From an uncultured Clostridia bacterium (lineage in GTDB: Bacteria; Bacillota; Clostridia; Christensenellales; UBA1242): 50,882 nt of DNA. The notes beneath the pieces are model-generated. The model saw nothing but the letters and a program-made list of their open reading frames with translations, was not told where the DNA came from and searched no databases. Each line of letters begins with the position of its first letter. Within the stretch, counting starts at the first letter, position 1. The stretch lies in assembly GCA_944372325.1 (NCBI GenBank), contig CALVYR010000003.1, forward strand, positions 1-50,882, given 5' to 3'. This document shows positions 1 through 50,882 of this stretch, piece after piece. The position numbers and the translations under genes are program-made.

Positions 1-1755
1 ATTACAGTTTTAGGTGCGGGAAGTGGATATTCAAATTATGATCCTCTTAGTTGGACGCAAGATAGTGGTTATCCTTGTGCAAGCATTCAAACAGCAATAT
101 TTAAAGTCCAAGATGTTACAGGAGATGCTTACAATACTGGTATAGAAAAAACAAACATAGTAAACTTCAACATCAACAATTTAAGCCTAGAGGGTAATAC
201 TTCTACTGGAATATTATATGATAACTTCCCAACAGACCCAGAAACTGGCTTGCCAATTGTTCCAGATGACGAGGCGCAAGTTATTGCAGACCAAGGCTCA
301 TCCAGTGCTGGTTTTATGGGAAGAGGAGCTGTTAAGATAAACACAAACAATGTTATTGTATTAAAAACAAATATTGGCATTTATGTAACTGGTTCTTGTG
401 GTGGAATTACTACAAATTATACTATGCTTAACGATTCTTGGGCTAATGGTATATTTGGATGGAGAACAACAACCGTTACAATTGAAAATACTACAGTTCA
501 AAGTTCAGGTGGTGCTGCAATTAACTTTACAGATGCAACAGTAACCGACGCTTATAGTGAAGATTGGATGGATGTTACCTTAACAATTGGTGAAAATGTG
601 GTTATAGATAACTATGTTTCAGGAACAGAAGGGTATTTTATAGTAAACAATCTTTCAGCAGTTGTTCCAAAACTTAAAGGACAGTTAAACCCACAAATTC
701 AAAATTTAGGCAAAACTGTGTTAAAAAATGAAGTAATAGACGGTCAAGATTATTCTTTATTCAATTTTGTTATACAATTTGGAAAGGAGAAAAATAATTA
801 TTCTATAAATGACTATGTTATAAACAATATTGGCTCTGAAGACGGCTGGAGAGTTTATGTTCCAGGTATGTGGCTTGAAAGACAAGGTGAATATCTTGTA
901 AATGTGAATAATCCAAACGAAAGTTATTTAGTTGGAAATAATACAACTTACACAATAACCAATAAAACCGTAGATAGCCAAATCACAATTAATATGTTTA
1001 CTGGATACGATAACGATGAACCAGTTTATACCACATTAGAAAGAAAGAGCGGTTATTATAACAATGCTGTTACCACAGCTTTCAATGGTGTAGGGCTCGG
1101 TGGCGTAAGCAAAATATCTAATGTAGACGATGCACTATTACTTGCTGGCGTAGTTGGAGGCTATATAACAGATGAAAGTTTTGCAAATTATATTTTAGGG
1201 CTTTCAACTCCTCCACAACAAGAAACTACAGTTGCAACCCTACTTCACGGTGAAGATACTTTAATTAAAACAGCTGAAGGTTTAGGTTTAAATTTAGGCA
1301 TAACCTCAACTTTAGATAAAATTAAGGCTAAGATATCTGCACTTGGCGGTGGTAATTTACAAACAGGACTATCTAATTTCGCTGGACTAAGCGCAAATGA
1401 CCCAGAAGGTTTAGAGGGAGTTTCTCAATTAGTATATCTTTGTGATTATGATATTCTTTCTAATATCAAAGCTAATATTGCTAAATTTAATGAACTTGTA
1501 AACGACCCTATGTTTAGTTCATATCAAACACAAATTCAAAGCATTATTGCAGGATATGAATTGGTGCAAACAGGCGCTAGTTCAAATTCAACAGTAGTTA
1601 AAGCAACTGTGGCCATTACATGTAATAACGACTTAATTGATATTAAGGATTCCGATGGTACTACAAATTTAATAGAGGTAAAAATAAATAGTGCCCTTCT
1701 AGGTGAATTCTCAGGAATATTAATTTTTGCAGGGTTATTACCATATTCAGCATAA
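1..1755 (+). CDS. C-terminal part of a larger secreted or surface protein; probably a right-handed beta-helix repeat fold. It is 5'-truncated by the window edge.
   Basis: Frame 1 is open from nt 1, so the TTG at 250 in the ORF track is only an internal codon. The sequence is N/T/G-rich with short beta-strand repeats such as 'TIENTTVQSSGGAAINFTDATVTD'. A strong terminator follows the stop codon. Confidence 0.55.
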   Translation: MTVLGAGSGYSNYDPLSWTQDSGYPCASIQTAIFKVQDVTGDAYNTGIEKTNIVNFNINNLSLEGNTSTGILYDNFPTDPETGLPIVPDDEAQVIADQGSSSAGFMGRGAVKINTNNVIVLKTNIGIYVTGSCGGITTNYTMLNDSWANGIFGWRTTTVTIENTTVQSSGGAAINFTDATVTDAYSEDWMDVTLTIGENVVIDNYVSGTEGYFIVNNLSAVVPKLKGQLNPQIQNLGKTVLKNEVIDGQDYSLFNFVIQFGKEKNNYSINDYVINNIGSEDGWRVYVPGMWLERQGEYLVNVNNPNESYLVGNNTTYTITNKTVDSQITINMFTGYDNDEPVYTTLERKSGYYNNAVTTAFNGVGLGGVSKISNVDDALLLAGVVGGYITDESFANYILGLSTPPQQETTVATLLHGEDTLIKTAEGLGLNLGITSTLDKIKAKISALGGGNLQTGLSNFAGLSANDPEGLEGVSQLVYLCDYDILSNIKANIAKFNELVNDPMFSSYQTQIQSIIAGYELVQTGASSNSTVVKATVAITCNNDLIDIKDSDGTTNLIEVKINSALLGEFSGILIFAGLLPYSA

Positions 1756-1760
1756 TTAAA

Positions 1761-1785
1761 AAATCACGGCTAGCCCGTGATTTTT
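1761..1785 (+). terminator. Rho-independent terminator
   Basis: A 9-bp stem AAATCACGG/CCGTGATTT with a 5-nt loop is followed by a T-run, 6 nt after the stop codon at 1753-1755. Confidence 0.8.
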
Positions 1786-1823
1786 AATTGTAAATATTTT
1801 AACAATTATGCTAAAATAAAACC

Positions 1824-2504
1824 ATGGAAGAAAACATTCATGCAGAGCATAGAAAGAGGCTTACTGAGCTAATATATAAATCTGGCATAGAAAATGTCAG
1901 TGAGGTGCAAGCCTTAGAATTTATATTGTTTTTTGGAATACCTAGAGGAGATACAAATCCTCTTGCACATCGGCTGTTAAAAAAGTTTAAAAATATAGCG
2001 AATATCCTTAATGCCTCACTTGAAGATTTAACTTCTGTTCTTGGCATGGGCGAGCAGTGTGCAATGCGAATAAAAACCTTGCCAGCAATTTTTGAACTCT
2101 ATCAAAAAAGTGGTGTGGATAAAGATTTTTCCGACTTCGCTTCTTTAAGAAAATTTATATTTGATATTTTAAATAAAAAGAAAACGGAAGAATTTTTTGT
2201 TTTTGGGGTAAATTCCAAATTAAGATTTCTTGGCAGTAGAAAACTTGCGGTGGGCAGTTTGGATTGCGTAGTCTTTCCAAGGTTTGAAATTATAAATTTT
2301 ATAAATTCTACAAAGCCTAGTTTTTTAGTTTTTGCGCATAATCATCCAGATGGAGATAGTTCGCCATCAAAAGCGGATATCAATTCAACCACTGAATTAA
2401 AAAAGGTCTGTGATGCACTTGGGGCTAAATTTTTAGACCATTTTATAGTTGGAAGTAAAAGTATATTTAGTATAAATGAAGGACAAACTTATGAATTTAA
2501 TTAA
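1824..2504 (+). CDS. radC: RadC-family JAB/MPN-domain protein
   Basis: It carries the JAMM-type motif 'FAHNHPDGDSSPSKADINST', has an N-terminal helix-hairpin-helix-like region, and is 226 aa, typical of RadC. Confidence 0.85.
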   Translation: MEENIHAEHRKRLTELIYKSGIENVSEVQALEFILFFGIPRGDTNPLAHRLLKKFKNIANILNASLEDLTSVLGMGEQCAMRIKTLPAIFELYQKSGVDKDFSDFASLRKFIFDILNKKKTEEFFVFGVNSKLRFLGSRKLAVGSLDCVVFPRFEIINFINSTKPSFLVFAHNHPDGDSSPSKADINSTTELKKVCDALGAKFLDHFIVGSKSIFSINEGQTYEFN

Positions 2505-3201
2505 AGATAATTGGAACAACTCGGATGGCTCGCTGTTTCAAACTTATTTAAAAAGTTTGGCTAGGCCTGAAAAGGTTGAGTGGACAAGAAAGATTTTAAA
2601 CACAAAAATGCCACTTCTTGCAATTATGTCGCCAGAAATAAAGAAAATTTCTAAGGAAATTTCAAAGGGCAATTTTATGTCGTTTTTAGATCTTTGGCTA
2701 TGGGAATATTATGAAAATACAGCAATTTTGGGAACTCTAATTTCTAAAATAAAAGATTTTGAGGTGTATAGAAAATATATAGTAAAATACGCCGAACTTG
2801 TAGATAATTGGGCATCCTGTGATGTGCTTACATTTAATGTAAATACTAAAAATGAAACTAAATTTTTTAATTTGGCAAAAAATTTAATAAAAAGTGAAAA
2901 ACCATTTGTAAGACGCACAGGAATTGATATTTTCTTTAAATTTATTGAAAAAGATAACTTTTTAAATGAAATTTTTGATATTTTAAATGATTTTGAGGCA
3001 GAAAAGGAATATTATGTAAATATGTGCATAGCTTGGCTTGTGGCTGAGTGCTTTGTGAAAAGGCGTGAAAAAACACTTCAATTTTTAAAGACAAGTAAAT
3101 TAAATTCTTTTGCAATAAACAGAGCTATTCAAAAATGTAGAGACAGCTTTAGGGTAAGCAAGGAAGATAAAGAAATGCTTTTATCTTTTAAAAGAAATTA
3201 G
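2491..3201 (+). CDS. DNA alkylation repair-like HEAT-repeat protein (AlkD/DNA_alkylation family)
   Basis: Motifs 'DNWASCD', 'PFVRRTGI' and 'NMCIAWLVAE' resemble the DNA_alkylation family. I prefer the ATG at 2491 because a GAAGGA Shine-Dalgarno (SD) lies about 8 nt upstream; the ORF-track start at 2476 has no SD. The gene overlaps the radC stop. Confidence 0.6.
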   Translation: MNLIKDNWNNSDGSLFQTYLKSLARPEKVEWTRKILNTKMPLLAIMSPEIKKISKEISKGNFMSFLDLWLWEYYENTAILGTLISKIKDFEVYRKYIVKYAELVDNWASCDVLTFNVNTKNETKFFNLAKNLIKSEKPFVRRTGIDIFFKFIEKDNFLNEIFDILNDFEAEKEYYVNMCIAWLVAECFVKRREKTLQFLKTSKLNSFAINRAIQKCRDSFRVSKEDKEMLLSFKRN

Positions 3202-3242
3202 TTTTACTTGAAGTTTTTTTAAAATTGTGATAATCTTAAAAA

Positions 3243-4157
3243 GTGGAAATGTTAGACTTAATTTTAACTAGTGACTCCTATAAAAACTTTTGCAAACTAA
3301 TAGAGTTTGATAAGCTTTCTCATGCCTATCTTATAACAAGCCCAGATGAAGACTATAATCGCGAGTTTTGCAAACTTATTGCACTTAGGCTAAATTGTAA
3401 GGAGGTTTGTAAAACTTGTGAAAGTTGTGTAAAAATTTTAAATGATATACATCCAGATGTGCTCTCATTTCCTAAAAATAAAAGTTTTGTTGTTGATGAT
3501 GCAAAGAGCATTATAGAAGAACTAAATGTAATGCCAATGCTATCTAATATTAAAATTTTTATTATCAACAACTTCAATAAGTCCACAGTGCAGGCTCAGA
3601 ACAAACTTTTAAAAAGCATTGAGGAGCCACCTAAAAATGTTATATTTTTAATTAACGCCACAAGCCTTGAAAGCATTTTACCAACAATTCAGTCTAGAAC
3701 GCAAAAGTTTGAACTTTTACCATTAAACACAAATGTTTTAAAAGAATATTTTAATAATAATGGTGAAAATATAAATGAAAACGCTCTAATAGAGGGCGAG
3801 GGTTGGCCAGGAAAGACAATTAAATATAATCAAAATCAAAGTTTTATAAAAAATTGTGAATTTATTGAAAATTTATTAAAAGAGATGAAGTCTAGCAAAG
3901 ATGTTTTAAATTTTAGCTCAATTTTTTCTCAAAAAGATGGCTTTGAGGAGCGTTTAAATTTACTTGAAAATGCTTTTGATAAAATTTTAAATAATATTGC
4001 AAGCGGTGAGGAAAGCGCTTTTACTAAAGAAGCTGTTGCAATGATATTTGAAAAAATAAATCTTGCTAAAAAAGAATTTTTAGCAAACTGTAATTTAAAT
4101 TTAATATCAGACACATTACTTCTTGGAATTTTGGAGGTTAAATATATATGCAAGTAA
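3243..4157 (+). CDS. holB: DNA polymerase III delta-prime subunit
   Basis: It has 'SHAYLI', the zinc module 'CKTCESC', and the sensor motif 'PTIQSRTQKFEL'. It sits upstream of yaaT as in Bacillus. The start may instead be the ATG at 3249. Confidence 0.85.
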   Translation: MEMLDLILTSDSYKNFCKLIEFDKLSHAYLITSPDEDYNREFCKLIALRLNCKEVCKTCESCVKILNDIHPDVLSFPKNKSFVVDDAKSIIEELNVMPMLSNIKIFIINNFNKSTVQAQNKLLKSIEEPPKNVIFLINATSLESILPTIQSRTQKFELLPLNTNVLKEYFNNNGENINENALIEGEGWPGKTIKYNQNQSFIKNCEFIENLLKEMKSSKDVLNFSSIFSQKDGFEERLNLLENAFDKILNNIASGEESAFTKEAVAMIFEKINLAKKEFLANCNLNLISDTLLLGILEVKYICK

Positions 4158-4978
4158 AAGAGGTTGGAATTAATTTTGAAGGGCAACCTAAAATTTATAG
4201 TTTTGATCCAGCGGGTTTAAATTTGAAACTTGGCGATTTTGTCGTGGTGGAAACAGCGCGAGGGTTAGAACTAGGAAAGGTTGCAACTGAAGAAAAAAAT
4301 ATAGTTATCAAAGAGGGCAATGAACCTTTAAAAAAAGTAATAAGGCTAGCTACAGAGGAAGATAAAAAGAATAAGGAAGAAAATATCCTTGAGGCAAGAA
4401 AGGATAAAGCTAGAATAATTGAAATTATAAAAGATTTTAATCTTGAAATGAAGATTGTAAGCGTAGAACTTACATTAGATAGAAGTAAAATGCTTATAAG
4501 TTTCACTTCAGATAATCGTGTAGATTTCAGGGAACTTGTTAAAGCTTTAGCTGGTGAATTTAAAACCAGAATAGAACTTCGTCAAATTGGTCCAAGAGAT
4601 GAGGTTAAAATTTTAGGTGGGCTAGGGCCTTGTGGCAGACCTTGCTGTTGCACTAAAAATACAGGCGATTTTGAACATGTTTCTATAAAGATGGCAAAAA
4701 ACCAAGGCTTATCTTTAAACCCAAGCAATATAAGCGGGCTTTGTGGAAGGCTTATGTGTTGTTTAAGTTATGAAAATAAGCACTATGAGGAGGCTTTAAG
4801 GCTCATGCCAAAAGTGGGCTCTATTGTAAAAACTCCAGATGGCGATGGAACAGTGCTTTATAACAATCTCTTTAAGCGTACAGTAGAGGTTAAGTTTGAA
4901 GACGATAAAAAAGAATATGCAGTAAGCGAATTAAAGTTTGATAAAGCGCCAATATCACATTCAGATTTAGAAGATTAA
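4148..4978 (+). CDS. ricT: PSP1-domain regulator RicT/YaaT (stage 0 sporulation protein)
   Basis: Cys-rich PSP1 signatures 'GLGPCGRPCCC' and 'GLCGRLMCCLSYE' are present. A GGAGG SD lies upstream, and the gene overlaps the holB stop. Confidence 0.9.
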   Translation: MQVKEVGINFEGQPKIYSFDPAGLNLKLGDFVVVETARGLELGKVATEEKNIVIKEGNEPLKKVIRLATEEDKKNKEENILEARKDKARIIEIIKDFNLEMKIVSVELTLDRSKMLISFTSDNRVDFRELVKALAGEFKTRIELRQIGPRDEVKILGGLGPCGRPCCCTKNTGDFEHVSIKMAKNQGLSLNPSNISGLCGRLMCCLSYENKHYEEALRLMPKVGSIVKTPDGDGTVLYNNLFKRTVEVKFEDDKKEYAVSELKFDKAPISHSDLED

Positions 4979-5667
4979 TGGAAAGAATAGAAAAGTTAGA
5001 TTACGATTTACAAATATTTCAAGACAGCGAACTTTACACCTTTACAAGTGACGCTGTTTTACTTGCAAAATTTGTTAAATTAAAAAAAGGTGATGTTGTT
5101 GTTGATTTAGGAACGGGCAGTGGAATTATTGCACTATATCTAGCAAAAAAGGCGGATATTAAAAAAGTAATCGGGGTAGAAATTCAAACTGAACTTGCAA
5201 AAATGGCGGAAAAGAGCGTTAAATTAAATAAACTTGAAGATAAAATTGAAATTATAAATAAAAATATGAAAGAGGTAAAATTATCTGCCGATGTTGTTGT
5301 TGCAAACCCGCCATATAAAAAACTCACCTCTTTAAAAAACCAAAATTCTTCTAGAACGATAGCTCGCCATGAAGTTGAAATAAATTTAGATGAACTTTTA
5401 ACCACGGCAAGTAAAATGCTAAACACTGGCGGAAGATTTTATATATGTTACGATTCAAATAGGTTAGCTGAACTTATCTATAAATTAAAAGCGCACAAGT
5501 TAGAACCAAAAGCACTCTTTTTATCCTATCCAAACATCAATAAGGATGCAAGTATAGTGTTTATAGAGGCTATTAAAGATGGAAAAGAAGGTATTAAAAT
5601 TTTGCCACCAGTAATAACAAATGGCGATGACGGAAAATATATAGAAAATTTAATTGTTAGGAGGTAA
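4978..5667 (+). CDS. SAM-dependent N6-adenine methyltransferase, YabB/TrmN6-like (tRNA m6A37)
   Basis: It has SAM motif I 'VVDLGTGSGI' and motif IV 'VVANPPY'. Its ATG overlaps the preceding stop (TAATG). The position between yaaT and rsmI is conserved. Confidence 0.75.
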   Translation: MERIEKLDYDLQIFQDSELYTFTSDAVLLAKFVKLKKGDVVVDLGTGSGIIALYLAKKADIKKVIGVEIQTELAKMAEKSVKLNKLEDKIEIINKNMKEVKLSADVVVANPPYKKLTSLKNQNSSRTIARHEVEINLDELLTTASKMLNTGGRFYICYDSNRLAELIYKLKAHKLEPKALFLSYPNINKDASIVFIEAIKDGKEGIKILPPVITNGDDGKYIENLIVRR

Positions 5668-5670
5668 ACT

Positions 5671-6471
5671 TTGCTCTATTTTATTGCAACTCCAATTGGA
5701 AACTTAAAAGATATTTCCTTAAGAGCGCTTGAAACTTTAAAAGAAGTTGATGTAATAGCGTGTGAAGATACAAGGGTATCTATAAAACTTTTAAACCATT
5801 ATGAAATTAAAAAGCCACTTATAACCTATCATAAATTTAATGAACAAAACAGTGCTAAAGGCATAATAAATTTACTAAAGGAAGGTAAAAATGTGGCAGT
5901 GATATCAGATAGTGGAATGCCTTGCATATCAGACCCTGGTGAAACGCTTGCTAAACTTTTAGTGGAAGAAAATATAGAATTTACAGTTATACCGGGTGCA
6001 AATGCAGGTCTATCTGCCTTAATATTAAGTGGTTTTAATTCAAAGAGTTTTTCCTTTATTGGCTTTTTATCTGAAAATAAAAAAGAAAAAATAAAACAAA
6101 TAGAAAATATAAAAAATTTTCAAGGTAGTTTAATTTTTTATATTTCTCCGCACAATTTATTTAAAGATATAAGTTTTTTAAATGAAAATTTGGGAAATAG
6201 AAAAGCATGCTTAGTAAATGAAATTACTAAAAAGTTTGAAAAAAAATTCATATTTAATTTAAATTCTCCGCCTGAAATAGAGCCTAGAGGGGAATATGTT
6301 TTAGTAGTTGAAGGCGCGGAGGATAATAACGAAAATACACTAAATAGTTTAAATTTGGAAGAACATATTAACTATTATTTATCTCAAGGTTATAATAAAA
6401 ATGAGGCAATAAAAAAAGTGGGAAAGGATAGAAAAATAAAAAATCCTTATAAAAATATAAAAATTGATTAA
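5671..6471 (+). CDS. rsmI: 16S rRNA (cytidine1402-2'-O)-methyltransferase
   Basis: The N-terminus 'LYFIATPIGNLKDISLRALETLKEVDVIACEDTR' is the RsmI tetrapyrrole-methylase-fold signature. It uses a TTG start 6 nt after an AGGAGG SD. Confidence 0.9.
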   Translation: MLYFIATPIGNLKDISLRALETLKEVDVIACEDTRVSIKLLNHYEIKKPLITYHKFNEQNSAKGIINLLKEGKNVAVISDSGMPCISDPGETLAKLLVEENIEFTVIPGANAGLSALILSGFNSKSFSFIGFLSENKKEKIKQIENIKNFQGSLIFYISPHNLFKDISFLNENLGNRKACLVNEITKKFEKKFIFNLNSPPEIEPRGEYVLVVEGAEDNNENTLNSLNLEEHINYYLSQGYNKNEAIKKVGKDRKIKNPYKNIKID

Positions 6472-6480
6472 AAATAAATA

Positions 6481-6514
6481 AAAACCTATTAAAAATTAAT
6501 TTTTAATAGGTTTT
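6481..6514. terminator. Bidirectional rho-independent terminator between convergent rsmI and spmB
   Basis: A perfect 34-nt palindrome AAAACCTATTAAAAATT/AATTTTTAATAGGTTTT is flanked by an A-rich run on one side and a T-rich run on the other. Confidence 0.8.
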
Positions 6515-7006
6515 TTATAGAACTCTACACACAAGACAAGCAACTATAGTTCCGAAAATATTGCACACCAGCGCAAGTGGAATTGCATAGGAAAGCTTTT
6601 TTACTGAGGTTTGAGAAAAATACACCGTGGCAACATAGAAAAGTGTTTCACTAGTTCCCATAATAACAGAGGCGCATCTTCCAACATAGGTGTCTACTCC
6701 ATAAGTGGTGTATATATCTTTTAAAATTGCATAACTACCGCTTCCTGTAAAAGGCCGCAAGAGTACTAATTCGCTTACTTCTGTTGGAATGCCAAGAGCA
6801 TTAAAAATAGGAGCAAGTAAATCTATTAGCATGTCCGTTATTCCGCTTGCGCGCATTAGGGCTACCATTACCATGATTGCCACAATAAAAGGAAAGATGT
6901 CTAGCACTAAATTCACAGAGCCCTTTGCACCTTTTACAAACACATTATATGTTTCAACCTTTTTAAATCTGGCATAAAGCATAAGCGCAGCGATTAAAAC
7001 AGGCAT
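6515..7006 (-). CDS. spmB: Spore maturation protein B
   Basis: It is a polytopic membrane protein of the nucleoside-recognition/Gate type. It lies immediately downstream of its spmA-like partner with a 1-nt overlap. Confidence 0.8.
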   Translation of the reverse strand: MPVLIAALMLYARFKKVETYNVFVKGAKGSVNLVLDIFPFIVAIMVMVALMRASGITDMLIDLLAPIFNALGIPTEVSELVLLRPFTGSGSYAILKDIYTTYGVDTYVGRCASVIMGTSETLFYVATVYFSQTSVKKLSYAIPLALVCNIFGTIVACLVCRVL

Positions 7007-7596
7007 TATATAGTTGGAAATAACGATTTTTTCTTTCTCCTTTTAAATACTCTTTGAATTAGAAGAGTTAATGAAATACCAAAAATTGCAGTTATAAATG
7101 TTGCCACTAAGGTTGGTATCATTATATCTGTTGGGGATGCGCTTCCAGCTGCAGTTCTTAAACCGATAGTTGTTGTGGGAAGAAGTTGAATAGAGGTGGC
7201 GTTTACTACAAGTAGCATTATCATTGCTGGAGTTGCCCTTCCGCTTTTGTCGTCCATAAGTTTCATAGCTCTTATGCCACACGGGGTGGCAGCGTTTCCA
7301 ACACCTAATATGTTAGAAGACATATTCATAGCTATCATCTTTATAATTTCTGGGTCGTCTGTTTTGAAAAGAAAGCGAATAAGTGGGCTTAAAAGTTTGG
7401 CAAGTTTTTCGCTAAGTCCTGTTTTGTCAACAATTTCTAAAATTCCTAGCCAAATGGCATATACGGCTACAAGTTCTACACATAGGTTGATAACTCCCAT
7501 AGCGCTTTCTGTCATTTCTGTAACAAGAGCTGAGGGGTTATTGAATATAAGTAAAACTATAGAGGCAAGCATTAAAAGTGCCCAAATCTTATTCAT
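7006..7596 (-). CDS. spmA: Spore maturation protein A
   Basis: It is a polytopic membrane protein carrying 'NMSSNILGVGNAATP', typical of the SpmA/nucleoside-recognition domain. It is paired with spmB. Confidence 0.8.
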   Translation of the reverse strand: MNKIWALLMLASIVLLIFNNPSALVTEMTESAMGVINLCVELVAVYAIWLGILEIVDKTGLSEKLAKLLSPLIRFLFKTDDPEIIKMIAMNMSSNILGVGNAATPCGIRAMKLMDDKSGRATPAMIMLLVVNATSIQLLPTTTIGLRTAAGSASPTDIMIPTLVATFITAIFGISLTLLIQRVFKRRKKKSLFPTI

Positions 7597-7641
7597 AGTA
7601 AAATTTATATGATGTAAAATTTTATTTAATACTCAACTTAA

Positions 7642-7670
7642 TTGGCAAAATTTTAAAAATATGATATTAT
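7642..7670 (+). promoter_or_regulatory. Sigma-A-type promoter for tatD-rsmA
   Basis: TTGGCA, a 17-nt spacer, then TATTAT. A TG lies two nt upstream of the -10 element, about 20 nt upstream of the tatD SD (AGAGG). Confidence 0.5.
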
Positions 7671-7689
7671 CTTAAAGTTAGAGGTAAAT

Positions 7690-8463
7690 ATGTTTATAGA
7701 TACACATGCACATTTAAATGATGAAAAACTTCTTTCAGATGTTCAAGAAGTTATCTTTAGAGCAAAAGAATTTAATGTAGAAAGAATAGTAAACGCGGGT
7801 TACGATCTTGCATCCTCTCAAAAGGGAATAGAACTTGCGGATAAATATAAAGAGGTCTATGCCTGTATAGGAGTTCATCCAGAAAACGCTTCAAGTTTTG
7901 ATAACGCTGTAGAAAACTTTATTATGGAGAATGGTGAGCGTGAGAAGGTTGTTGCCATTGGAGAGATAGGGCTAGATTATCACTATGAGGGCTATGATAA
8001 AGAACTTCAAAAAAAGGTGTTTATAAGGCAACTTGAGCTTGCGGATGAACTAAACTTACCAGTAGTAATTCATAGCCGTGATGCAACAGGAGATATGTTA
8101 GAGATATTAAAGAACAATAAAAAGCTTTTAAAGCATGGTGGGTTAATGCATTGTTTTAATGGAAGTTTGCAAACTTTAAAGGAGGTTTTAAGTTTGAGGT
8201 TAAAGGTTTCATTTGGCGGAGCTATAACTTTTAAAAATTCTAAAAACGCGCCTATGCTTATATCCAATATCCCATTAGATTGCTTTACATTGGAAACTGA
8301 CTGCCCATATCTTTGCCCTGAGCCTTTTAGAGGTAAAATAAACGAGCCAAAAAATATACCATTAATTGCGCAAAAAATTGCAGATATTTTAAATATAAAT
8401 GTTTCAGAAATAGAAGAAATTTCTACTGAAAATGCAAAAAATTTATTTAAAAAATTAAAATAA
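7690..8463 (+). CDS. tatD: TatD-family metal-dependent DNase/hydrolase (YabD)
   Basis: Motifs 'FIDTHAHL', 'GEIGLDYH', 'VIHSRDA' and 'LETDCPYL' are present. Confidence 0.9.
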   Translation: MFIDTHAHLNDEKLLSDVQEVIFRAKEFNVERIVNAGYDLASSQKGIELADKYKEVYACIGVHPENASSFDNAVENFIMENGEREKVVAIGEIGLDYHYEGYDKELQKKVFIRQLELADELNLPVVIHSRDATGDMLEILKNNKKLLKHGGLMHCFNGSLQTLKEVLSLRLKVSFGGAITFKNSKNAPMLISNIPLDCFTLETDCPYLCPEPFRGKINEPKNIPLIAQKIADILNINVSEIEEISTENAKNLFKKLK

Positions 8464-8464
8464 T

Positions 8465-9250
8465 ATGGAAAAAATCAATTTTAAAAAGAAATATGGTCAA
8501 AATTTTTTATCAGATACAAATTTATTAAAAGCAATAGTATCTGATAGTTTAATTACGCCCGAGGATGAGGTTTTAGAAATAGGTGCTGGCGCAGGAGCAT
8601 TAACTCAAGAACTTGCAAAGAGTGCTAAAAAAGTTGTTTCTTTTGAGATAGATAAAAGCTTAGAAAATATATTATTTGAAAAATTAAATTCTTATAATAA
8701 TGTTGAATTAATTTTTTCAGATATTTTAAATATAAAAACTCAAGAAATTGATAATTTATTTCAAAATAATTATAAAATAGTAGCAAATTTACCATATTAT
8801 ATAACATCGCCTATAATATTTAAATTTTTGGAAGAATCTAAAAAACTAGACTCCATGACAATTATGGTTCAAAAGGAAGTGGCTGAAAAGATGCTTGCAA
8901 AACCTAGAACTTCTAGTTATGGCGTGCTAACAGTTATGGTAAATTATTATGCTGATGTAAAAATTACTAGAACTGTTAAAAAGCAGATGTTCACCCCTAT
9001 GCCTAAAGTAGATTCTGCTATAGTGTATTTAAAGTTAAAACAAAAACCTTTTGATAAGGAATTTAAAAGGTTTATTCAAACTGCATTTTCTATGCGTAGA
9101 AAAACACTATTAAATAATCTATTAAAGCTTTACAAAAAGGAAGATATTGAAAGTGTTTTTAATAAGTTAAACATTTCTTTAAACACAAGGGCAGAAGAAC
9201 TTAGCGTAACTGAATTTGAAACACTTTATAATTCTTTTCGACAAAAATAG
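8465..9250 (+). CDS. rsmA: 16S rRNA (adenine1518/1519-N6)-dimethyltransferase
   Basis: Motifs 'KKKYGQNFL', 'VLEIGAGAGALT' and 'VANLPYYITSPI' are present. The gene is translationally coupled to tatD. Confidence 0.9.
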   Translation: MEKINFKKKYGQNFLSDTNLLKAIVSDSLITPEDEVLEIGAGAGALTQELAKSAKKVVSFEIDKSLENILFEKLNSYNNVELIFSDILNIKTQEIDNLFQNNYKIVANLPYYITSPIIFKFLEESKKLDSMTIMVQKEVAEKMLAKPRTSSYGVLTVMVNYYADVKITRTVKKQMFTPMPKVDSAIVYLKLKQKPFDKEFKRFIQTAFSMRRKTLLNNLLKLYKKEDIESVFNKLNISLNTRAEELSVTEFETLYNSFRQK

Positions 9251-9294
9251 CCTGAAAATGCCTAATTTTTAATTCTTATCAATAACACGAAAGC

Positions 9295-9332
9295 CTCCTC
9301 TTTTCGTATAATAGTTAAGTAGAAAAGAGGAG
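9295..9332 (+). promoter_or_regulatory. Stem-loop that sequesters the Shine-Dalgarno of the 9339 ORF
   Basis: CTCCTCTTTTC (9295-9305) is perfectly complementary to GAAAAGAGGAG (9322-9332). The right arm is the SD of the ATG at 9339. The 16-nt loop contains TATAAT (9307-9312). Confidence 0.55.
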
Positions 9333-9338
9333 AAATTT

Positions 9339-10349
9339 ATGTTTACAAAAAGAACAATAATTTTAAATTCAGTTGAAAACAATTTACATAAAGCAGTAGT
9401 TAGTTTAGAAAAGTCTGGAACTGAGATAAAGGGCGCGGTAAGACTCTATAATTTTAAAAATGAGCCAAGTGGGGTATTGACACTTGGAATTTTATCTAAT
9501 GGTGAAGTTTATAAAGCTGGGCTCACCAGAGTGGCTTTAAATCAATATGAATTTTCTTCAAATGTAAGTAAGCCTATAGATGAATTTACTTGTGCACTTG
9601 TGAATTCTTTTGGTGGAGAAATTAAACCGCTTTTAATTGGTTCATCAAATGGTGCTAGTTCTCAAAGTGCTGAGGTAAGGCTTGCTTCATCACTTGGGGT
9701 GCTTCAAAAAAAGAGTATGGATGCCGTAAAAAAGATTTTGGATGAAAATCAAATTGATGTGGAAGATGACGCTCAAGATGTAATTGAAGAAGAGATGAAA
9801 AAATGTGATGAAAATTGTTTTCTCTGCCCATATAAAAAGGCTTTTTATAACGAGGATGAAAAGCTTAGTGCGGAAAATGAAAAACCGGAAAATTTGCAAA
9901 ATATAGAAGAAATACCAGAAAAAACTGAAGTTTTTAGCCAAAAAACCTTGCAAAATGAGGAAAATTTGCAAAACGACTTCAAAGAAGAACCCGTCAAAAA
10001 GGATAAAAAGATATCCTTTTATGATGAAATAAAAGAACAACTCGGGCTTCTATTTTCTAGATATGAAGACGCTAAAGATTTAGAAGATATAATTCCAAAT
10101 TCAAAGTTTGTTAAAATAGATTATGATGACGATGGTCAATTTTATGTTGTTGGATTAATTTATGAGGATGGTGAAATAAAATACATATGTTATGGCGTTC
10201 CAGGCGTTTGGGCTGAAGAGTGCCCTCCAGAGCTTAACGGACTTTCTCAGTGGCTTCCTTTAAATGAAAATGAGCCCGAGGGTAAAGGGTATTGGCTTTC
10301 CTATCAAGATGCGGGGAATGGTGAGAATATAAAAATAGAAGTTGTGTAA
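9339..10349 (+). CDS. Hypothetical protein with an acidic central linker; family not recognised
   Basis: The 336-aa ORF has a strong SD (AAGAGGAG). The N- and C-terminal regions look globular, and residues ~140-240 form an E/K/D-rich linker. Confidence 0.6.
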   Translation: MFTKRTIILNSVENNLHKAVVSLEKSGTEIKGAVRLYNFKNEPSGVLTLGILSNGEVYKAGLTRVALNQYEFSSNVSKPIDEFTCALVNSFGGEIKPLLIGSSNGASSQSAEVRLASSLGVLQKKSMDAVKKILDENQIDVEDDAQDVIEEEMKKCDENCFLCPYKKAFYNEDEKLSAENEKPENLQNIEEIPEKTEVFSQKTLQNEENLQNDFKEEPVKKDKKISFYDEIKEQLGLLFSRYEDAKDLEDIIPNSKFVKIDYDDDGQFYVVGLIYEDGEIKYICYGVPGVWAEECPPELNGLSQWLPLNENEPEGKGYWLSYQDAGNGENIKIEVV

Positions 10350-10366
10350 AAAATTTTTTAAAAACA

Positions 10367-10395
10367 TTGTACTTATTTAAAATTAGTGGTAAAAT
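10367..10395 (+). promoter_or_regulatory. Extended -10 sigma-A promoter placed for a leaderless transcript
   Basis: TTGTAC, a 17-nt spacer, then TGgTAAAAT. The -10 element ends 6 nt before the ATG at 10402, and no SD lies upstream of that ATG. Confidence 0.5.
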
Positions 10396-10401
10396 ATATA
10401 T

Positions 10402-11370
10402 ATGAGTTTCCTAGGTTTAAGTGTAATTGAAATAATATGTTTATCTGTGGTGGCAGTTTTACTGTTTCTGTTTTTATTGCTACTCTGCTTAGGTGAACTT
10501 CTTTTAAGCTTAAGTTTAAAGCGTGACTCATTTATAGGTAAAATTGTATCTAAAGAAACTAGGCGAACATACTCAAACTATAAAATAGATTTAAAGTGGT
10601 GGAAAGACTATAAGCTTGAAGAAGTTTGTGTTACAAGCTATGATGGTAAAAAACTTTATCCTATGATTTTGCCTGCTAAGGAAAAAACGGACAAGGTGGC
10701 CATAATAATTCATGGCTACAATGCAAAATATCAAGAAATGAATAAATACGCCGAGCTCTTCTATAACCTTGGATACAATGTTGTTTTAACGCAAAACAGG
10801 GCGCATGGAAAGAGTGAGGGCAGGTTTATAGGCATGGGGTGGCTAGATAGGCTGGACATGCTAGAAGTTATTGATATGTGTGTTAAAAAATTTGGTGATG
10901 GCTGTAAGATAGATATCTTTGGGCTTTCAATGGGCGCTGCCACTGTGTGTATGCTTTCAGGGGAAAAACTTCCACCAAATGTAAAACATTTAATTTCCGA
11001 TTGTGCATATGCAAGTGTTTATGAACAATTTAAATATGTCTATGAAACATATACCAAACTTCCAGCTGGAGGTCTTACAAGCCTTTTGAACATATACGCA
11101 AAAATTCGTTGCGGATATTCAATCAAAAATGCAGATGCCAGAACTAAACTTCCTAGTTGCAAAGTGCCAATTCTTTTTATACACGGTGAAAAGGATACTT
11201 TTGTGCCATATTCTAACTTAAAGAAGCTATATGATACAACTCCTGAAAACTTAAGACATTCCTACACTTTCTCTAATGCAGGGCATGCTGAAAGCTTGCC
11301 TTATAACGAGGAAAAATACACGCAAATTGTAAAAGAATTTTTAAAAGATGATTATAGTGAATTAAATTAG
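10402..11370 (+). CDS. Membrane-anchored alpha/beta-fold hydrolase
   Basis: It has an N-terminal TM helix, the nucleophile elbow 'GLSMGA', and the downstream motifs 'IHGEKD' and 'AGH', consistent with a Ser-Asp-His triad. Confidence 0.8.
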   Translation: MSFLGLSVIEIICLSVVAVLLFLFLLLLCLGELLLSLSLKRDSFIGKIVSKETRRTYSNYKIDLKWWKDYKLEEVCVTSYDGKKLYPMILPAKEKTDKVAIIIHGYNAKYQEMNKYAELFYNLGYNVVLTQNRAHGKSEGRFIGMGWLDRLDMLEVIDMCVKKFGDGCKIDIFGLSMGAATVCMLSGEKLPPNVKHLISDCAYASVYEQFKYVYETYTKLPAGGLTSLLNIYAKIRCGYSIKNADARTKLPSCKVPILFIHGEKDTFVPYSNLKKLYDTTPENLRHSYTFSNAGHAESLPYNEEKYTQIVKEFLKDDYSELN

Positions 11371-11402
11371 ATTAAAAAAGTGGAGTTTGGTCAATATTTT
11401 AA

Positions 11403-11431
11403 TTGACACACTTCGCTTTTTTTGATAAACT
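11403..11431 (+). promoter_or_regulatory. Sigma-A-type promoter
   Basis: TTGACA, a 17-nt spacer, then TAAACT, about 30 nt upstream of the ATG at 11464 (SD GAAGGA). Confidence 0.5.
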
Positions 11432-11463
11432 TTAAAAGCAAATTTTTATAAAGAAGGACTAAG

Positions 11464-12813
11464 ATGAAAAAAATTAAAGTACTAGCATTATTTTTATGTA
11501 TGGCATTCTGCACATTTTTCTTTACTGCGTGCGGAAATAATTTAACTACGCCAACTGGCACTGGCAATATGGTAGAGCATGGCGAAGTGCTTGCATATGA
11601 CGATTATATCTATTTTGGAGGTATGTACATCTCTAATGCAGATATGGTTGATGGCGACAATAGAGATGCAGACCTTGAAGGCTTATGGCGCATAAAGCTT
11701 GAAGACGGAAAAATATCCTATGATGAAGATGGAAATCCACAAGGGCTTGAAAAGGTTTTAGGAAAAATTGTGGGCTCAGAAAACGCCTTTATGTATGCGG
11801 TAGGCGACCAAATTATATTTGCCTCACCCAATGTTCATAAAACCAACCAAAGTCAAACGGCTTTTGATAGAACCTCATATTTTAAAATGAATAATGATGG
11901 CACAGGCTTAAGAGAACTTTACACAACAGCAAGCACAGTTCAAAGCCAAGCATTGTTAGTTATAGATAATGTTCCTTACATTATTGAATACGACGGCTCA
12001 GCTATAGTTAAAATTAATGTAAATAGTGGCGAGGCTAAAGAGCTTGCAACAGAGGTCACAGCAGCTGTATTTGCTAGTGAATATAAAACAGAGTTCGATA
12101 GCGACATTTATTTCACGGTTGACCGCGGAGAGGATGAGGGTAGCACTACTGGTATTACTGGCAACATCCTAAAGAAAGTAAACATTTTAACAGAAGAAGT
12201 GACCACAGTTCGTCAAGAGCTTGCTGAAACTATCACACCTTCTGCAGTTAAAAATGGATATTTCTACTATACAAGAACGGAAGACGGAAACACATTCTAT
12301 TTTGCAAATGATTTCAGTAGCAATTTTGAGGCTAGTGAAATAAGGCTTACAGCTGGAATAACTTCAGATATCACAAGTTTTACGCCTCTTGGAACAGATA
12401 GCGAAGGTAGAATTTTACCTATAGTGTTTGAGTATCAATCTAGGCTTGTTTATAGCGAATTTGGAAGCTTAGCAGTAAATGAAATATTAAATTCCGATGT
12501 TACAATCTTGTTTGTAGATGGCGACTATATTTACTATTCTACATCTAGCGGAATTTTCAGAATTTCATACAAAGATAAAGTTAGCCAGCAGATAACAGAT
12601 ATGGAAAATTTCCAAACAAATGTAAGTTTTGATGGGAGATACCTATATTTCTACGCTCAAAACCCAGATAACACCACTGGTAACTACTATATGTACCGTT
12701 CCGATGTAAATTCAGTAGAGAATGGAACAGGTATTAAAGAGGAGCTTCTTTCAAAGTTACACGAAGACGATCTGCCACCTGAAGACGAAGAAGAAACAGA
12801 CTCAACAACATAA
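11464..12813 (+). CDS. Putative lipoprotein, probably a beta-propeller (DUF5050-like), with an acidic C-terminal tail
   Basis: The signal peptide has the lipobox 'FFTAC'. Recurrent motifs such as 'DDYIYFGG', 'GYFYYT', 'GDYIYYS' and 'GRYLYFYA' suggest propeller blades. Confidence 0.6.
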   Translation: MKKIKVLALFLCMAFCTFFFTACGNNLTTPTGTGNMVEHGEVLAYDDYIYFGGMYISNADMVDGDNRDADLEGLWRIKLEDGKISYDEDGNPQGLEKVLGKIVGSENAFMYAVGDQIIFASPNVHKTNQSQTAFDRTSYFKMNNDGTGLRELYTTASTVQSQALLVIDNVPYIIEYDGSAIVKINVNSGEAKELATEVTAAVFASEYKTEFDSDIYFTVDRGEDEGSTTGITGNILKKVNILTEEVTTVRQELAETITPSAVKNGYFYYTRTEDGNTFYFANDFSSNFEASEIRLTAGITSDITSFTPLGTDSEGRILPIVFEYQSRLVYSEFGSLAVNEILNSDVTILFVDGDYIYYSTSSGIFRISYKDKVSQQITDMENFQTNVSFDGRYLYFYAQNPDNTTGNYYMYRSDVNSVENGTGIKEELLSKLHEDDLPPEDEEETDSTT

Positions 12814-13264
12814 AAATAAATATATAACACTTTAACTCGAGCACAATGAAGGCTTTATTCTTCAAAACGCTTGAGTTTTTTTATTCAATTGTTTTATATT
12901 ATTAAGAATATAATAAATTCAGCAATATCTTTCCTTTGAATTACGGCGTGGATGAGGTTGGCAAAGTAGAATAAAAAAGCGCTGGGACAGAGTAATTATT
13001 TTAATATAAGGAGAAAAATTGTAAAATCACGAGTAACTTTCTTTTGTTAAATTTACCTACTAAGAAATATAAGTAATTATAAAAAATTAATTTAGATGAT
13101 AAAAAATAAATATTTAGTAAAATAATTGCGTTTTTTATAGCGCTTTTATTTTTGTAACAATATGGTTTTGTGACTCGTATATATGTTTATAAGTGGGGAA
13201 ATTTAAGCTTTAAAATTCCCTTTAAAAAAAGTAAAAAATTTTTTGAATTTTTTTATTAAATTAG

Positions 13265-13293
13265 TAGACAATAGGGTTTAAGTTTACTATAAT
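13265..13293 (+). promoter_or_regulatory. Sigma-A-type promoter for the zinc-ribbon/acidic protein gene
   Basis: TAGACA, a 17-nt spacer, then consensus TATAAT. This leaves a leader of about 78 nt before the AAGGAG SD and the ATG at 13378. Confidence 0.55.
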
Positions 13294-13377
13294 AACCCCA
13301 GCAAAACCAATTTAGTTTAAATGGCTTTGTTTGTGGCTAAATTAAATTTTTTTAGCTTTACTTTAAGGAGATAATTT

Positions 13378-13920
13378 ATGGCAGATAAAAAACCAGTATA
13401 CATCAGATGCCCAAGATGTGAATTAAACTATATACAAAAGAAAGATAAGCTTTGTAGCGTTTGTAAAGCCGAGCTTAGCGCTAAAGACGATTATGTTGAT
13501 GAATTAGATCTAGAACTTTGCCCTGTTTGTAAAACTAATTACATTCAGTCTGACGAAGTTATGTGTCAGAGCTGTTTAAAAGAAAGAGCTCTTGATAATG
13601 ATATCCATGGTATTACAGATGAAAATGATGAATGGGATGCTTACATCAATCGTGATGAAGATGAAATTATTTCACCAGACGAGGAAACTGGCGATATGGC
13701 TGTTGTGAACAGCTTGGATGAGGCGGACCTTTTAGATGGCGATGACGATGATATAACTTTTGACGAAGATTTAGATGAAGATAACCCTCTAGATGATGAA
13801 GAACTAGACGAAGAAGAAGATAGTGACGTTGATGACTTTGACGACTACGATGAAGATGATGACTACGACGAAGCCGACGATGATTATGACGACTATGATG
13901 ATGACGATGATGATAAATAG
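13378..13920 (+). CDS. Tandem zinc-ribbon protein with a ~100-aa polyacidic (D/E) tail
   Basis: Two copies of CP-x-C-x2-NYIQ-x5-C-x2-C are present: 'CPRCELNYIQKKDKLCSVC' and 'CPVCKTNYIQSDEVMCQSC'. From residue ~80 the protein is almost entirely D/E and ends in 'DDYDDYDDDDDDK'. Confidence 0.75.
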   Translation: MADKKPVYIRCPRCELNYIQKKDKLCSVCKAELSAKDDYVDELDLELCPVCKTNYIQSDEVMCQSCLKERALDNDIHGITDENDEWDAYINRDEDEIISPDEETGDMAVVNSLDEADLLDGDDDDITFDEDLDEDNPLDDEELDEEEDSDVDDFDDYDEDDDYDEADDDYDDYDDDDDDK

Positions 13921-13921
13921 T

Positions 13922-13955
13922 AAAAAATCTACGGAATTTGCTCCGTAGATTTTTT
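13922..13955. terminator. Bidirectional rho-independent terminator
   Basis: A 9-bp stem ATCTACGGA/TCCGTAGAT with a 6-nt loop is flanked by A6 and T6. It lies between the convergent 13378 ORF and veg. Confidence 0.85.
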
Positions 13956-14187
13956 AGCCTATAACAACATCTCCGCATAAAACATCAAAATATGAAAAAG
14001 TTTGAGAAGGACGCTGTTTACCATCGTTTACTTTAACTGTAAACACGCTTGGGTAAACGCTCTCTATAATAGCTTCAAAACTCTCAATTTTATTTCTACC
14101 CCTATTTATTTTTAATTTTATTGCATTGTCTTTAAGAGAAGATATTTTAGCTTTAACCTCTTCTAAGGCGTTTAAATTTATTTTCAT
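13954..14187 (-). CDS. veg: Veg (biofilm formation stimulator)
   Basis: The 77-aa protein contains 'NRGRNKIESFEAIIESVYPSVFTV...FSYFDVLCGDV', which matches the B. subtilis Veg pattern (GGRRK...YPSVF...YSYADIL). Confidence 0.9.
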   Translation of the reverse strand: MKINLNALEEVKAKISSLKDNAIKLKINRGRNKIESFEAIIESVYPSVFTVKVNDGKQRPSQTFSYFDVLCGDVVIG

Positions 14188-14312
14188 AATTCACCCAACC
14201 AGATTATTTCCACCTGGGCACCAATTTAAACTTTTTTTAAAAAAATTTTTAAAATTGTCATAAATGCAGAAATAAAACTATACATTATAGGGAACACGAA
14301 AAGGGAGGGTTT

Positions 14313-15842
14313 ATGGCAATAGAAAAAAATACGATGAATGTTGTTAGTAAGTTTAAGCTTGGTTCAGAGCAGGTATCAGCGGAGTGTAACATAACCACAG
14401 AGGAGCAAATTTCTAAGCTTCTATCTTACTGCGTTTATCCTATGGTGATAAATGAAGAGGTATTAGTGGGGGAGGTAAATGTTTCTGGCAAAATTGCTGT
14501 AAAACTTACCTATATGACGCAAGAAAATCAAATTGTATGCCGTGATAGCATATGTGATTTTTCAAACAAGTATAGTAATGCTGGCATAGACCCCTCATTA
14601 AAGATCAATGTTTGTTCAAAACTTGTGGATGCAAGTGCTGTGGTTTTAAGTGAAAATAATGTTAAAATTAACTCTATTGTAGAGCTAACTTTCACAGCAG
14701 TTAAACAAGAAGAACTTTCATATTTAAGTTCTGCTGACCAAACTTTCTGTACTAAAGGAACAGAAATTAAAGTTACAACGCTAACAGCAATAGAAAATCA
14801 AGAGTTTGAAGAGGATATTAAAGTTCAAATTAAAGATAAGTTTGAAAGGCTTATTTCTGTTGATGCCGATGTAATTGTAAAAGATGTAAATGCTGGCTCT
14901 AACTTTGTTTCTGTAAGCGGAGAAATTATTACTAAAGCTATGTTTTTATCTGATAGCGAAACTGGAAAAATTATTACTCAAACAAGTTCGGAAAATTTTA
15001 AGAGAGAACTTGAAGTTGCGGGCGTTAGTCAAACCTCTATGGTAGAAGTGAACTTAACACCTAGAAAAGATCTATTAAAAGTGGAAACAAATTCAGAAAA
15101 TAATAATGTAACATTAAATTTAACTGTTACAAATAGGGCAAATATAACAGCCTTTGATGAAAATATGGTAAACGCTACTGAGGATATATATTCTCTTACA
15201 AACAATATTGAAATTGTAACTGAATCCTTTAAAAAATTATCACTAGGCGGTCAAGATTATTTTGAAAGTAAAATAGAGGGCAGTTTAACTTTAAGTGAAG
15301 CTCAACCAAGAGTCGATAAAATATTAACAACTTCCTCACCCTATATAATTAGTACAAACTCCTACATTAAAGATGGTGAAATTATTTTAGAAGGTGTGGC
15401 TTATACAAATGTAATATATTTAAATGATGAAGAAATGACAACAAATTCAATTCAAATTGAAGTGCCATTTACAATTTCAGAAAAAACATCAAGTGCGGAA
15501 AATGCAGAGTTAAATGTAACTGAAGTTTTAGACGATGTTGATGTTATTGTTAAAAAGGGCAGAGAACTATACTTTGATGCAAAGGTTAAGGCAAATGTAA
15601 ACTATTATTCAAATGAAAATGATGCTATCATTACCGATGTTGCCGTAGGAGAGGATCTTCCTGAAAGAGATTGCGCTATAGAAATCTACTTTGGTAAAGA
15701 GGGTGATACACTTTGGGATATTGCAAAATTATTAAATATTTCTCTAGATAGTTTAAAAGAGCAAAATTCTATGGTTCCAGAAGTGCTAGAGGGAAATACA
15801 AATTTAAGTATTTACTATCAGAAAAATAAAAAAGTTGAATAA
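14313..15842 (+). CDS. sipL: DUF3794-type protein with a C-terminal LysM domain; SipL-like spore coat morphogenetic protein
   Basis: The C-terminal LysM is 'GDTLWDIAKLLNISLDSLKEQN'. The 509-aa size and the neighbourhood (veg, spoIIR, sleB) match clostridial SipL. The SD is GGGAGGG. Confidence 0.6.
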   Translation: MAIEKNTMNVVSKFKLGSEQVSAECNITTEEQISKLLSYCVYPMVINEEVLVGEVNVSGKIAVKLTYMTQENQIVCRDSICDFSNKYSNAGIDPSLKINVCSKLVDASAVVLSENNVKINSIVELTFTAVKQEELSYLSSADQTFCTKGTEIKVTTLTAIENQEFEEDIKVQIKDKFERLISVDADVIVKDVNAGSNFVSVSGEIITKAMFLSDSETGKIITQTSSENFKRELEVAGVSQTSMVEVNLTPRKDLLKVETNSENNNVTLNLTVTNRANITAFDENMVNATEDIYSLTNNIEIVTESFKKLSLGGQDYFESKIEGSLTLSEAQPRVDKILTTSSPYIISTNSYIKDGEIILEGVAYTNVIYLNDEEMTTNSIQIEVPFTISEKTSSAENAELNVTEVLDDVDVIVKKGRELYFDAKVKANVNYYSNENDAIITDVAVGEDLPERDCAIEIYFGKEGDTLWDIAKLLNISLDSLKEQNSMVPEVLEGNTNLSIYYQKNKKVE

Positions 15843-15847
15843 TTAAT

Positions 15848-15878
15848 AAGAAAATACGCTTTTTTGCGTATTTTTTTT
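15848..15878. terminator. Bidirectional rho-independent terminator
   Basis: Stem AAATACGC/GCGTATTT with a T6 loop, followed by a T-run. It lies between the convergent sipL-like gene and spoIIR. Confidence 0.75.
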
Positions 15879-15880
15879 AA

Positions 15881-16399
15881 TTATTTAAAGAAATTATTTA
15901 TTATTTCCATAATTCTACTTTTAAAACCATTTACATGTGTGGAACTATTTACAAAGCAGAGCGGTGGATAAACAACACACCACCAGTTGTCACCCTTTGC
16001 TTCTCCCAGCTCTAAAATTAATGCATCATAAAAGCCGGCTTCTAAAGTTAATTCGCCATAAGTTCTTGTTGGAAATTCTTCATAACTTAATTTTGCATTG
16101 CTTTTATAATTAAAATTATTTTTTGCTAATATATTATCTGCAATATTTTCTATATACTCAAAGTTATTTTCCAGTTTTTCACTTGCTTCTTCCTTAGTAG
16201 TGCAGGTTGAAAGAATGGGAATTAAGGCGTCTACTACTGCGTCTTTTATTTCATATTTTACCGCTTGATCTATATCTGAATTTGAGTTCGCGCGTATATG
16301 TATTCTTAAATATTCACTATTAGCGTTTGATTGAAGAGGGCAAAATATAAGTATTAAAACAATTCCTATAACTGAAACTAAACCTATTATGTATTTCAT
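15881..16399 (-). CDS. spoIIR: Stage II sporulation protein R
   Basis: It has a signal or anchor sequence, 'LRIHIRANSNSDIDQAVKYEIKDAV' and 'NWWCVVYPPLCF', which are SpoIIR hallmarks. The SD is AAGGAG. Confidence 0.9.
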   Translation of the reverse strand: MKYIIGLVSVIGIVLILIFCPLQSNANSEYLRIHIRANSNSDIDQAVKYEIKDAVVDALIPILSTCTTKEEASEKLENNFEYIENIADNILAKNNFNYKSNAKLSYEEFPTRTYGELTLEAGFYDALILELGEAKGDNWWCVVYPPLCFVNSSTHVNGFKSRIMEIINNFFK

Positions 16400-16510
16400 A
16401 AAACTCCTTTAATGTAATTAAATTGTTGACATATTTTTTTAATAATTTCAAAAAAATATGAATAAAATAATTAATTTTTTGTAAAAATAGCAGTGAAAAT
16501 GGAGGTTTTT

Positions 16511-17173
16511 ATGAAAAAAGGAAAAATTGTATTAATTTCTTTTTTAATTTTTGCTTTTGCTCTCATGGGAGGCTTGTCTACATATTTTATGTTTAAACAA
16601 AACACAGATATAATTGAAGTTGCAAGTTCATCCACAAACAAAAGCGTTCAACAAAAATTAAAAGATTTAGGCTATTATAAGGGTGGAGTGGATGGTATTT
16701 ATGGTCCGCTTACTAAAGAGGCTGTAACAAATTTTCAAAGAGATTATGGCTTAGGGGTAGATGGAATTATCGGCCCAGAAACATTAAATGCTTTAGGGCT
16801 CAATAATAGCGCTAGCCAATCTAGTTCAGATTTATATCTGCTTGCTAAATGCGTGCATGCTGAGGCTAGAGGGGAACCATATGTTGGGCAAGTAGCAGTT
16901 GCTGCAGTTATTTTAAATAGAGTTGAATCGCCAGAATTTCCAAATACAATTTCAGGTGTAATATATCAGCCTTGGGCGTTTACCGCGGTAAATGATGGAC
17001 AAATAAATTTAGAGCCAAACGATATAGCTTATCAAGCTGCTCAGGATGCTTTAAATGGTTGGGATCCAACCTACGGATGCTTATATTACTACAACCCAGA
17101 AACGGCTACCAGTAAATGGATATATTCAAGGCAAGTAGTGCTTACTATTGGTAAACATGTATTTGCAATATAG
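16511..17173 (+). CDS. sleB: Spore cortex-lytic enzyme SleB (PG_binding_1 + Hydrolase_2)
   Basis: 'LGYYKGGVDGIYGPLTKEAVTNFQRDYGLGVDGIIGPET' marks the peptidoglycan-binding domain. 'AEARGEPYVGQVAVAAVILNRVESPEFPNTISGVIYQPWAFTAV' marks the cell-wall hydrolase domain. I prefer the ATG at 16511 (GGAGG 5 nt upstream) over the ORF-track GTG at 16493. Confidence 0.9.
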   Translation: MKKGKIVLISFLIFAFALMGGLSTYFMFKQNTDIIEVASSSTNKSVQQKLKDLGYYKGGVDGIYGPLTKEAVTNFQRDYGLGVDGIIGPETLNALGLNNSASQSSSDLYLLAKCVHAEARGEPYVGQVAVAAVILNRVESPEFPNTISGVIYQPWAFTAVNDGQINLEPNDIAYQAAQDALNGWDPTYGCLYYYNPETATSKWIYSRQVVLTIGKHVFAI

Positions 17174-17182
17174 GAGGGAGAT

Positions 17183-18535
17183 ATGGATGCAGTAGAAACT
17201 AGTAAATCTAATAAAGCTTTAATTATAGTTACAATAATTTTATCAATTGCCGTAGTTGCACTTGGTATTTTATACGGAATAAGTTTAAGTTCGCTTAATA
17301 ATTTTCAAACATCACTTGAAAATGTATATCAAAAAAATTTCTATGAACTCGTAGATGAGGTAAACAATGCTGAAACTAAGCTAAACAAGGTTTTAGCTTC
17401 AAACAGTAACACCTATAGGTCAAAACTCTTAAAAGAGGTTAGTAAAAATGCTAGCGAGGCTCAAACAAGACTAAATATGCTTCCTTATTCAATCAATGGG
17501 CTTTCTGACACTATTTCCTTTGTCAATCAACTTAGTGGCTACACTGAAACCTTAGCTAAAAATTTAGATAAAGGTGAAAAAATAGATGAAAAAGACCAAG
17601 AAACGCTTGAAAAAGTATATGAAAGTGTGGTAAATATCAAAAAGTCATTAAATTCTATGTCTAAGCAGATGTGGGAGGGTTACAACATTACAAGCTCAAG
17701 CTTGAAGCTTGATGGCGACTATAATTCGCTCACTTCAGATATGTCGGCTATGAATGGCGAGGATATAGAATATCCTACAATGATATATGATGGACCATTT
17801 TCTGATTCTCAAGTGAATAAAGAAGTTAAAGGTTTAAATTTCTCTGAAGTTAGCATGGAAACGGCTAAAAATAATTTAGGTAAAATTTTAACAAATATTT
17901 CTGTAGACAATTTAAAATTTAATGGTGAAAGTAGTGGGCATTTCCAAACTTACGACTTTTCTTATGAGGATGAAAATGGGGTATATACCTTTGCTCAAGT
18001 TACTAAAAAGGGTGGAAAGTTATTGACCTTAAGCTCTCAAAACATTTATAAAACTAAAAAACTTGAACTTGCAAACGCGGAAAAAATTGCACTAGATTTT
18101 GCTAAGAAAACTGGAATTGAATCTATGAAAGTGGTTTGGAGCGATGTTGTAGGCGATGATGCGTTTATAAATCTGGCTCCAGTTATAGATGGCGTAATTA
18201 TTTATCCAGACCTTGTTAAGGTAAAAGTTGATTTAACTAAAGGTGATGTTTTAGGCTTTGAAGCTAGCTCTTACTATATGAATCATGTAAATAGAAAAAT
18301 TTTACCAGCTAGAATTACAGAAAGCGTGGCAAAAGCTAAAATATATTCAGGGCTTTATGTTAAAGATTTAAGGCTTGCATTAATTCCACTAGAATATGGT
18401 GAAGAAGTGCTTTGCTATGAATTTATCTGCTCTATGAATGGTAACACCTATTATGTTTATATCAATGCTGTAAACGGAGCAGAGGAAAATATTTTGAAGG
18501 TTGTTCAAACAGATAACGGAAATCTACTTATGTAA
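17183..18535 (+). CDS. ypeB: Germination protein YpeB
   Basis: The protein is 450 aa, has an N-terminal TM anchor and C-terminal PepSY-like repeats ('YYVYINAVNGAEENI'), and lies immediately downstream of sleB as in the canonical sleB-ypeB operon. Confidence 0.85.
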   Translation: MDAVETSKSNKALIIVTIILSIAVVALGILYGISLSSLNNFQTSLENVYQKNFYELVDEVNNAETKLNKVLASNSNTYRSKLLKEVSKNASEAQTRLNMLPYSINGLSDTISFVNQLSGYTETLAKNLDKGEKIDEKDQETLEKVYESVVNIKKSLNSMSKQMWEGYNITSSSLKLDGDYNSLTSDMSAMNGEDIEYPTMIYDGPFSDSQVNKEVKGLNFSEVSMETAKNNLGKILTNISVDNLKFNGESSGHFQTYDFSYEDENGVYTFAQVTKKGGKLLTLSSQNIYKTKKLELANAEKIALDFAKKTGIESMKVVWSDVVGDDAFINLAPVIDGVIIYPDLVKVKVDLTKGDVLGFEASSYYMNHVNRKILPARITESVAKAKIYSGLYVKDLRLALIPLEYGEEVLCYEFICSMNGNTYYVYINAVNGAEENILKVVQTDNGNLLM

Positions 18536-18560
18536 ATTTTTCGACTTTTATGGAAAAAAG

Positions 18561-18589
18561 TTGACATATTTAGAATGTCGGTCTATAAT
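18561..18589 (+). promoter_or_regulatory. Perfect-consensus sigma-A promoter
   Basis: TTGACA, a 17-nt spacer, then TATAAT, 20 nt upstream of the ATG at 18609 (SD GGGAG). Confidence 0.7.
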
Positions 18590-18608
18590 GTAGCCAATAG
18601 GGAGATTT

Positions 18609-19685
18609 ATGGAAGAAGCTACAAGAAAAACAATAGAACTTATGGGGATATACGAGTTAAGGACACTTGCAAGGAATGTAGGTGTTCCTTCTCCTACAAC
18701 TCTTAAAAGGCAACAACTTATAGATGCCATAACTGAAATTATGGACGGAGTTAAAGAGGCCTCTCCTATAAAAAGGGTGGGCAGGCCTCCAAAACAAATT
18801 AACTTAGATTCTTCCGTAATGGATATTTTTGTTCCACAAGATTTTATAGATTATGCCAACGAGGAAAAGGAAAAGTTATACACAAATGAAACGCTTGTAT
18901 TTCAACAAGAATTAGACCTTTCCAGGTTTAATAATAAAATTAGGGTGGAACGAAAAGGCTATCTTAGAATGACTAAAAGCGGAGCATATTTTTTCAAGGA
19001 TGATACCGCTCTAGTTTTTGTGCCTGCAAATTTGGTGGCTGAATATAGAATTGTTGAAGGGGACTTTATTGAAGGCGGAGCTTGGCAAATTCAGGGAAAA
19101 TCTTTTGATGTATTCTATGCTCTTGAAAAAATTAATGGTGTAAGGCTTGAAGAGGTTAATAGAAACCTTGTAAACTTTATAAATATCACAACGCCAACCA
19201 ATGCTGAGGAAAGTGCTAGGAAATTTTTTAATATAAAAAATATTCCTGAATACATAGCAGAAATTCATCCACTTCTTCAAACATATGAAGAAAAGGGGTA
19301 TAAAATCAACATCTTAGCAGTTGGGTTAGTTCCTGAACTTGTTTTAAGAATTAAATCTTCTTTTGATGATATTAAACACTCTGAATTTATTAGCTATTAT
19401 GAGGATGGGCCTAAACAATCTTTTGAAATTGCTTTAGATGCTATTAATAACACCACAACTTTAGCTCGCTCTGGCGAAAAGGTACTACTATTTGTTTTTG
19501 ATGTTTCCACTCTTCTTTCAGAGCTTAAAATTTACTTTGAAGATAAAGCTGAAAACACAACAAACTATAACACTCTTTTAATTATGAGAAAGCTTTTTAG
19601 TATAAATAGAAGTTTGGTTGGCGGAGGTGCTTGTGCACTTTTTATAGGCACTTCTGAGGATATAGACTTAATAAATTATATTTAA
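18609..19685 (+). CDS. Rho-derived protein with a Rho_N-like and an OB/CSD-like RNA-binding N-terminus and a degenerate C-terminal domain that lacks Walker A
   Basis: 'ELRTLARNVGVPSPTTLKRQQLIDAI' resembles Rho_N. 'RKGYLRMTKSGAYFFKDD...VFVPANLVAEYRIVEGDFIEG' resembles the Rho CSD. 'KVLLFVFDVSTL' sits where Rho has Walker B. There is no GxxxxGK[ST] anywhere in the 358 aa. Confidence 0.55.
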   Translation: MEEATRKTIELMGIYELRTLARNVGVPSPTTLKRQQLIDAITEIMDGVKEASPIKRVGRPPKQINLDSSVMDIFVPQDFIDYANEEKEKLYTNETLVFQQELDLSRFNNKIRVERKGYLRMTKSGAYFFKDDTALVFVPANLVAEYRIVEGDFIEGGAWQIQGKSFDVFYALEKINGVRLEEVNRNLVNFINITTPTNAEESARKFFNIKNIPEYIAEIHPLLQTYEEKGYKINILAVGLVPELVLRIKSSFDDIKHSEFISYYEDGPKQSFEIALDAINNTTTLARSGEKVLLFVFDVSTLLSELKIYFEDKAENTTNYNTLLIMRKLFSINRSLVGGGACALFIGTSEDIDLINYI

Positions 19686-19739
19686 ACAAAAATAGGCTTA
19701 AAAAAAGGCCTGTTTTTTTTGTAAAAATGGTAAAAATAT

Positions 19740-19768
19740 TTGATATTAGTGTCGAAATTATGTATACT
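19740..19768 (+). promoter_or_regulatory. Sigma-A-type promoter for the giant gene
   Basis: TTGATA, a 17-nt spacer, then TATACT, about 40 nt upstream of the ATG at 19811. Confidence 0.55.
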
Positions 19769-19810
19769 AGTAAATGTAGAATTATACAATTTTCAAAAGG
19801 GGAATTTTGT

Positions 19811-22800
19811 ATGCAGAAGAGTAGCAATATAAATAAAATAATTTTAAAGGTGGGAATTGTTCTAGCACTAATTGCCTCCATATTTGGCATGGGGCTAATT
19901 TCCTCATCATCTAGGGCGTACGCCTCAGAGGAAACTACAACAAGCATAGAAGAGGTTGTAGACACTTCTGAACATGGTAGCACAGAGGAGATAACTGGCG
20001 CTACGGATCCAACTAACCCAATTATAGATGCAGACCTCACTTTTATTGAGGCAGAACCTTTTGCTGGTAATGGATCCGCTGGAAACCCCTATCAATTAAA
20101 AAGCGCAGGGAACCTTGCATATCTTGCTAACCAAGTAAATGGAGGAAATGATTATGAGGGTGTTTATTTTACGCTAACTGCAAATATAGATCTTGCTGGA
20201 AAAATCTGGACTCCAATTGGATATAATACCTCAAATACATTTAGAGGTTTTTTTGATGGTGATGGCTACACAATTTCTAATTTATATACAGACTATAGAA
20301 CAATAACTGGTGCTGATGCCTATGGTCTTTTCGGCTTTCTTGGAAATCGTGCGACAATAAAAAATGTTCAAGTAACTAGTGCTAACATTGTTTCAAATGA
20401 AGAATCGGGAATAATAGCTGGTTATGTGAATGCTAATGGTGTTATAATTGAAGCTTGCTATGCTACAGGTACGATAAATTCTACTACATATATGGGTGGT
20501 ATAGTTGGTCGTGGAAATTCAAAATCATCACCAGCAATATCAAGATGTTATACCAATGTAACATTTTTAGGTAATGGAACTAAATATGCTATTATTGGAT
20601 ATTATGGAGATGTAGATTATTGTTTAGCTGATGCATCTATAAATCTTACAAATTCAAACGCTTCTGTAACAAACTCTATTAGAAGATCTGGAAACTATCT
20701 TTATACTAATAATTCAACTTCTAGAACTCAATATTACAATTTAACAAGTGTTAATTATAATTTTAAAAATGATGGTAGAACATCAAATCCTATTTGGTAC
20801 AGTTCTTCCAACAGTAACAGTACCCTTTGCTTAAGAGGTGTAGGAAATGTTTATGTAGAAACGGAATCTTACATAGCTACTCAAGATTATGACGATTCAG
20901 GCACTAATTCTACTACTGGTTCATCAAATAGACCTTATAATAATAGTTATAATGCAAATGGTGCTTATAAGACCTATGCTAAAGGTTTAATAAGAACTAG
21001 TTCAAGTGCTTCAAGTACAGAATATACAAAATTTTATACTTTAGGACAGACAATAACTTCTGCTTATTTAGTTCCAGCGTCTTCCGCCACTTGGGTATCA
21101 TATGAAATTTCAAACTATAATAAAATAGCAACTCAAGTCACTAAAGAAGTTAATAAAACACAAACATCTACTTATAATAAAACATTAAACGCTACCACAA
21201 TTACTAATTCAAGTAGTTTTGCTAGTTCAAGCCGTCAGGGTTATTTTGTAATTGATGCCGTTTTTGATAATATACTCTATCAATTCACACTTAATGCCTA
21301 TGATGCAAGCCCAAATGAAAAATTAGGAACTGCAGATTGTATTGGTGCATATAAACAGAATTTAAATTATACTCCTACTTATTATAATCGTTTAGGTATA
21401 ACTGTTATAAATGAACAAATTAATATTAAAAATAATGATAATACTACATTATTAGGTTCAGACAACCTTTATAGAAGAGGAGCAGAAGAAGTTTTAAATG
21501 GTACAAGCGGGTATAAATATTATAGAACTGTTGCATATTTAAGATATGGTGATACACTTCCATATATTGATATAAACATTTCTAATTCAAATATTTATCT
21601 AGCGGAGTTTACCGATAATTCAAGTAACTATACTTTATCTTATGATAATAATGATAAAGATCTCAGTATTAATCCAAGTACTTCTGTAAATGGCAATGTT
21701 AGGGTTGATATGTATTTTACAAATGCAACCAAAGTGACCTTTGCAAAAGGTAATGAACTATCAAGTAGCAGTGTAACAGTAAACACAAATTCAGGTTATT
21801 CTTATTGGGTTATTAATGGATCTACTAGTAAAGTTTATGTTTTAAAGAAAACCAAACTTGCAGGAACAAGTAATTGTACTTATAATCAAACAGATCTTCC
21901 AACTGTAAATTATGATAGTCTAGGTGATAGATATGAACTCCTTGGGTGGGCGGATGATAGGACTATAGGTTTGTTTACTGATCCTGATGCTAATGGTTCT
22001 TATACTGCATTAGATGGTACTGTAGAGAGGGTTTTTGCTAGTCATTCAAAGTCTAGATTAAATGCGGAATTTGTTCCAGTCAAAACTTTTGTGGCTCCAG
22101 GTCGAACAGGAACTTCAGCTGGAACAAACCATATGGTATTAGATTTATATACGGTTTTCCAAGCTAATAATGGAAAACTTAAAGTAAGATTCTTTGATGG
22201 AACTTCTCAGATAACCAGCAATAGTAAATTAACTAGCATGGGGCTCACTTTCTTTGTCAGCATAAATAATGGAGCTAACTTTACATCTCCTACAAAAACT
22301 AATGGAACAATTACATTAACAATTCCTTATGGCACAGCTCTTCAATATAGGTTGAATTATAAATGCGGTTCTTCAGATAAATATTCATCAACTTATAGTT
22401 ATGTGTTCGGTTCAAGTAATGGATCGTACACAGCAAGTTCAACTGCTACAAGAACTTTAACAGAATTAAATAATGAAAAATATTTAGATTTCATATTCAG
22501 TACTCAGCCTAGGACACTAGATGTGGAAATTATTGGCGAGGATGGCGAAGATATAGCTGAAAGTATATTATCATCCTTTGGCTTTATGGTTCGCAACCAG
22601 ACAACAAACACTACTTTACAAACCCCAAACTACACTACTGGTTCATATGGTGGAATAAACTATTTATATTCTAAAGGTGTAAATTATGCTGACATTTTAC
22701 AAATAATAGTTCAAACTGTTCCAGAGGGGTACCACATTGAGTCTGTAACATTGGCAAATGGCTCTGATATTACATCAAATGGCACTACCTATACAACAGG

Positions 22801-25800
22801 ACAGCTCAGATCTAATACAAAAATTCTTATAACGCTTGCAAGAAATAAGGCAACTATAAATATTCAGCAAACAGGGTTCTATTCCAACTATTTATCAACA
22901 AGTTTGCCAAATTATAGTTATGTTGTAACAAGAGCAGAAGGTGGCACAAATAGCTCTACTTTAAAAACACCAACAACAATCACTATTAAAACAGGTGATG
23001 ATTTTAGTTTATCTTCTAAATTCGATTCAAGCACAGCTTACTTCTTATCAAGAGTTACAGCTGAATCAATTCTAAGCTCTCTTAATGCTACAATCACACA
23101 AGGAAATGGTTACACTAATAGTGTATCTGACCTAGTTGTAGGTTCTGATGGGGCTACTATTACTTTAACTTTAAATTACTCAATTAAAGAATTTACATTA
23201 AATTTTGATGCAACAACAGATTCAAATACAAATAGTAGTTATTGGGCATTTAGTTATACAATTAACAGAAGTGCAAGAAATTCATCAGAATCCGCTACAC
23301 TAACGGGCGAAGTTTCACCTGAGGGATCTGTAACTTTGCGCCATGGTGATACCATTAAAGTAAGTGTAAATGTTAAAAATAGCGCAGCGGTTACATCCTA
23401 TGGCGTAAGTGCAAATGCTACACAATCTTCAACTAGTGGTTTTACTTCTAGTGTAGATGTTAGCTATTCAAGTTTAATAAGCGCTGCTAAAACTGTATTT
23501 GCAAGGGTTCTTTTAAATGAATATGATGTTATATTCAATTTAAGCCCTGTGGGTTCTACTTTACCAGATGGAAGTGCTCTATTAAATCCAGCAACCTGGG
23601 CAGATGGCGCTTCTGGAAACACTAAAACCTATACGGTTTACTATAATTCAACCTTATCCACAATTCCTGATGCTAGAAGAAATGGTTACAACTTCTTAGG
23701 CTGGGCTACAACGGAAAACGCAACTTCTGCTAATTTTAATTCTAATACAAGAATATTACAGGAAACAAACCTTTACCCTGTTTGGGGAAAATATAGCTAC
23801 GATATAGATTACGACTTAAATGACGATGAGGTCGTTGGCGTAGTTTGGGCAACTTCTTCTACAACAAGTATAGGCTCTGGAGATAGCTATACATTCCCAA
23901 CTCTCACTAGTGATAGCCATGACTTTGTTGGTTGGAGATATACCTACAATGGTCAAGAAGTAGTTGCTGCTCCAGGCACTGTCATTACTTGGGACTTTGC
24001 TCAAAACATGACCTTTACTGCTGTATGGCAAAGAAAAGTATTTGATGTTCAAGTTGTTATATATGGTCAATATTCTCCAGACGGAACAACATTTACATAT
24101 TCAAAAATAGCAGACGGAACTTCAACTGATGTATATTATGGAGAACTTTCTGCAGATGCTGTTAATTTAGTTTTAAACAAGCCAAGTGCTCAAGGTTATA
24201 GCTTTGTTGGTTATTTACTTAACGAGCCAAGTGCTTCTACTATAGGTGATATCAGCACAACACTACCAAATATTATTGTATCCGATAATAACACAACAGA
24301 TAGAGTTTTAACTGTTTATGTTGTATACAAAAACTTCTATACTCTAACATATGCCTCTGCAGGGAATGGAGATATTGAAATAGATAACTATTCAAGCCCA
24401 TTCTATGCTACATATGGCGAGGACTATGAGTTTATATTAACTCCAGATGATGGTTACCTGTTTGGATATTTCAATGTAACACCATCTGCTTATATAAGTT
24501 ATATTAGTTCATCAAATGTTTTAACAATGCCAGCTAGCGATTTAACAGTTGAGGCTGTGTTTATTGTTGCTGAAATTGATATTACATATTTAGCAGACCA
24601 TGATGGTTCTACTGGTGCAAAATTTGCAGATGGCACTCTTGAGAAAACTGGTGTTGTTACATATTTAAACACAAATTATAGATATGGCTCTAACACAGGT
24701 ATGCCTGTACCTTCTAGAACTGGTTATGATTTTGCTGGTTGGACGGATGACATAAATTGGGAAAATATTCCTGTTTCTCAAAGAAAAATATATACAGAAA
24801 CTACGCCTTGGGATAAGACGGAAGCAACAATTCTTTACGCAACATGGGAGCCAGAAAGCTATGATTTAATATTTGTTTTAAATGCTTCAGGTGTTACAAA
24901 CCCTACAAGCCTTGATGAAATTACTGTTATTTCAAATGGCGAAACAATTACAAGAACTCCTACATCTGGAACAGGCTTTGTAATAAAATATGGTGAAACA
25001 TTAATTTTACCAGACCTTGATAGTGATAGTCACGATTTAGTTGGTTGGTATATTGGAACTAACACTCAAAAAATATACACTCCAGGCGAGCAGTATGTTT
25101 GGAATGAACTTAACGGAAATACTTTAACTGCTGTTTGGGAAGCTAAAAAGTTTGAAGTTAGAGTTGAAATATATGGCGAACATTTAAATTCTGATAGATT
25201 GTCTTATAGCTATGTAGATATAGGCAATGGCAACACATACTCTAATTTAAGTTTTGGAACATTCCTATCAACTACTTTTGGTGTAGATGCCCTAGGTGCT
25301 CCAAGTTTAGCTATCAATAAACCAACAGAGGCTGGATATACTTTTGTTGGCTATGCGCTTTCAGTTCCTACAACTGGTAATATTGTTTCAACATTCCCAG
25401 AAATTGAACTTTTAGATAGCAACTCCTATGTTAATAACAGAGTTTTAACACTATATCTTGTTTATAAAAACCATTACACACTATCTTATGCTCCTAATTC
25501 TTCAGCATTAGGAAGCGTGCATGTAAATTTATCTGGTACAAACATCTATGGCAGTTCTGTTGAAGTAACGGTCGGTGAGGGCGTTACAATTGTTCCAACA
25601 GCAAACAACGGCTATCATTTTGTTGATTATCAAGCAACACCAAGTGTTGAGTTCTTAGACAATGCAATTTATATGCCAGCTAACAATTTAAGCATTGTTG
25701 CAGTTTTCGAGCCAGATATTATTGATATAAACTATTATAGAAACGATGGTACAGAAGCTATTGAAACTACTGGTAAAGTAACATTTAATGCAAGAGATTA

Positions 25801-28800
25801 CACCTATGGCGTTACAGATATTTCTGGTATGCCAACACCTGTAAGAGATGGTTACGATTTTGTAGGTTGGTTTGATGCTAAAGAAAATGGCAATAGATAC
25901 GATACTAACACAGTTTGGAATATTTATAATAGCCCTGCAGCGTTATACGCTCACTGGTCTGTAAAACAATATAATATAACTGTAAATATTTACGGCGAAA
26001 AAGTTGATTCTGCCGATAAAACTAACTTATCTAACTATGAACTTGCAGATGTTGCATCAATCAGCATTTCAGATGGTGATAACACTGCTTATAGTGAAGG
26101 TTATACTTACACAGTAAGCTACGATTTTGGTAAAACTATCACTATTTCAGGCGTAGCTAACGCAGGTTTTGAGTTCTATACTGCAATAACCAACAGTACA
26201 TCTCAAACACTTCCATACGAGTTTGTTTTAACTTCAAGCGGTGCGGTAGTAAATCTTTACTATTCAAGGCAAGATTTCACATTGACCCTTGATAAAAATA
26301 CAACTGAAAATGTTACAGGTTTAACCTCAACTCAATATGTTCTAAACTATGGTCAAAGCTTAGCTCTTCCAACTCTTAATAGAACTGGCTATCAATTCTT
26401 GGGCTTTGATTTAGACTCAAGCGCTGAGCAGGCAGAATTTACTTCTTCTTATGTTCAAGGAACAGAGGCTCAGACCTTATATGCTATTTGGAAACCTATA
26501 GACTATGATATAACAATTAAATTCATGTTTGAAAATCTTGATGGTGAATTTGAAGCGTTAGGCTTACTTGGGAATTTTGATTTAGCTTATAACACTACTA
26601 ATATGCAAACTCTTCCAGAATTTAATGGCAAGATAGCTTATAGAACAAGCGTTACTATTAGTAATATAGTATTAGAAGCTGGCTTTGAAATAAGTTCTGT
26701 TAGCTTTAATAGTGTTACTCTAACAGGTGTAAGCGGAGCTTATAGCTTTGATGTTCCACTAAATGGTGGAGATGTAGTTATCTATGCTTCAAGAATTCCA
26801 TATGATTTAACTTTAGACTTAAATATCAACGATTCAACAGATGTTGATATGAACAATTGGCACTTTGAAGATGATATTTCTGAAACTACAATACTTTTTG
26901 GGCATACAATATCACTTCCGGATTTCACAGACTATAGAGATGGTTACGATTTCTTAGGCTGGAGCGATGGCGAAACCACATATGGCGTTGGAGATAGTTA
27001 TACTCAAGGCTTAACTACTAACACCTTAACTGCTGTTTGGGACGCTAAAACCTATTATATTACATATGATAACAATACAACTAACCCATATAATGACAAC
27101 AAAGATGTTGTAAACGATGCTTGGGCAGGCGAGGCTGGTGTAACAAGCATTAAATCTGGTGAAAGTTATACATTCCCAGCTCTTACAAGTGATAGTCACG
27201 ACTTCTTAGGCTGGAGTATTACTCTTGATGATGGCACTACTTATAATTATAATGTTGGTGACACCAATCCAATAGTTTGGGGATATGCAAGCGATGTTAC
27301 CTTAAAAGCTAAATGGAGCACAAAGATATTTGAAGTTAAAGTTGAAGTATGGCATGCAAATATCAGCGCTTCTAATAGAGATAACATTAGCTATACAAAG
27401 CAAGCAAACTTAACTGCTTATGATCAAAATGTTTACTATGGCGATTTAGTTAGAGGAATTTCAGATGTTATTTATTCACAAACTGGCTATAGTTTTGTAG
27501 GCTACTTTACACAAAATGTTAGCTGGACAGATTCAGATAAATTTGCTATAGACACACCTATAACTGGTGATACAACAATTTATCTACTCTACAAAAACTT
27601 CTATGAATTGAATTTCTCTTCTTCAGACCCAAATCGTGGATCATTACAGGCAAGAATTGGAATTGAAAATTTAGTTTCTGGCGACTATGTTACATATGGT
27701 GAAAGTGTTACACTAACTCCAGTGCCACTTATCTTAGAAGGACACACAGAGAGTGGATATGAATTTAGCAGTTACACAATAACTCCTAACGCTAGAATTA
27801 CAGATCACACATTTACAATGCCTGTTGGCGATACTAACGGAAGCGTAAGCGTTATAGTAAACTTCAGAGCTAAAACTATAAATATTACCTATAATGCTAA
27901 TACTGGTAAATTCTCAAACGGTAACACCACTTCAAGTGGAACTGTTATTTATCTGGACACAAACTATACCTTTAAAGAAGTGCCAACTAAAGTAGGTCAC
28001 GACTTCATAGAATGGAACACAGAGGCCGATGGCTCGGGAATTTCTTATCCTGTTGGAGCTAACTCTTCAGTGATAGAAATTCAATGGAATGAACCATACA
28101 CCAACGATATCCTCTATGCTATTTGGGAACCAACTCCTTATACAATAACAGTTCAAATAAAAACTGAGTCCTTAACTGAAGATGGGGAGTACGAAGTTTC
28201 TCAGGATGCTACATTCAATATCAGATACAATGGTGAACTCACCACAGGTTTAAGAGCCTTTGAAGAAGATATTGCTTATAACACTGAGGTAAGAATTGAA
28301 AATGTCAGTGTAGATACAGGCTTTAGCTTCTCAAGAGCAACTTTAAATGATAGAGAATTAGTAGCAATAGATGGCGTTTATTACTTATTCAATGTTCCAA
28401 ATGGTGATAGCACATTTGTTATCTATGTAAACAGATTACCTTACGATTTAACCTTAAATGCTAATACAAGTGATACAATTACAAATGTTACTGGCTGGAA
28501 CTTTACTCTTCAAGATGGCGTTTACAAGGCTACAAATACATATAAATATAAATCTAACATTGTTTTACCTACACCTGTAAGAGAAGGTTATCAATTTACT
28601 GGTTGGCTAAAAGCAGGTGGCACTACATATCAAGGTGGTGAAACCTTTGAACTTACAGGAGATGTAACCCTTCAAGCTACATGGCAGATTAAAACTTTCC
28701 CTGTTACAGTTGTTTTACAAGCATTCGAAGGAACCTATCTAGATTTAAGTGCTGTAGGCTTTACTCTTTCAGAGGGAAGTGTGCAAGTTTTAGCTAGTGA

Positions 28801-31800
28801 TGGCATAGAAACTTCATTTACTACTGGTAGAGAGTTTAATTACGGTACAGAACTAACACTTGATGTTGAACACGGTTCCTATGAAATTGCTTCAATAACA
28901 GGAATTGATAGCTTGCAAGCAGTTAGCTCTCAAACCTTTAATGTAGCAGATTCTAAAAACATTATTGTTATTACCTTTGTTGCTGTAACCGACTTTAGCA
29001 TTGTATTAAATGCTACTGGTGCAGATTCATGGAATCTTGGCTCTGGAAGTGAAACTATTTGGACTATTAGTGAAGATAAGAGTATTGCAACAAGACTTAT
29101 TTCCACAGGTGAAGAAATTAATATAATTACACCTAATAGAATAGGTTATAAGTTCCTTGGTTGGTCTACAACTCCTAATGGTTCGGTAGATTACGCAAGC
29201 ACAACTTATGAACCAACAGATTCTTCAAATAAAATGTTCCAATTATATGCAGTATGGCAGGTTATTCCTTACGATGTAACAATTTACTATCAACATGAAA
29301 ATATTAATGAAGGATTCGAATTAAGTGGTTTAGATTTTGAAGTTTTAATCAACGGCGTAGCAGATACAACTAATGGTGATACAATAACAGGAACTTATGA
29401 TTTTGGCACTGAATTTGTATTTACTTTAGATGGTTTAAAACTACCAGATGGCTTTAAATTTAAGGATATAACAATTAAGAATTTAGAAGATAATTCTGAA
29501 ACTACAGTATTAGAACTTCCTTACTCATTTAAAGTTCCAAATTACAATACTCAAATTATTATAAGAATAGAAAGAAGAGTATTTAATGTTAATTTAAACC
29601 CTAATGCAAATGGAGATAGCGTAACTGGCTTAGAAGAACAGTTTACAGCTAAATATGGCATAGCTAAAACTCTTCCAACACCAACAAGAAGTGGTTATAG
29701 ATTTGATGGTTGGACATTAGATCAAGTTAGCACAACTTATGTTACAACTCATACTCAAGGCTTAAATGAAGTAACCTATTATGCACAATGGACAAGAACG
29801 GAATTTAAGTTAAATATTAAGCTATTTATTAATGAAGTTCAATACACAGGCTCAGATTGGACTATAGGCTATGAAGATATCTATACTCCAACCTTTGAAA
29901 ATGGCGTATATACATTTGGTATCCTTTACAACACATATGTTCAGTTCACTGTTATAAGAAATGCATTTAGGCTAGAAAAAGTTGTGGTTGGCACTCAAGA
30001 ATTTACATCTTATAATGTAGATTTCAATATGCCAGCTAGTGATACAGATTTCAATATCTATCTTGTAAATGAGAACTATACATTCACTTTAGATGCATCA
30101 AATTACATAGATGGAAATGCTGAAGTTGAATTTTCAAATGCTACTGGTTGGACTATAAATAATGGGGTGGCAAGTAAAGCTGTAATATCTTATGAAGAAG
30201 TAGATTTACTAACTCCAGTTTCTACTGGCTATGATTTCTTAGGCTGGTATACAGAGCCATATGGTCAAGGCGAACTTGTTGAGGATGTTACATTTACTCA
30301 AGATGTTTGGGAAAATGTTGCATATTATGCTCGTTGGGATTATGGTAGCACAACTCTATCATACTCTACATGGCTAGAAAATGCTCACAATAGTGAATTT
30401 ACTCAAATTTCAGAAGGTACAACAGAATATAACAATGTATTTAAGTCTTTAACTTTCTCTCATGAAGGAAGCGTAGGCTTCAAAACAAATGTAACAGTAA
30501 CCTTTGAGTTAAATGATGGTTACAGAGCGCTTGAAGGTGATATTACAGGTGGAAATTCAGGAACGCTTATAGATAATGGCAATAACACCTACACATATAC
30601 ATTCAATATGCCTTCTGCATCTACAGAGATAAAACTCAACATTAGAAGACAAGTTTATACTTTGACATTTGATAATGGTCTAGGTAATGAAGTTGACATA
30701 GTATCTAATATGCCTGATCCTGTTCAGTTAAAGCTAGATGAAAATTGTACACTTCCTGTAACACCTGAAAGGTCTGGCTATACATTTGCTGGTTGGTACA
30801 CAGAATTAAAAGGTCAAGGCACTGGTTATGATAATACAAATAATCTATATTACCAAGGTAAGGGTGATGAAACACTTTACGCATACTGGACTATAAATGA
30901 TAGTGGACTAACTGTTAAAAAATATTTAGATGGTGAGCCTACAACTAGTGGTGGTACATTTACAGTTGGCGGACAAACTGTTGAGCCAAACGAAGCGTAT
31001 GAATATATTTTCAATGTTACATACGGTGATTATTTAGCTCTCAGCATAGATCCAACAATATACAACCTAGAAAGCGTTGTGGCAGACAATGCTACATTAA
31101 GCGGTTCTGGAAACACTAGATATTTCTCTGTAGGAGAAGATCCTGTTACAATTTATATCTACTTTACAAGCAAAGATTACACTTTAACCTTAGTTGCAAA
31201 TAACTATTTAGATTCAAATGCTACTGTAACCTTTAATGCTAGCTCTGGTTGGGTGGCAGTAAACAGCAGTGCTACATATCAAATCAAATCAGCTGGAAGC
31301 GTAACTCTTATCACTCCAAGTTCAACTGGATATAAGTTCTTAGGCTGGTATTCAAGCCCTAATGGTCAAGGAGATATGCTCTATTCTGACGGCGCTGAGT
31401 TTACACAAAACACTACAGAAAATGTTACACTATATGCTAAGTGGGAAATAGGAAATTATAGCTTAACAACAAATATTAACACTCAAAATATTATTGATGA
31501 TGAGTTTGCTAATAATTCAGATGGACTTTCAAGTTTGAGACTAGAAAAATTCGCAGATGGAATTTGGGTAGATGCAACTAGTGAAACTTCTTTCGATTAT
31601 AACACTTCACTTAGGTATATAATTGAAACTAAAGCAGGTTTTAACCTTCAGGCAAATAGCTTTGATGGAATTTCAGGAGCATTTAGCTCTAATGGAACAG
31701 CTTATATCTATGAATTCACAATGGCTGGCAGTGAAACAACTATTGATGTAAATATCTATAGAAATGAATATGTTCTAAGCTTTGCAAATGGAAATAGAGA

Positions 31801-34800
31801 TGTAACTGATATAACATCTACAATGCCAGAGCAAATAACTCTTAAATTTGGTGAGAGCGTAAATCTTCCAGAGGCATTAACAGCTACAGGTTACACATTT
31901 GAAGAGTGGAATACGGTAGCTAACGGAAGTGGCACAGCTTATCAACCTTTAGCAAACTTCACTCAAACTTCTGAAAGCGTTACACTTTATGCTGTATGGA
32001 CTATCAATTCTCATAAGATTACAATAAACATCACAGGTAATGCTCCAGTTTCTGAAGTGAGTTTCGTGCTTACAAACAGCGAAGGAGATGAGCTCTTAAA
32101 GAGTGATGGTGTAAATTCAAGTTTTGAAGTTTCGGATATAGATTATAATTCTAACTTAACTATAACAATAGATTCTGGAATTTATAATATTGGTTCTGTA
32201 ACTGGTACTAACGGTGAGGGTAATGTTAGAACATTTACTATGCCAGATGAAGATGTGGTTATAAACATAATCTTTGGTGAAGCATCTTACGAACTCACAT
32301 TAAACCCAGATACTACAATTATTAGTAACTATACAGTTACTTGGGTAGAAGATGAAATACAAAACTGGCAAGAAACAGAAACAAATAGTATTAAAACAAC
32401 TGTTGTTTCAAATCAAACTTTGCAAACTCTTCCAACCCCAAGTATCAAAGGTTTAGAGTTCTTAGGTTGGTATACAGAAGCAAATGGAAAGGGTACATTA
32501 GTTACTGCTTACACTCAAAAAACTGCACAAAATGTCACACTTTATGCTCACTATAAATTAGCTTCATTTAACTTCGATTTAAATATTAGCACTGAAGATG
32601 CTATTTTAGATGAATATGATGAAAATCTAGATGGAGTTAATGGTGAAGTATCACTTTACCTATATGATGAAACTACTAAAACATGGTTAAAATCTGACGC
32701 ATTTACCTATGGAAATGCGGTAAAAATAGAGTATTTAAAGAATGCAAGATTTGAATTTACATTAAATAGTGGTTTTGAAATTGCTGATAATGCAATATCT
32801 GGAAATATTCAAGGCGTTCTATCTAATAATGGTAATACTTATTATTATACTTTCATAATGACAAATGAAGCGGTATCTGTAAATATCAATATATCAAGAA
32901 TAAGATATACTCTAGAATTTGATAAGAATACTCAAGATACTGTAACCAATCTTCCAGAAAGAGTGTCATTAAAAATGGGCGCAACCTATGAAATTCCAGA
33001 TGCTTCCACAATGGTAAGAAAAGGTTATGCGTTTACTGGAATATGGAATATCTATGGCACAGATGGTGAAATTATTACTTCTCTTGAGGCTGGTGACATA
33101 TTCACTCAGACTAGCGCAGGAAATACCATATTATTTGCAAATTGGAATGCTAAAACTTATACTATAGAATTTGATTTTGCTGGCGGTACTTCTAGTGAAA
33201 CAGGAAGAGAAATTGGATATGATACTTCAATCATAATGCCTGACACAGAATATGAAGGTTATGAACTCTCAGGTTGGACAATTAAAGTTAAGGGTTCTAA
33301 CACAACTTACGCAATTACTACTGGTGATACATTAAGAACTCTTGAAACTAAAAATTCAGTAGATTTAGTTGGAACTCTAGATACAGTAACCTTTGTAATT
33401 ACAGCAAATTGGAATGCAGGAAATAACTTTATTACAATAAGCTCTGGGCTTGATGAAACACTTTACACACAAAATGGTTTGACAATAGCTTCCAGACCTA
33501 CTGCTCCACAGATAGACTTCTATGTAAATAACGAGCTTCGTCAAAATTATAGCGTAAGCACGGGAGATACTGTAAGGCTTCAAGCTACCTTGCCAGAAGG
33601 TTACCAAGTTAAAGAATGGCAAATAACTGGAACGGCAAGTCAAACTAACCCAGATGGCAACTTAAATATTGTAGAAATTACAGGCTTTACATCTAATTTA
33701 AGTGTAAAACTTGTTTATGAACCTAAAGAATTTACAGTTACACTTTTAGCTTCTACAAATGGCAATCTTTCATTTGCTCAAGAAAACAGTGGAGTTTATG
33801 ATATAACTGAAAACACTGCTAAAACACTTTCTGGTGTAAATGTAAATGTTTTGGCAACGCCAAACGATGGCTTTACATTCTCAAGTGTTAGCTCAGATAA
33901 TTCAGCAGTTACACTTTCTCCAACAAAGCAAGGTGATAATGCTGAAATATTAGTTGTGGGAATGCTAGAGGATACTCAAATTTCTGCAAGCTTTACAGAA
34001 AGACCAAACTTAGTAATGATTGAAGGCGACAATATAGCTTCTGTAAGATATCAAATTTCAGACTCTACACAGTTTGGAGATAACTTCATTCTATATAGCG
34101 ATAATTCTGGAATAACAATTTTAACAGGACAATATTTAAAGCTTCAAATTACTACAAATCAAGGTTATAGCGTAGTTAATTTGCTTTGCAATGATAATAA
34201 TGTTGTTATAAATTATCCTTATGAGCAAAATAACAATCAAGCATTAATTCAAGGTATAATTGCTGATACTACAATAACTATTGATACTGAAATAAATGAA
34301 TATAGTTTTGAGGCTGGAATTGTAAATAATGGCCAAGAAGGAACTATAAACATTGAAACACAACCAAATATTAGCGGAAAATATAACTATAACACTGAAA
34401 TAACTTTAAGTGCTACAAGCGAACAGGTAGGCGGACTTGATAAATATAACTTTATAGGTTGGTTTACAGATCTTGAAGGATTAAACTTCTATTCAGCTGA
34501 AAATCCACTTACATTCACATTGACTGAAGATACAACTCTTTATGCTAAATTTGAAATTAAGACCTATAATGTTACATATCAAATCGGCTCAAGTTATGAT
34601 GGTTATGGTACACTTTCAGGAAATGTAAACCAAGTTGTAAACTTTGGTGAGAGTTCAGAAGGTGTTACTGTAGAAGTTGGATTAGGCTATGAGTTTACTA
34701 GATGGGTTATCACTCGTGGTGAAGATGTAAGCTATAGCGAAGACCTAACTCTTGTAATAGACAATGTTACCTCGGATGTACAGTGCGTAGCTGAGTTTAA

Positions 34801-37531
34801 TAAAAAGGATGTAACTATAAATCTTCAAGTTTCCATTGAGGGTGAAATAATTACAACTGGAGTTGACAAAGTAGCTATTCAATATGTATCTGGTGCAGAA
34901 GGAACTGATATCTCTACAGCAGAGTTACTTGAAATGACATTGTCTGGAAAATCTAATACAGATATTGTTATTAGAGCAATTCCAAAACAAGGTTATACCT
35001 TTGGTACATATCAACCTTATAGTGTTACAGGGAATATTGATGTAACTGTAGATGGCAATATGATAACCTTAAATGCTAAGGATGAAGTAACAAATGTGGT
35101 TATCAACTTTGCTAGGCGTTCTAATATAATTACTTCAAGCTTGTTGATTTCTGGAAATGTTGGTGGTGGACTTATCAGATATGAAAGTCAAGGCATATGG
35201 CAACACACAGGTGCAACATATGAAGCGACAAGAAATACTGAAACTACACTTACCTATAAGATATTTATCTCTCCAGGATATCAACTTGAAAGTGCATTTA
35301 AAAACGCTTATGTAGATGGCCAACCATATGTTGGCACAGGTTATACACTTGTTATAACTACAGCTACAGATTATACAGGTCTAGATGAACAATACTTCAC
35401 AGAGGCCTATGATGTTACAATTTCTGGATATAAAGCAGATGTAAATGTAAATATCCCAGTAGAGCGTTTAAGAACACTTGTAACTTTCCATAACGGAAAT
35501 CTTTCAGATACTAGTGAAACCTTTACAGGAGAAATACTATATGGTACCTCACAAATAGTAGGTCCAACAGCAGAACAATTAGCTCCTACAAGTGAAACCC
35601 ACACTTTTGTTGGCTGGGCAAATAGTTCTAACGCTATTCTTGTTGATGCAAACGGACAGCTTTCTTCAACATGGCTATTAACTGAAACAACATATGATCT
35701 ATATGCTCAATGGCAAGAAAAATTAATTCAAATAGAAGTTGAAGTATCACCAAGCATTGCTCTTCAAAGTCAAACAAACTTCTATACAACCTTGTTTGCT
35801 AACTCAGCATCTTACGGGTTAAAGCCAGAAGCATACGATTATAACGGTACAACACTTTACTTTACAAGACCACTATCAAGATTGTACTTAACATTGCCAG
35901 TTTATAAATCTGGATACATATTTGAAGGTTTCTATATTATGAACCCAGAAACTGGTGAATATGAAAAGGTTGCTGAGCAAACTCCTGGAACATCTGAAGA
36001 TTACGCAACTAGCACAAACTGCATGATCAACATCCAAAGCTTTAATTACTATTCGTATGCAGATGCTTCAAATAATGGTACAATTTACATTAAACTTGAA
36101 TTTAATGTAACAACCAAGATAAATGCTAGAAACTACTATGGCGACAATAACAGACTATCTTCTATTGGAGGAACTGTAAGCTTTGTTGACACTGCGGGTG
36201 TAGCAGATGATACAGCAATTACAAGTGCAGATGCTACAATTAAGATGGTTGCAACTCCTGAGAACGGCTACTCCTTCATGCATTGGGAAGATGAAACTGG
36301 TTTAATCGTTTCAAATACTCCAGAATTTGAAACTACAGCTTCTCAGACAAAGAATTACACAGCGGTGTTTGTTGGAAATAGAATTCAAATCGTTTCTGAC
36401 TACGAAAATGTTGATGTAGAAGGCGGAAACCCTGAGGTATACAACGATGTTGAATACTATCATGTTGGAGATATTGTAAGCTTTAGATATGATGGCTTTG
36501 TTGTTGGATATGATCATGTTGGCTGGGCTGTTTTAAGAGAAGTTGAAGGCGAATTTGAAAATATAACAACACTTACAGGAACTACTCCGTCATACACATT
36601 AACAGAACTTTATGAAACATTAAAGATCAACCCAACATTCAATTTAAGTACGGTTGAAGTTACGGTTATAATGAGCGGAGATGGCGAAGGTGATGGCACT
36701 ATAAGATTTGCTGGAGATTTAGTTGAGTATGATAAGGTAGGAAATACCTACACATTTGAAATTCCATATGAAACTAACTTAAGCTTTACAATAGTTCCAA
36801 ACATCAGATATACATTTGATAGTGCAACCGTAAGGTATGGCGAAAGTGAGCCTGTTTCAGTTCAGGTTGTAGCAAATGAATTTAGCATCAATTACGCTGA
36901 TTATAACAATGCTAGAGCTATTACAGTGAATATCAACTATAGAGAAATCTATTGGCGTGAATATGTACTAGAAAGTGGACAAATCTTAGATAACGGCGAT
37001 GGCACATATTCTGTTAATCCTAATGGTGGCGACTTCTTAGGTGAAGGTACAGAAGAATATCCTTATGAATTAAATAACATTTTAGACTTAGCAAAACTAG
37101 CATTCATAATTAATAACAATATTAGGCAAACTGATAGACAAAAAGCAGAATATAACACTGCAGTTTACGAGTTAAACATTGATATCAACTTTGCGGATAG
37201 ATACTGGACACCAATAGGAACAAGAGATAATCCATTCCGAGGGACCTTCTACTTGAGAGGAGAAAGAACAAACCTCTTCGTAGATGATAACGACGAGTTG
37301 TTCCCTGCAAATACTTGCTTTGATACTGAAGCTGAATACTATTCATTATATGGAAAACTATTCGGTTACTTAGATGGAGCAAATATCATTGTAGAAGAAC
37401 CATCGCTTCTAGTGCTTTGGATAGTTCTTGGCGTAGTGCTATTAATAATTTTAATAATTGTAATAGTAATTATAATTTCTCATGAAAGAAGAAAGAGAAT
37501 TACTGAAGAAAGACAAAAATTATTAAAATAA
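19811..37531 (+). CDS. Giant (5,906 aa) tail-anchored surface protein with GLUG-type modules at both ends and at least ~25 Listeria/Bacteroides (Flg_new/InlB B-repeat-like) repeats
   Basis: The reading frame is uninterrupted for 17.7 kb. I prefer the ATG at 19811 (SD AAGGGG 8 nt upstream), which yields the signal peptide 'MQKSSNINKIILKVGIVLALIASIFGMGLISSSSRAYA|SEE'. Repeats of the form '...P.R.GY.F.GW......Y......LYA.W' recur throughout. The C-terminal TM is 'LLVLWIVLGVVLLIILIIVIVIII', followed by the basic tail 'SHERRKRITEERQKLLK'. Confidence 0.9.
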   Translation: MQKSSNINKIILKVGIVLALIASIFGMGLISSSSRAYASEETTTSIEEVVDTSEHGSTEEITGATDPTNPIIDADLTFIEAEPFAGNGSAGNPYQLKSAGNLAYLANQVNGGNDYEGVYFTLTANIDLAGKIWTPIGYNTSNTFRGFFDGDGYTISNLYTDYRTITGADAYGLFGFLGNRATIKNVQVTSANIVSNEESGIIAGYVNANGVIIEACYATGTINSTTYMGGIVGRGNSKSSPAISRCYTNVTFLGNGTKYAIIGYYGDVDYCLADASINLTNSNASVTNSIRRSGNYLYTNNSTSRTQYYNLTSVNYNFKNDGRTSNPIWYSSSNSNSTLCLRGVGNVYVETESYIATQDYDDSGTNSTTGSSNRPYNNSYNANGAYKTYAKGLIRTSSSASSTEYTKFYTLGQTITSAYLVPASSATWVSYEISNYNKIATQVTKEVNKTQTSTYNKTLNATTITNSSSFASSSRQGYFVIDAVFDNILYQFTLNAYDASPNEKLGTADCIGAYKQNLNYTPTYYNRLGITVINEQINIKNNDNTTLLGSDNLYRRGAEEVLNGTSGYKYYRTVAYLRYGDTLPYIDINISNSNIYLAEFTDNSSNYTLSYDNNDKDLSINPSTSVNGNVRVDMYFTNATKVTFAKGNELSSSSVTVNTNSGYSYWVINGSTSKVYVLKKTKLAGTSNCTYNQTDLPTVNYDSLGDRYELLGWADDRTIGLFTDPDANGSYTALDGTVERVFASHSKSRLNAEFVPVKTFVAPGRTGTSAGTNHMVLDLYTVFQANNGKLKVRFFDGTSQITSNSKLTSMGLTFFVSINNGANFTSPTKTNGTITLTIPYGTALQYRLNYKCGSSDKYSSTYSYVFGSSNGSYTASSTATRTLTELNNEKYLDFIFSTQPRTLDVEIIGEDGEDIAESILSSFGFMVRNQTTNTTLQTPNYTTGSYGGINYLYSKGVNYADILQIIVQTVPEGYHIESVTLANGSDITSNGTTYTTGQLRSNTKILITLARNKATINIQQTGFYSNYLSTSLPNYSYVVTRAEGGTNSSTLKTPTTITIKTGDDFSLSSKFDSSTAYFLSRVTAESILSSLNATITQGNGYTNSVSDLVVGSDGATITLTLNYSIKEFTLNFDATTDSNTNSSYWAFSYTINRSARNSSESATLTGEVSPEGSVTLRHGDTIKVSVNVKNSAAVTSYGVSANATQSSTSGFTSSVDVSYSSLISAAKTVFARVLLNEYDVIFNLSPVGSTLPDGSALLNPATWADGASGNTKTYTVYYNSTLSTIPDARRNGYNFLGWATTENATSANFNSNTRILQETNLYPVWGKYSYDIDYDLNDDEVVGVVWATSSTTSIGSGDSYTFPTLTSDSHDFVGWRYTYNGQEVVAAPGTVITWDFAQNMTFTAVWQRKVFDVQVVIYGQYSPDGTTFTYSKIADGTSTDVYYGELSADAVNLVLNKPSAQGYSFVGYLLNEPSASTIGDISTTLPNIIVSDNNTTDRVLTVYVVYKNFYTLTYASAGNGDIEIDNYSSPFYATYGEDYEFILTPDDGYLFGYFNVTPSAYISYISSSNVLTMPASDLTVEAVFIVAEIDITYLADHDGSTGAKFADGTLEKTGVVTYLNTNYRYGSNTGMPVPSRTGYDFAGWTDDINWENIPVSQRKIYTETTPWDKTEATILYATWEPESYDLIFVLNASGVTNPTSLDEITVISNGETITRTPTSGTGFVIKYGETLILPDLDSDSHDLVGWYIGTNTQKIYTPGEQYVWNELNGNTLTAVWEAKKFEVRVEIYGEHLNSDRLSYSYVDIGNGNTYSNLSFGTFLSTTFGVDALGAPSLAINKPTEAGYTFVGYALSVPTTGNIVSTFPEIELLDSNSYVNNRVLTLYLVYKNHYTLSYAPNSSALGSVHVNLSGTNIYGSSVEVTVGEGVTIVPTANNGYHFVDYQATPSVEFLDNAIYMPANNLSIVAVFEPDIIDINYYRNDGTEAIETTGKVTFNARDYTYGVTDISGMPTPVRDGYDFVGWFDAKENGNRYDTNTVWNIYNSPAALYAHWSVKQYNITVNIYGEKVDSADKTNLSNYELADVASISISDGDNTAYSEGYTYTVSYDFGKTITISGVANAGFEFYTAITNSTSQTLPYEFVLTSSGAVVNLYYSRQDFTLTLDKNTTENVTGLTSTQYVLNYGQSLALPTLNRTGYQFLGFDLDSSAEQAEFTSSYVQGTEAQTLYAIWKPIDYDITIKFMFENLDGEFEALGLLGNFDLAYNTTNMQTLPEFNGKIAYRTSVTISNIVLEAGFEISSVSFNSVTLTGVSGAYSFDVPLNGGDVVIYASRIPYDLTLDLNINDSTDVDMNNWHFEDDISETTILFGHTISLPDFTDYRDGYDFLGWSDGETTYGVGDSYTQGLTTNTLTAVWDAKTYYITYDNNTTNPYNDNKDVVNDAWAGEAGVTSIKSGESYTFPALTSDSHDFLGWSITLDDGTTYNYNVGDTNPIVWGYASDVTLKAKWSTKIFEVKVEVWHANISASNRDNISYTKQANLTAYDQNVYYGDLVRGISDVIYSQTGYSFVGYFTQNVSWTDSDKFAIDTPITGDTTIYLLYKNFYELNFSSSDPNRGSLQARIGIENLVSGDYVTYGESVTLTPVPLILEGHTESGYEFSSYTITPNARITDHTFTMPVGDTNGSVSVIVNFRAKTINITYNANTGKFSNGNTTSSGTVIYLDTNYTFKEVPTKVGHDFIEWNTEADGSGISYPVGANSSVIEIQWNEPYTNDILYAIWEPTPYTITVQIKTESLTEDGEYEVSQDATFNIRYNGELTTGLRAFEEDIAYNTEVRIENVSVDTGFSFSRATLNDRELVAIDGVYYLFNVPNGDSTFVIYVNRLPYDLTLNANTSDTITNVTGWNFTLQDGVYKATNTYKYKSNIVLPTPVREGYQFTGWLKAGGTTYQGGETFELTGDVTLQATWQIKTFPVTVVLQAFEGTYLDLSAVGFTLSEGSVQVLASDGIETSFTTGREFNYGTELTLDVEHGSYEIASITGIDSLQAVSSQTFNVADSKNIIVITFVAVTDFSIVLNATGADSWNLGSGSETIWTISEDKSIATRLISTGEEINIITPNRIGYKFLGWSTTPNGSVDYASTTYEPTDSSNKMFQLYAVWQVIPYDVTIYYQHENINEGFELSGLDFEVLINGVADTTNGDTITGTYDFGTEFVFTLDGLKLPDGFKFKDITIKNLEDNSETTVLELPYSFKVPNYNTQIIIRIERRVFNVNLNPNANGDSVTGLEEQFTAKYGIAKTLPTPTRSGYRFDGWTLDQVSTTYVTTHTQGLNEVTYYAQWTRTEFKLNIKLFINEVQYTGSDWTIGYEDIYTPTFENGVYTFGILYNTYVQFTVIRNAFRLEKVVVGTQEFTSYNVDFNMPASDTDFNIYLVNENYTFTLDASNYIDGNAEVEFSNATGWTINNGVASKAVISYEEVDLLTPVSTGYDFLGWYTEPYGQGELVEDVTFTQDVWENVAYYARWDYGSTTLSYSTWLENAHNSEFTQISEGTTEYNNVFKSLTFSHEGSVGFKTNVTVTFELNDGYRALEGDITGGNSGTLIDNGNNTYTYTFNMPSASTEIKLNIRRQVYTLTFDNGLGNEVDIVSNMPDPVQLKLDENCTLPVTPERSGYTFAGWYTELKGQGTGYDNTNNLYYQGKGDETLYAYWTINDSGLTVKKYLDGEPTTSGGTFTVGGQTVEPNEAYEYIFNVTYGDYLALSIDPTIYNLESVVADNATLSGSGNTRYFSVGEDPVTIYIYFTSKDYTLTLVANNYLDSNATVTFNASSGWVAVNSSATYQIKSAGSVTLITPSSTGYKFLGWYSSPNGQGDMLYSDGAEFTQNTTENVTLYAKWEIGNYSLTTNINTQNIIDDEFANNSDGLSSLRLEKFADGIWVDATSETSFDYNTSLRYIIETKAGFNLQANSFDGISGAFSSNGTAYIYEFTMAGSETTIDVNIYRNEYVLSFANGNRDVTDITSTMPEQITLKFGESVNLPEALTATGYTFEEWNTVANGSGTAYQPLANFTQTSESVTLYAVWTINSHKITINITGNAPVSEVSFVLTNSEGDELLKSDGVNSSFEVSDIDYNSNLTITIDSGIYNIGSVTGTNGEGNVRTFTMPDEDVVINIIFGEASYELTLNPDTTIISNYTVTWVEDEIQNWQETETNSIKTTVVSNQTLQTLPTPSIKGLEFLGWYTEANGKGTLVTAYTQKTAQNVTLYAHYKLASFNFDLNISTEDAILDEYDENLDGVNGEVSLYLYDETTKTWLKSDAFTYGNAVKIEYLKNARFEFTLNSGFEIADNAISGNIQGVLSNNGNTYYYTFIMTNEAVSVNINISRIRYTLEFDKNTQDTVTNLPERVSLKMGATYEIPDASTMVRKGYAFTGIWNIYGTDGEIITSLEAGDIFTQTSAGNTILFANWNAKTYTIEFDFAGGTSSETGREIGYDTSIIMPDTEYEGYELSGWTIKVKGSNTTYAITTGDTLRTLETKNSVDLVGTLDTVTFVITANWNAGNNFITISSGLDETLYTQNGLTIASRPTAPQIDFYVNNELRQNYSVSTGDTVRLQATLPEGYQVKEWQITGTASQTNPDGNLNIVEITGFTSNLSVKLVYEPKEFTVTLLASTNGNLSFAQENSGVYDITENTAKTLSGVNVNVLATPNDGFTFSSVSSDNSAVTLSPTKQGDNAEILVVGMLEDTQISASFTERPNLVMIEGDNIASVRYQISDSTQFGDNFILYSDNSGITILTGQYLKLQITTNQGYSVVNLLCNDNNVVINYPYEQNNNQALIQGIIADTTITIDTEINEYSFEAGIVNNGQEGTINIETQPNISGKYNYNTEITLSATSEQVGGLDKYNFIGWFTDLEGLNFYSAENPLTFTLTEDTTLYAKFEIKTYNVTYQIGSSYDGYGTLSGNVNQVVNFGESSEGVTVEVGLGYEFTRWVITRGEDVSYSEDLTLVIDNVTSDVQCVAEFNKKDVTINLQVSIEGEIITTGVDKVAIQYVSGAEGTDISTAELLEMTLSGKSNTDIVIRAIPKQGYTFGTYQPYSVTGNIDVTVDGNMITLNAKDEVTNVVINFARRSNIITSSLLISGNVGGGLIRYESQGIWQHTGATYEATRNTETTLTYKIFISPGYQLESAFKNAYVDGQPYVGTGYTLVITTATDYTGLDEQYFTEAYDVTISGYKADVNVNIPVERLRTLVTFHNGNLSDTSETFTGEILYGTSQIVGPTAEQLAPTSETHTFVGWANSSNAILVDANGQLSSTWLLTETTYDLYAQWQEKLIQIEVEVSPSIALQSQTNFYTTLFANSASYGLKPEAYDYNGTTLYFTRPLSRLYLTLPVYKSGYIFEGFYIMNPETGEYEKVAEQTPGTSEDYATSTNCMINIQSFNYYSYADASNNGTIYIKLEFNVTTKINARNYYGDNNRLSSIGGTVSFVDTAGVADDTAITSADATIKMVATPENGYSFMHWEDETGLIVSNTPEFETTASQTKNYTAVFVGNRIQIVSDYENVDVEGGNPEVYNDVEYYHVGDIVSFRYDGFVVGYDHVGWAVLREVEGEFENITTLTGTTPSYTLTELYETLKINPTFNLSTVEVTVIMSGDGEGDGTIRFAGDLVEYDKVGNTYTFEIPYETNLSFTIVPNIRYTFDSATVRYGESEPVSVQVVANEFSINYADYNNARAITVNINYREIYWREYVLESGQILDNGDGTYSVNPNGGDFLGEGTEEYPYELNNILDLAKLAFIINNNIRQTDRQKAEYNTAVYELNIDINFADRYWTPIGTRDNPFRGTFYLRGERTNLFVDDNDELFPANTCFDTEAEYYSLYGKLFGYLDGANIIVEEPSLLVLWIVLGVVLLIILIIVIVIIISHERRKRITEERQKLLK

Positions 37532-37541
37532 AAAATTAAAA

Positions 37542-37571
37542 AAGCTTCTAAATTAATTTAGAAGCTTTTTT
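37542..37571 (+). terminator. Rho-independent terminator of the giant + strand gene
   Basis: Palindrome AAGCTTCTAAATT/AATTTAGAAGCTT followed by T6, 10 nt after the stop codon. Confidence 0.85.
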
Positions 37572-37578
37572 ATGTTTG

Positions 37579-37682
37579 CTCTTAAATAAACTCTTAAATA
37601 AACTCTTAAATAAACTCTTAAATAAACTCTTAATAAACTCTTAATAAACTCTTAATAAACTCTTAAATAAATTCTTAAATAA
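37579..37682. repeat. Tandem 12/11-bp repeat array
   Basis: CTCTTAAATAAA occurs 4 times (37579-37626), CTCTTAATAAA 3 times (37627-37659), and CTCTTAAATAAA once more. The array then decays into degenerate TTCTTAAATAA and TTAAATAAA units up to about 37770. Confidence 0.9.
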
Positions 37683-37771
37683 TTAAAATAAATAGTTAAA
37701 TAAATATTTAAATAAAATATTTAAATTAATTTAAAATATCTTATTAATCTTAAATTAATTTAAAATAAAAC

Positions 37772-37812
37772 AAAAAAAATCACATTTAATTTTTTTAAAT
37801 GTGATTTTTTTT
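37772..37812 (-). terminator. Rho-independent terminator of the 2,635-aa gene (bidirectional shape)
   Basis: An 11-bp stem ATCACATTTAA/TTAAATGTGAT is flanked by A8 and T8. It lies 6 nt beyond the minus-strand stop at 37818. Confidence 0.85.
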
Positions 37813-37817
37813 GTTTG

Positions 37818-40800
37818 TTATCTTACTTTCATCTTCTTTCTTAGTAGTATCATTACAACTACAAGTGCTACAACTACTACACAACCTATAACAATCATTA
37901 TAATTGCAAGTGTTGAAAGTGGTTGAACCTTTATAACTTTATAACTATAAAGAAGTCTTCCACTGTCTGTAAGTATTTGTATGAAGTAAGTTCCTGCGCC
38001 TCTTATTTCTAAGGTTTCTACAGTAGGTGAGGAGTTCTCTTCGTTTATATCAATAATTGTATTTCCTACAACTAATGAGCAGTCGCCTGCGTTGCTGTAA
38101 ATATTGTATGGGTTATATGTTACAATTATGTTATCCGTTGTGCTAGTTCCTTCTGGAACTGATACTTCAATAGGAATTTCAGCATCGTTTATCCAGAATT
38201 CAAAGCTAAAGCTTTGGTTTTCTAACTCGCCATTTGTTCTAATTGTAAGTTGATATCTTCCAGCGCCTGTCTGTTCGTCGTATAGTGATATTAAAACATT
38301 CTTATATACTATATACTCATCATCTGTGCCTTCATTATATACCACATATTTAGAAGATCTTGTAAGGTCTAAAGGTGAACCATCTTTTAAAACTGAAGTT
38401 ATTTCATAGTTTGCGAACTCAGAATATTCAAAGGCCCAACGGGTTTCATTTGCATTTATTATCGTAAATGAACTGCCTTCCTCTCTTACATCATTTCCGT
38501 TAATTCTAGCTGTAAAGTAAACTTCATAGAAGCCAGGTTCTGTAAATGTGTAAACTCCATCAACTCTTGAAATTTCATAATCTAAGCCATTCTTTGTAGC
38601 ATGTATAACTGGTTGATAACCTGTATCATAATAATCGCGTGTGCTATCTGGAATTGCAACTACAACTTCACCATTAAATATGCTGTTTTCAATTGGAGAT
38701 TCTCCGTTTGTTGTAAATACAACATTCTTAATAAATGTTAAGCTGTAGCTTTGGCTTTGATATCCAAAGGTTGGGTGAGTGAAGATGTGTACATTGCCTG
38801 CAAGGTCTTTAAATGTGATTGTATATTCACCGCTTAAACTTAAGTAAATTGAAGATTTTTCACCGCTTTGAGTTACTGTAGATGTGTTATAGATATTTTC
38901 TGCATTTGTGCCATATTTAATTTCAATTGAAATTTTATTTTCTTCAATTAAGTAGTAGCTATCCCATCTTATGTTTAGGCTATCTAGTTCTTGGTCGTCT
39001 ATTGTAGCTATAATGCTTGAAGCTATGCCTGTAAACGAGGTTTCTAAGCCATTACTATTAAAGTAGGTGAAGTTATTTATTATTGAAGAACTTCTTGGCA
39101 CTGTGGTTACAGCAATTGTCTTTTCATAGTAATTAATATTTGGATTACTGCTAGCATAATTGCTTATTTCATAGAATCTAGTTGTTGTACCATTTCTTAT
39201 TTCTTCTTGACCTATTAGCTCTCTAACAGTTATGTCTTGTTCTTCATTTTCATAGATTTCATAAGAAGAATTTACAATATAGTGGGTAGAGTAGGTTGTT
39301 CCGCTTTGAGTTGTATACGGGCTACCAGTTTCTACTGCAGCTTTGTAGCTACCACTGCTTTCATCATAATATGAAAGTTGATAGAAATCTCTTTGTGAAT
39401 CGGAAATTGTAAATGTTTTTGTTTCTAATAGGTGAGAGCCGTTTAAGGTTCCATAAATTCTAATTGTATAAGTTCCAACTTCTTCTACCACTGTGCCAGC
39501 ATTAAGGGCGGTTTCTTCGTTATTCCCAAATTGAATGGTAATTTCATAAGGGAAGAAGAATGAAGTGTCTACAGAAGGATCTAAATAATTTGTAAGGTTT
39601 GAATATTCTATTCTTAGTTGACCTGAGAAGATTGCAAATGAATCGAAAAGTGAATCTTTATTTGCGTCGTTTTTGTCATATAGGCTTATATTTGGTGTTA
39701 ATGTGTTGATAACAATTCTATAAACCTGAGATGAACCATCATTTACATTTGAAAGAGTAATTGTAAATTTATATATTCCTCCAGTAAATGGTAGGCTAGA
39801 AAGAATATCTGTAGGTTCTTTTAAGGTTATTACACCTAATGTTCTATCATTTGCAGGACTTGTGCAGGAATAGTAAATATTGCTTGTGTTAGGTGTTGGG
39901 TTGATAACTGCAACATCTGTAAGTATCTGTTGGAAGATAAATCTTGAGTTGTTTACTGTTAGATATTCAACAGATATTTTAGCATCATAATCTACTTCAT
40001 TATAGTAGAAGGTCATAGCTGATATACCATAATACCATGTGTTGTAATCTTCGTCTGTAATTTGAGCTATATCGCCGTTTACGGCATCGTTAATGACCGT
40101 TGTACCATATGTGTGAGCAATTGAATAAGTTTTGCCAAAGTTGTCTTCAAAGGTGTATCTATAAGCCACATTTGAAGGGTTTATTACCATGAATGTCCAA
40201 GAACTATTCGTGGTAGATGCTTGTATAGATTCGTTTGAACCAAAGGTACCAGTTGCTGTGTAAAGTTCAATAAATTCAACTGTTGCGTCTACCCATTCAC
40301 TGATTGTTATAGAGTTTAATGTTAGATAGCTTGTTGCTGAAATTACTATTCCTTCGCCATTTGAAGCAAGTGATACTGAAAGTTCTTCACCTGAACAATA
40401 GATATTAAATGTATACACTGCATTTCTTGCTGAATCTTGAATTTTGAGTTGTCTATAGTCTGAGGCTAGTGATACATCCATTGCTAGGATATCTCTTAAA
40501 GTTGCTGTAGTAGGGAAGGAAGTAGCAGAGCCTGACCAAGAAGAGATATTATAGAATGTATTTTTAGCTAAATATGGAGAAGCAAGATAGATAGTATTTC
40601 CTACAGAGAATACAAAATATCCTTGCGTGCCGATATTGAAATCGTATAGGCCAAATTGATTTACATTGAAGTAGTTTCTTGCGTAGATGCTTTGTGTAGG
40701 TGCTGAAGAAAGAAGGTTTAAATTATAATTTGAGAAGTTTATAGAACCTTCACCATTAGGGTTAGCGCCTGTTGCTTCAAGCATTGAAATATTTTGTGTG

Positions 40801-43800
40801 TTAATATTGTCTGGGTTTAAAACATATATTGTGTAAATGGAAATATTTCCAGCAAGATCAAATTCTATAATTTCATAGTAGGTGTTATCTTTAAATGTTG
40901 TTTCAAAGTTAGTGGTTGAAGTAATAAGTGTATGGCTTGCAATTGCATTTTGAGCGTTTACTACAGAGGTTTCTTGCCAGTATTGATTGATATTATATTT
41001 ACTGCCAGCTTCAAATTCTCTGTAGTAATAATAATAACCTTCACCATAGCCATTGGAAATGTTTGTTGGAGTAACAAAATTTCTAATTTCATCTGGTGTA
41101 AGCATAAATGAGAAGTAGGCAAGCACTCCAGTGTTAGTTGAAATGTTATATTTATAGCTTGTGCTTGTTCCAATATTACTTACGCTTAAACCATAGATAT
41201 TTTCGGTTTCTTCAAGGTTTACAAAGCGTCTTGCGTATTCTGCAAATTGATTGTTGTTTAATTCTGTTTTGTCTGCAAGTGATTGAAGCTTAGAAATTGG
41301 GGCTAGACGATCTATATAAAGTTGTCTTGTAATTGAATAGTAACCATTTTGATAGTCTTGGCCTTCATAAGCCATATACACAAACAAACTTGAACCATTT
41401 GCTATGCTTGATACATCAACATCAAAGTAATATGTGTTTAAAGAGCCTGATCTAATTGAGTTAATTGGTACATAGATAAGTGTTGAAGGATCATTTGAAG
41501 TGTAGTAATAAATTTTATCTGCTAAGCCATCTTCATTATTGTCTGTAAATTGGTCTATTCTAGCTAGATAATCGCTTGTAGGATCTGTCCAAGTAACTCT
41601 AACTGTTTCGCCGTTAAAATATGTAACAGCATTTTGATCTCCGCTAGGATAAGTGTTAAGTGCTTCATCTGCTGTTGTTGTAAAGCTAAATTCAGGAGCA
41701 ATATTTACAATTTCTACTATAAATGAAATTGAGGTTTGCGCATTAGGGTAGTTAGGGTTAGTGCTATTTTGAGTGATAGTTATTCTATAGAAACCTGCAT
41801 TTGTAATAATATTTGAAACAAAGTAGTTTGTTTTTTCATTCACTGTAAGATTTTCAAAAACTGAGTAATTTGCAAAGTCTTCTGTTTGTGAATAATCTAT
41901 TCTTACAGACAGATCAAAGCTTGTGTTAGATACATTTGCTCTAAAAGATGAGGTTTGGCTTATTCCAGAGAAGTTTGTTCTTGCAAGGTTTTGTATAGGT
42001 TGTCCGCTTGAAGATACTGTGCCATTATCTAAAATTTTTATGAACTCACCATTTTCATCCTTAGGAGAGAAATCTCCATAGTAGTAAGCAACTTGACTGA
42101 TAGGATCAACAACGCTGTAATAATAGTAAGAGATGTCGTTATGTGGGTTTACAGAGCTATTTGAGCCTGTTACAAATTTAAATTTAGGAACAAAAATTTG
42201 TACAGGAAGTTTGTTTGTTTCAAGTATTGCAATGTTATTGTTTGAATAAGTTCTGTATATCTCATTAAAGGTTTGCATTTCATCGCCTTGAAGCATGCTG
42301 ACATATATGTGTTGACCAATTAAACTCTTATATTCGCCGTCTGCTAGTGTTTCAGGTGATGATACTATGTTTTGTCTATCTATTATGAAAACATTTTTTC
42401 TAACTGCATAGTCGTATTTATCATTTGAGCTTGTGCTTTGTAAGTAGCTTTCTGTTTCTGATGTATATGTTCTTTCTATTACATATTTTCCTTCAAGAGT
42501 TCTATATGCTTGATTTATATAAGATACATTCACAGTATAGTAGTAGAAACCTTCATAGTCGCCAGATAGGGCAGTGGCAAGGTTGATGTTTTGTGTTCTA
42601 TCATAAATTACAAGTTCTGTGCAGGTGGAAGAAAGTTTATAAGTTGAATAGTCATTTGAATCTGAAACTGTTTCAAAAGGATAGTAATAAATTACAACTC
42701 TTTCCACGCTAATGTTATCGTTTGGCGAAGGTTTGAAAATATAAATAAACTGATTTACATTTTCATTTGAGGCTTCTCTTATACCAGACGCTATGTAATA
42801 TTTAATTCTTGTATTAACATAGTTTCTATTTATCGTATAAGAACTTGTATCCTCGTTGTATTGAACTTGGTAGCTATCTGTTGTTCCAACTTCGTTTAGA
42901 GCAGTGGTGTTCATGTTGTTTAAATCATTTAAATCTTCTGGAAGTATCAATACATCTGCACCAGAAGCATCTGAGGACACCTTAACATTCAACATAGCTG
43001 AGCTATCATTTACAAAGTGCTCTTGAGTTAGAGAGTTATAATATTGATTAGCTTCATCAATTATATAGAAGGTATAATTTGTTTCGTTGGCAACGCCATC
43101 TTGTATGAAGTAGATATCACGAGAATATACATTATTTAAGATAGTATAGGTATTTCCTGAAAGAAGGTAAGCGGTAGAACTTATTTCAGGACTAATGTAT
43201 AGGTTACCATCTGTAAAGTATTGGAAATCGTTAGAATTAGCAATTTTATCATCCAATATTATTTTTAGCCAAGCATCTAAGTTGTTATTTTCATCAATAA
43301 CCGTTCTATTTAAGCCTGTGCCAATTAGTTTATATTGTCCCCAATCTATAGTTGCGTCTGCTGAAATAACATTGTATGGTTTAACGGCTTCATAGGTGCC
43401 ATTGATCTTTTGTAGAATTAATGGGCTTGTGTTGTCTATTACAAAAGATGTGTAAGCCACATTTCCTGCTGAGTCCGTTATTTCAAATATGTATAAGCCC
43501 TCTTTAGTAAGTATGCTGGAATCTGAAACTACCGTTCTGTTTTCAGTGTTATTATAGATTGTTTCTATAAGTGTATTACCAACGCTGTAATCTAAGGTAT
43601 AGCCATTTCTTAAGGCATTGTTGTTATCAAAGAATGTTGTTGTAACAGCGTTGCTAAAGTTAGAACTATTAGGGTTATCTGTTATAGTAGAAGTCGTGAA
43701 CGGAATATATTTATAGTATGCTGTTGTCTGTGCGCCACTTGCTTTTTCAGACCATTCAAATGTAGCATAGGTGTTTGTGAAGTAATCTATAACGGCACCC

Positions 43801-45725
43801 TTTGTATAAGTTGAGCCCTGACCTTTCGTTGCTATCTTAAAGCCCATGCCTGTAATTGGCGTGCTATCTATTGTGAAGTAACTTACTCTATTTTTTGCAG
43901 TATTTTGGTCGTAATTAGCGCCATAATATAGAATAACCTTATAATTTCTATTTTCTGTTAAATTGTAACTGCCATCTTCATTTGCTTCAACATCTGAGTA
44001 TGTTCTAGAGGCGTAGTCTTTAGATTGAACTACTAATCTTACAGGTGAGTTGAATACACTCTGCTCTTCGATATGTACTTTTACTTCATTTTTTGTATAA
44101 CCGCCAGAGCCTAATGTGTTTGTTCCATCCTCTGTGATTTCTTCTGTGATAGGCTTAGGTGTTTCCGTTGTTATTTCAAAGTAGAAGTACTGAACAAACC
44201 TTGTGCTTGTATCTAATACGCCTGAAGATATATTATTTTCATAGGAATATGTTACCTTTAATAGATAAATTCCGTTGTCTGTGATTGAACTATTTGACCA
44301 GCTAGTTGTACTCCAAGTTTTGTTGACACTATCATATTTGTATAAAGCTGTTTCAGGACTATATAAAACTGTGTTGAATCTAAAAGATATTGGCGCTTGG
44401 TTGGTAGTTTGTGGTTTATATGTTTCTGGGTCTATTTGAATTGTTCCATCGTCTGCAATGATTGAATCTGGTTGATTTAATATGTTTTTATAAGTGATAT
44501 CTGCAGTTAGTGGAGTGCTTGAGTCATCAAGTTCTATTGTGTTTTCAGAGGTCAATTTTTTAAATTCTACCAAATTTCCAAGGTTTACATCGTTGTAATA
44601 AATTTGATATCCAAAAATATCTAGTTTATTTGGTTTTAGGTTATTTAAAGTTTCATTGTTTAACACTTCAAATTCCGATGGGGAAGCCACTGTATGTCCG
44701 TCCATTAGGTATATGTAGTTATAGGTTAAAACATATTCACCAATGTCATTGAAGGTTATCTCTACTGTTTTATCTGTAGTCAGCCTTGCCATAACAATGC
44801 TGTCACCGTCGATTACTGCGTTTGTTCCGTTATAGTAAACTGTTGCGTGTTCAATTTTCCCTTGGAAAGTTTTTTGAATTGAAACTGTAAATCTGCTACC
44901 ATCAAAACTCAGTGTAGGAAGGTTGAGAGTTGTATTTATGTTGGAATTTTGGTTTTGATAGTTGAAGAAATAATTTCTTTGATATGTTCTAGAAGAGTTT
45001 GCAAGGTTTTCCGTTCTAACATTTCTTGCAGTTACTCTGGCTTCTCCAGCAGAGGTTAAATAGTCTGTTTCGTTGAACACATAGAATGTAACAGAAAAGC
45101 TTTTAGCTGTTGAGGTTATGTAATCTGTTCCAGAAAATTCATAATAGTCGTTAAAGTTAAAAGTGTATTTACCAGTTCTAAAGTTTGCGTCTTGTGGATC
45201 TAGTTCTATGGTTAAATATTCAAATACCTTATGATAGCTAGAACTTGTTGTGCCATCATAGTTGTATCCAAAGTAGTGGATGTTTCCAATAGGGGAGGCT
45301 CCGCCTAAAAGTTCTTCAAGGTCTACTGCCTGTTCATCTCTTGTAACAGTTATTGAAGATAAAGATAGGTCTAATGGGAAGAACTGAGTGGCGTCTGGAT
45401 TTCCATCTAAGGTTGCGAAATCGTCAACTGTCAAACCATAGGAGGTGAAATCGGTATGAGAACTTAAGTTTAAACTTTTACCGTTACCTAAGCTTAAAAC
45501 AAGTTTTTCACCGCTCTTTAAAAGTATGGTTTCCCCACTTTGATAAGCTTGTACATCTGCATCTTCGCTATCCTTTACGACGGCGGAAAAGTAGGTTGGA
45601 ATATTTTCATCTACTGCTTTTGCTTCTTGCACAGTAGCTGTAGGAAAAATAGCTATGCCACAAACAAAGGTGCAAAGTGCAATAATTATTCCAAAAAACA
45701 GGTTTTTAATTTTTGTTGAATTCAT
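37818..45725 (-). CDS. Giant (2,635 aa) tail-anchored surface protein, all-beta and Ig-like-rich; family not recognised
   Basis: The signal peptide is 'MNSTKIKNLFFGIIIALCTFVCGIAIFPTATVQEAKA|VDE' and the SD is GGGGGA. The protein is N/T/S/Y-rich. Ig-like signatures recur, such as 'GLYIFEITDSAGNVAYTSFVID', 'YYEIIEFDLAGNISIYTIYV' and 'GEYTITFKDLAGNVHIF'. The C-terminal TM is 'LAIIMIVIGCVVVVALVVVMILL', followed by 'RKKMKVR'. Confidence 0.9.
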   Translation of the reverse strand: MNSTKIKNLFFGIIIALCTFVCGIAIFPTATVQEAKAVDENIPTYFSAVVKDSEDADVQAYQSGETILLKSGEKLVLSLGNGKSLNLSSHTDFTSYGLTVDDFATLDGNPDATQFFPLDLSLSSITVTRDEQAVDLEELLGGASPIGNIHYFGYNYDGTTSSSYHKVFEYLTIELDPQDANFRTGKYTFNFNDYYEFSGTDYITSTAKSFSVTFYVFNETDYLTSAGEARVTARNVRTENLANSSRTYQRNYFFNYQNQNSNINTTLNLPTLSFDGSRFTVSIQKTFQGKIEHATVYYNGTNAVIDGDSIVMARLTTDKTVEITFNDIGEYVLTYNYIYLMDGHTVASPSEFEVLNNETLNNLKPNKLDIFGYQIYYNDVNLGNLVEFKKLTSENTIELDDSSTPLTADITYKNILNQPDSIIADDGTIQIDPETYKPQTTNQAPISFRFNTVLYSPETALYKYDSVNKTWSTTSWSNSSITDNGIYLLKVTYSYENNISSGVLDTSTRFVQYFYFEITTETPKPITEEITEDGTNTLGSGGYTKNEVKVHIEEQSVFNSPVRLVVQSKDYASRTYSDVEANEDGSYNLTENRNYKVILYYGANYDQNTAKNRVSYFTIDSTPITGMGFKIATKGQGSTYTKGAVIDYFTNTYATFEWSEKASGAQTTAYYKYIPFTTSTITDNPNSSNFSNAVTTTFFDNNNALRNGYTLDYSVGNTLIETIYNNTENRTVVSDSSILTKEGLYIFEITDSAGNVAYTSFVIDNTSPLILQKINGTYEAVKPYNVISADATIDWGQYKLIGTGLNRTVIDENNNLDAWLKIILDDKIANSNDFQYFTDGNLYISPEISSTAYLLSGNTYTILNNVYSRDIYFIQDGVANETNYTFYIIDEANQYYNSLTQEHFVNDSSAMLNVKVSSDASGADVLILPEDLNDLNNMNTTALNEVGTTDSYQVQYNEDTSSYTINRNYVNTRIKYYIASGIREASNENVNQFIYIFKPSPNDNISVERVVIYYYPFETVSDSNDYSTYKLSSTCTELVIYDRTQNINLATALSGDYEGFYYYTVNVSYINQAYRTLEGKYVIERTYTSETESYLQSTSSNDKYDYAVRKNVFIIDRQNIVSSPETLADGEYKSLIGQHIYVSMLQGDEMQTFNEIYRTYSNNNIAILETNKLPVQIFVPKFKFVTGSNSSVNPHNDISYYYYSVVDPISQVAYYYGDFSPKDENGEFIKILDNGTVSSSGQPIQNLARTNFSGISQTSSFRANVSNTSFDLSVRIDYSQTEDFANYSVFENLTVNEKTNYFVSNIITNAGFYRITITQNSTNPNYPNAQTSISFIVEIVNIAPEFSFTTTADEALNTYPSGDQNAVTYFNGETVRVTWTDPTSDYLARIDQFTDNNEDGLADKIYYYTSNDPSTLIYVPINSIRSGSLNTYYFDVDVSSIANGSSLFVYMAYEGQDYQNGYYSITRQLYIDRLAPISKLQSLADKTELNNNQFAEYARRFVNLEETENIYGLSVSNIGTSTSYKYNISTNTGVLAYFSFMLTPDEIRNFVTPTNISNGYGEGYYYYYREFEAGSKYNINQYWQETSVVNAQNAIASHTLITSTTNFETTFKDNTYYEIIEFDLAGNISIYTIYVLNPDNINTQNISMLEATGANPNGEGSINFSNYNLNLLSSAPTQSIYARNYFNVNQFGLYDFNIGTQGYFVFSVGNTIYLASPYLAKNTFYNISSWSGSATSFPTTATLRDILAMDVSLASDYRQLKIQDSARNAVYTFNIYCSGEELSVSLASNGEGIVISATSYLTLNSITISEWVDATVEFIELYTATGTFGSNESIQASTTNSSWTFMVINPSNVAYRYTFEDNFGKTYSIAHTYGTTVINDAVNGDIAQITDEDYNTWYYGISAMTFYYNEVDYDAKISVEYLTVNNSRFIFQQILTDVAVINPTPNTSNIYYSCTSPANDRTLGVITLKEPTDILSSLPFTGGIYKFTITLSNVNDGSSQVYRIVINTLTPNISLYDKNDANKDSLFDSFAIFSGQLRIEYSNLTNYLDPSVDTSFFFPYEITIQFGNNEETALNAGTVVEEVGTYTIRIYGTLNGSHLLETKTFTISDSQRDFYQLSYYDESSGSYKAAVETGSPYTTQSGTTYSTHYIVNSSYEIYENEEQDITVRELIGQEEIRNGTTTRFYEISNYASSNPNINYYEKTIAVTTVPRSSSIINNFTYFNSNGLETSFTGIASSIIATIDDQELDSLNIRWDSYYLIEENKISIEIKYGTNAENIYNTSTVTQSGEKSSIYLSLSGEYTITFKDLAGNVHIFTHPTFGYQSQSYSLTFIKNVVFTTNGESPIENSIFNGEVVVAIPDSTRDYYDTGYQPVIHATKNGLDYEISRVDGVYTFTEPGFYEVYFTARINGNDVREEGSSFTIINANETRWAFEYSEFANYEITSVLKDGSPLDLTRSSKYVVYNEGTDDEYIVYKNVLISLYDEQTGAGRYQLTIRTNGELENQSFSFEFWINDAEIPIEVSVPEGTSTTDNIIVTYNPYNIYSNAGDCSLVVGNTIIDINEENSSPTVETLEIRGAGTYFIQILTDSGRLLYSYKVIKVQPLSTLAIIMIVIGCVVVVALVVVMILLRKKMKVR

Positions 45726-45757
45726 ATAATTTCCCCCATATAAATTAAACTGCTTTT

Positions 45758-45786
45758 ATTTTATCAAAAACCGACAAATTTCGCAA
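45758..45786 (-). promoter_or_regulatory. Sigma-A-type promoter for the 2,635-aa gene
   Basis: On the minus strand: TTGCGA, a 17-nt spacer, then TAAAAT. The -10 element ends 32 nt upstream of the ATG at 45725. Confidence 0.55.
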
Positions 45787-45871
45787 ATAAATTTAATATA
45801 TTATTTAAATATAATATATATAAATATTAGTCTTATTATAGTTTGAATAAAAATCAATAAAAAATTCATTT

Positions 45872-45903
45872 ATAAAAAATAAAACCAAGCAAATGCTTGG
45901 TTT
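45872..45903 (-). terminator. Rho-independent terminator downstream of the T4CP gene
   Basis: Stem AAACCAAGC/GCTTGGTTT with a 4-nt loop, followed on the minus strand by a T-rich run. It lies between the T4CP stop (45917) and the promoter of the giant gene. Confidence 0.75.
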
Positions 45904-45916
45904 ATTTAAAATTAAA

Positions 45917-50882: not shown

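Follow-up and report, generated by a model that had tools for sequence, protein, structure and literature searches.

The window (the whole stretch of DNA that was analysed, 50,882 nt) holds one giant gene on the forward strand. Its open frame runs from 19727 to 37531 (5,934 codons) and has no in-frame TGA codons. We chose the ATG at 19811 as the start, which has AAAGGGG 8 nt upstream and gives a gene of 19811..37531 and a protein of 5,906 aa. The alternative in-frame ATG at 19727 has no such Shine-Dalgarno-like site and would add 28 residues before the signal peptide. The features of the locus are as follows.

19796..19813, forward strand: Shine-Dalgarno-like AAAGGGG and ATG start of the giant gene, read from the sequence.
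19811..19924, forward strand: putative Sec-type signal peptide (aa 1-38), with a basic n-region, a hydrophobic core and AYA/SEE, assigned by inspection.
20048..20650, forward strand: N-terminal head (aa ~80-280), a cap helix and then a right-handed beta-helix (AF2, Foldseek and profile).
20651..23578, forward strand: distal variable region (aa ~281-1256), with abundant Ser, Thr and Asn and less conserved than any other part (searches and identity profile).
23579..36667, forward strand: stalk (aa 1257-5619) of Flg_new / InlB-B-repeat units and spacer domains (Pfam, NCBIfam and self-built HMMs).
37034..37405, forward strand: truncated C-terminal head, hereafter C-stub (~124 aa, aa 5742-5865; BLASTP, HMM and AF2).
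37406..37477, forward strand: predicted transmembrane (TM) helix LLVLWIVLGVVLLIILIIVIVIII (aa 5866-5889; hydropathy and AF2).
37478..37531, forward strand: predicted cytoplasmic tail SHERRKRITEERQKLLK and stop codon, 17 aa with 7 K/R and 3 D/E (translation).
37537..37572, forward strand: terminator-like hairpin and then a T-run, right behind the stop codon (terminator search).

The terminator search gave six terminator-like sites, against 0.0 expected in shuffles. As the hairpin and T-run follow the stop codon directly, the giant gene is probably monocistronic.

The window is a short-read metagenome scaffold, and two further assemblies of the same organism break within the giant gene. The ORF or its bracketed ends might thus have been produced by the assembly, through a chimeric join or a collapsed repeat, but this seems extremely improbable given the lack of long or near-identical DNA repeats, the collinear orthologs of 6,070 and 5,683 aa whose clusters have members from other assemblies, and the identical architecture in 70 representatives (see below). 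At the DNA level, no repeat in the giant gene exceeded 75 nt or 81% identity, and no tandem array was reported by TRF. Two proteins from other assemblies, P0062 (6,070 aa, 55-57.6% identity) and P0064 (5,683 aa, ~33-33.7% identity), were collinear with the window protein from end to end, and their clusters contained members from separate ENA and Logan assemblies. The absence of long or near-identical repeats, together with these orthologs, led us to reject a collapsed repeat. A housekeeping block from holB to ksgA adjoins giant-family members in other genomes. This block and the collinear orthologs indicate that the gene is real and chromosomal. The uninterrupted 5,906-aa ORF of the original prediction was therefore upheld by its start with AAAGGGG, by the lack of in-frame TGA and by the orthologs.

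The N-terminal head begins at aa 84 (nt 20060) and contains GLFG at aa 172 and a single GGIVG at aa 229. AF2 modelled aa ~80-280 with pLDDT >90 throughout, and the best Foldseek match of this model was 3n6z (E 8.9e-6), with IgA1 proteases at probability 1.0. The family profile matched 3n6z (E 9e-44) and 6xja (E 8e-25) in the PDB. A single-sequence search with the N-terminal 367 aa of the window protein found no match there; 3n6z was reached by the family profile alone. By these results the N-head is of the type of the IgA1-protease N-terminal domain and the BACOVA_03286 beta-helix. With the M26 IgA1 proteases (6XJA, 7JGJ, 7UVK) and BACOVA_03286 (3N6Z), which are GLUG proteins, it shares the right-handed beta-helix and the cap motif G.G...PY.I...W.PIG...F.G.FDG.G..I...GLFG. 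The M26 proteases have a peptidase domain, whereas the giant protein gave no Pfam peptidase match, M26 included, and contains no HE..H (HEXXH) anywhere. Pfam GLUG (PF07581) itself, which GLUG proteins carry, was not matched in the giant protein, either in its N-terminal 400 aa or C-terminal 243 aa (E<=10) or in either half of it (E<=0.01). The Pfam search proposed with the original prediction thus returned PF07581 at neither end. PF07581 was present in most of 61 homologs of the N-terminal 500 aa. The N-head therefore falls short of the PF07581 gathering score and belongs with GLUG proteins by homology and shared fold.

The C-stub shows, in order, G.GT..YPY, the cap helix, WTPIGT..NPF.G.F and (K)LFG..G..I, that is, the cap and about two rungs. 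It ends ~20 aa past GLFG and 42 aa from the protein C-terminus, and carries a disordered acidic insertion of ~15 aa that is restricted to the clade of the window protein. BLASTP aligned the two heads at 34% identity over 86 aa (E=8e-9). A family HMM run over all ORFs of the window gave exactly two matches, the two heads, with i-E values of 1e-30 and 3e-30, the latter for the C-head. The similarity is limited to the cap plus one or two rungs next to it; the beta-helix body with GGIVG is found only at the N-terminus. No GG[ILV]xG rung occurs in the C-stub, and the sole GG[ILV].G of the protein is that at aa 229. Compared with IgA1-protease/GLUG beta-helices, then, the C-terminal copy retains only the cap and ~two rungs. 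AF2 modelled the C-stub with a mean pLDDT of 79, as a strand, a helix at residues 24-35 and further strands, with pLDDT <50 at residues 90-110 (model numbering). Foldseek of this model against the PDB returned only noise (E>2), the long TM helix dominating, and the C-stub profile reached 3n6z only at E=0.069. A truncated beta-helix that has no cap at its C-terminal end is an unusual structure and might require a partner; a reading of the stub as a passive foot leaves this unexplained.

The TM helix has a mean Kyte-Doolittle hydropathy of 4.0 and lies within an unbroken AF2 helix over model residues 133-172 (pLDDT 84-98). The tail carries a net positive charge, in line with the positive-inside rule. 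These ends agree with most of what had been predicted: the helix, placed at nt ~37403-37480, was found at nt 37406-37477; the second head copy does precede the anchor (nt 37034-37405) and abuts it, the stub ending at aa 5865 and the helix beginning at 5866; and the possibility that the terminal modules are unrelated was countered by the BLASTP match (E=8e-9) and the shared HMM. The description of both ends as GLUG-type needs revision. It holds indirectly for the N-head, through the PF07581-bearing homologs and 3n6z, and fails for the C-stub, which has no GLUG rungs.

Between the heads, Pfam and NCBIfam found no domain in the variable region (aa ~281-1256). Identity to P0062 there was 28-57% per 100-aa window, and 28-44% over aa 501-1300; AF2 confidence was low at aa 290-420. 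The stalk belongs to the Flg_new / List_Bact_rpt class, as multiple copies exceeded curated cutoffs. Pfam assigned 15 stretches of the protein to PF09479 (Flg_new; 100 and 240 bits, cutoff 27) and six to PF18998 (Flg_new_2; 50 and 102 bits, cutoff 23.6), and TIGR02543 scored 39.8 and 105.5 bits (cutoff 20.95). A self-built HMM, made from the repeats of this protein, found 27 units at i-E<1e-3, or ~42 when weak and divergent ones were counted, which bears out the at least ~25 units first suggested. The motif GY.F.GW occurs only 10 times in its strict form and 22 times in a loose form. A spacer domain of ~105 aa has ~15 copies in the stalk by a self-built HMM. The alternation of units with spacers of ~100-120 aa, also predicted, was observed over aa 2886-4454, where a strict ~183-aa period places eight spacers, homologous to each other and 101-109 aa long, between nine units, but not over aa 1257-2781, where the Flg_new units are arranged otherwise. 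The stalk is thus made of the same units as Listeria-Bacteroides repeat/InlB B-repeat proteins (PF09479, PF18998, TIGR02543), and differs from them in having a second type of domain, ~105 aa long, interposed between the repeats.

We searched for relatives with the C-terminal 203 aa. A word-indexed homolog search gave no matches and its profile version mostly short fragments; an exhaustive phmmer search against 1.84e9 representatives exposed the family, with 932 matches at E<=1e-3. Architectures were surveyed in the best 150 of these 932 matches, which are representatives of 50%-identity clusters and, like all the family sequences, metagenomic. Membership required a head in the first ~130 aa, a truncated head ending <90 aa from the C-terminus, a length of >4,000 aa, a TM helix and a net-positive tail. 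Among the best 150 representatives, 70 were giants of 4,300-8,000 aa with an N-head, a C-head and a basic tail; the window protein, with heads at aa 84 and aa 5742, grouped with the 69 others. An equivalent TM helix was present in 68 of the 70, and 19 of them had a third head copy. Further proteins of at least 3,000 aa had about 4-16 heads at internal positions. The tails of the family have a median of 14 aa, are net positive in all 70 and often end in EELA(N/K)x, and PIG and the TM helix are a median 56 aa apart (10th-90th percentile 55-61). The 70 giants come from gut Clostridia MAGs, and the family is spread over dozens of species-level MAGs from the guts of humans, mice, rabbits, goats and chickens.

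The original prediction had taken the head to be normally single and N-terminal. This was contradicted by the 70 giants among the best 150, which carry it at both ends, and by the proteins with about 4-16 copies. Since the two-ended layout recurs in 70 giants, the membrane-proximal copy is a conserved signature of the family and not unusual. A literature search found no description of the N-head/C-stub/TM architecture. The giants appear to form a large, previously undescribed protein family with this layout as its hallmark.

Related loci were also searched with a 10-sequence subset of the 38-sequence alignment described below, and 33 loci with a long ORF filling the 10-kb upstream flank were counted, the pattern used (IGT[EK]ENPF) leaving out the window's own clade (IGTRDNPF). 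They came from Clostridia, Christensenella, Catabacter and Eubacteriales MAGs, and most ended in a TM helix and a basic tail, a few tails being longer. Downstream of the giants we found no conserved partner gene, only housekeeping synteny (UppP, P-type ATPase, holB, PSP1). The cassette of C-stub, TM helix and tail was seen almost only on the giant family. Almost all of the smaller proteins with the cassette look like C-terminal fragments of giants, as they have no signal peptide; P0187 (2,073 aa) is the exception.

In nearest-neighbour comparisons among the 70 giants, every C-head was closest to a C-head (70/70) and every N-head to an N-head (70/70). The nearest neighbours of the window's C-head were the C-heads of P0062 and P0064. 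Identity between N- and C-heads was 29.6% within proteins and 29.3% between proteins. Since these values are equal and C-heads cluster with C-heads, a single internal duplication that was vertically inherited is indicated. The duplication is thus ancient, and the C-heads form a separate positional class. The earlier suggestion of an ancestral gene fusion was therefore right in pointing to an old event, an old duplication, but a fusion is not needed, as C-modules always cluster with C-modules.

The C-head was 88-89.5% identical to that of P0062, as against 53.8% for the N-head and 55-57.6% for the whole protein. The corresponding values for P0064 were ~60-60.5% for the C-head and ~33-33.7% for the whole protein. 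In a 38-sequence alignment of C-heads (A1), G11, G13, P18, P68, G70, F76 and G78 were invariant. On these comparisons the C-terminal cassette is the best-conserved part of the protein, with a fixed geometry and a constraint exceeding that on the rest.

The explanation that we consider probable, with some reservation, is an adhesin-like giant fibre with a conserved membrane-proximal base, in which the head copy arose by ancient duplication. A spore-forming, uncultured gut Clostridia bacterium would produce a giant type I membrane protein, its Sec signal peptide directing the export of ~5,800 residues and its single C-terminal TM helix acting as a stop-transfer anchor that keeps the short basic tail in the cytoplasm. 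The exported fibre would consist of ~55-60 small beta domains and be ~0.2 µm long by our estimate, enough to span the wall. It would bear at its distal tip a beta-helix head of the IgA1-protease N-terminal type, without a peptidase domain, and beside this head its fastest-evolving region. Because of the distal head and the adjoining fast-evolving region, this would be the layout expected of an adhesin or ligand-binding fibre, and other fibre-plus-head proteins also suggest, by analogy, an adhesin role. The second head, a truncated copy of fixed size, lies within a few residues of the TM helix and would now be the membrane-proximal base; together with the helix and the basic tail it makes up the conserved C-terminal cassette that defines the family of 4,300-8,000 aa. 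The stub would probably serve not as a ligand-binding head but as a structural foot, linking the stalk with the anchor or with its biogenesis.

A bolder proposal, which we regard as unlikely, is that stub, TM helix and tail make up a module, so far unrecognised, that is dedicated to anchoring in monoderm gut Clostridia and in which the uncapped stub is active and not passive. An active stub might serve as a template for fibres or gather them into bundles at the membrane, might join the N-heads of neighbouring molecules into a surface lattice, or might be what a release or sorting enzyme recognises.

The last of these roles resembles a sorting or processing signal, through which a protease or transpeptidase would release the fibre or join it to the wall. 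By analogy with the tripartite LPXTG, PEP-CTERM and GlyGly-CTERM signals, the cassette runs from a conserved element through a TM helix to a basic cluster at the very C-terminus. Its spacing is very tight, and no other part of the protein is as well conserved. We nevertheless consider a sorting role quite doubtful. Instead of a short motif, the conserved element is a folded ~120-aa domain, and the tail (median 14 aa, often with an EELAN end) exceeds those of typical sorting signals. Neither LP.TG nor LP.[TSA][GAN] occurs in the giant protein, although a hydrophobic segment and basic tail are present. None of the NCBIfam C-terminal sorting models (PEP-CTERM, GlyGly-CTERM, GG_III-CTERM and others) reached its cutoff; the best was GG_III-CTERM NF041738 (E 0.064, 13.2 bits, cutoff 22). 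No conserved enzyme gene lies beside the giants, as UppP, which follows the giant gene in 11 of the 33 loci, is part of the housekeeping block. The cassette is, moreover, nearly confined to one giant family.

It is also conceivable, but improbable in our judgement, that the stub serves for docking or oligomerisation, its uncapped rung pairing with another stub or with the N-head of a neighbour. The residues that determine the head fold are kept, yet the stub ends after ~two rungs without a C-terminal cap, and the invariant truncation point across the family would suit a complementation interface. However, N- and C-modules show no co-variation, identity within proteins being equal to that between proteins, and the open end of the stub faces the membrane and not a partner, since the TM helix lies within a few residues. 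In the stub-stub variant, fibres would be bundled at their base.

Loss of the beta-helix body from the stub, and relatives with about 4-16 full heads, might mean that the stub is a relic with no function, left by decay of the last unit in an ancestor with several heads, but this is very unlikely, since the stub is more conserved than every other part of the protein, C-heads are more alike (40% identity) than N-heads (36%), seven columns are invariant in 38 sequences, and the stub keeps a fixed length across 70 representatives of <50% overall identity.

The adhesin-like fibre would follow an already familiar plan, with a head, a stalk and an anchor. The staphylococcal proteins Ebh and Embp are megadalton fibres with a C-terminal TM helix and a positive cytoplasmic tail and without sortase; their repeats, FIVAR/GA and DUF1542, are unrelated to those described here, and they are not known to have a duplicated head. 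The anchor of the giant protein would be of this type, but Pfam found neither FIVAR/GA nor DUF1542 in it. Serine-rich repeat adhesins and Giant1-5 of Apilactobacillus kunkeei (PMC12863079) have a signal peptide, an N-terminal beta-solenoid head and a long repetitive stalk. As in the design proposed here, the stalk is ~0.2 µm and the C-terminal attachment region is conserved; in contrast, attachment is by LPXTG or SH3b-like wall binding with no TM helix, the stalks are Ser-rich or alpha-helical, and the C-terminal domains are not copies of the head. Gut Clostridia giant proteins with a Flg_new-type repeat are mentioned in passages of West-Roberts et al. (bioRxiv 10.1101/2023.11.21.568195), where the passages searched say nothing of paired N- and C-heads or of a TM cassette at the C-terminus. 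In the full-text literature searched, the GLUG motif or domain was also seldom mentioned.

The genes for giant surface fibres rank with the largest and most poorly understood of gut Firmicutes, and metagenome assemblies usually fragment them. The family described here is widespread and its signature is simple to recognise. The cassette may therefore be used as a marker to find and scaffold such genes, and is a candidate for a Pfam or NCBIfam model. It would also be a small construct for expression, modelling or deletion. The most constrained part of these giant proteins is not the tip but this C-terminal cassette of ~165 aa, which is derived from the head.

The heads and membrane anchor of the giant protein (gene at 19811..37531, +) and the end of its gene are placed as follows:

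aa 84 onward: N-head
aa 5742 onward: C-head, a truncated head or stub
aa 5866-5889: TM helix, immediately after the C-head
37537-37572: terminator-like hairpin, directly 3' of the stop codon of the giant gene

The layout of N-head, C-head and TM helix is the hallmark of a family. An exhaustive phmmer search with the last 203 aa of the giant against 1.84 billion representatives returned 932 matches at E<=1e-3. Among the best 150 of these, 70 were proteins of 4,300-8,000 aa with one head in the first ~130 residues and another ending <90 residues from the C-terminus, and 68 of these 70 two-head giants had a strongly hydrophobic terminal helix. Other proteins of at least 3,000 aa among the best 150 contained 4-15 internal heads. 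Therefore, the original prediction was wrong in its premise of a head normally confined to a single N-terminal copy, and in this family there is nothing unusual about a membrane-proximal second copy. The C-terminal TM anchor was found where it had been expected. A third head was present at aa ~450-640 in 19 of the 70 giants (e.g. P0111, P0156, P0200 and P0135) but not in the giant of the window; these middle heads form a tight class of their own, with 51.5% mean identity among themselves. When GTDB species genomes were scanned, 126 relatives were recovered, mostly from animal and human gut MAGs of uncultured Clostridia, Christensenella, Catabacter, Eubacteriales and 'Lachnospiraceae'. At 33 loci the ORF spanned the entire 10-kb upstream flank, and in most of these it ended with a TM helix and then a basic tail (e.g. 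RKKKK…EELAN).

The two terminal modules are related to each other, as had been proposed. They share 34% identity across 86 residues (E=8e-9), and an HMM of family members matched only the N-head and C-head positions among all ORFs of the window (i-E 1e-30 and 3e-30, respectively). They differ in extent. The N-head extends into a beta-helix (AF2 pLDDT >90 at aa ~80-280), whose model had BACOVA_03286 (3n6z) as its top structural match (E 8.9e-6) and matched the N-terminal domains of IgA1 proteases with a probability of 1.0. The N-head family profile matched 3n6z and 6xja at E 9e-44 and 8e-25. The C-head has only its cap helix and then some two rungs (…WTPIGTRDNPFRGTF…GKLFGYLDGANIIVEE), and the tail beyond the TM helix is SHERRKRITEERQKLLK. 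The description of a GLUG-type module at both ends was only partly borne out: most of the 61 N-head sequence homologs carried Pfam GLUG, but the giant itself had no match to it and the C-head lacks GLUG rungs. Neither LPXTG nor HEXXH was present in the giant protein.

When the N, middle and C modules were all aligned together, the nearest neighbour of the C module was another protein's C module in 70/70 cases and that of the N module was an N module in 70/70. N-C identity was 29.6% within the same protein and 29.3% between different proteins, and mean identity was 40% for C-C and 36% for N-N pairs. The consistent pairing and the equal N-C identities point to a head duplication that predates the family radiation, with no concerted evolution between the two copies. 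Conservation along the giant was uneven.

Identity of the giant protein to its closest ortholog, P0062, and to P0064 (both representatives of 50%-identity clusters)
Whole protein: 57.6% to P0062; 33.7% to P0064
N-head: 53.8% to P0062; 52.1% to P0064
C-head: 89.5% to P0062; 60.5% to P0064
aa 501-1300, per 100-aa window: 28-44% to P0062; 16-29% to P0064

The geometry of the C-terminal cassette (C-head, TM helix and basic tail) is fixed. From PIG to the TM helix the median distance was 56 aa (10th-90th percentile 55-61), and the tail, with a median of 14 aa, was net positive in 70/70 giants. Seven positions were invariant in a 38-sequence alignment, and all were fold-determining residues of the head motif. 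That the cassette is a sorting signal is unlikely, and we give the same low weight to the stub being a docking or oligomerisation module. These data disfavour the C-terminal copy being a relic, which is very improbable.

It is less credible still that the giant ORF is an artefact, a reading that the data also disfavour. Its frame on the + strand has no stop across 19727..37531 (5,934 codons), and its Trp codons are all TGG (79, with no in-frame TGA). ATG 19811 has AAAGGGG upstream at a spacing of 8 nt and is the first codon of a typical signal peptide (MQKSSNINKIILKVGIVLALIASIFGMGLISSSSRAYA, followed by SEE); therefore, the predicted start was kept, giving 5,906 aa. As DNA, the repeats of the gene are old: the longest direct ones are <=75 nt with <=81% identity and Tandem Repeats Finder found no arrays, which makes a collapsed-repeat artefact unlikely. 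P0062 (6,070 aa) and P0064 (5,683 aa) each gave one collinear alignment with the giant, at 55% identity over 6,141 columns and at 33% identity. Both clusters also include proteins of comparable length that come from other ENA and Logan assemblies. In other assemblies of the same organism the contigs break within the giant gene, and such breaks are usual inside such giant genes. The giant gene is real and intact.

In the stalk, Pfam recognised 15 stretches of Flg_new and six of Flg_new_2, and NCBIfam gave a TIGR02543 match. An HMM of the protein's own units found 27 at i-E<1e-3 (~42 counting weak ones), in agreement with the predicted at least ~25 Flg_new/InlB-B-like units. The predicted alternation of units and spacers holds at aa 2886-4454, where eight spacers of 101-109 aa, all homologous to one another, lie between nine units, but not at aa 1257-2781, which has tandem pairs and larger super-repeats. 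The spacer domain occurs in ~15 copies across the protein, and its relationship to Flg_new is no more than marginal (hhalign E 4.6e-4, prob 33%). No recognisable domain was found at aa ~281-1256.

Upstream of the giant gene are sporulation and germination genes (SipL/LysM protein, SpoIIR, SleB-like hydrolase and YpeB) and, farther upstream at 3243-9250, a housekeeping block (holB, PSP1, methyltransferase, rsmI, spmA/B, tatD and ksgA). In other genomes (loci L001, L003, L008 and L029, where it occupies about 14-20 kb of the locus) the holB-to-ksgA block is found 4-10 kb downstream of a family member. This neighbourhood is conserved but rearranged, and the giant gene therefore belongs to the chromosome. 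No accessory gene was consistently linked to the giants. At 11 of the 33 loci (L001-L010 and others), an undecaprenyl-diphosphatase-like gene (EFLPVSSSGHL, by eye) lies 0-200 nt past the giant stop and is followed by a P-type ATPase; neither is near the giant gene of the window. At L044 (2953-11263, MAG BRZ_DN__bin59), the same SipL-like/SpoIIR/SleB/YpeB cluster (32-63% identity) is followed, in place of the giant, by a 1,252-aa stop-to-stop ORF with a head match, a hint that surface genes with a head are turned over at this chromosomal site. Directly upstream of the giant, the sole match of a 358-aa protein (18609-19685, +) was a borderline Rho_N (E 3e-5, 24.3 bits vs the cutoff of 24.9), and a short hairpin and T-run separate the two genes. 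A 180-aa protein (13378-13920, +) starts with a double zinc ribbon and ends in a tail almost entirely of Asp and Glu.

Judging from its gene content, the DNA beyond the 3' end of the giant gene is probably an integrated conjugative element. A VirD4/TraG-type coupling protein (PF02534, PF12696, PF10412) adjoins a small T4SS pilin-like membrane protein (PF18895) at 45917-48556; both are shared with locus L050 only (67% and 51% identity). A second very large gene, at 37818-45725 (-), encodes a secreted protein of 2,635 aa that carries a signal peptide and ends in a TM helix and basic tail of its own; this protein has neither a head module nor a Pfam domain, and no homolog in 80 related loci. A long membrane-protein ORF (~48760-50882, +) runs past the window end and has a Gly/Ala/Pro-rich low-complexity tail, with a local GC of 0.58-0.61 vs about 0.33 elsewhere. 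Two ORFs, 49947-50708 (-) and 50162-50515 (+), were rejected as frame shadows of this tail.

The giant has the head/stalk/anchor design of Ebh/Embp and of serine-rich repeat adhesins. A. kunkeei Giant1-5 are built in the same way (PMC12863079), and Listeria-Bacteroides repeats in giant Clostridia proteins are mentioned in passing in a preprint (bioRxiv 10.1101/2023.11.21.568195). This general design is already known; in the literature searched, neither the N-head/C-stub pairing nor the C-terminal cassette was described, and the GLUG motif or domain was seldom mentioned. In the best-supported interpretation, the giant is an adhesin-like fibre anchored as a type I membrane protein. It would have a beta-helix tip, a variable distal region and a membrane-proximal, highly constrained base derived from the head, with an estimated length of about 0.2 µm. 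Such a fibre might act as an adhesin, and its C-terminal stub may have a mechanical or biogenesis role.
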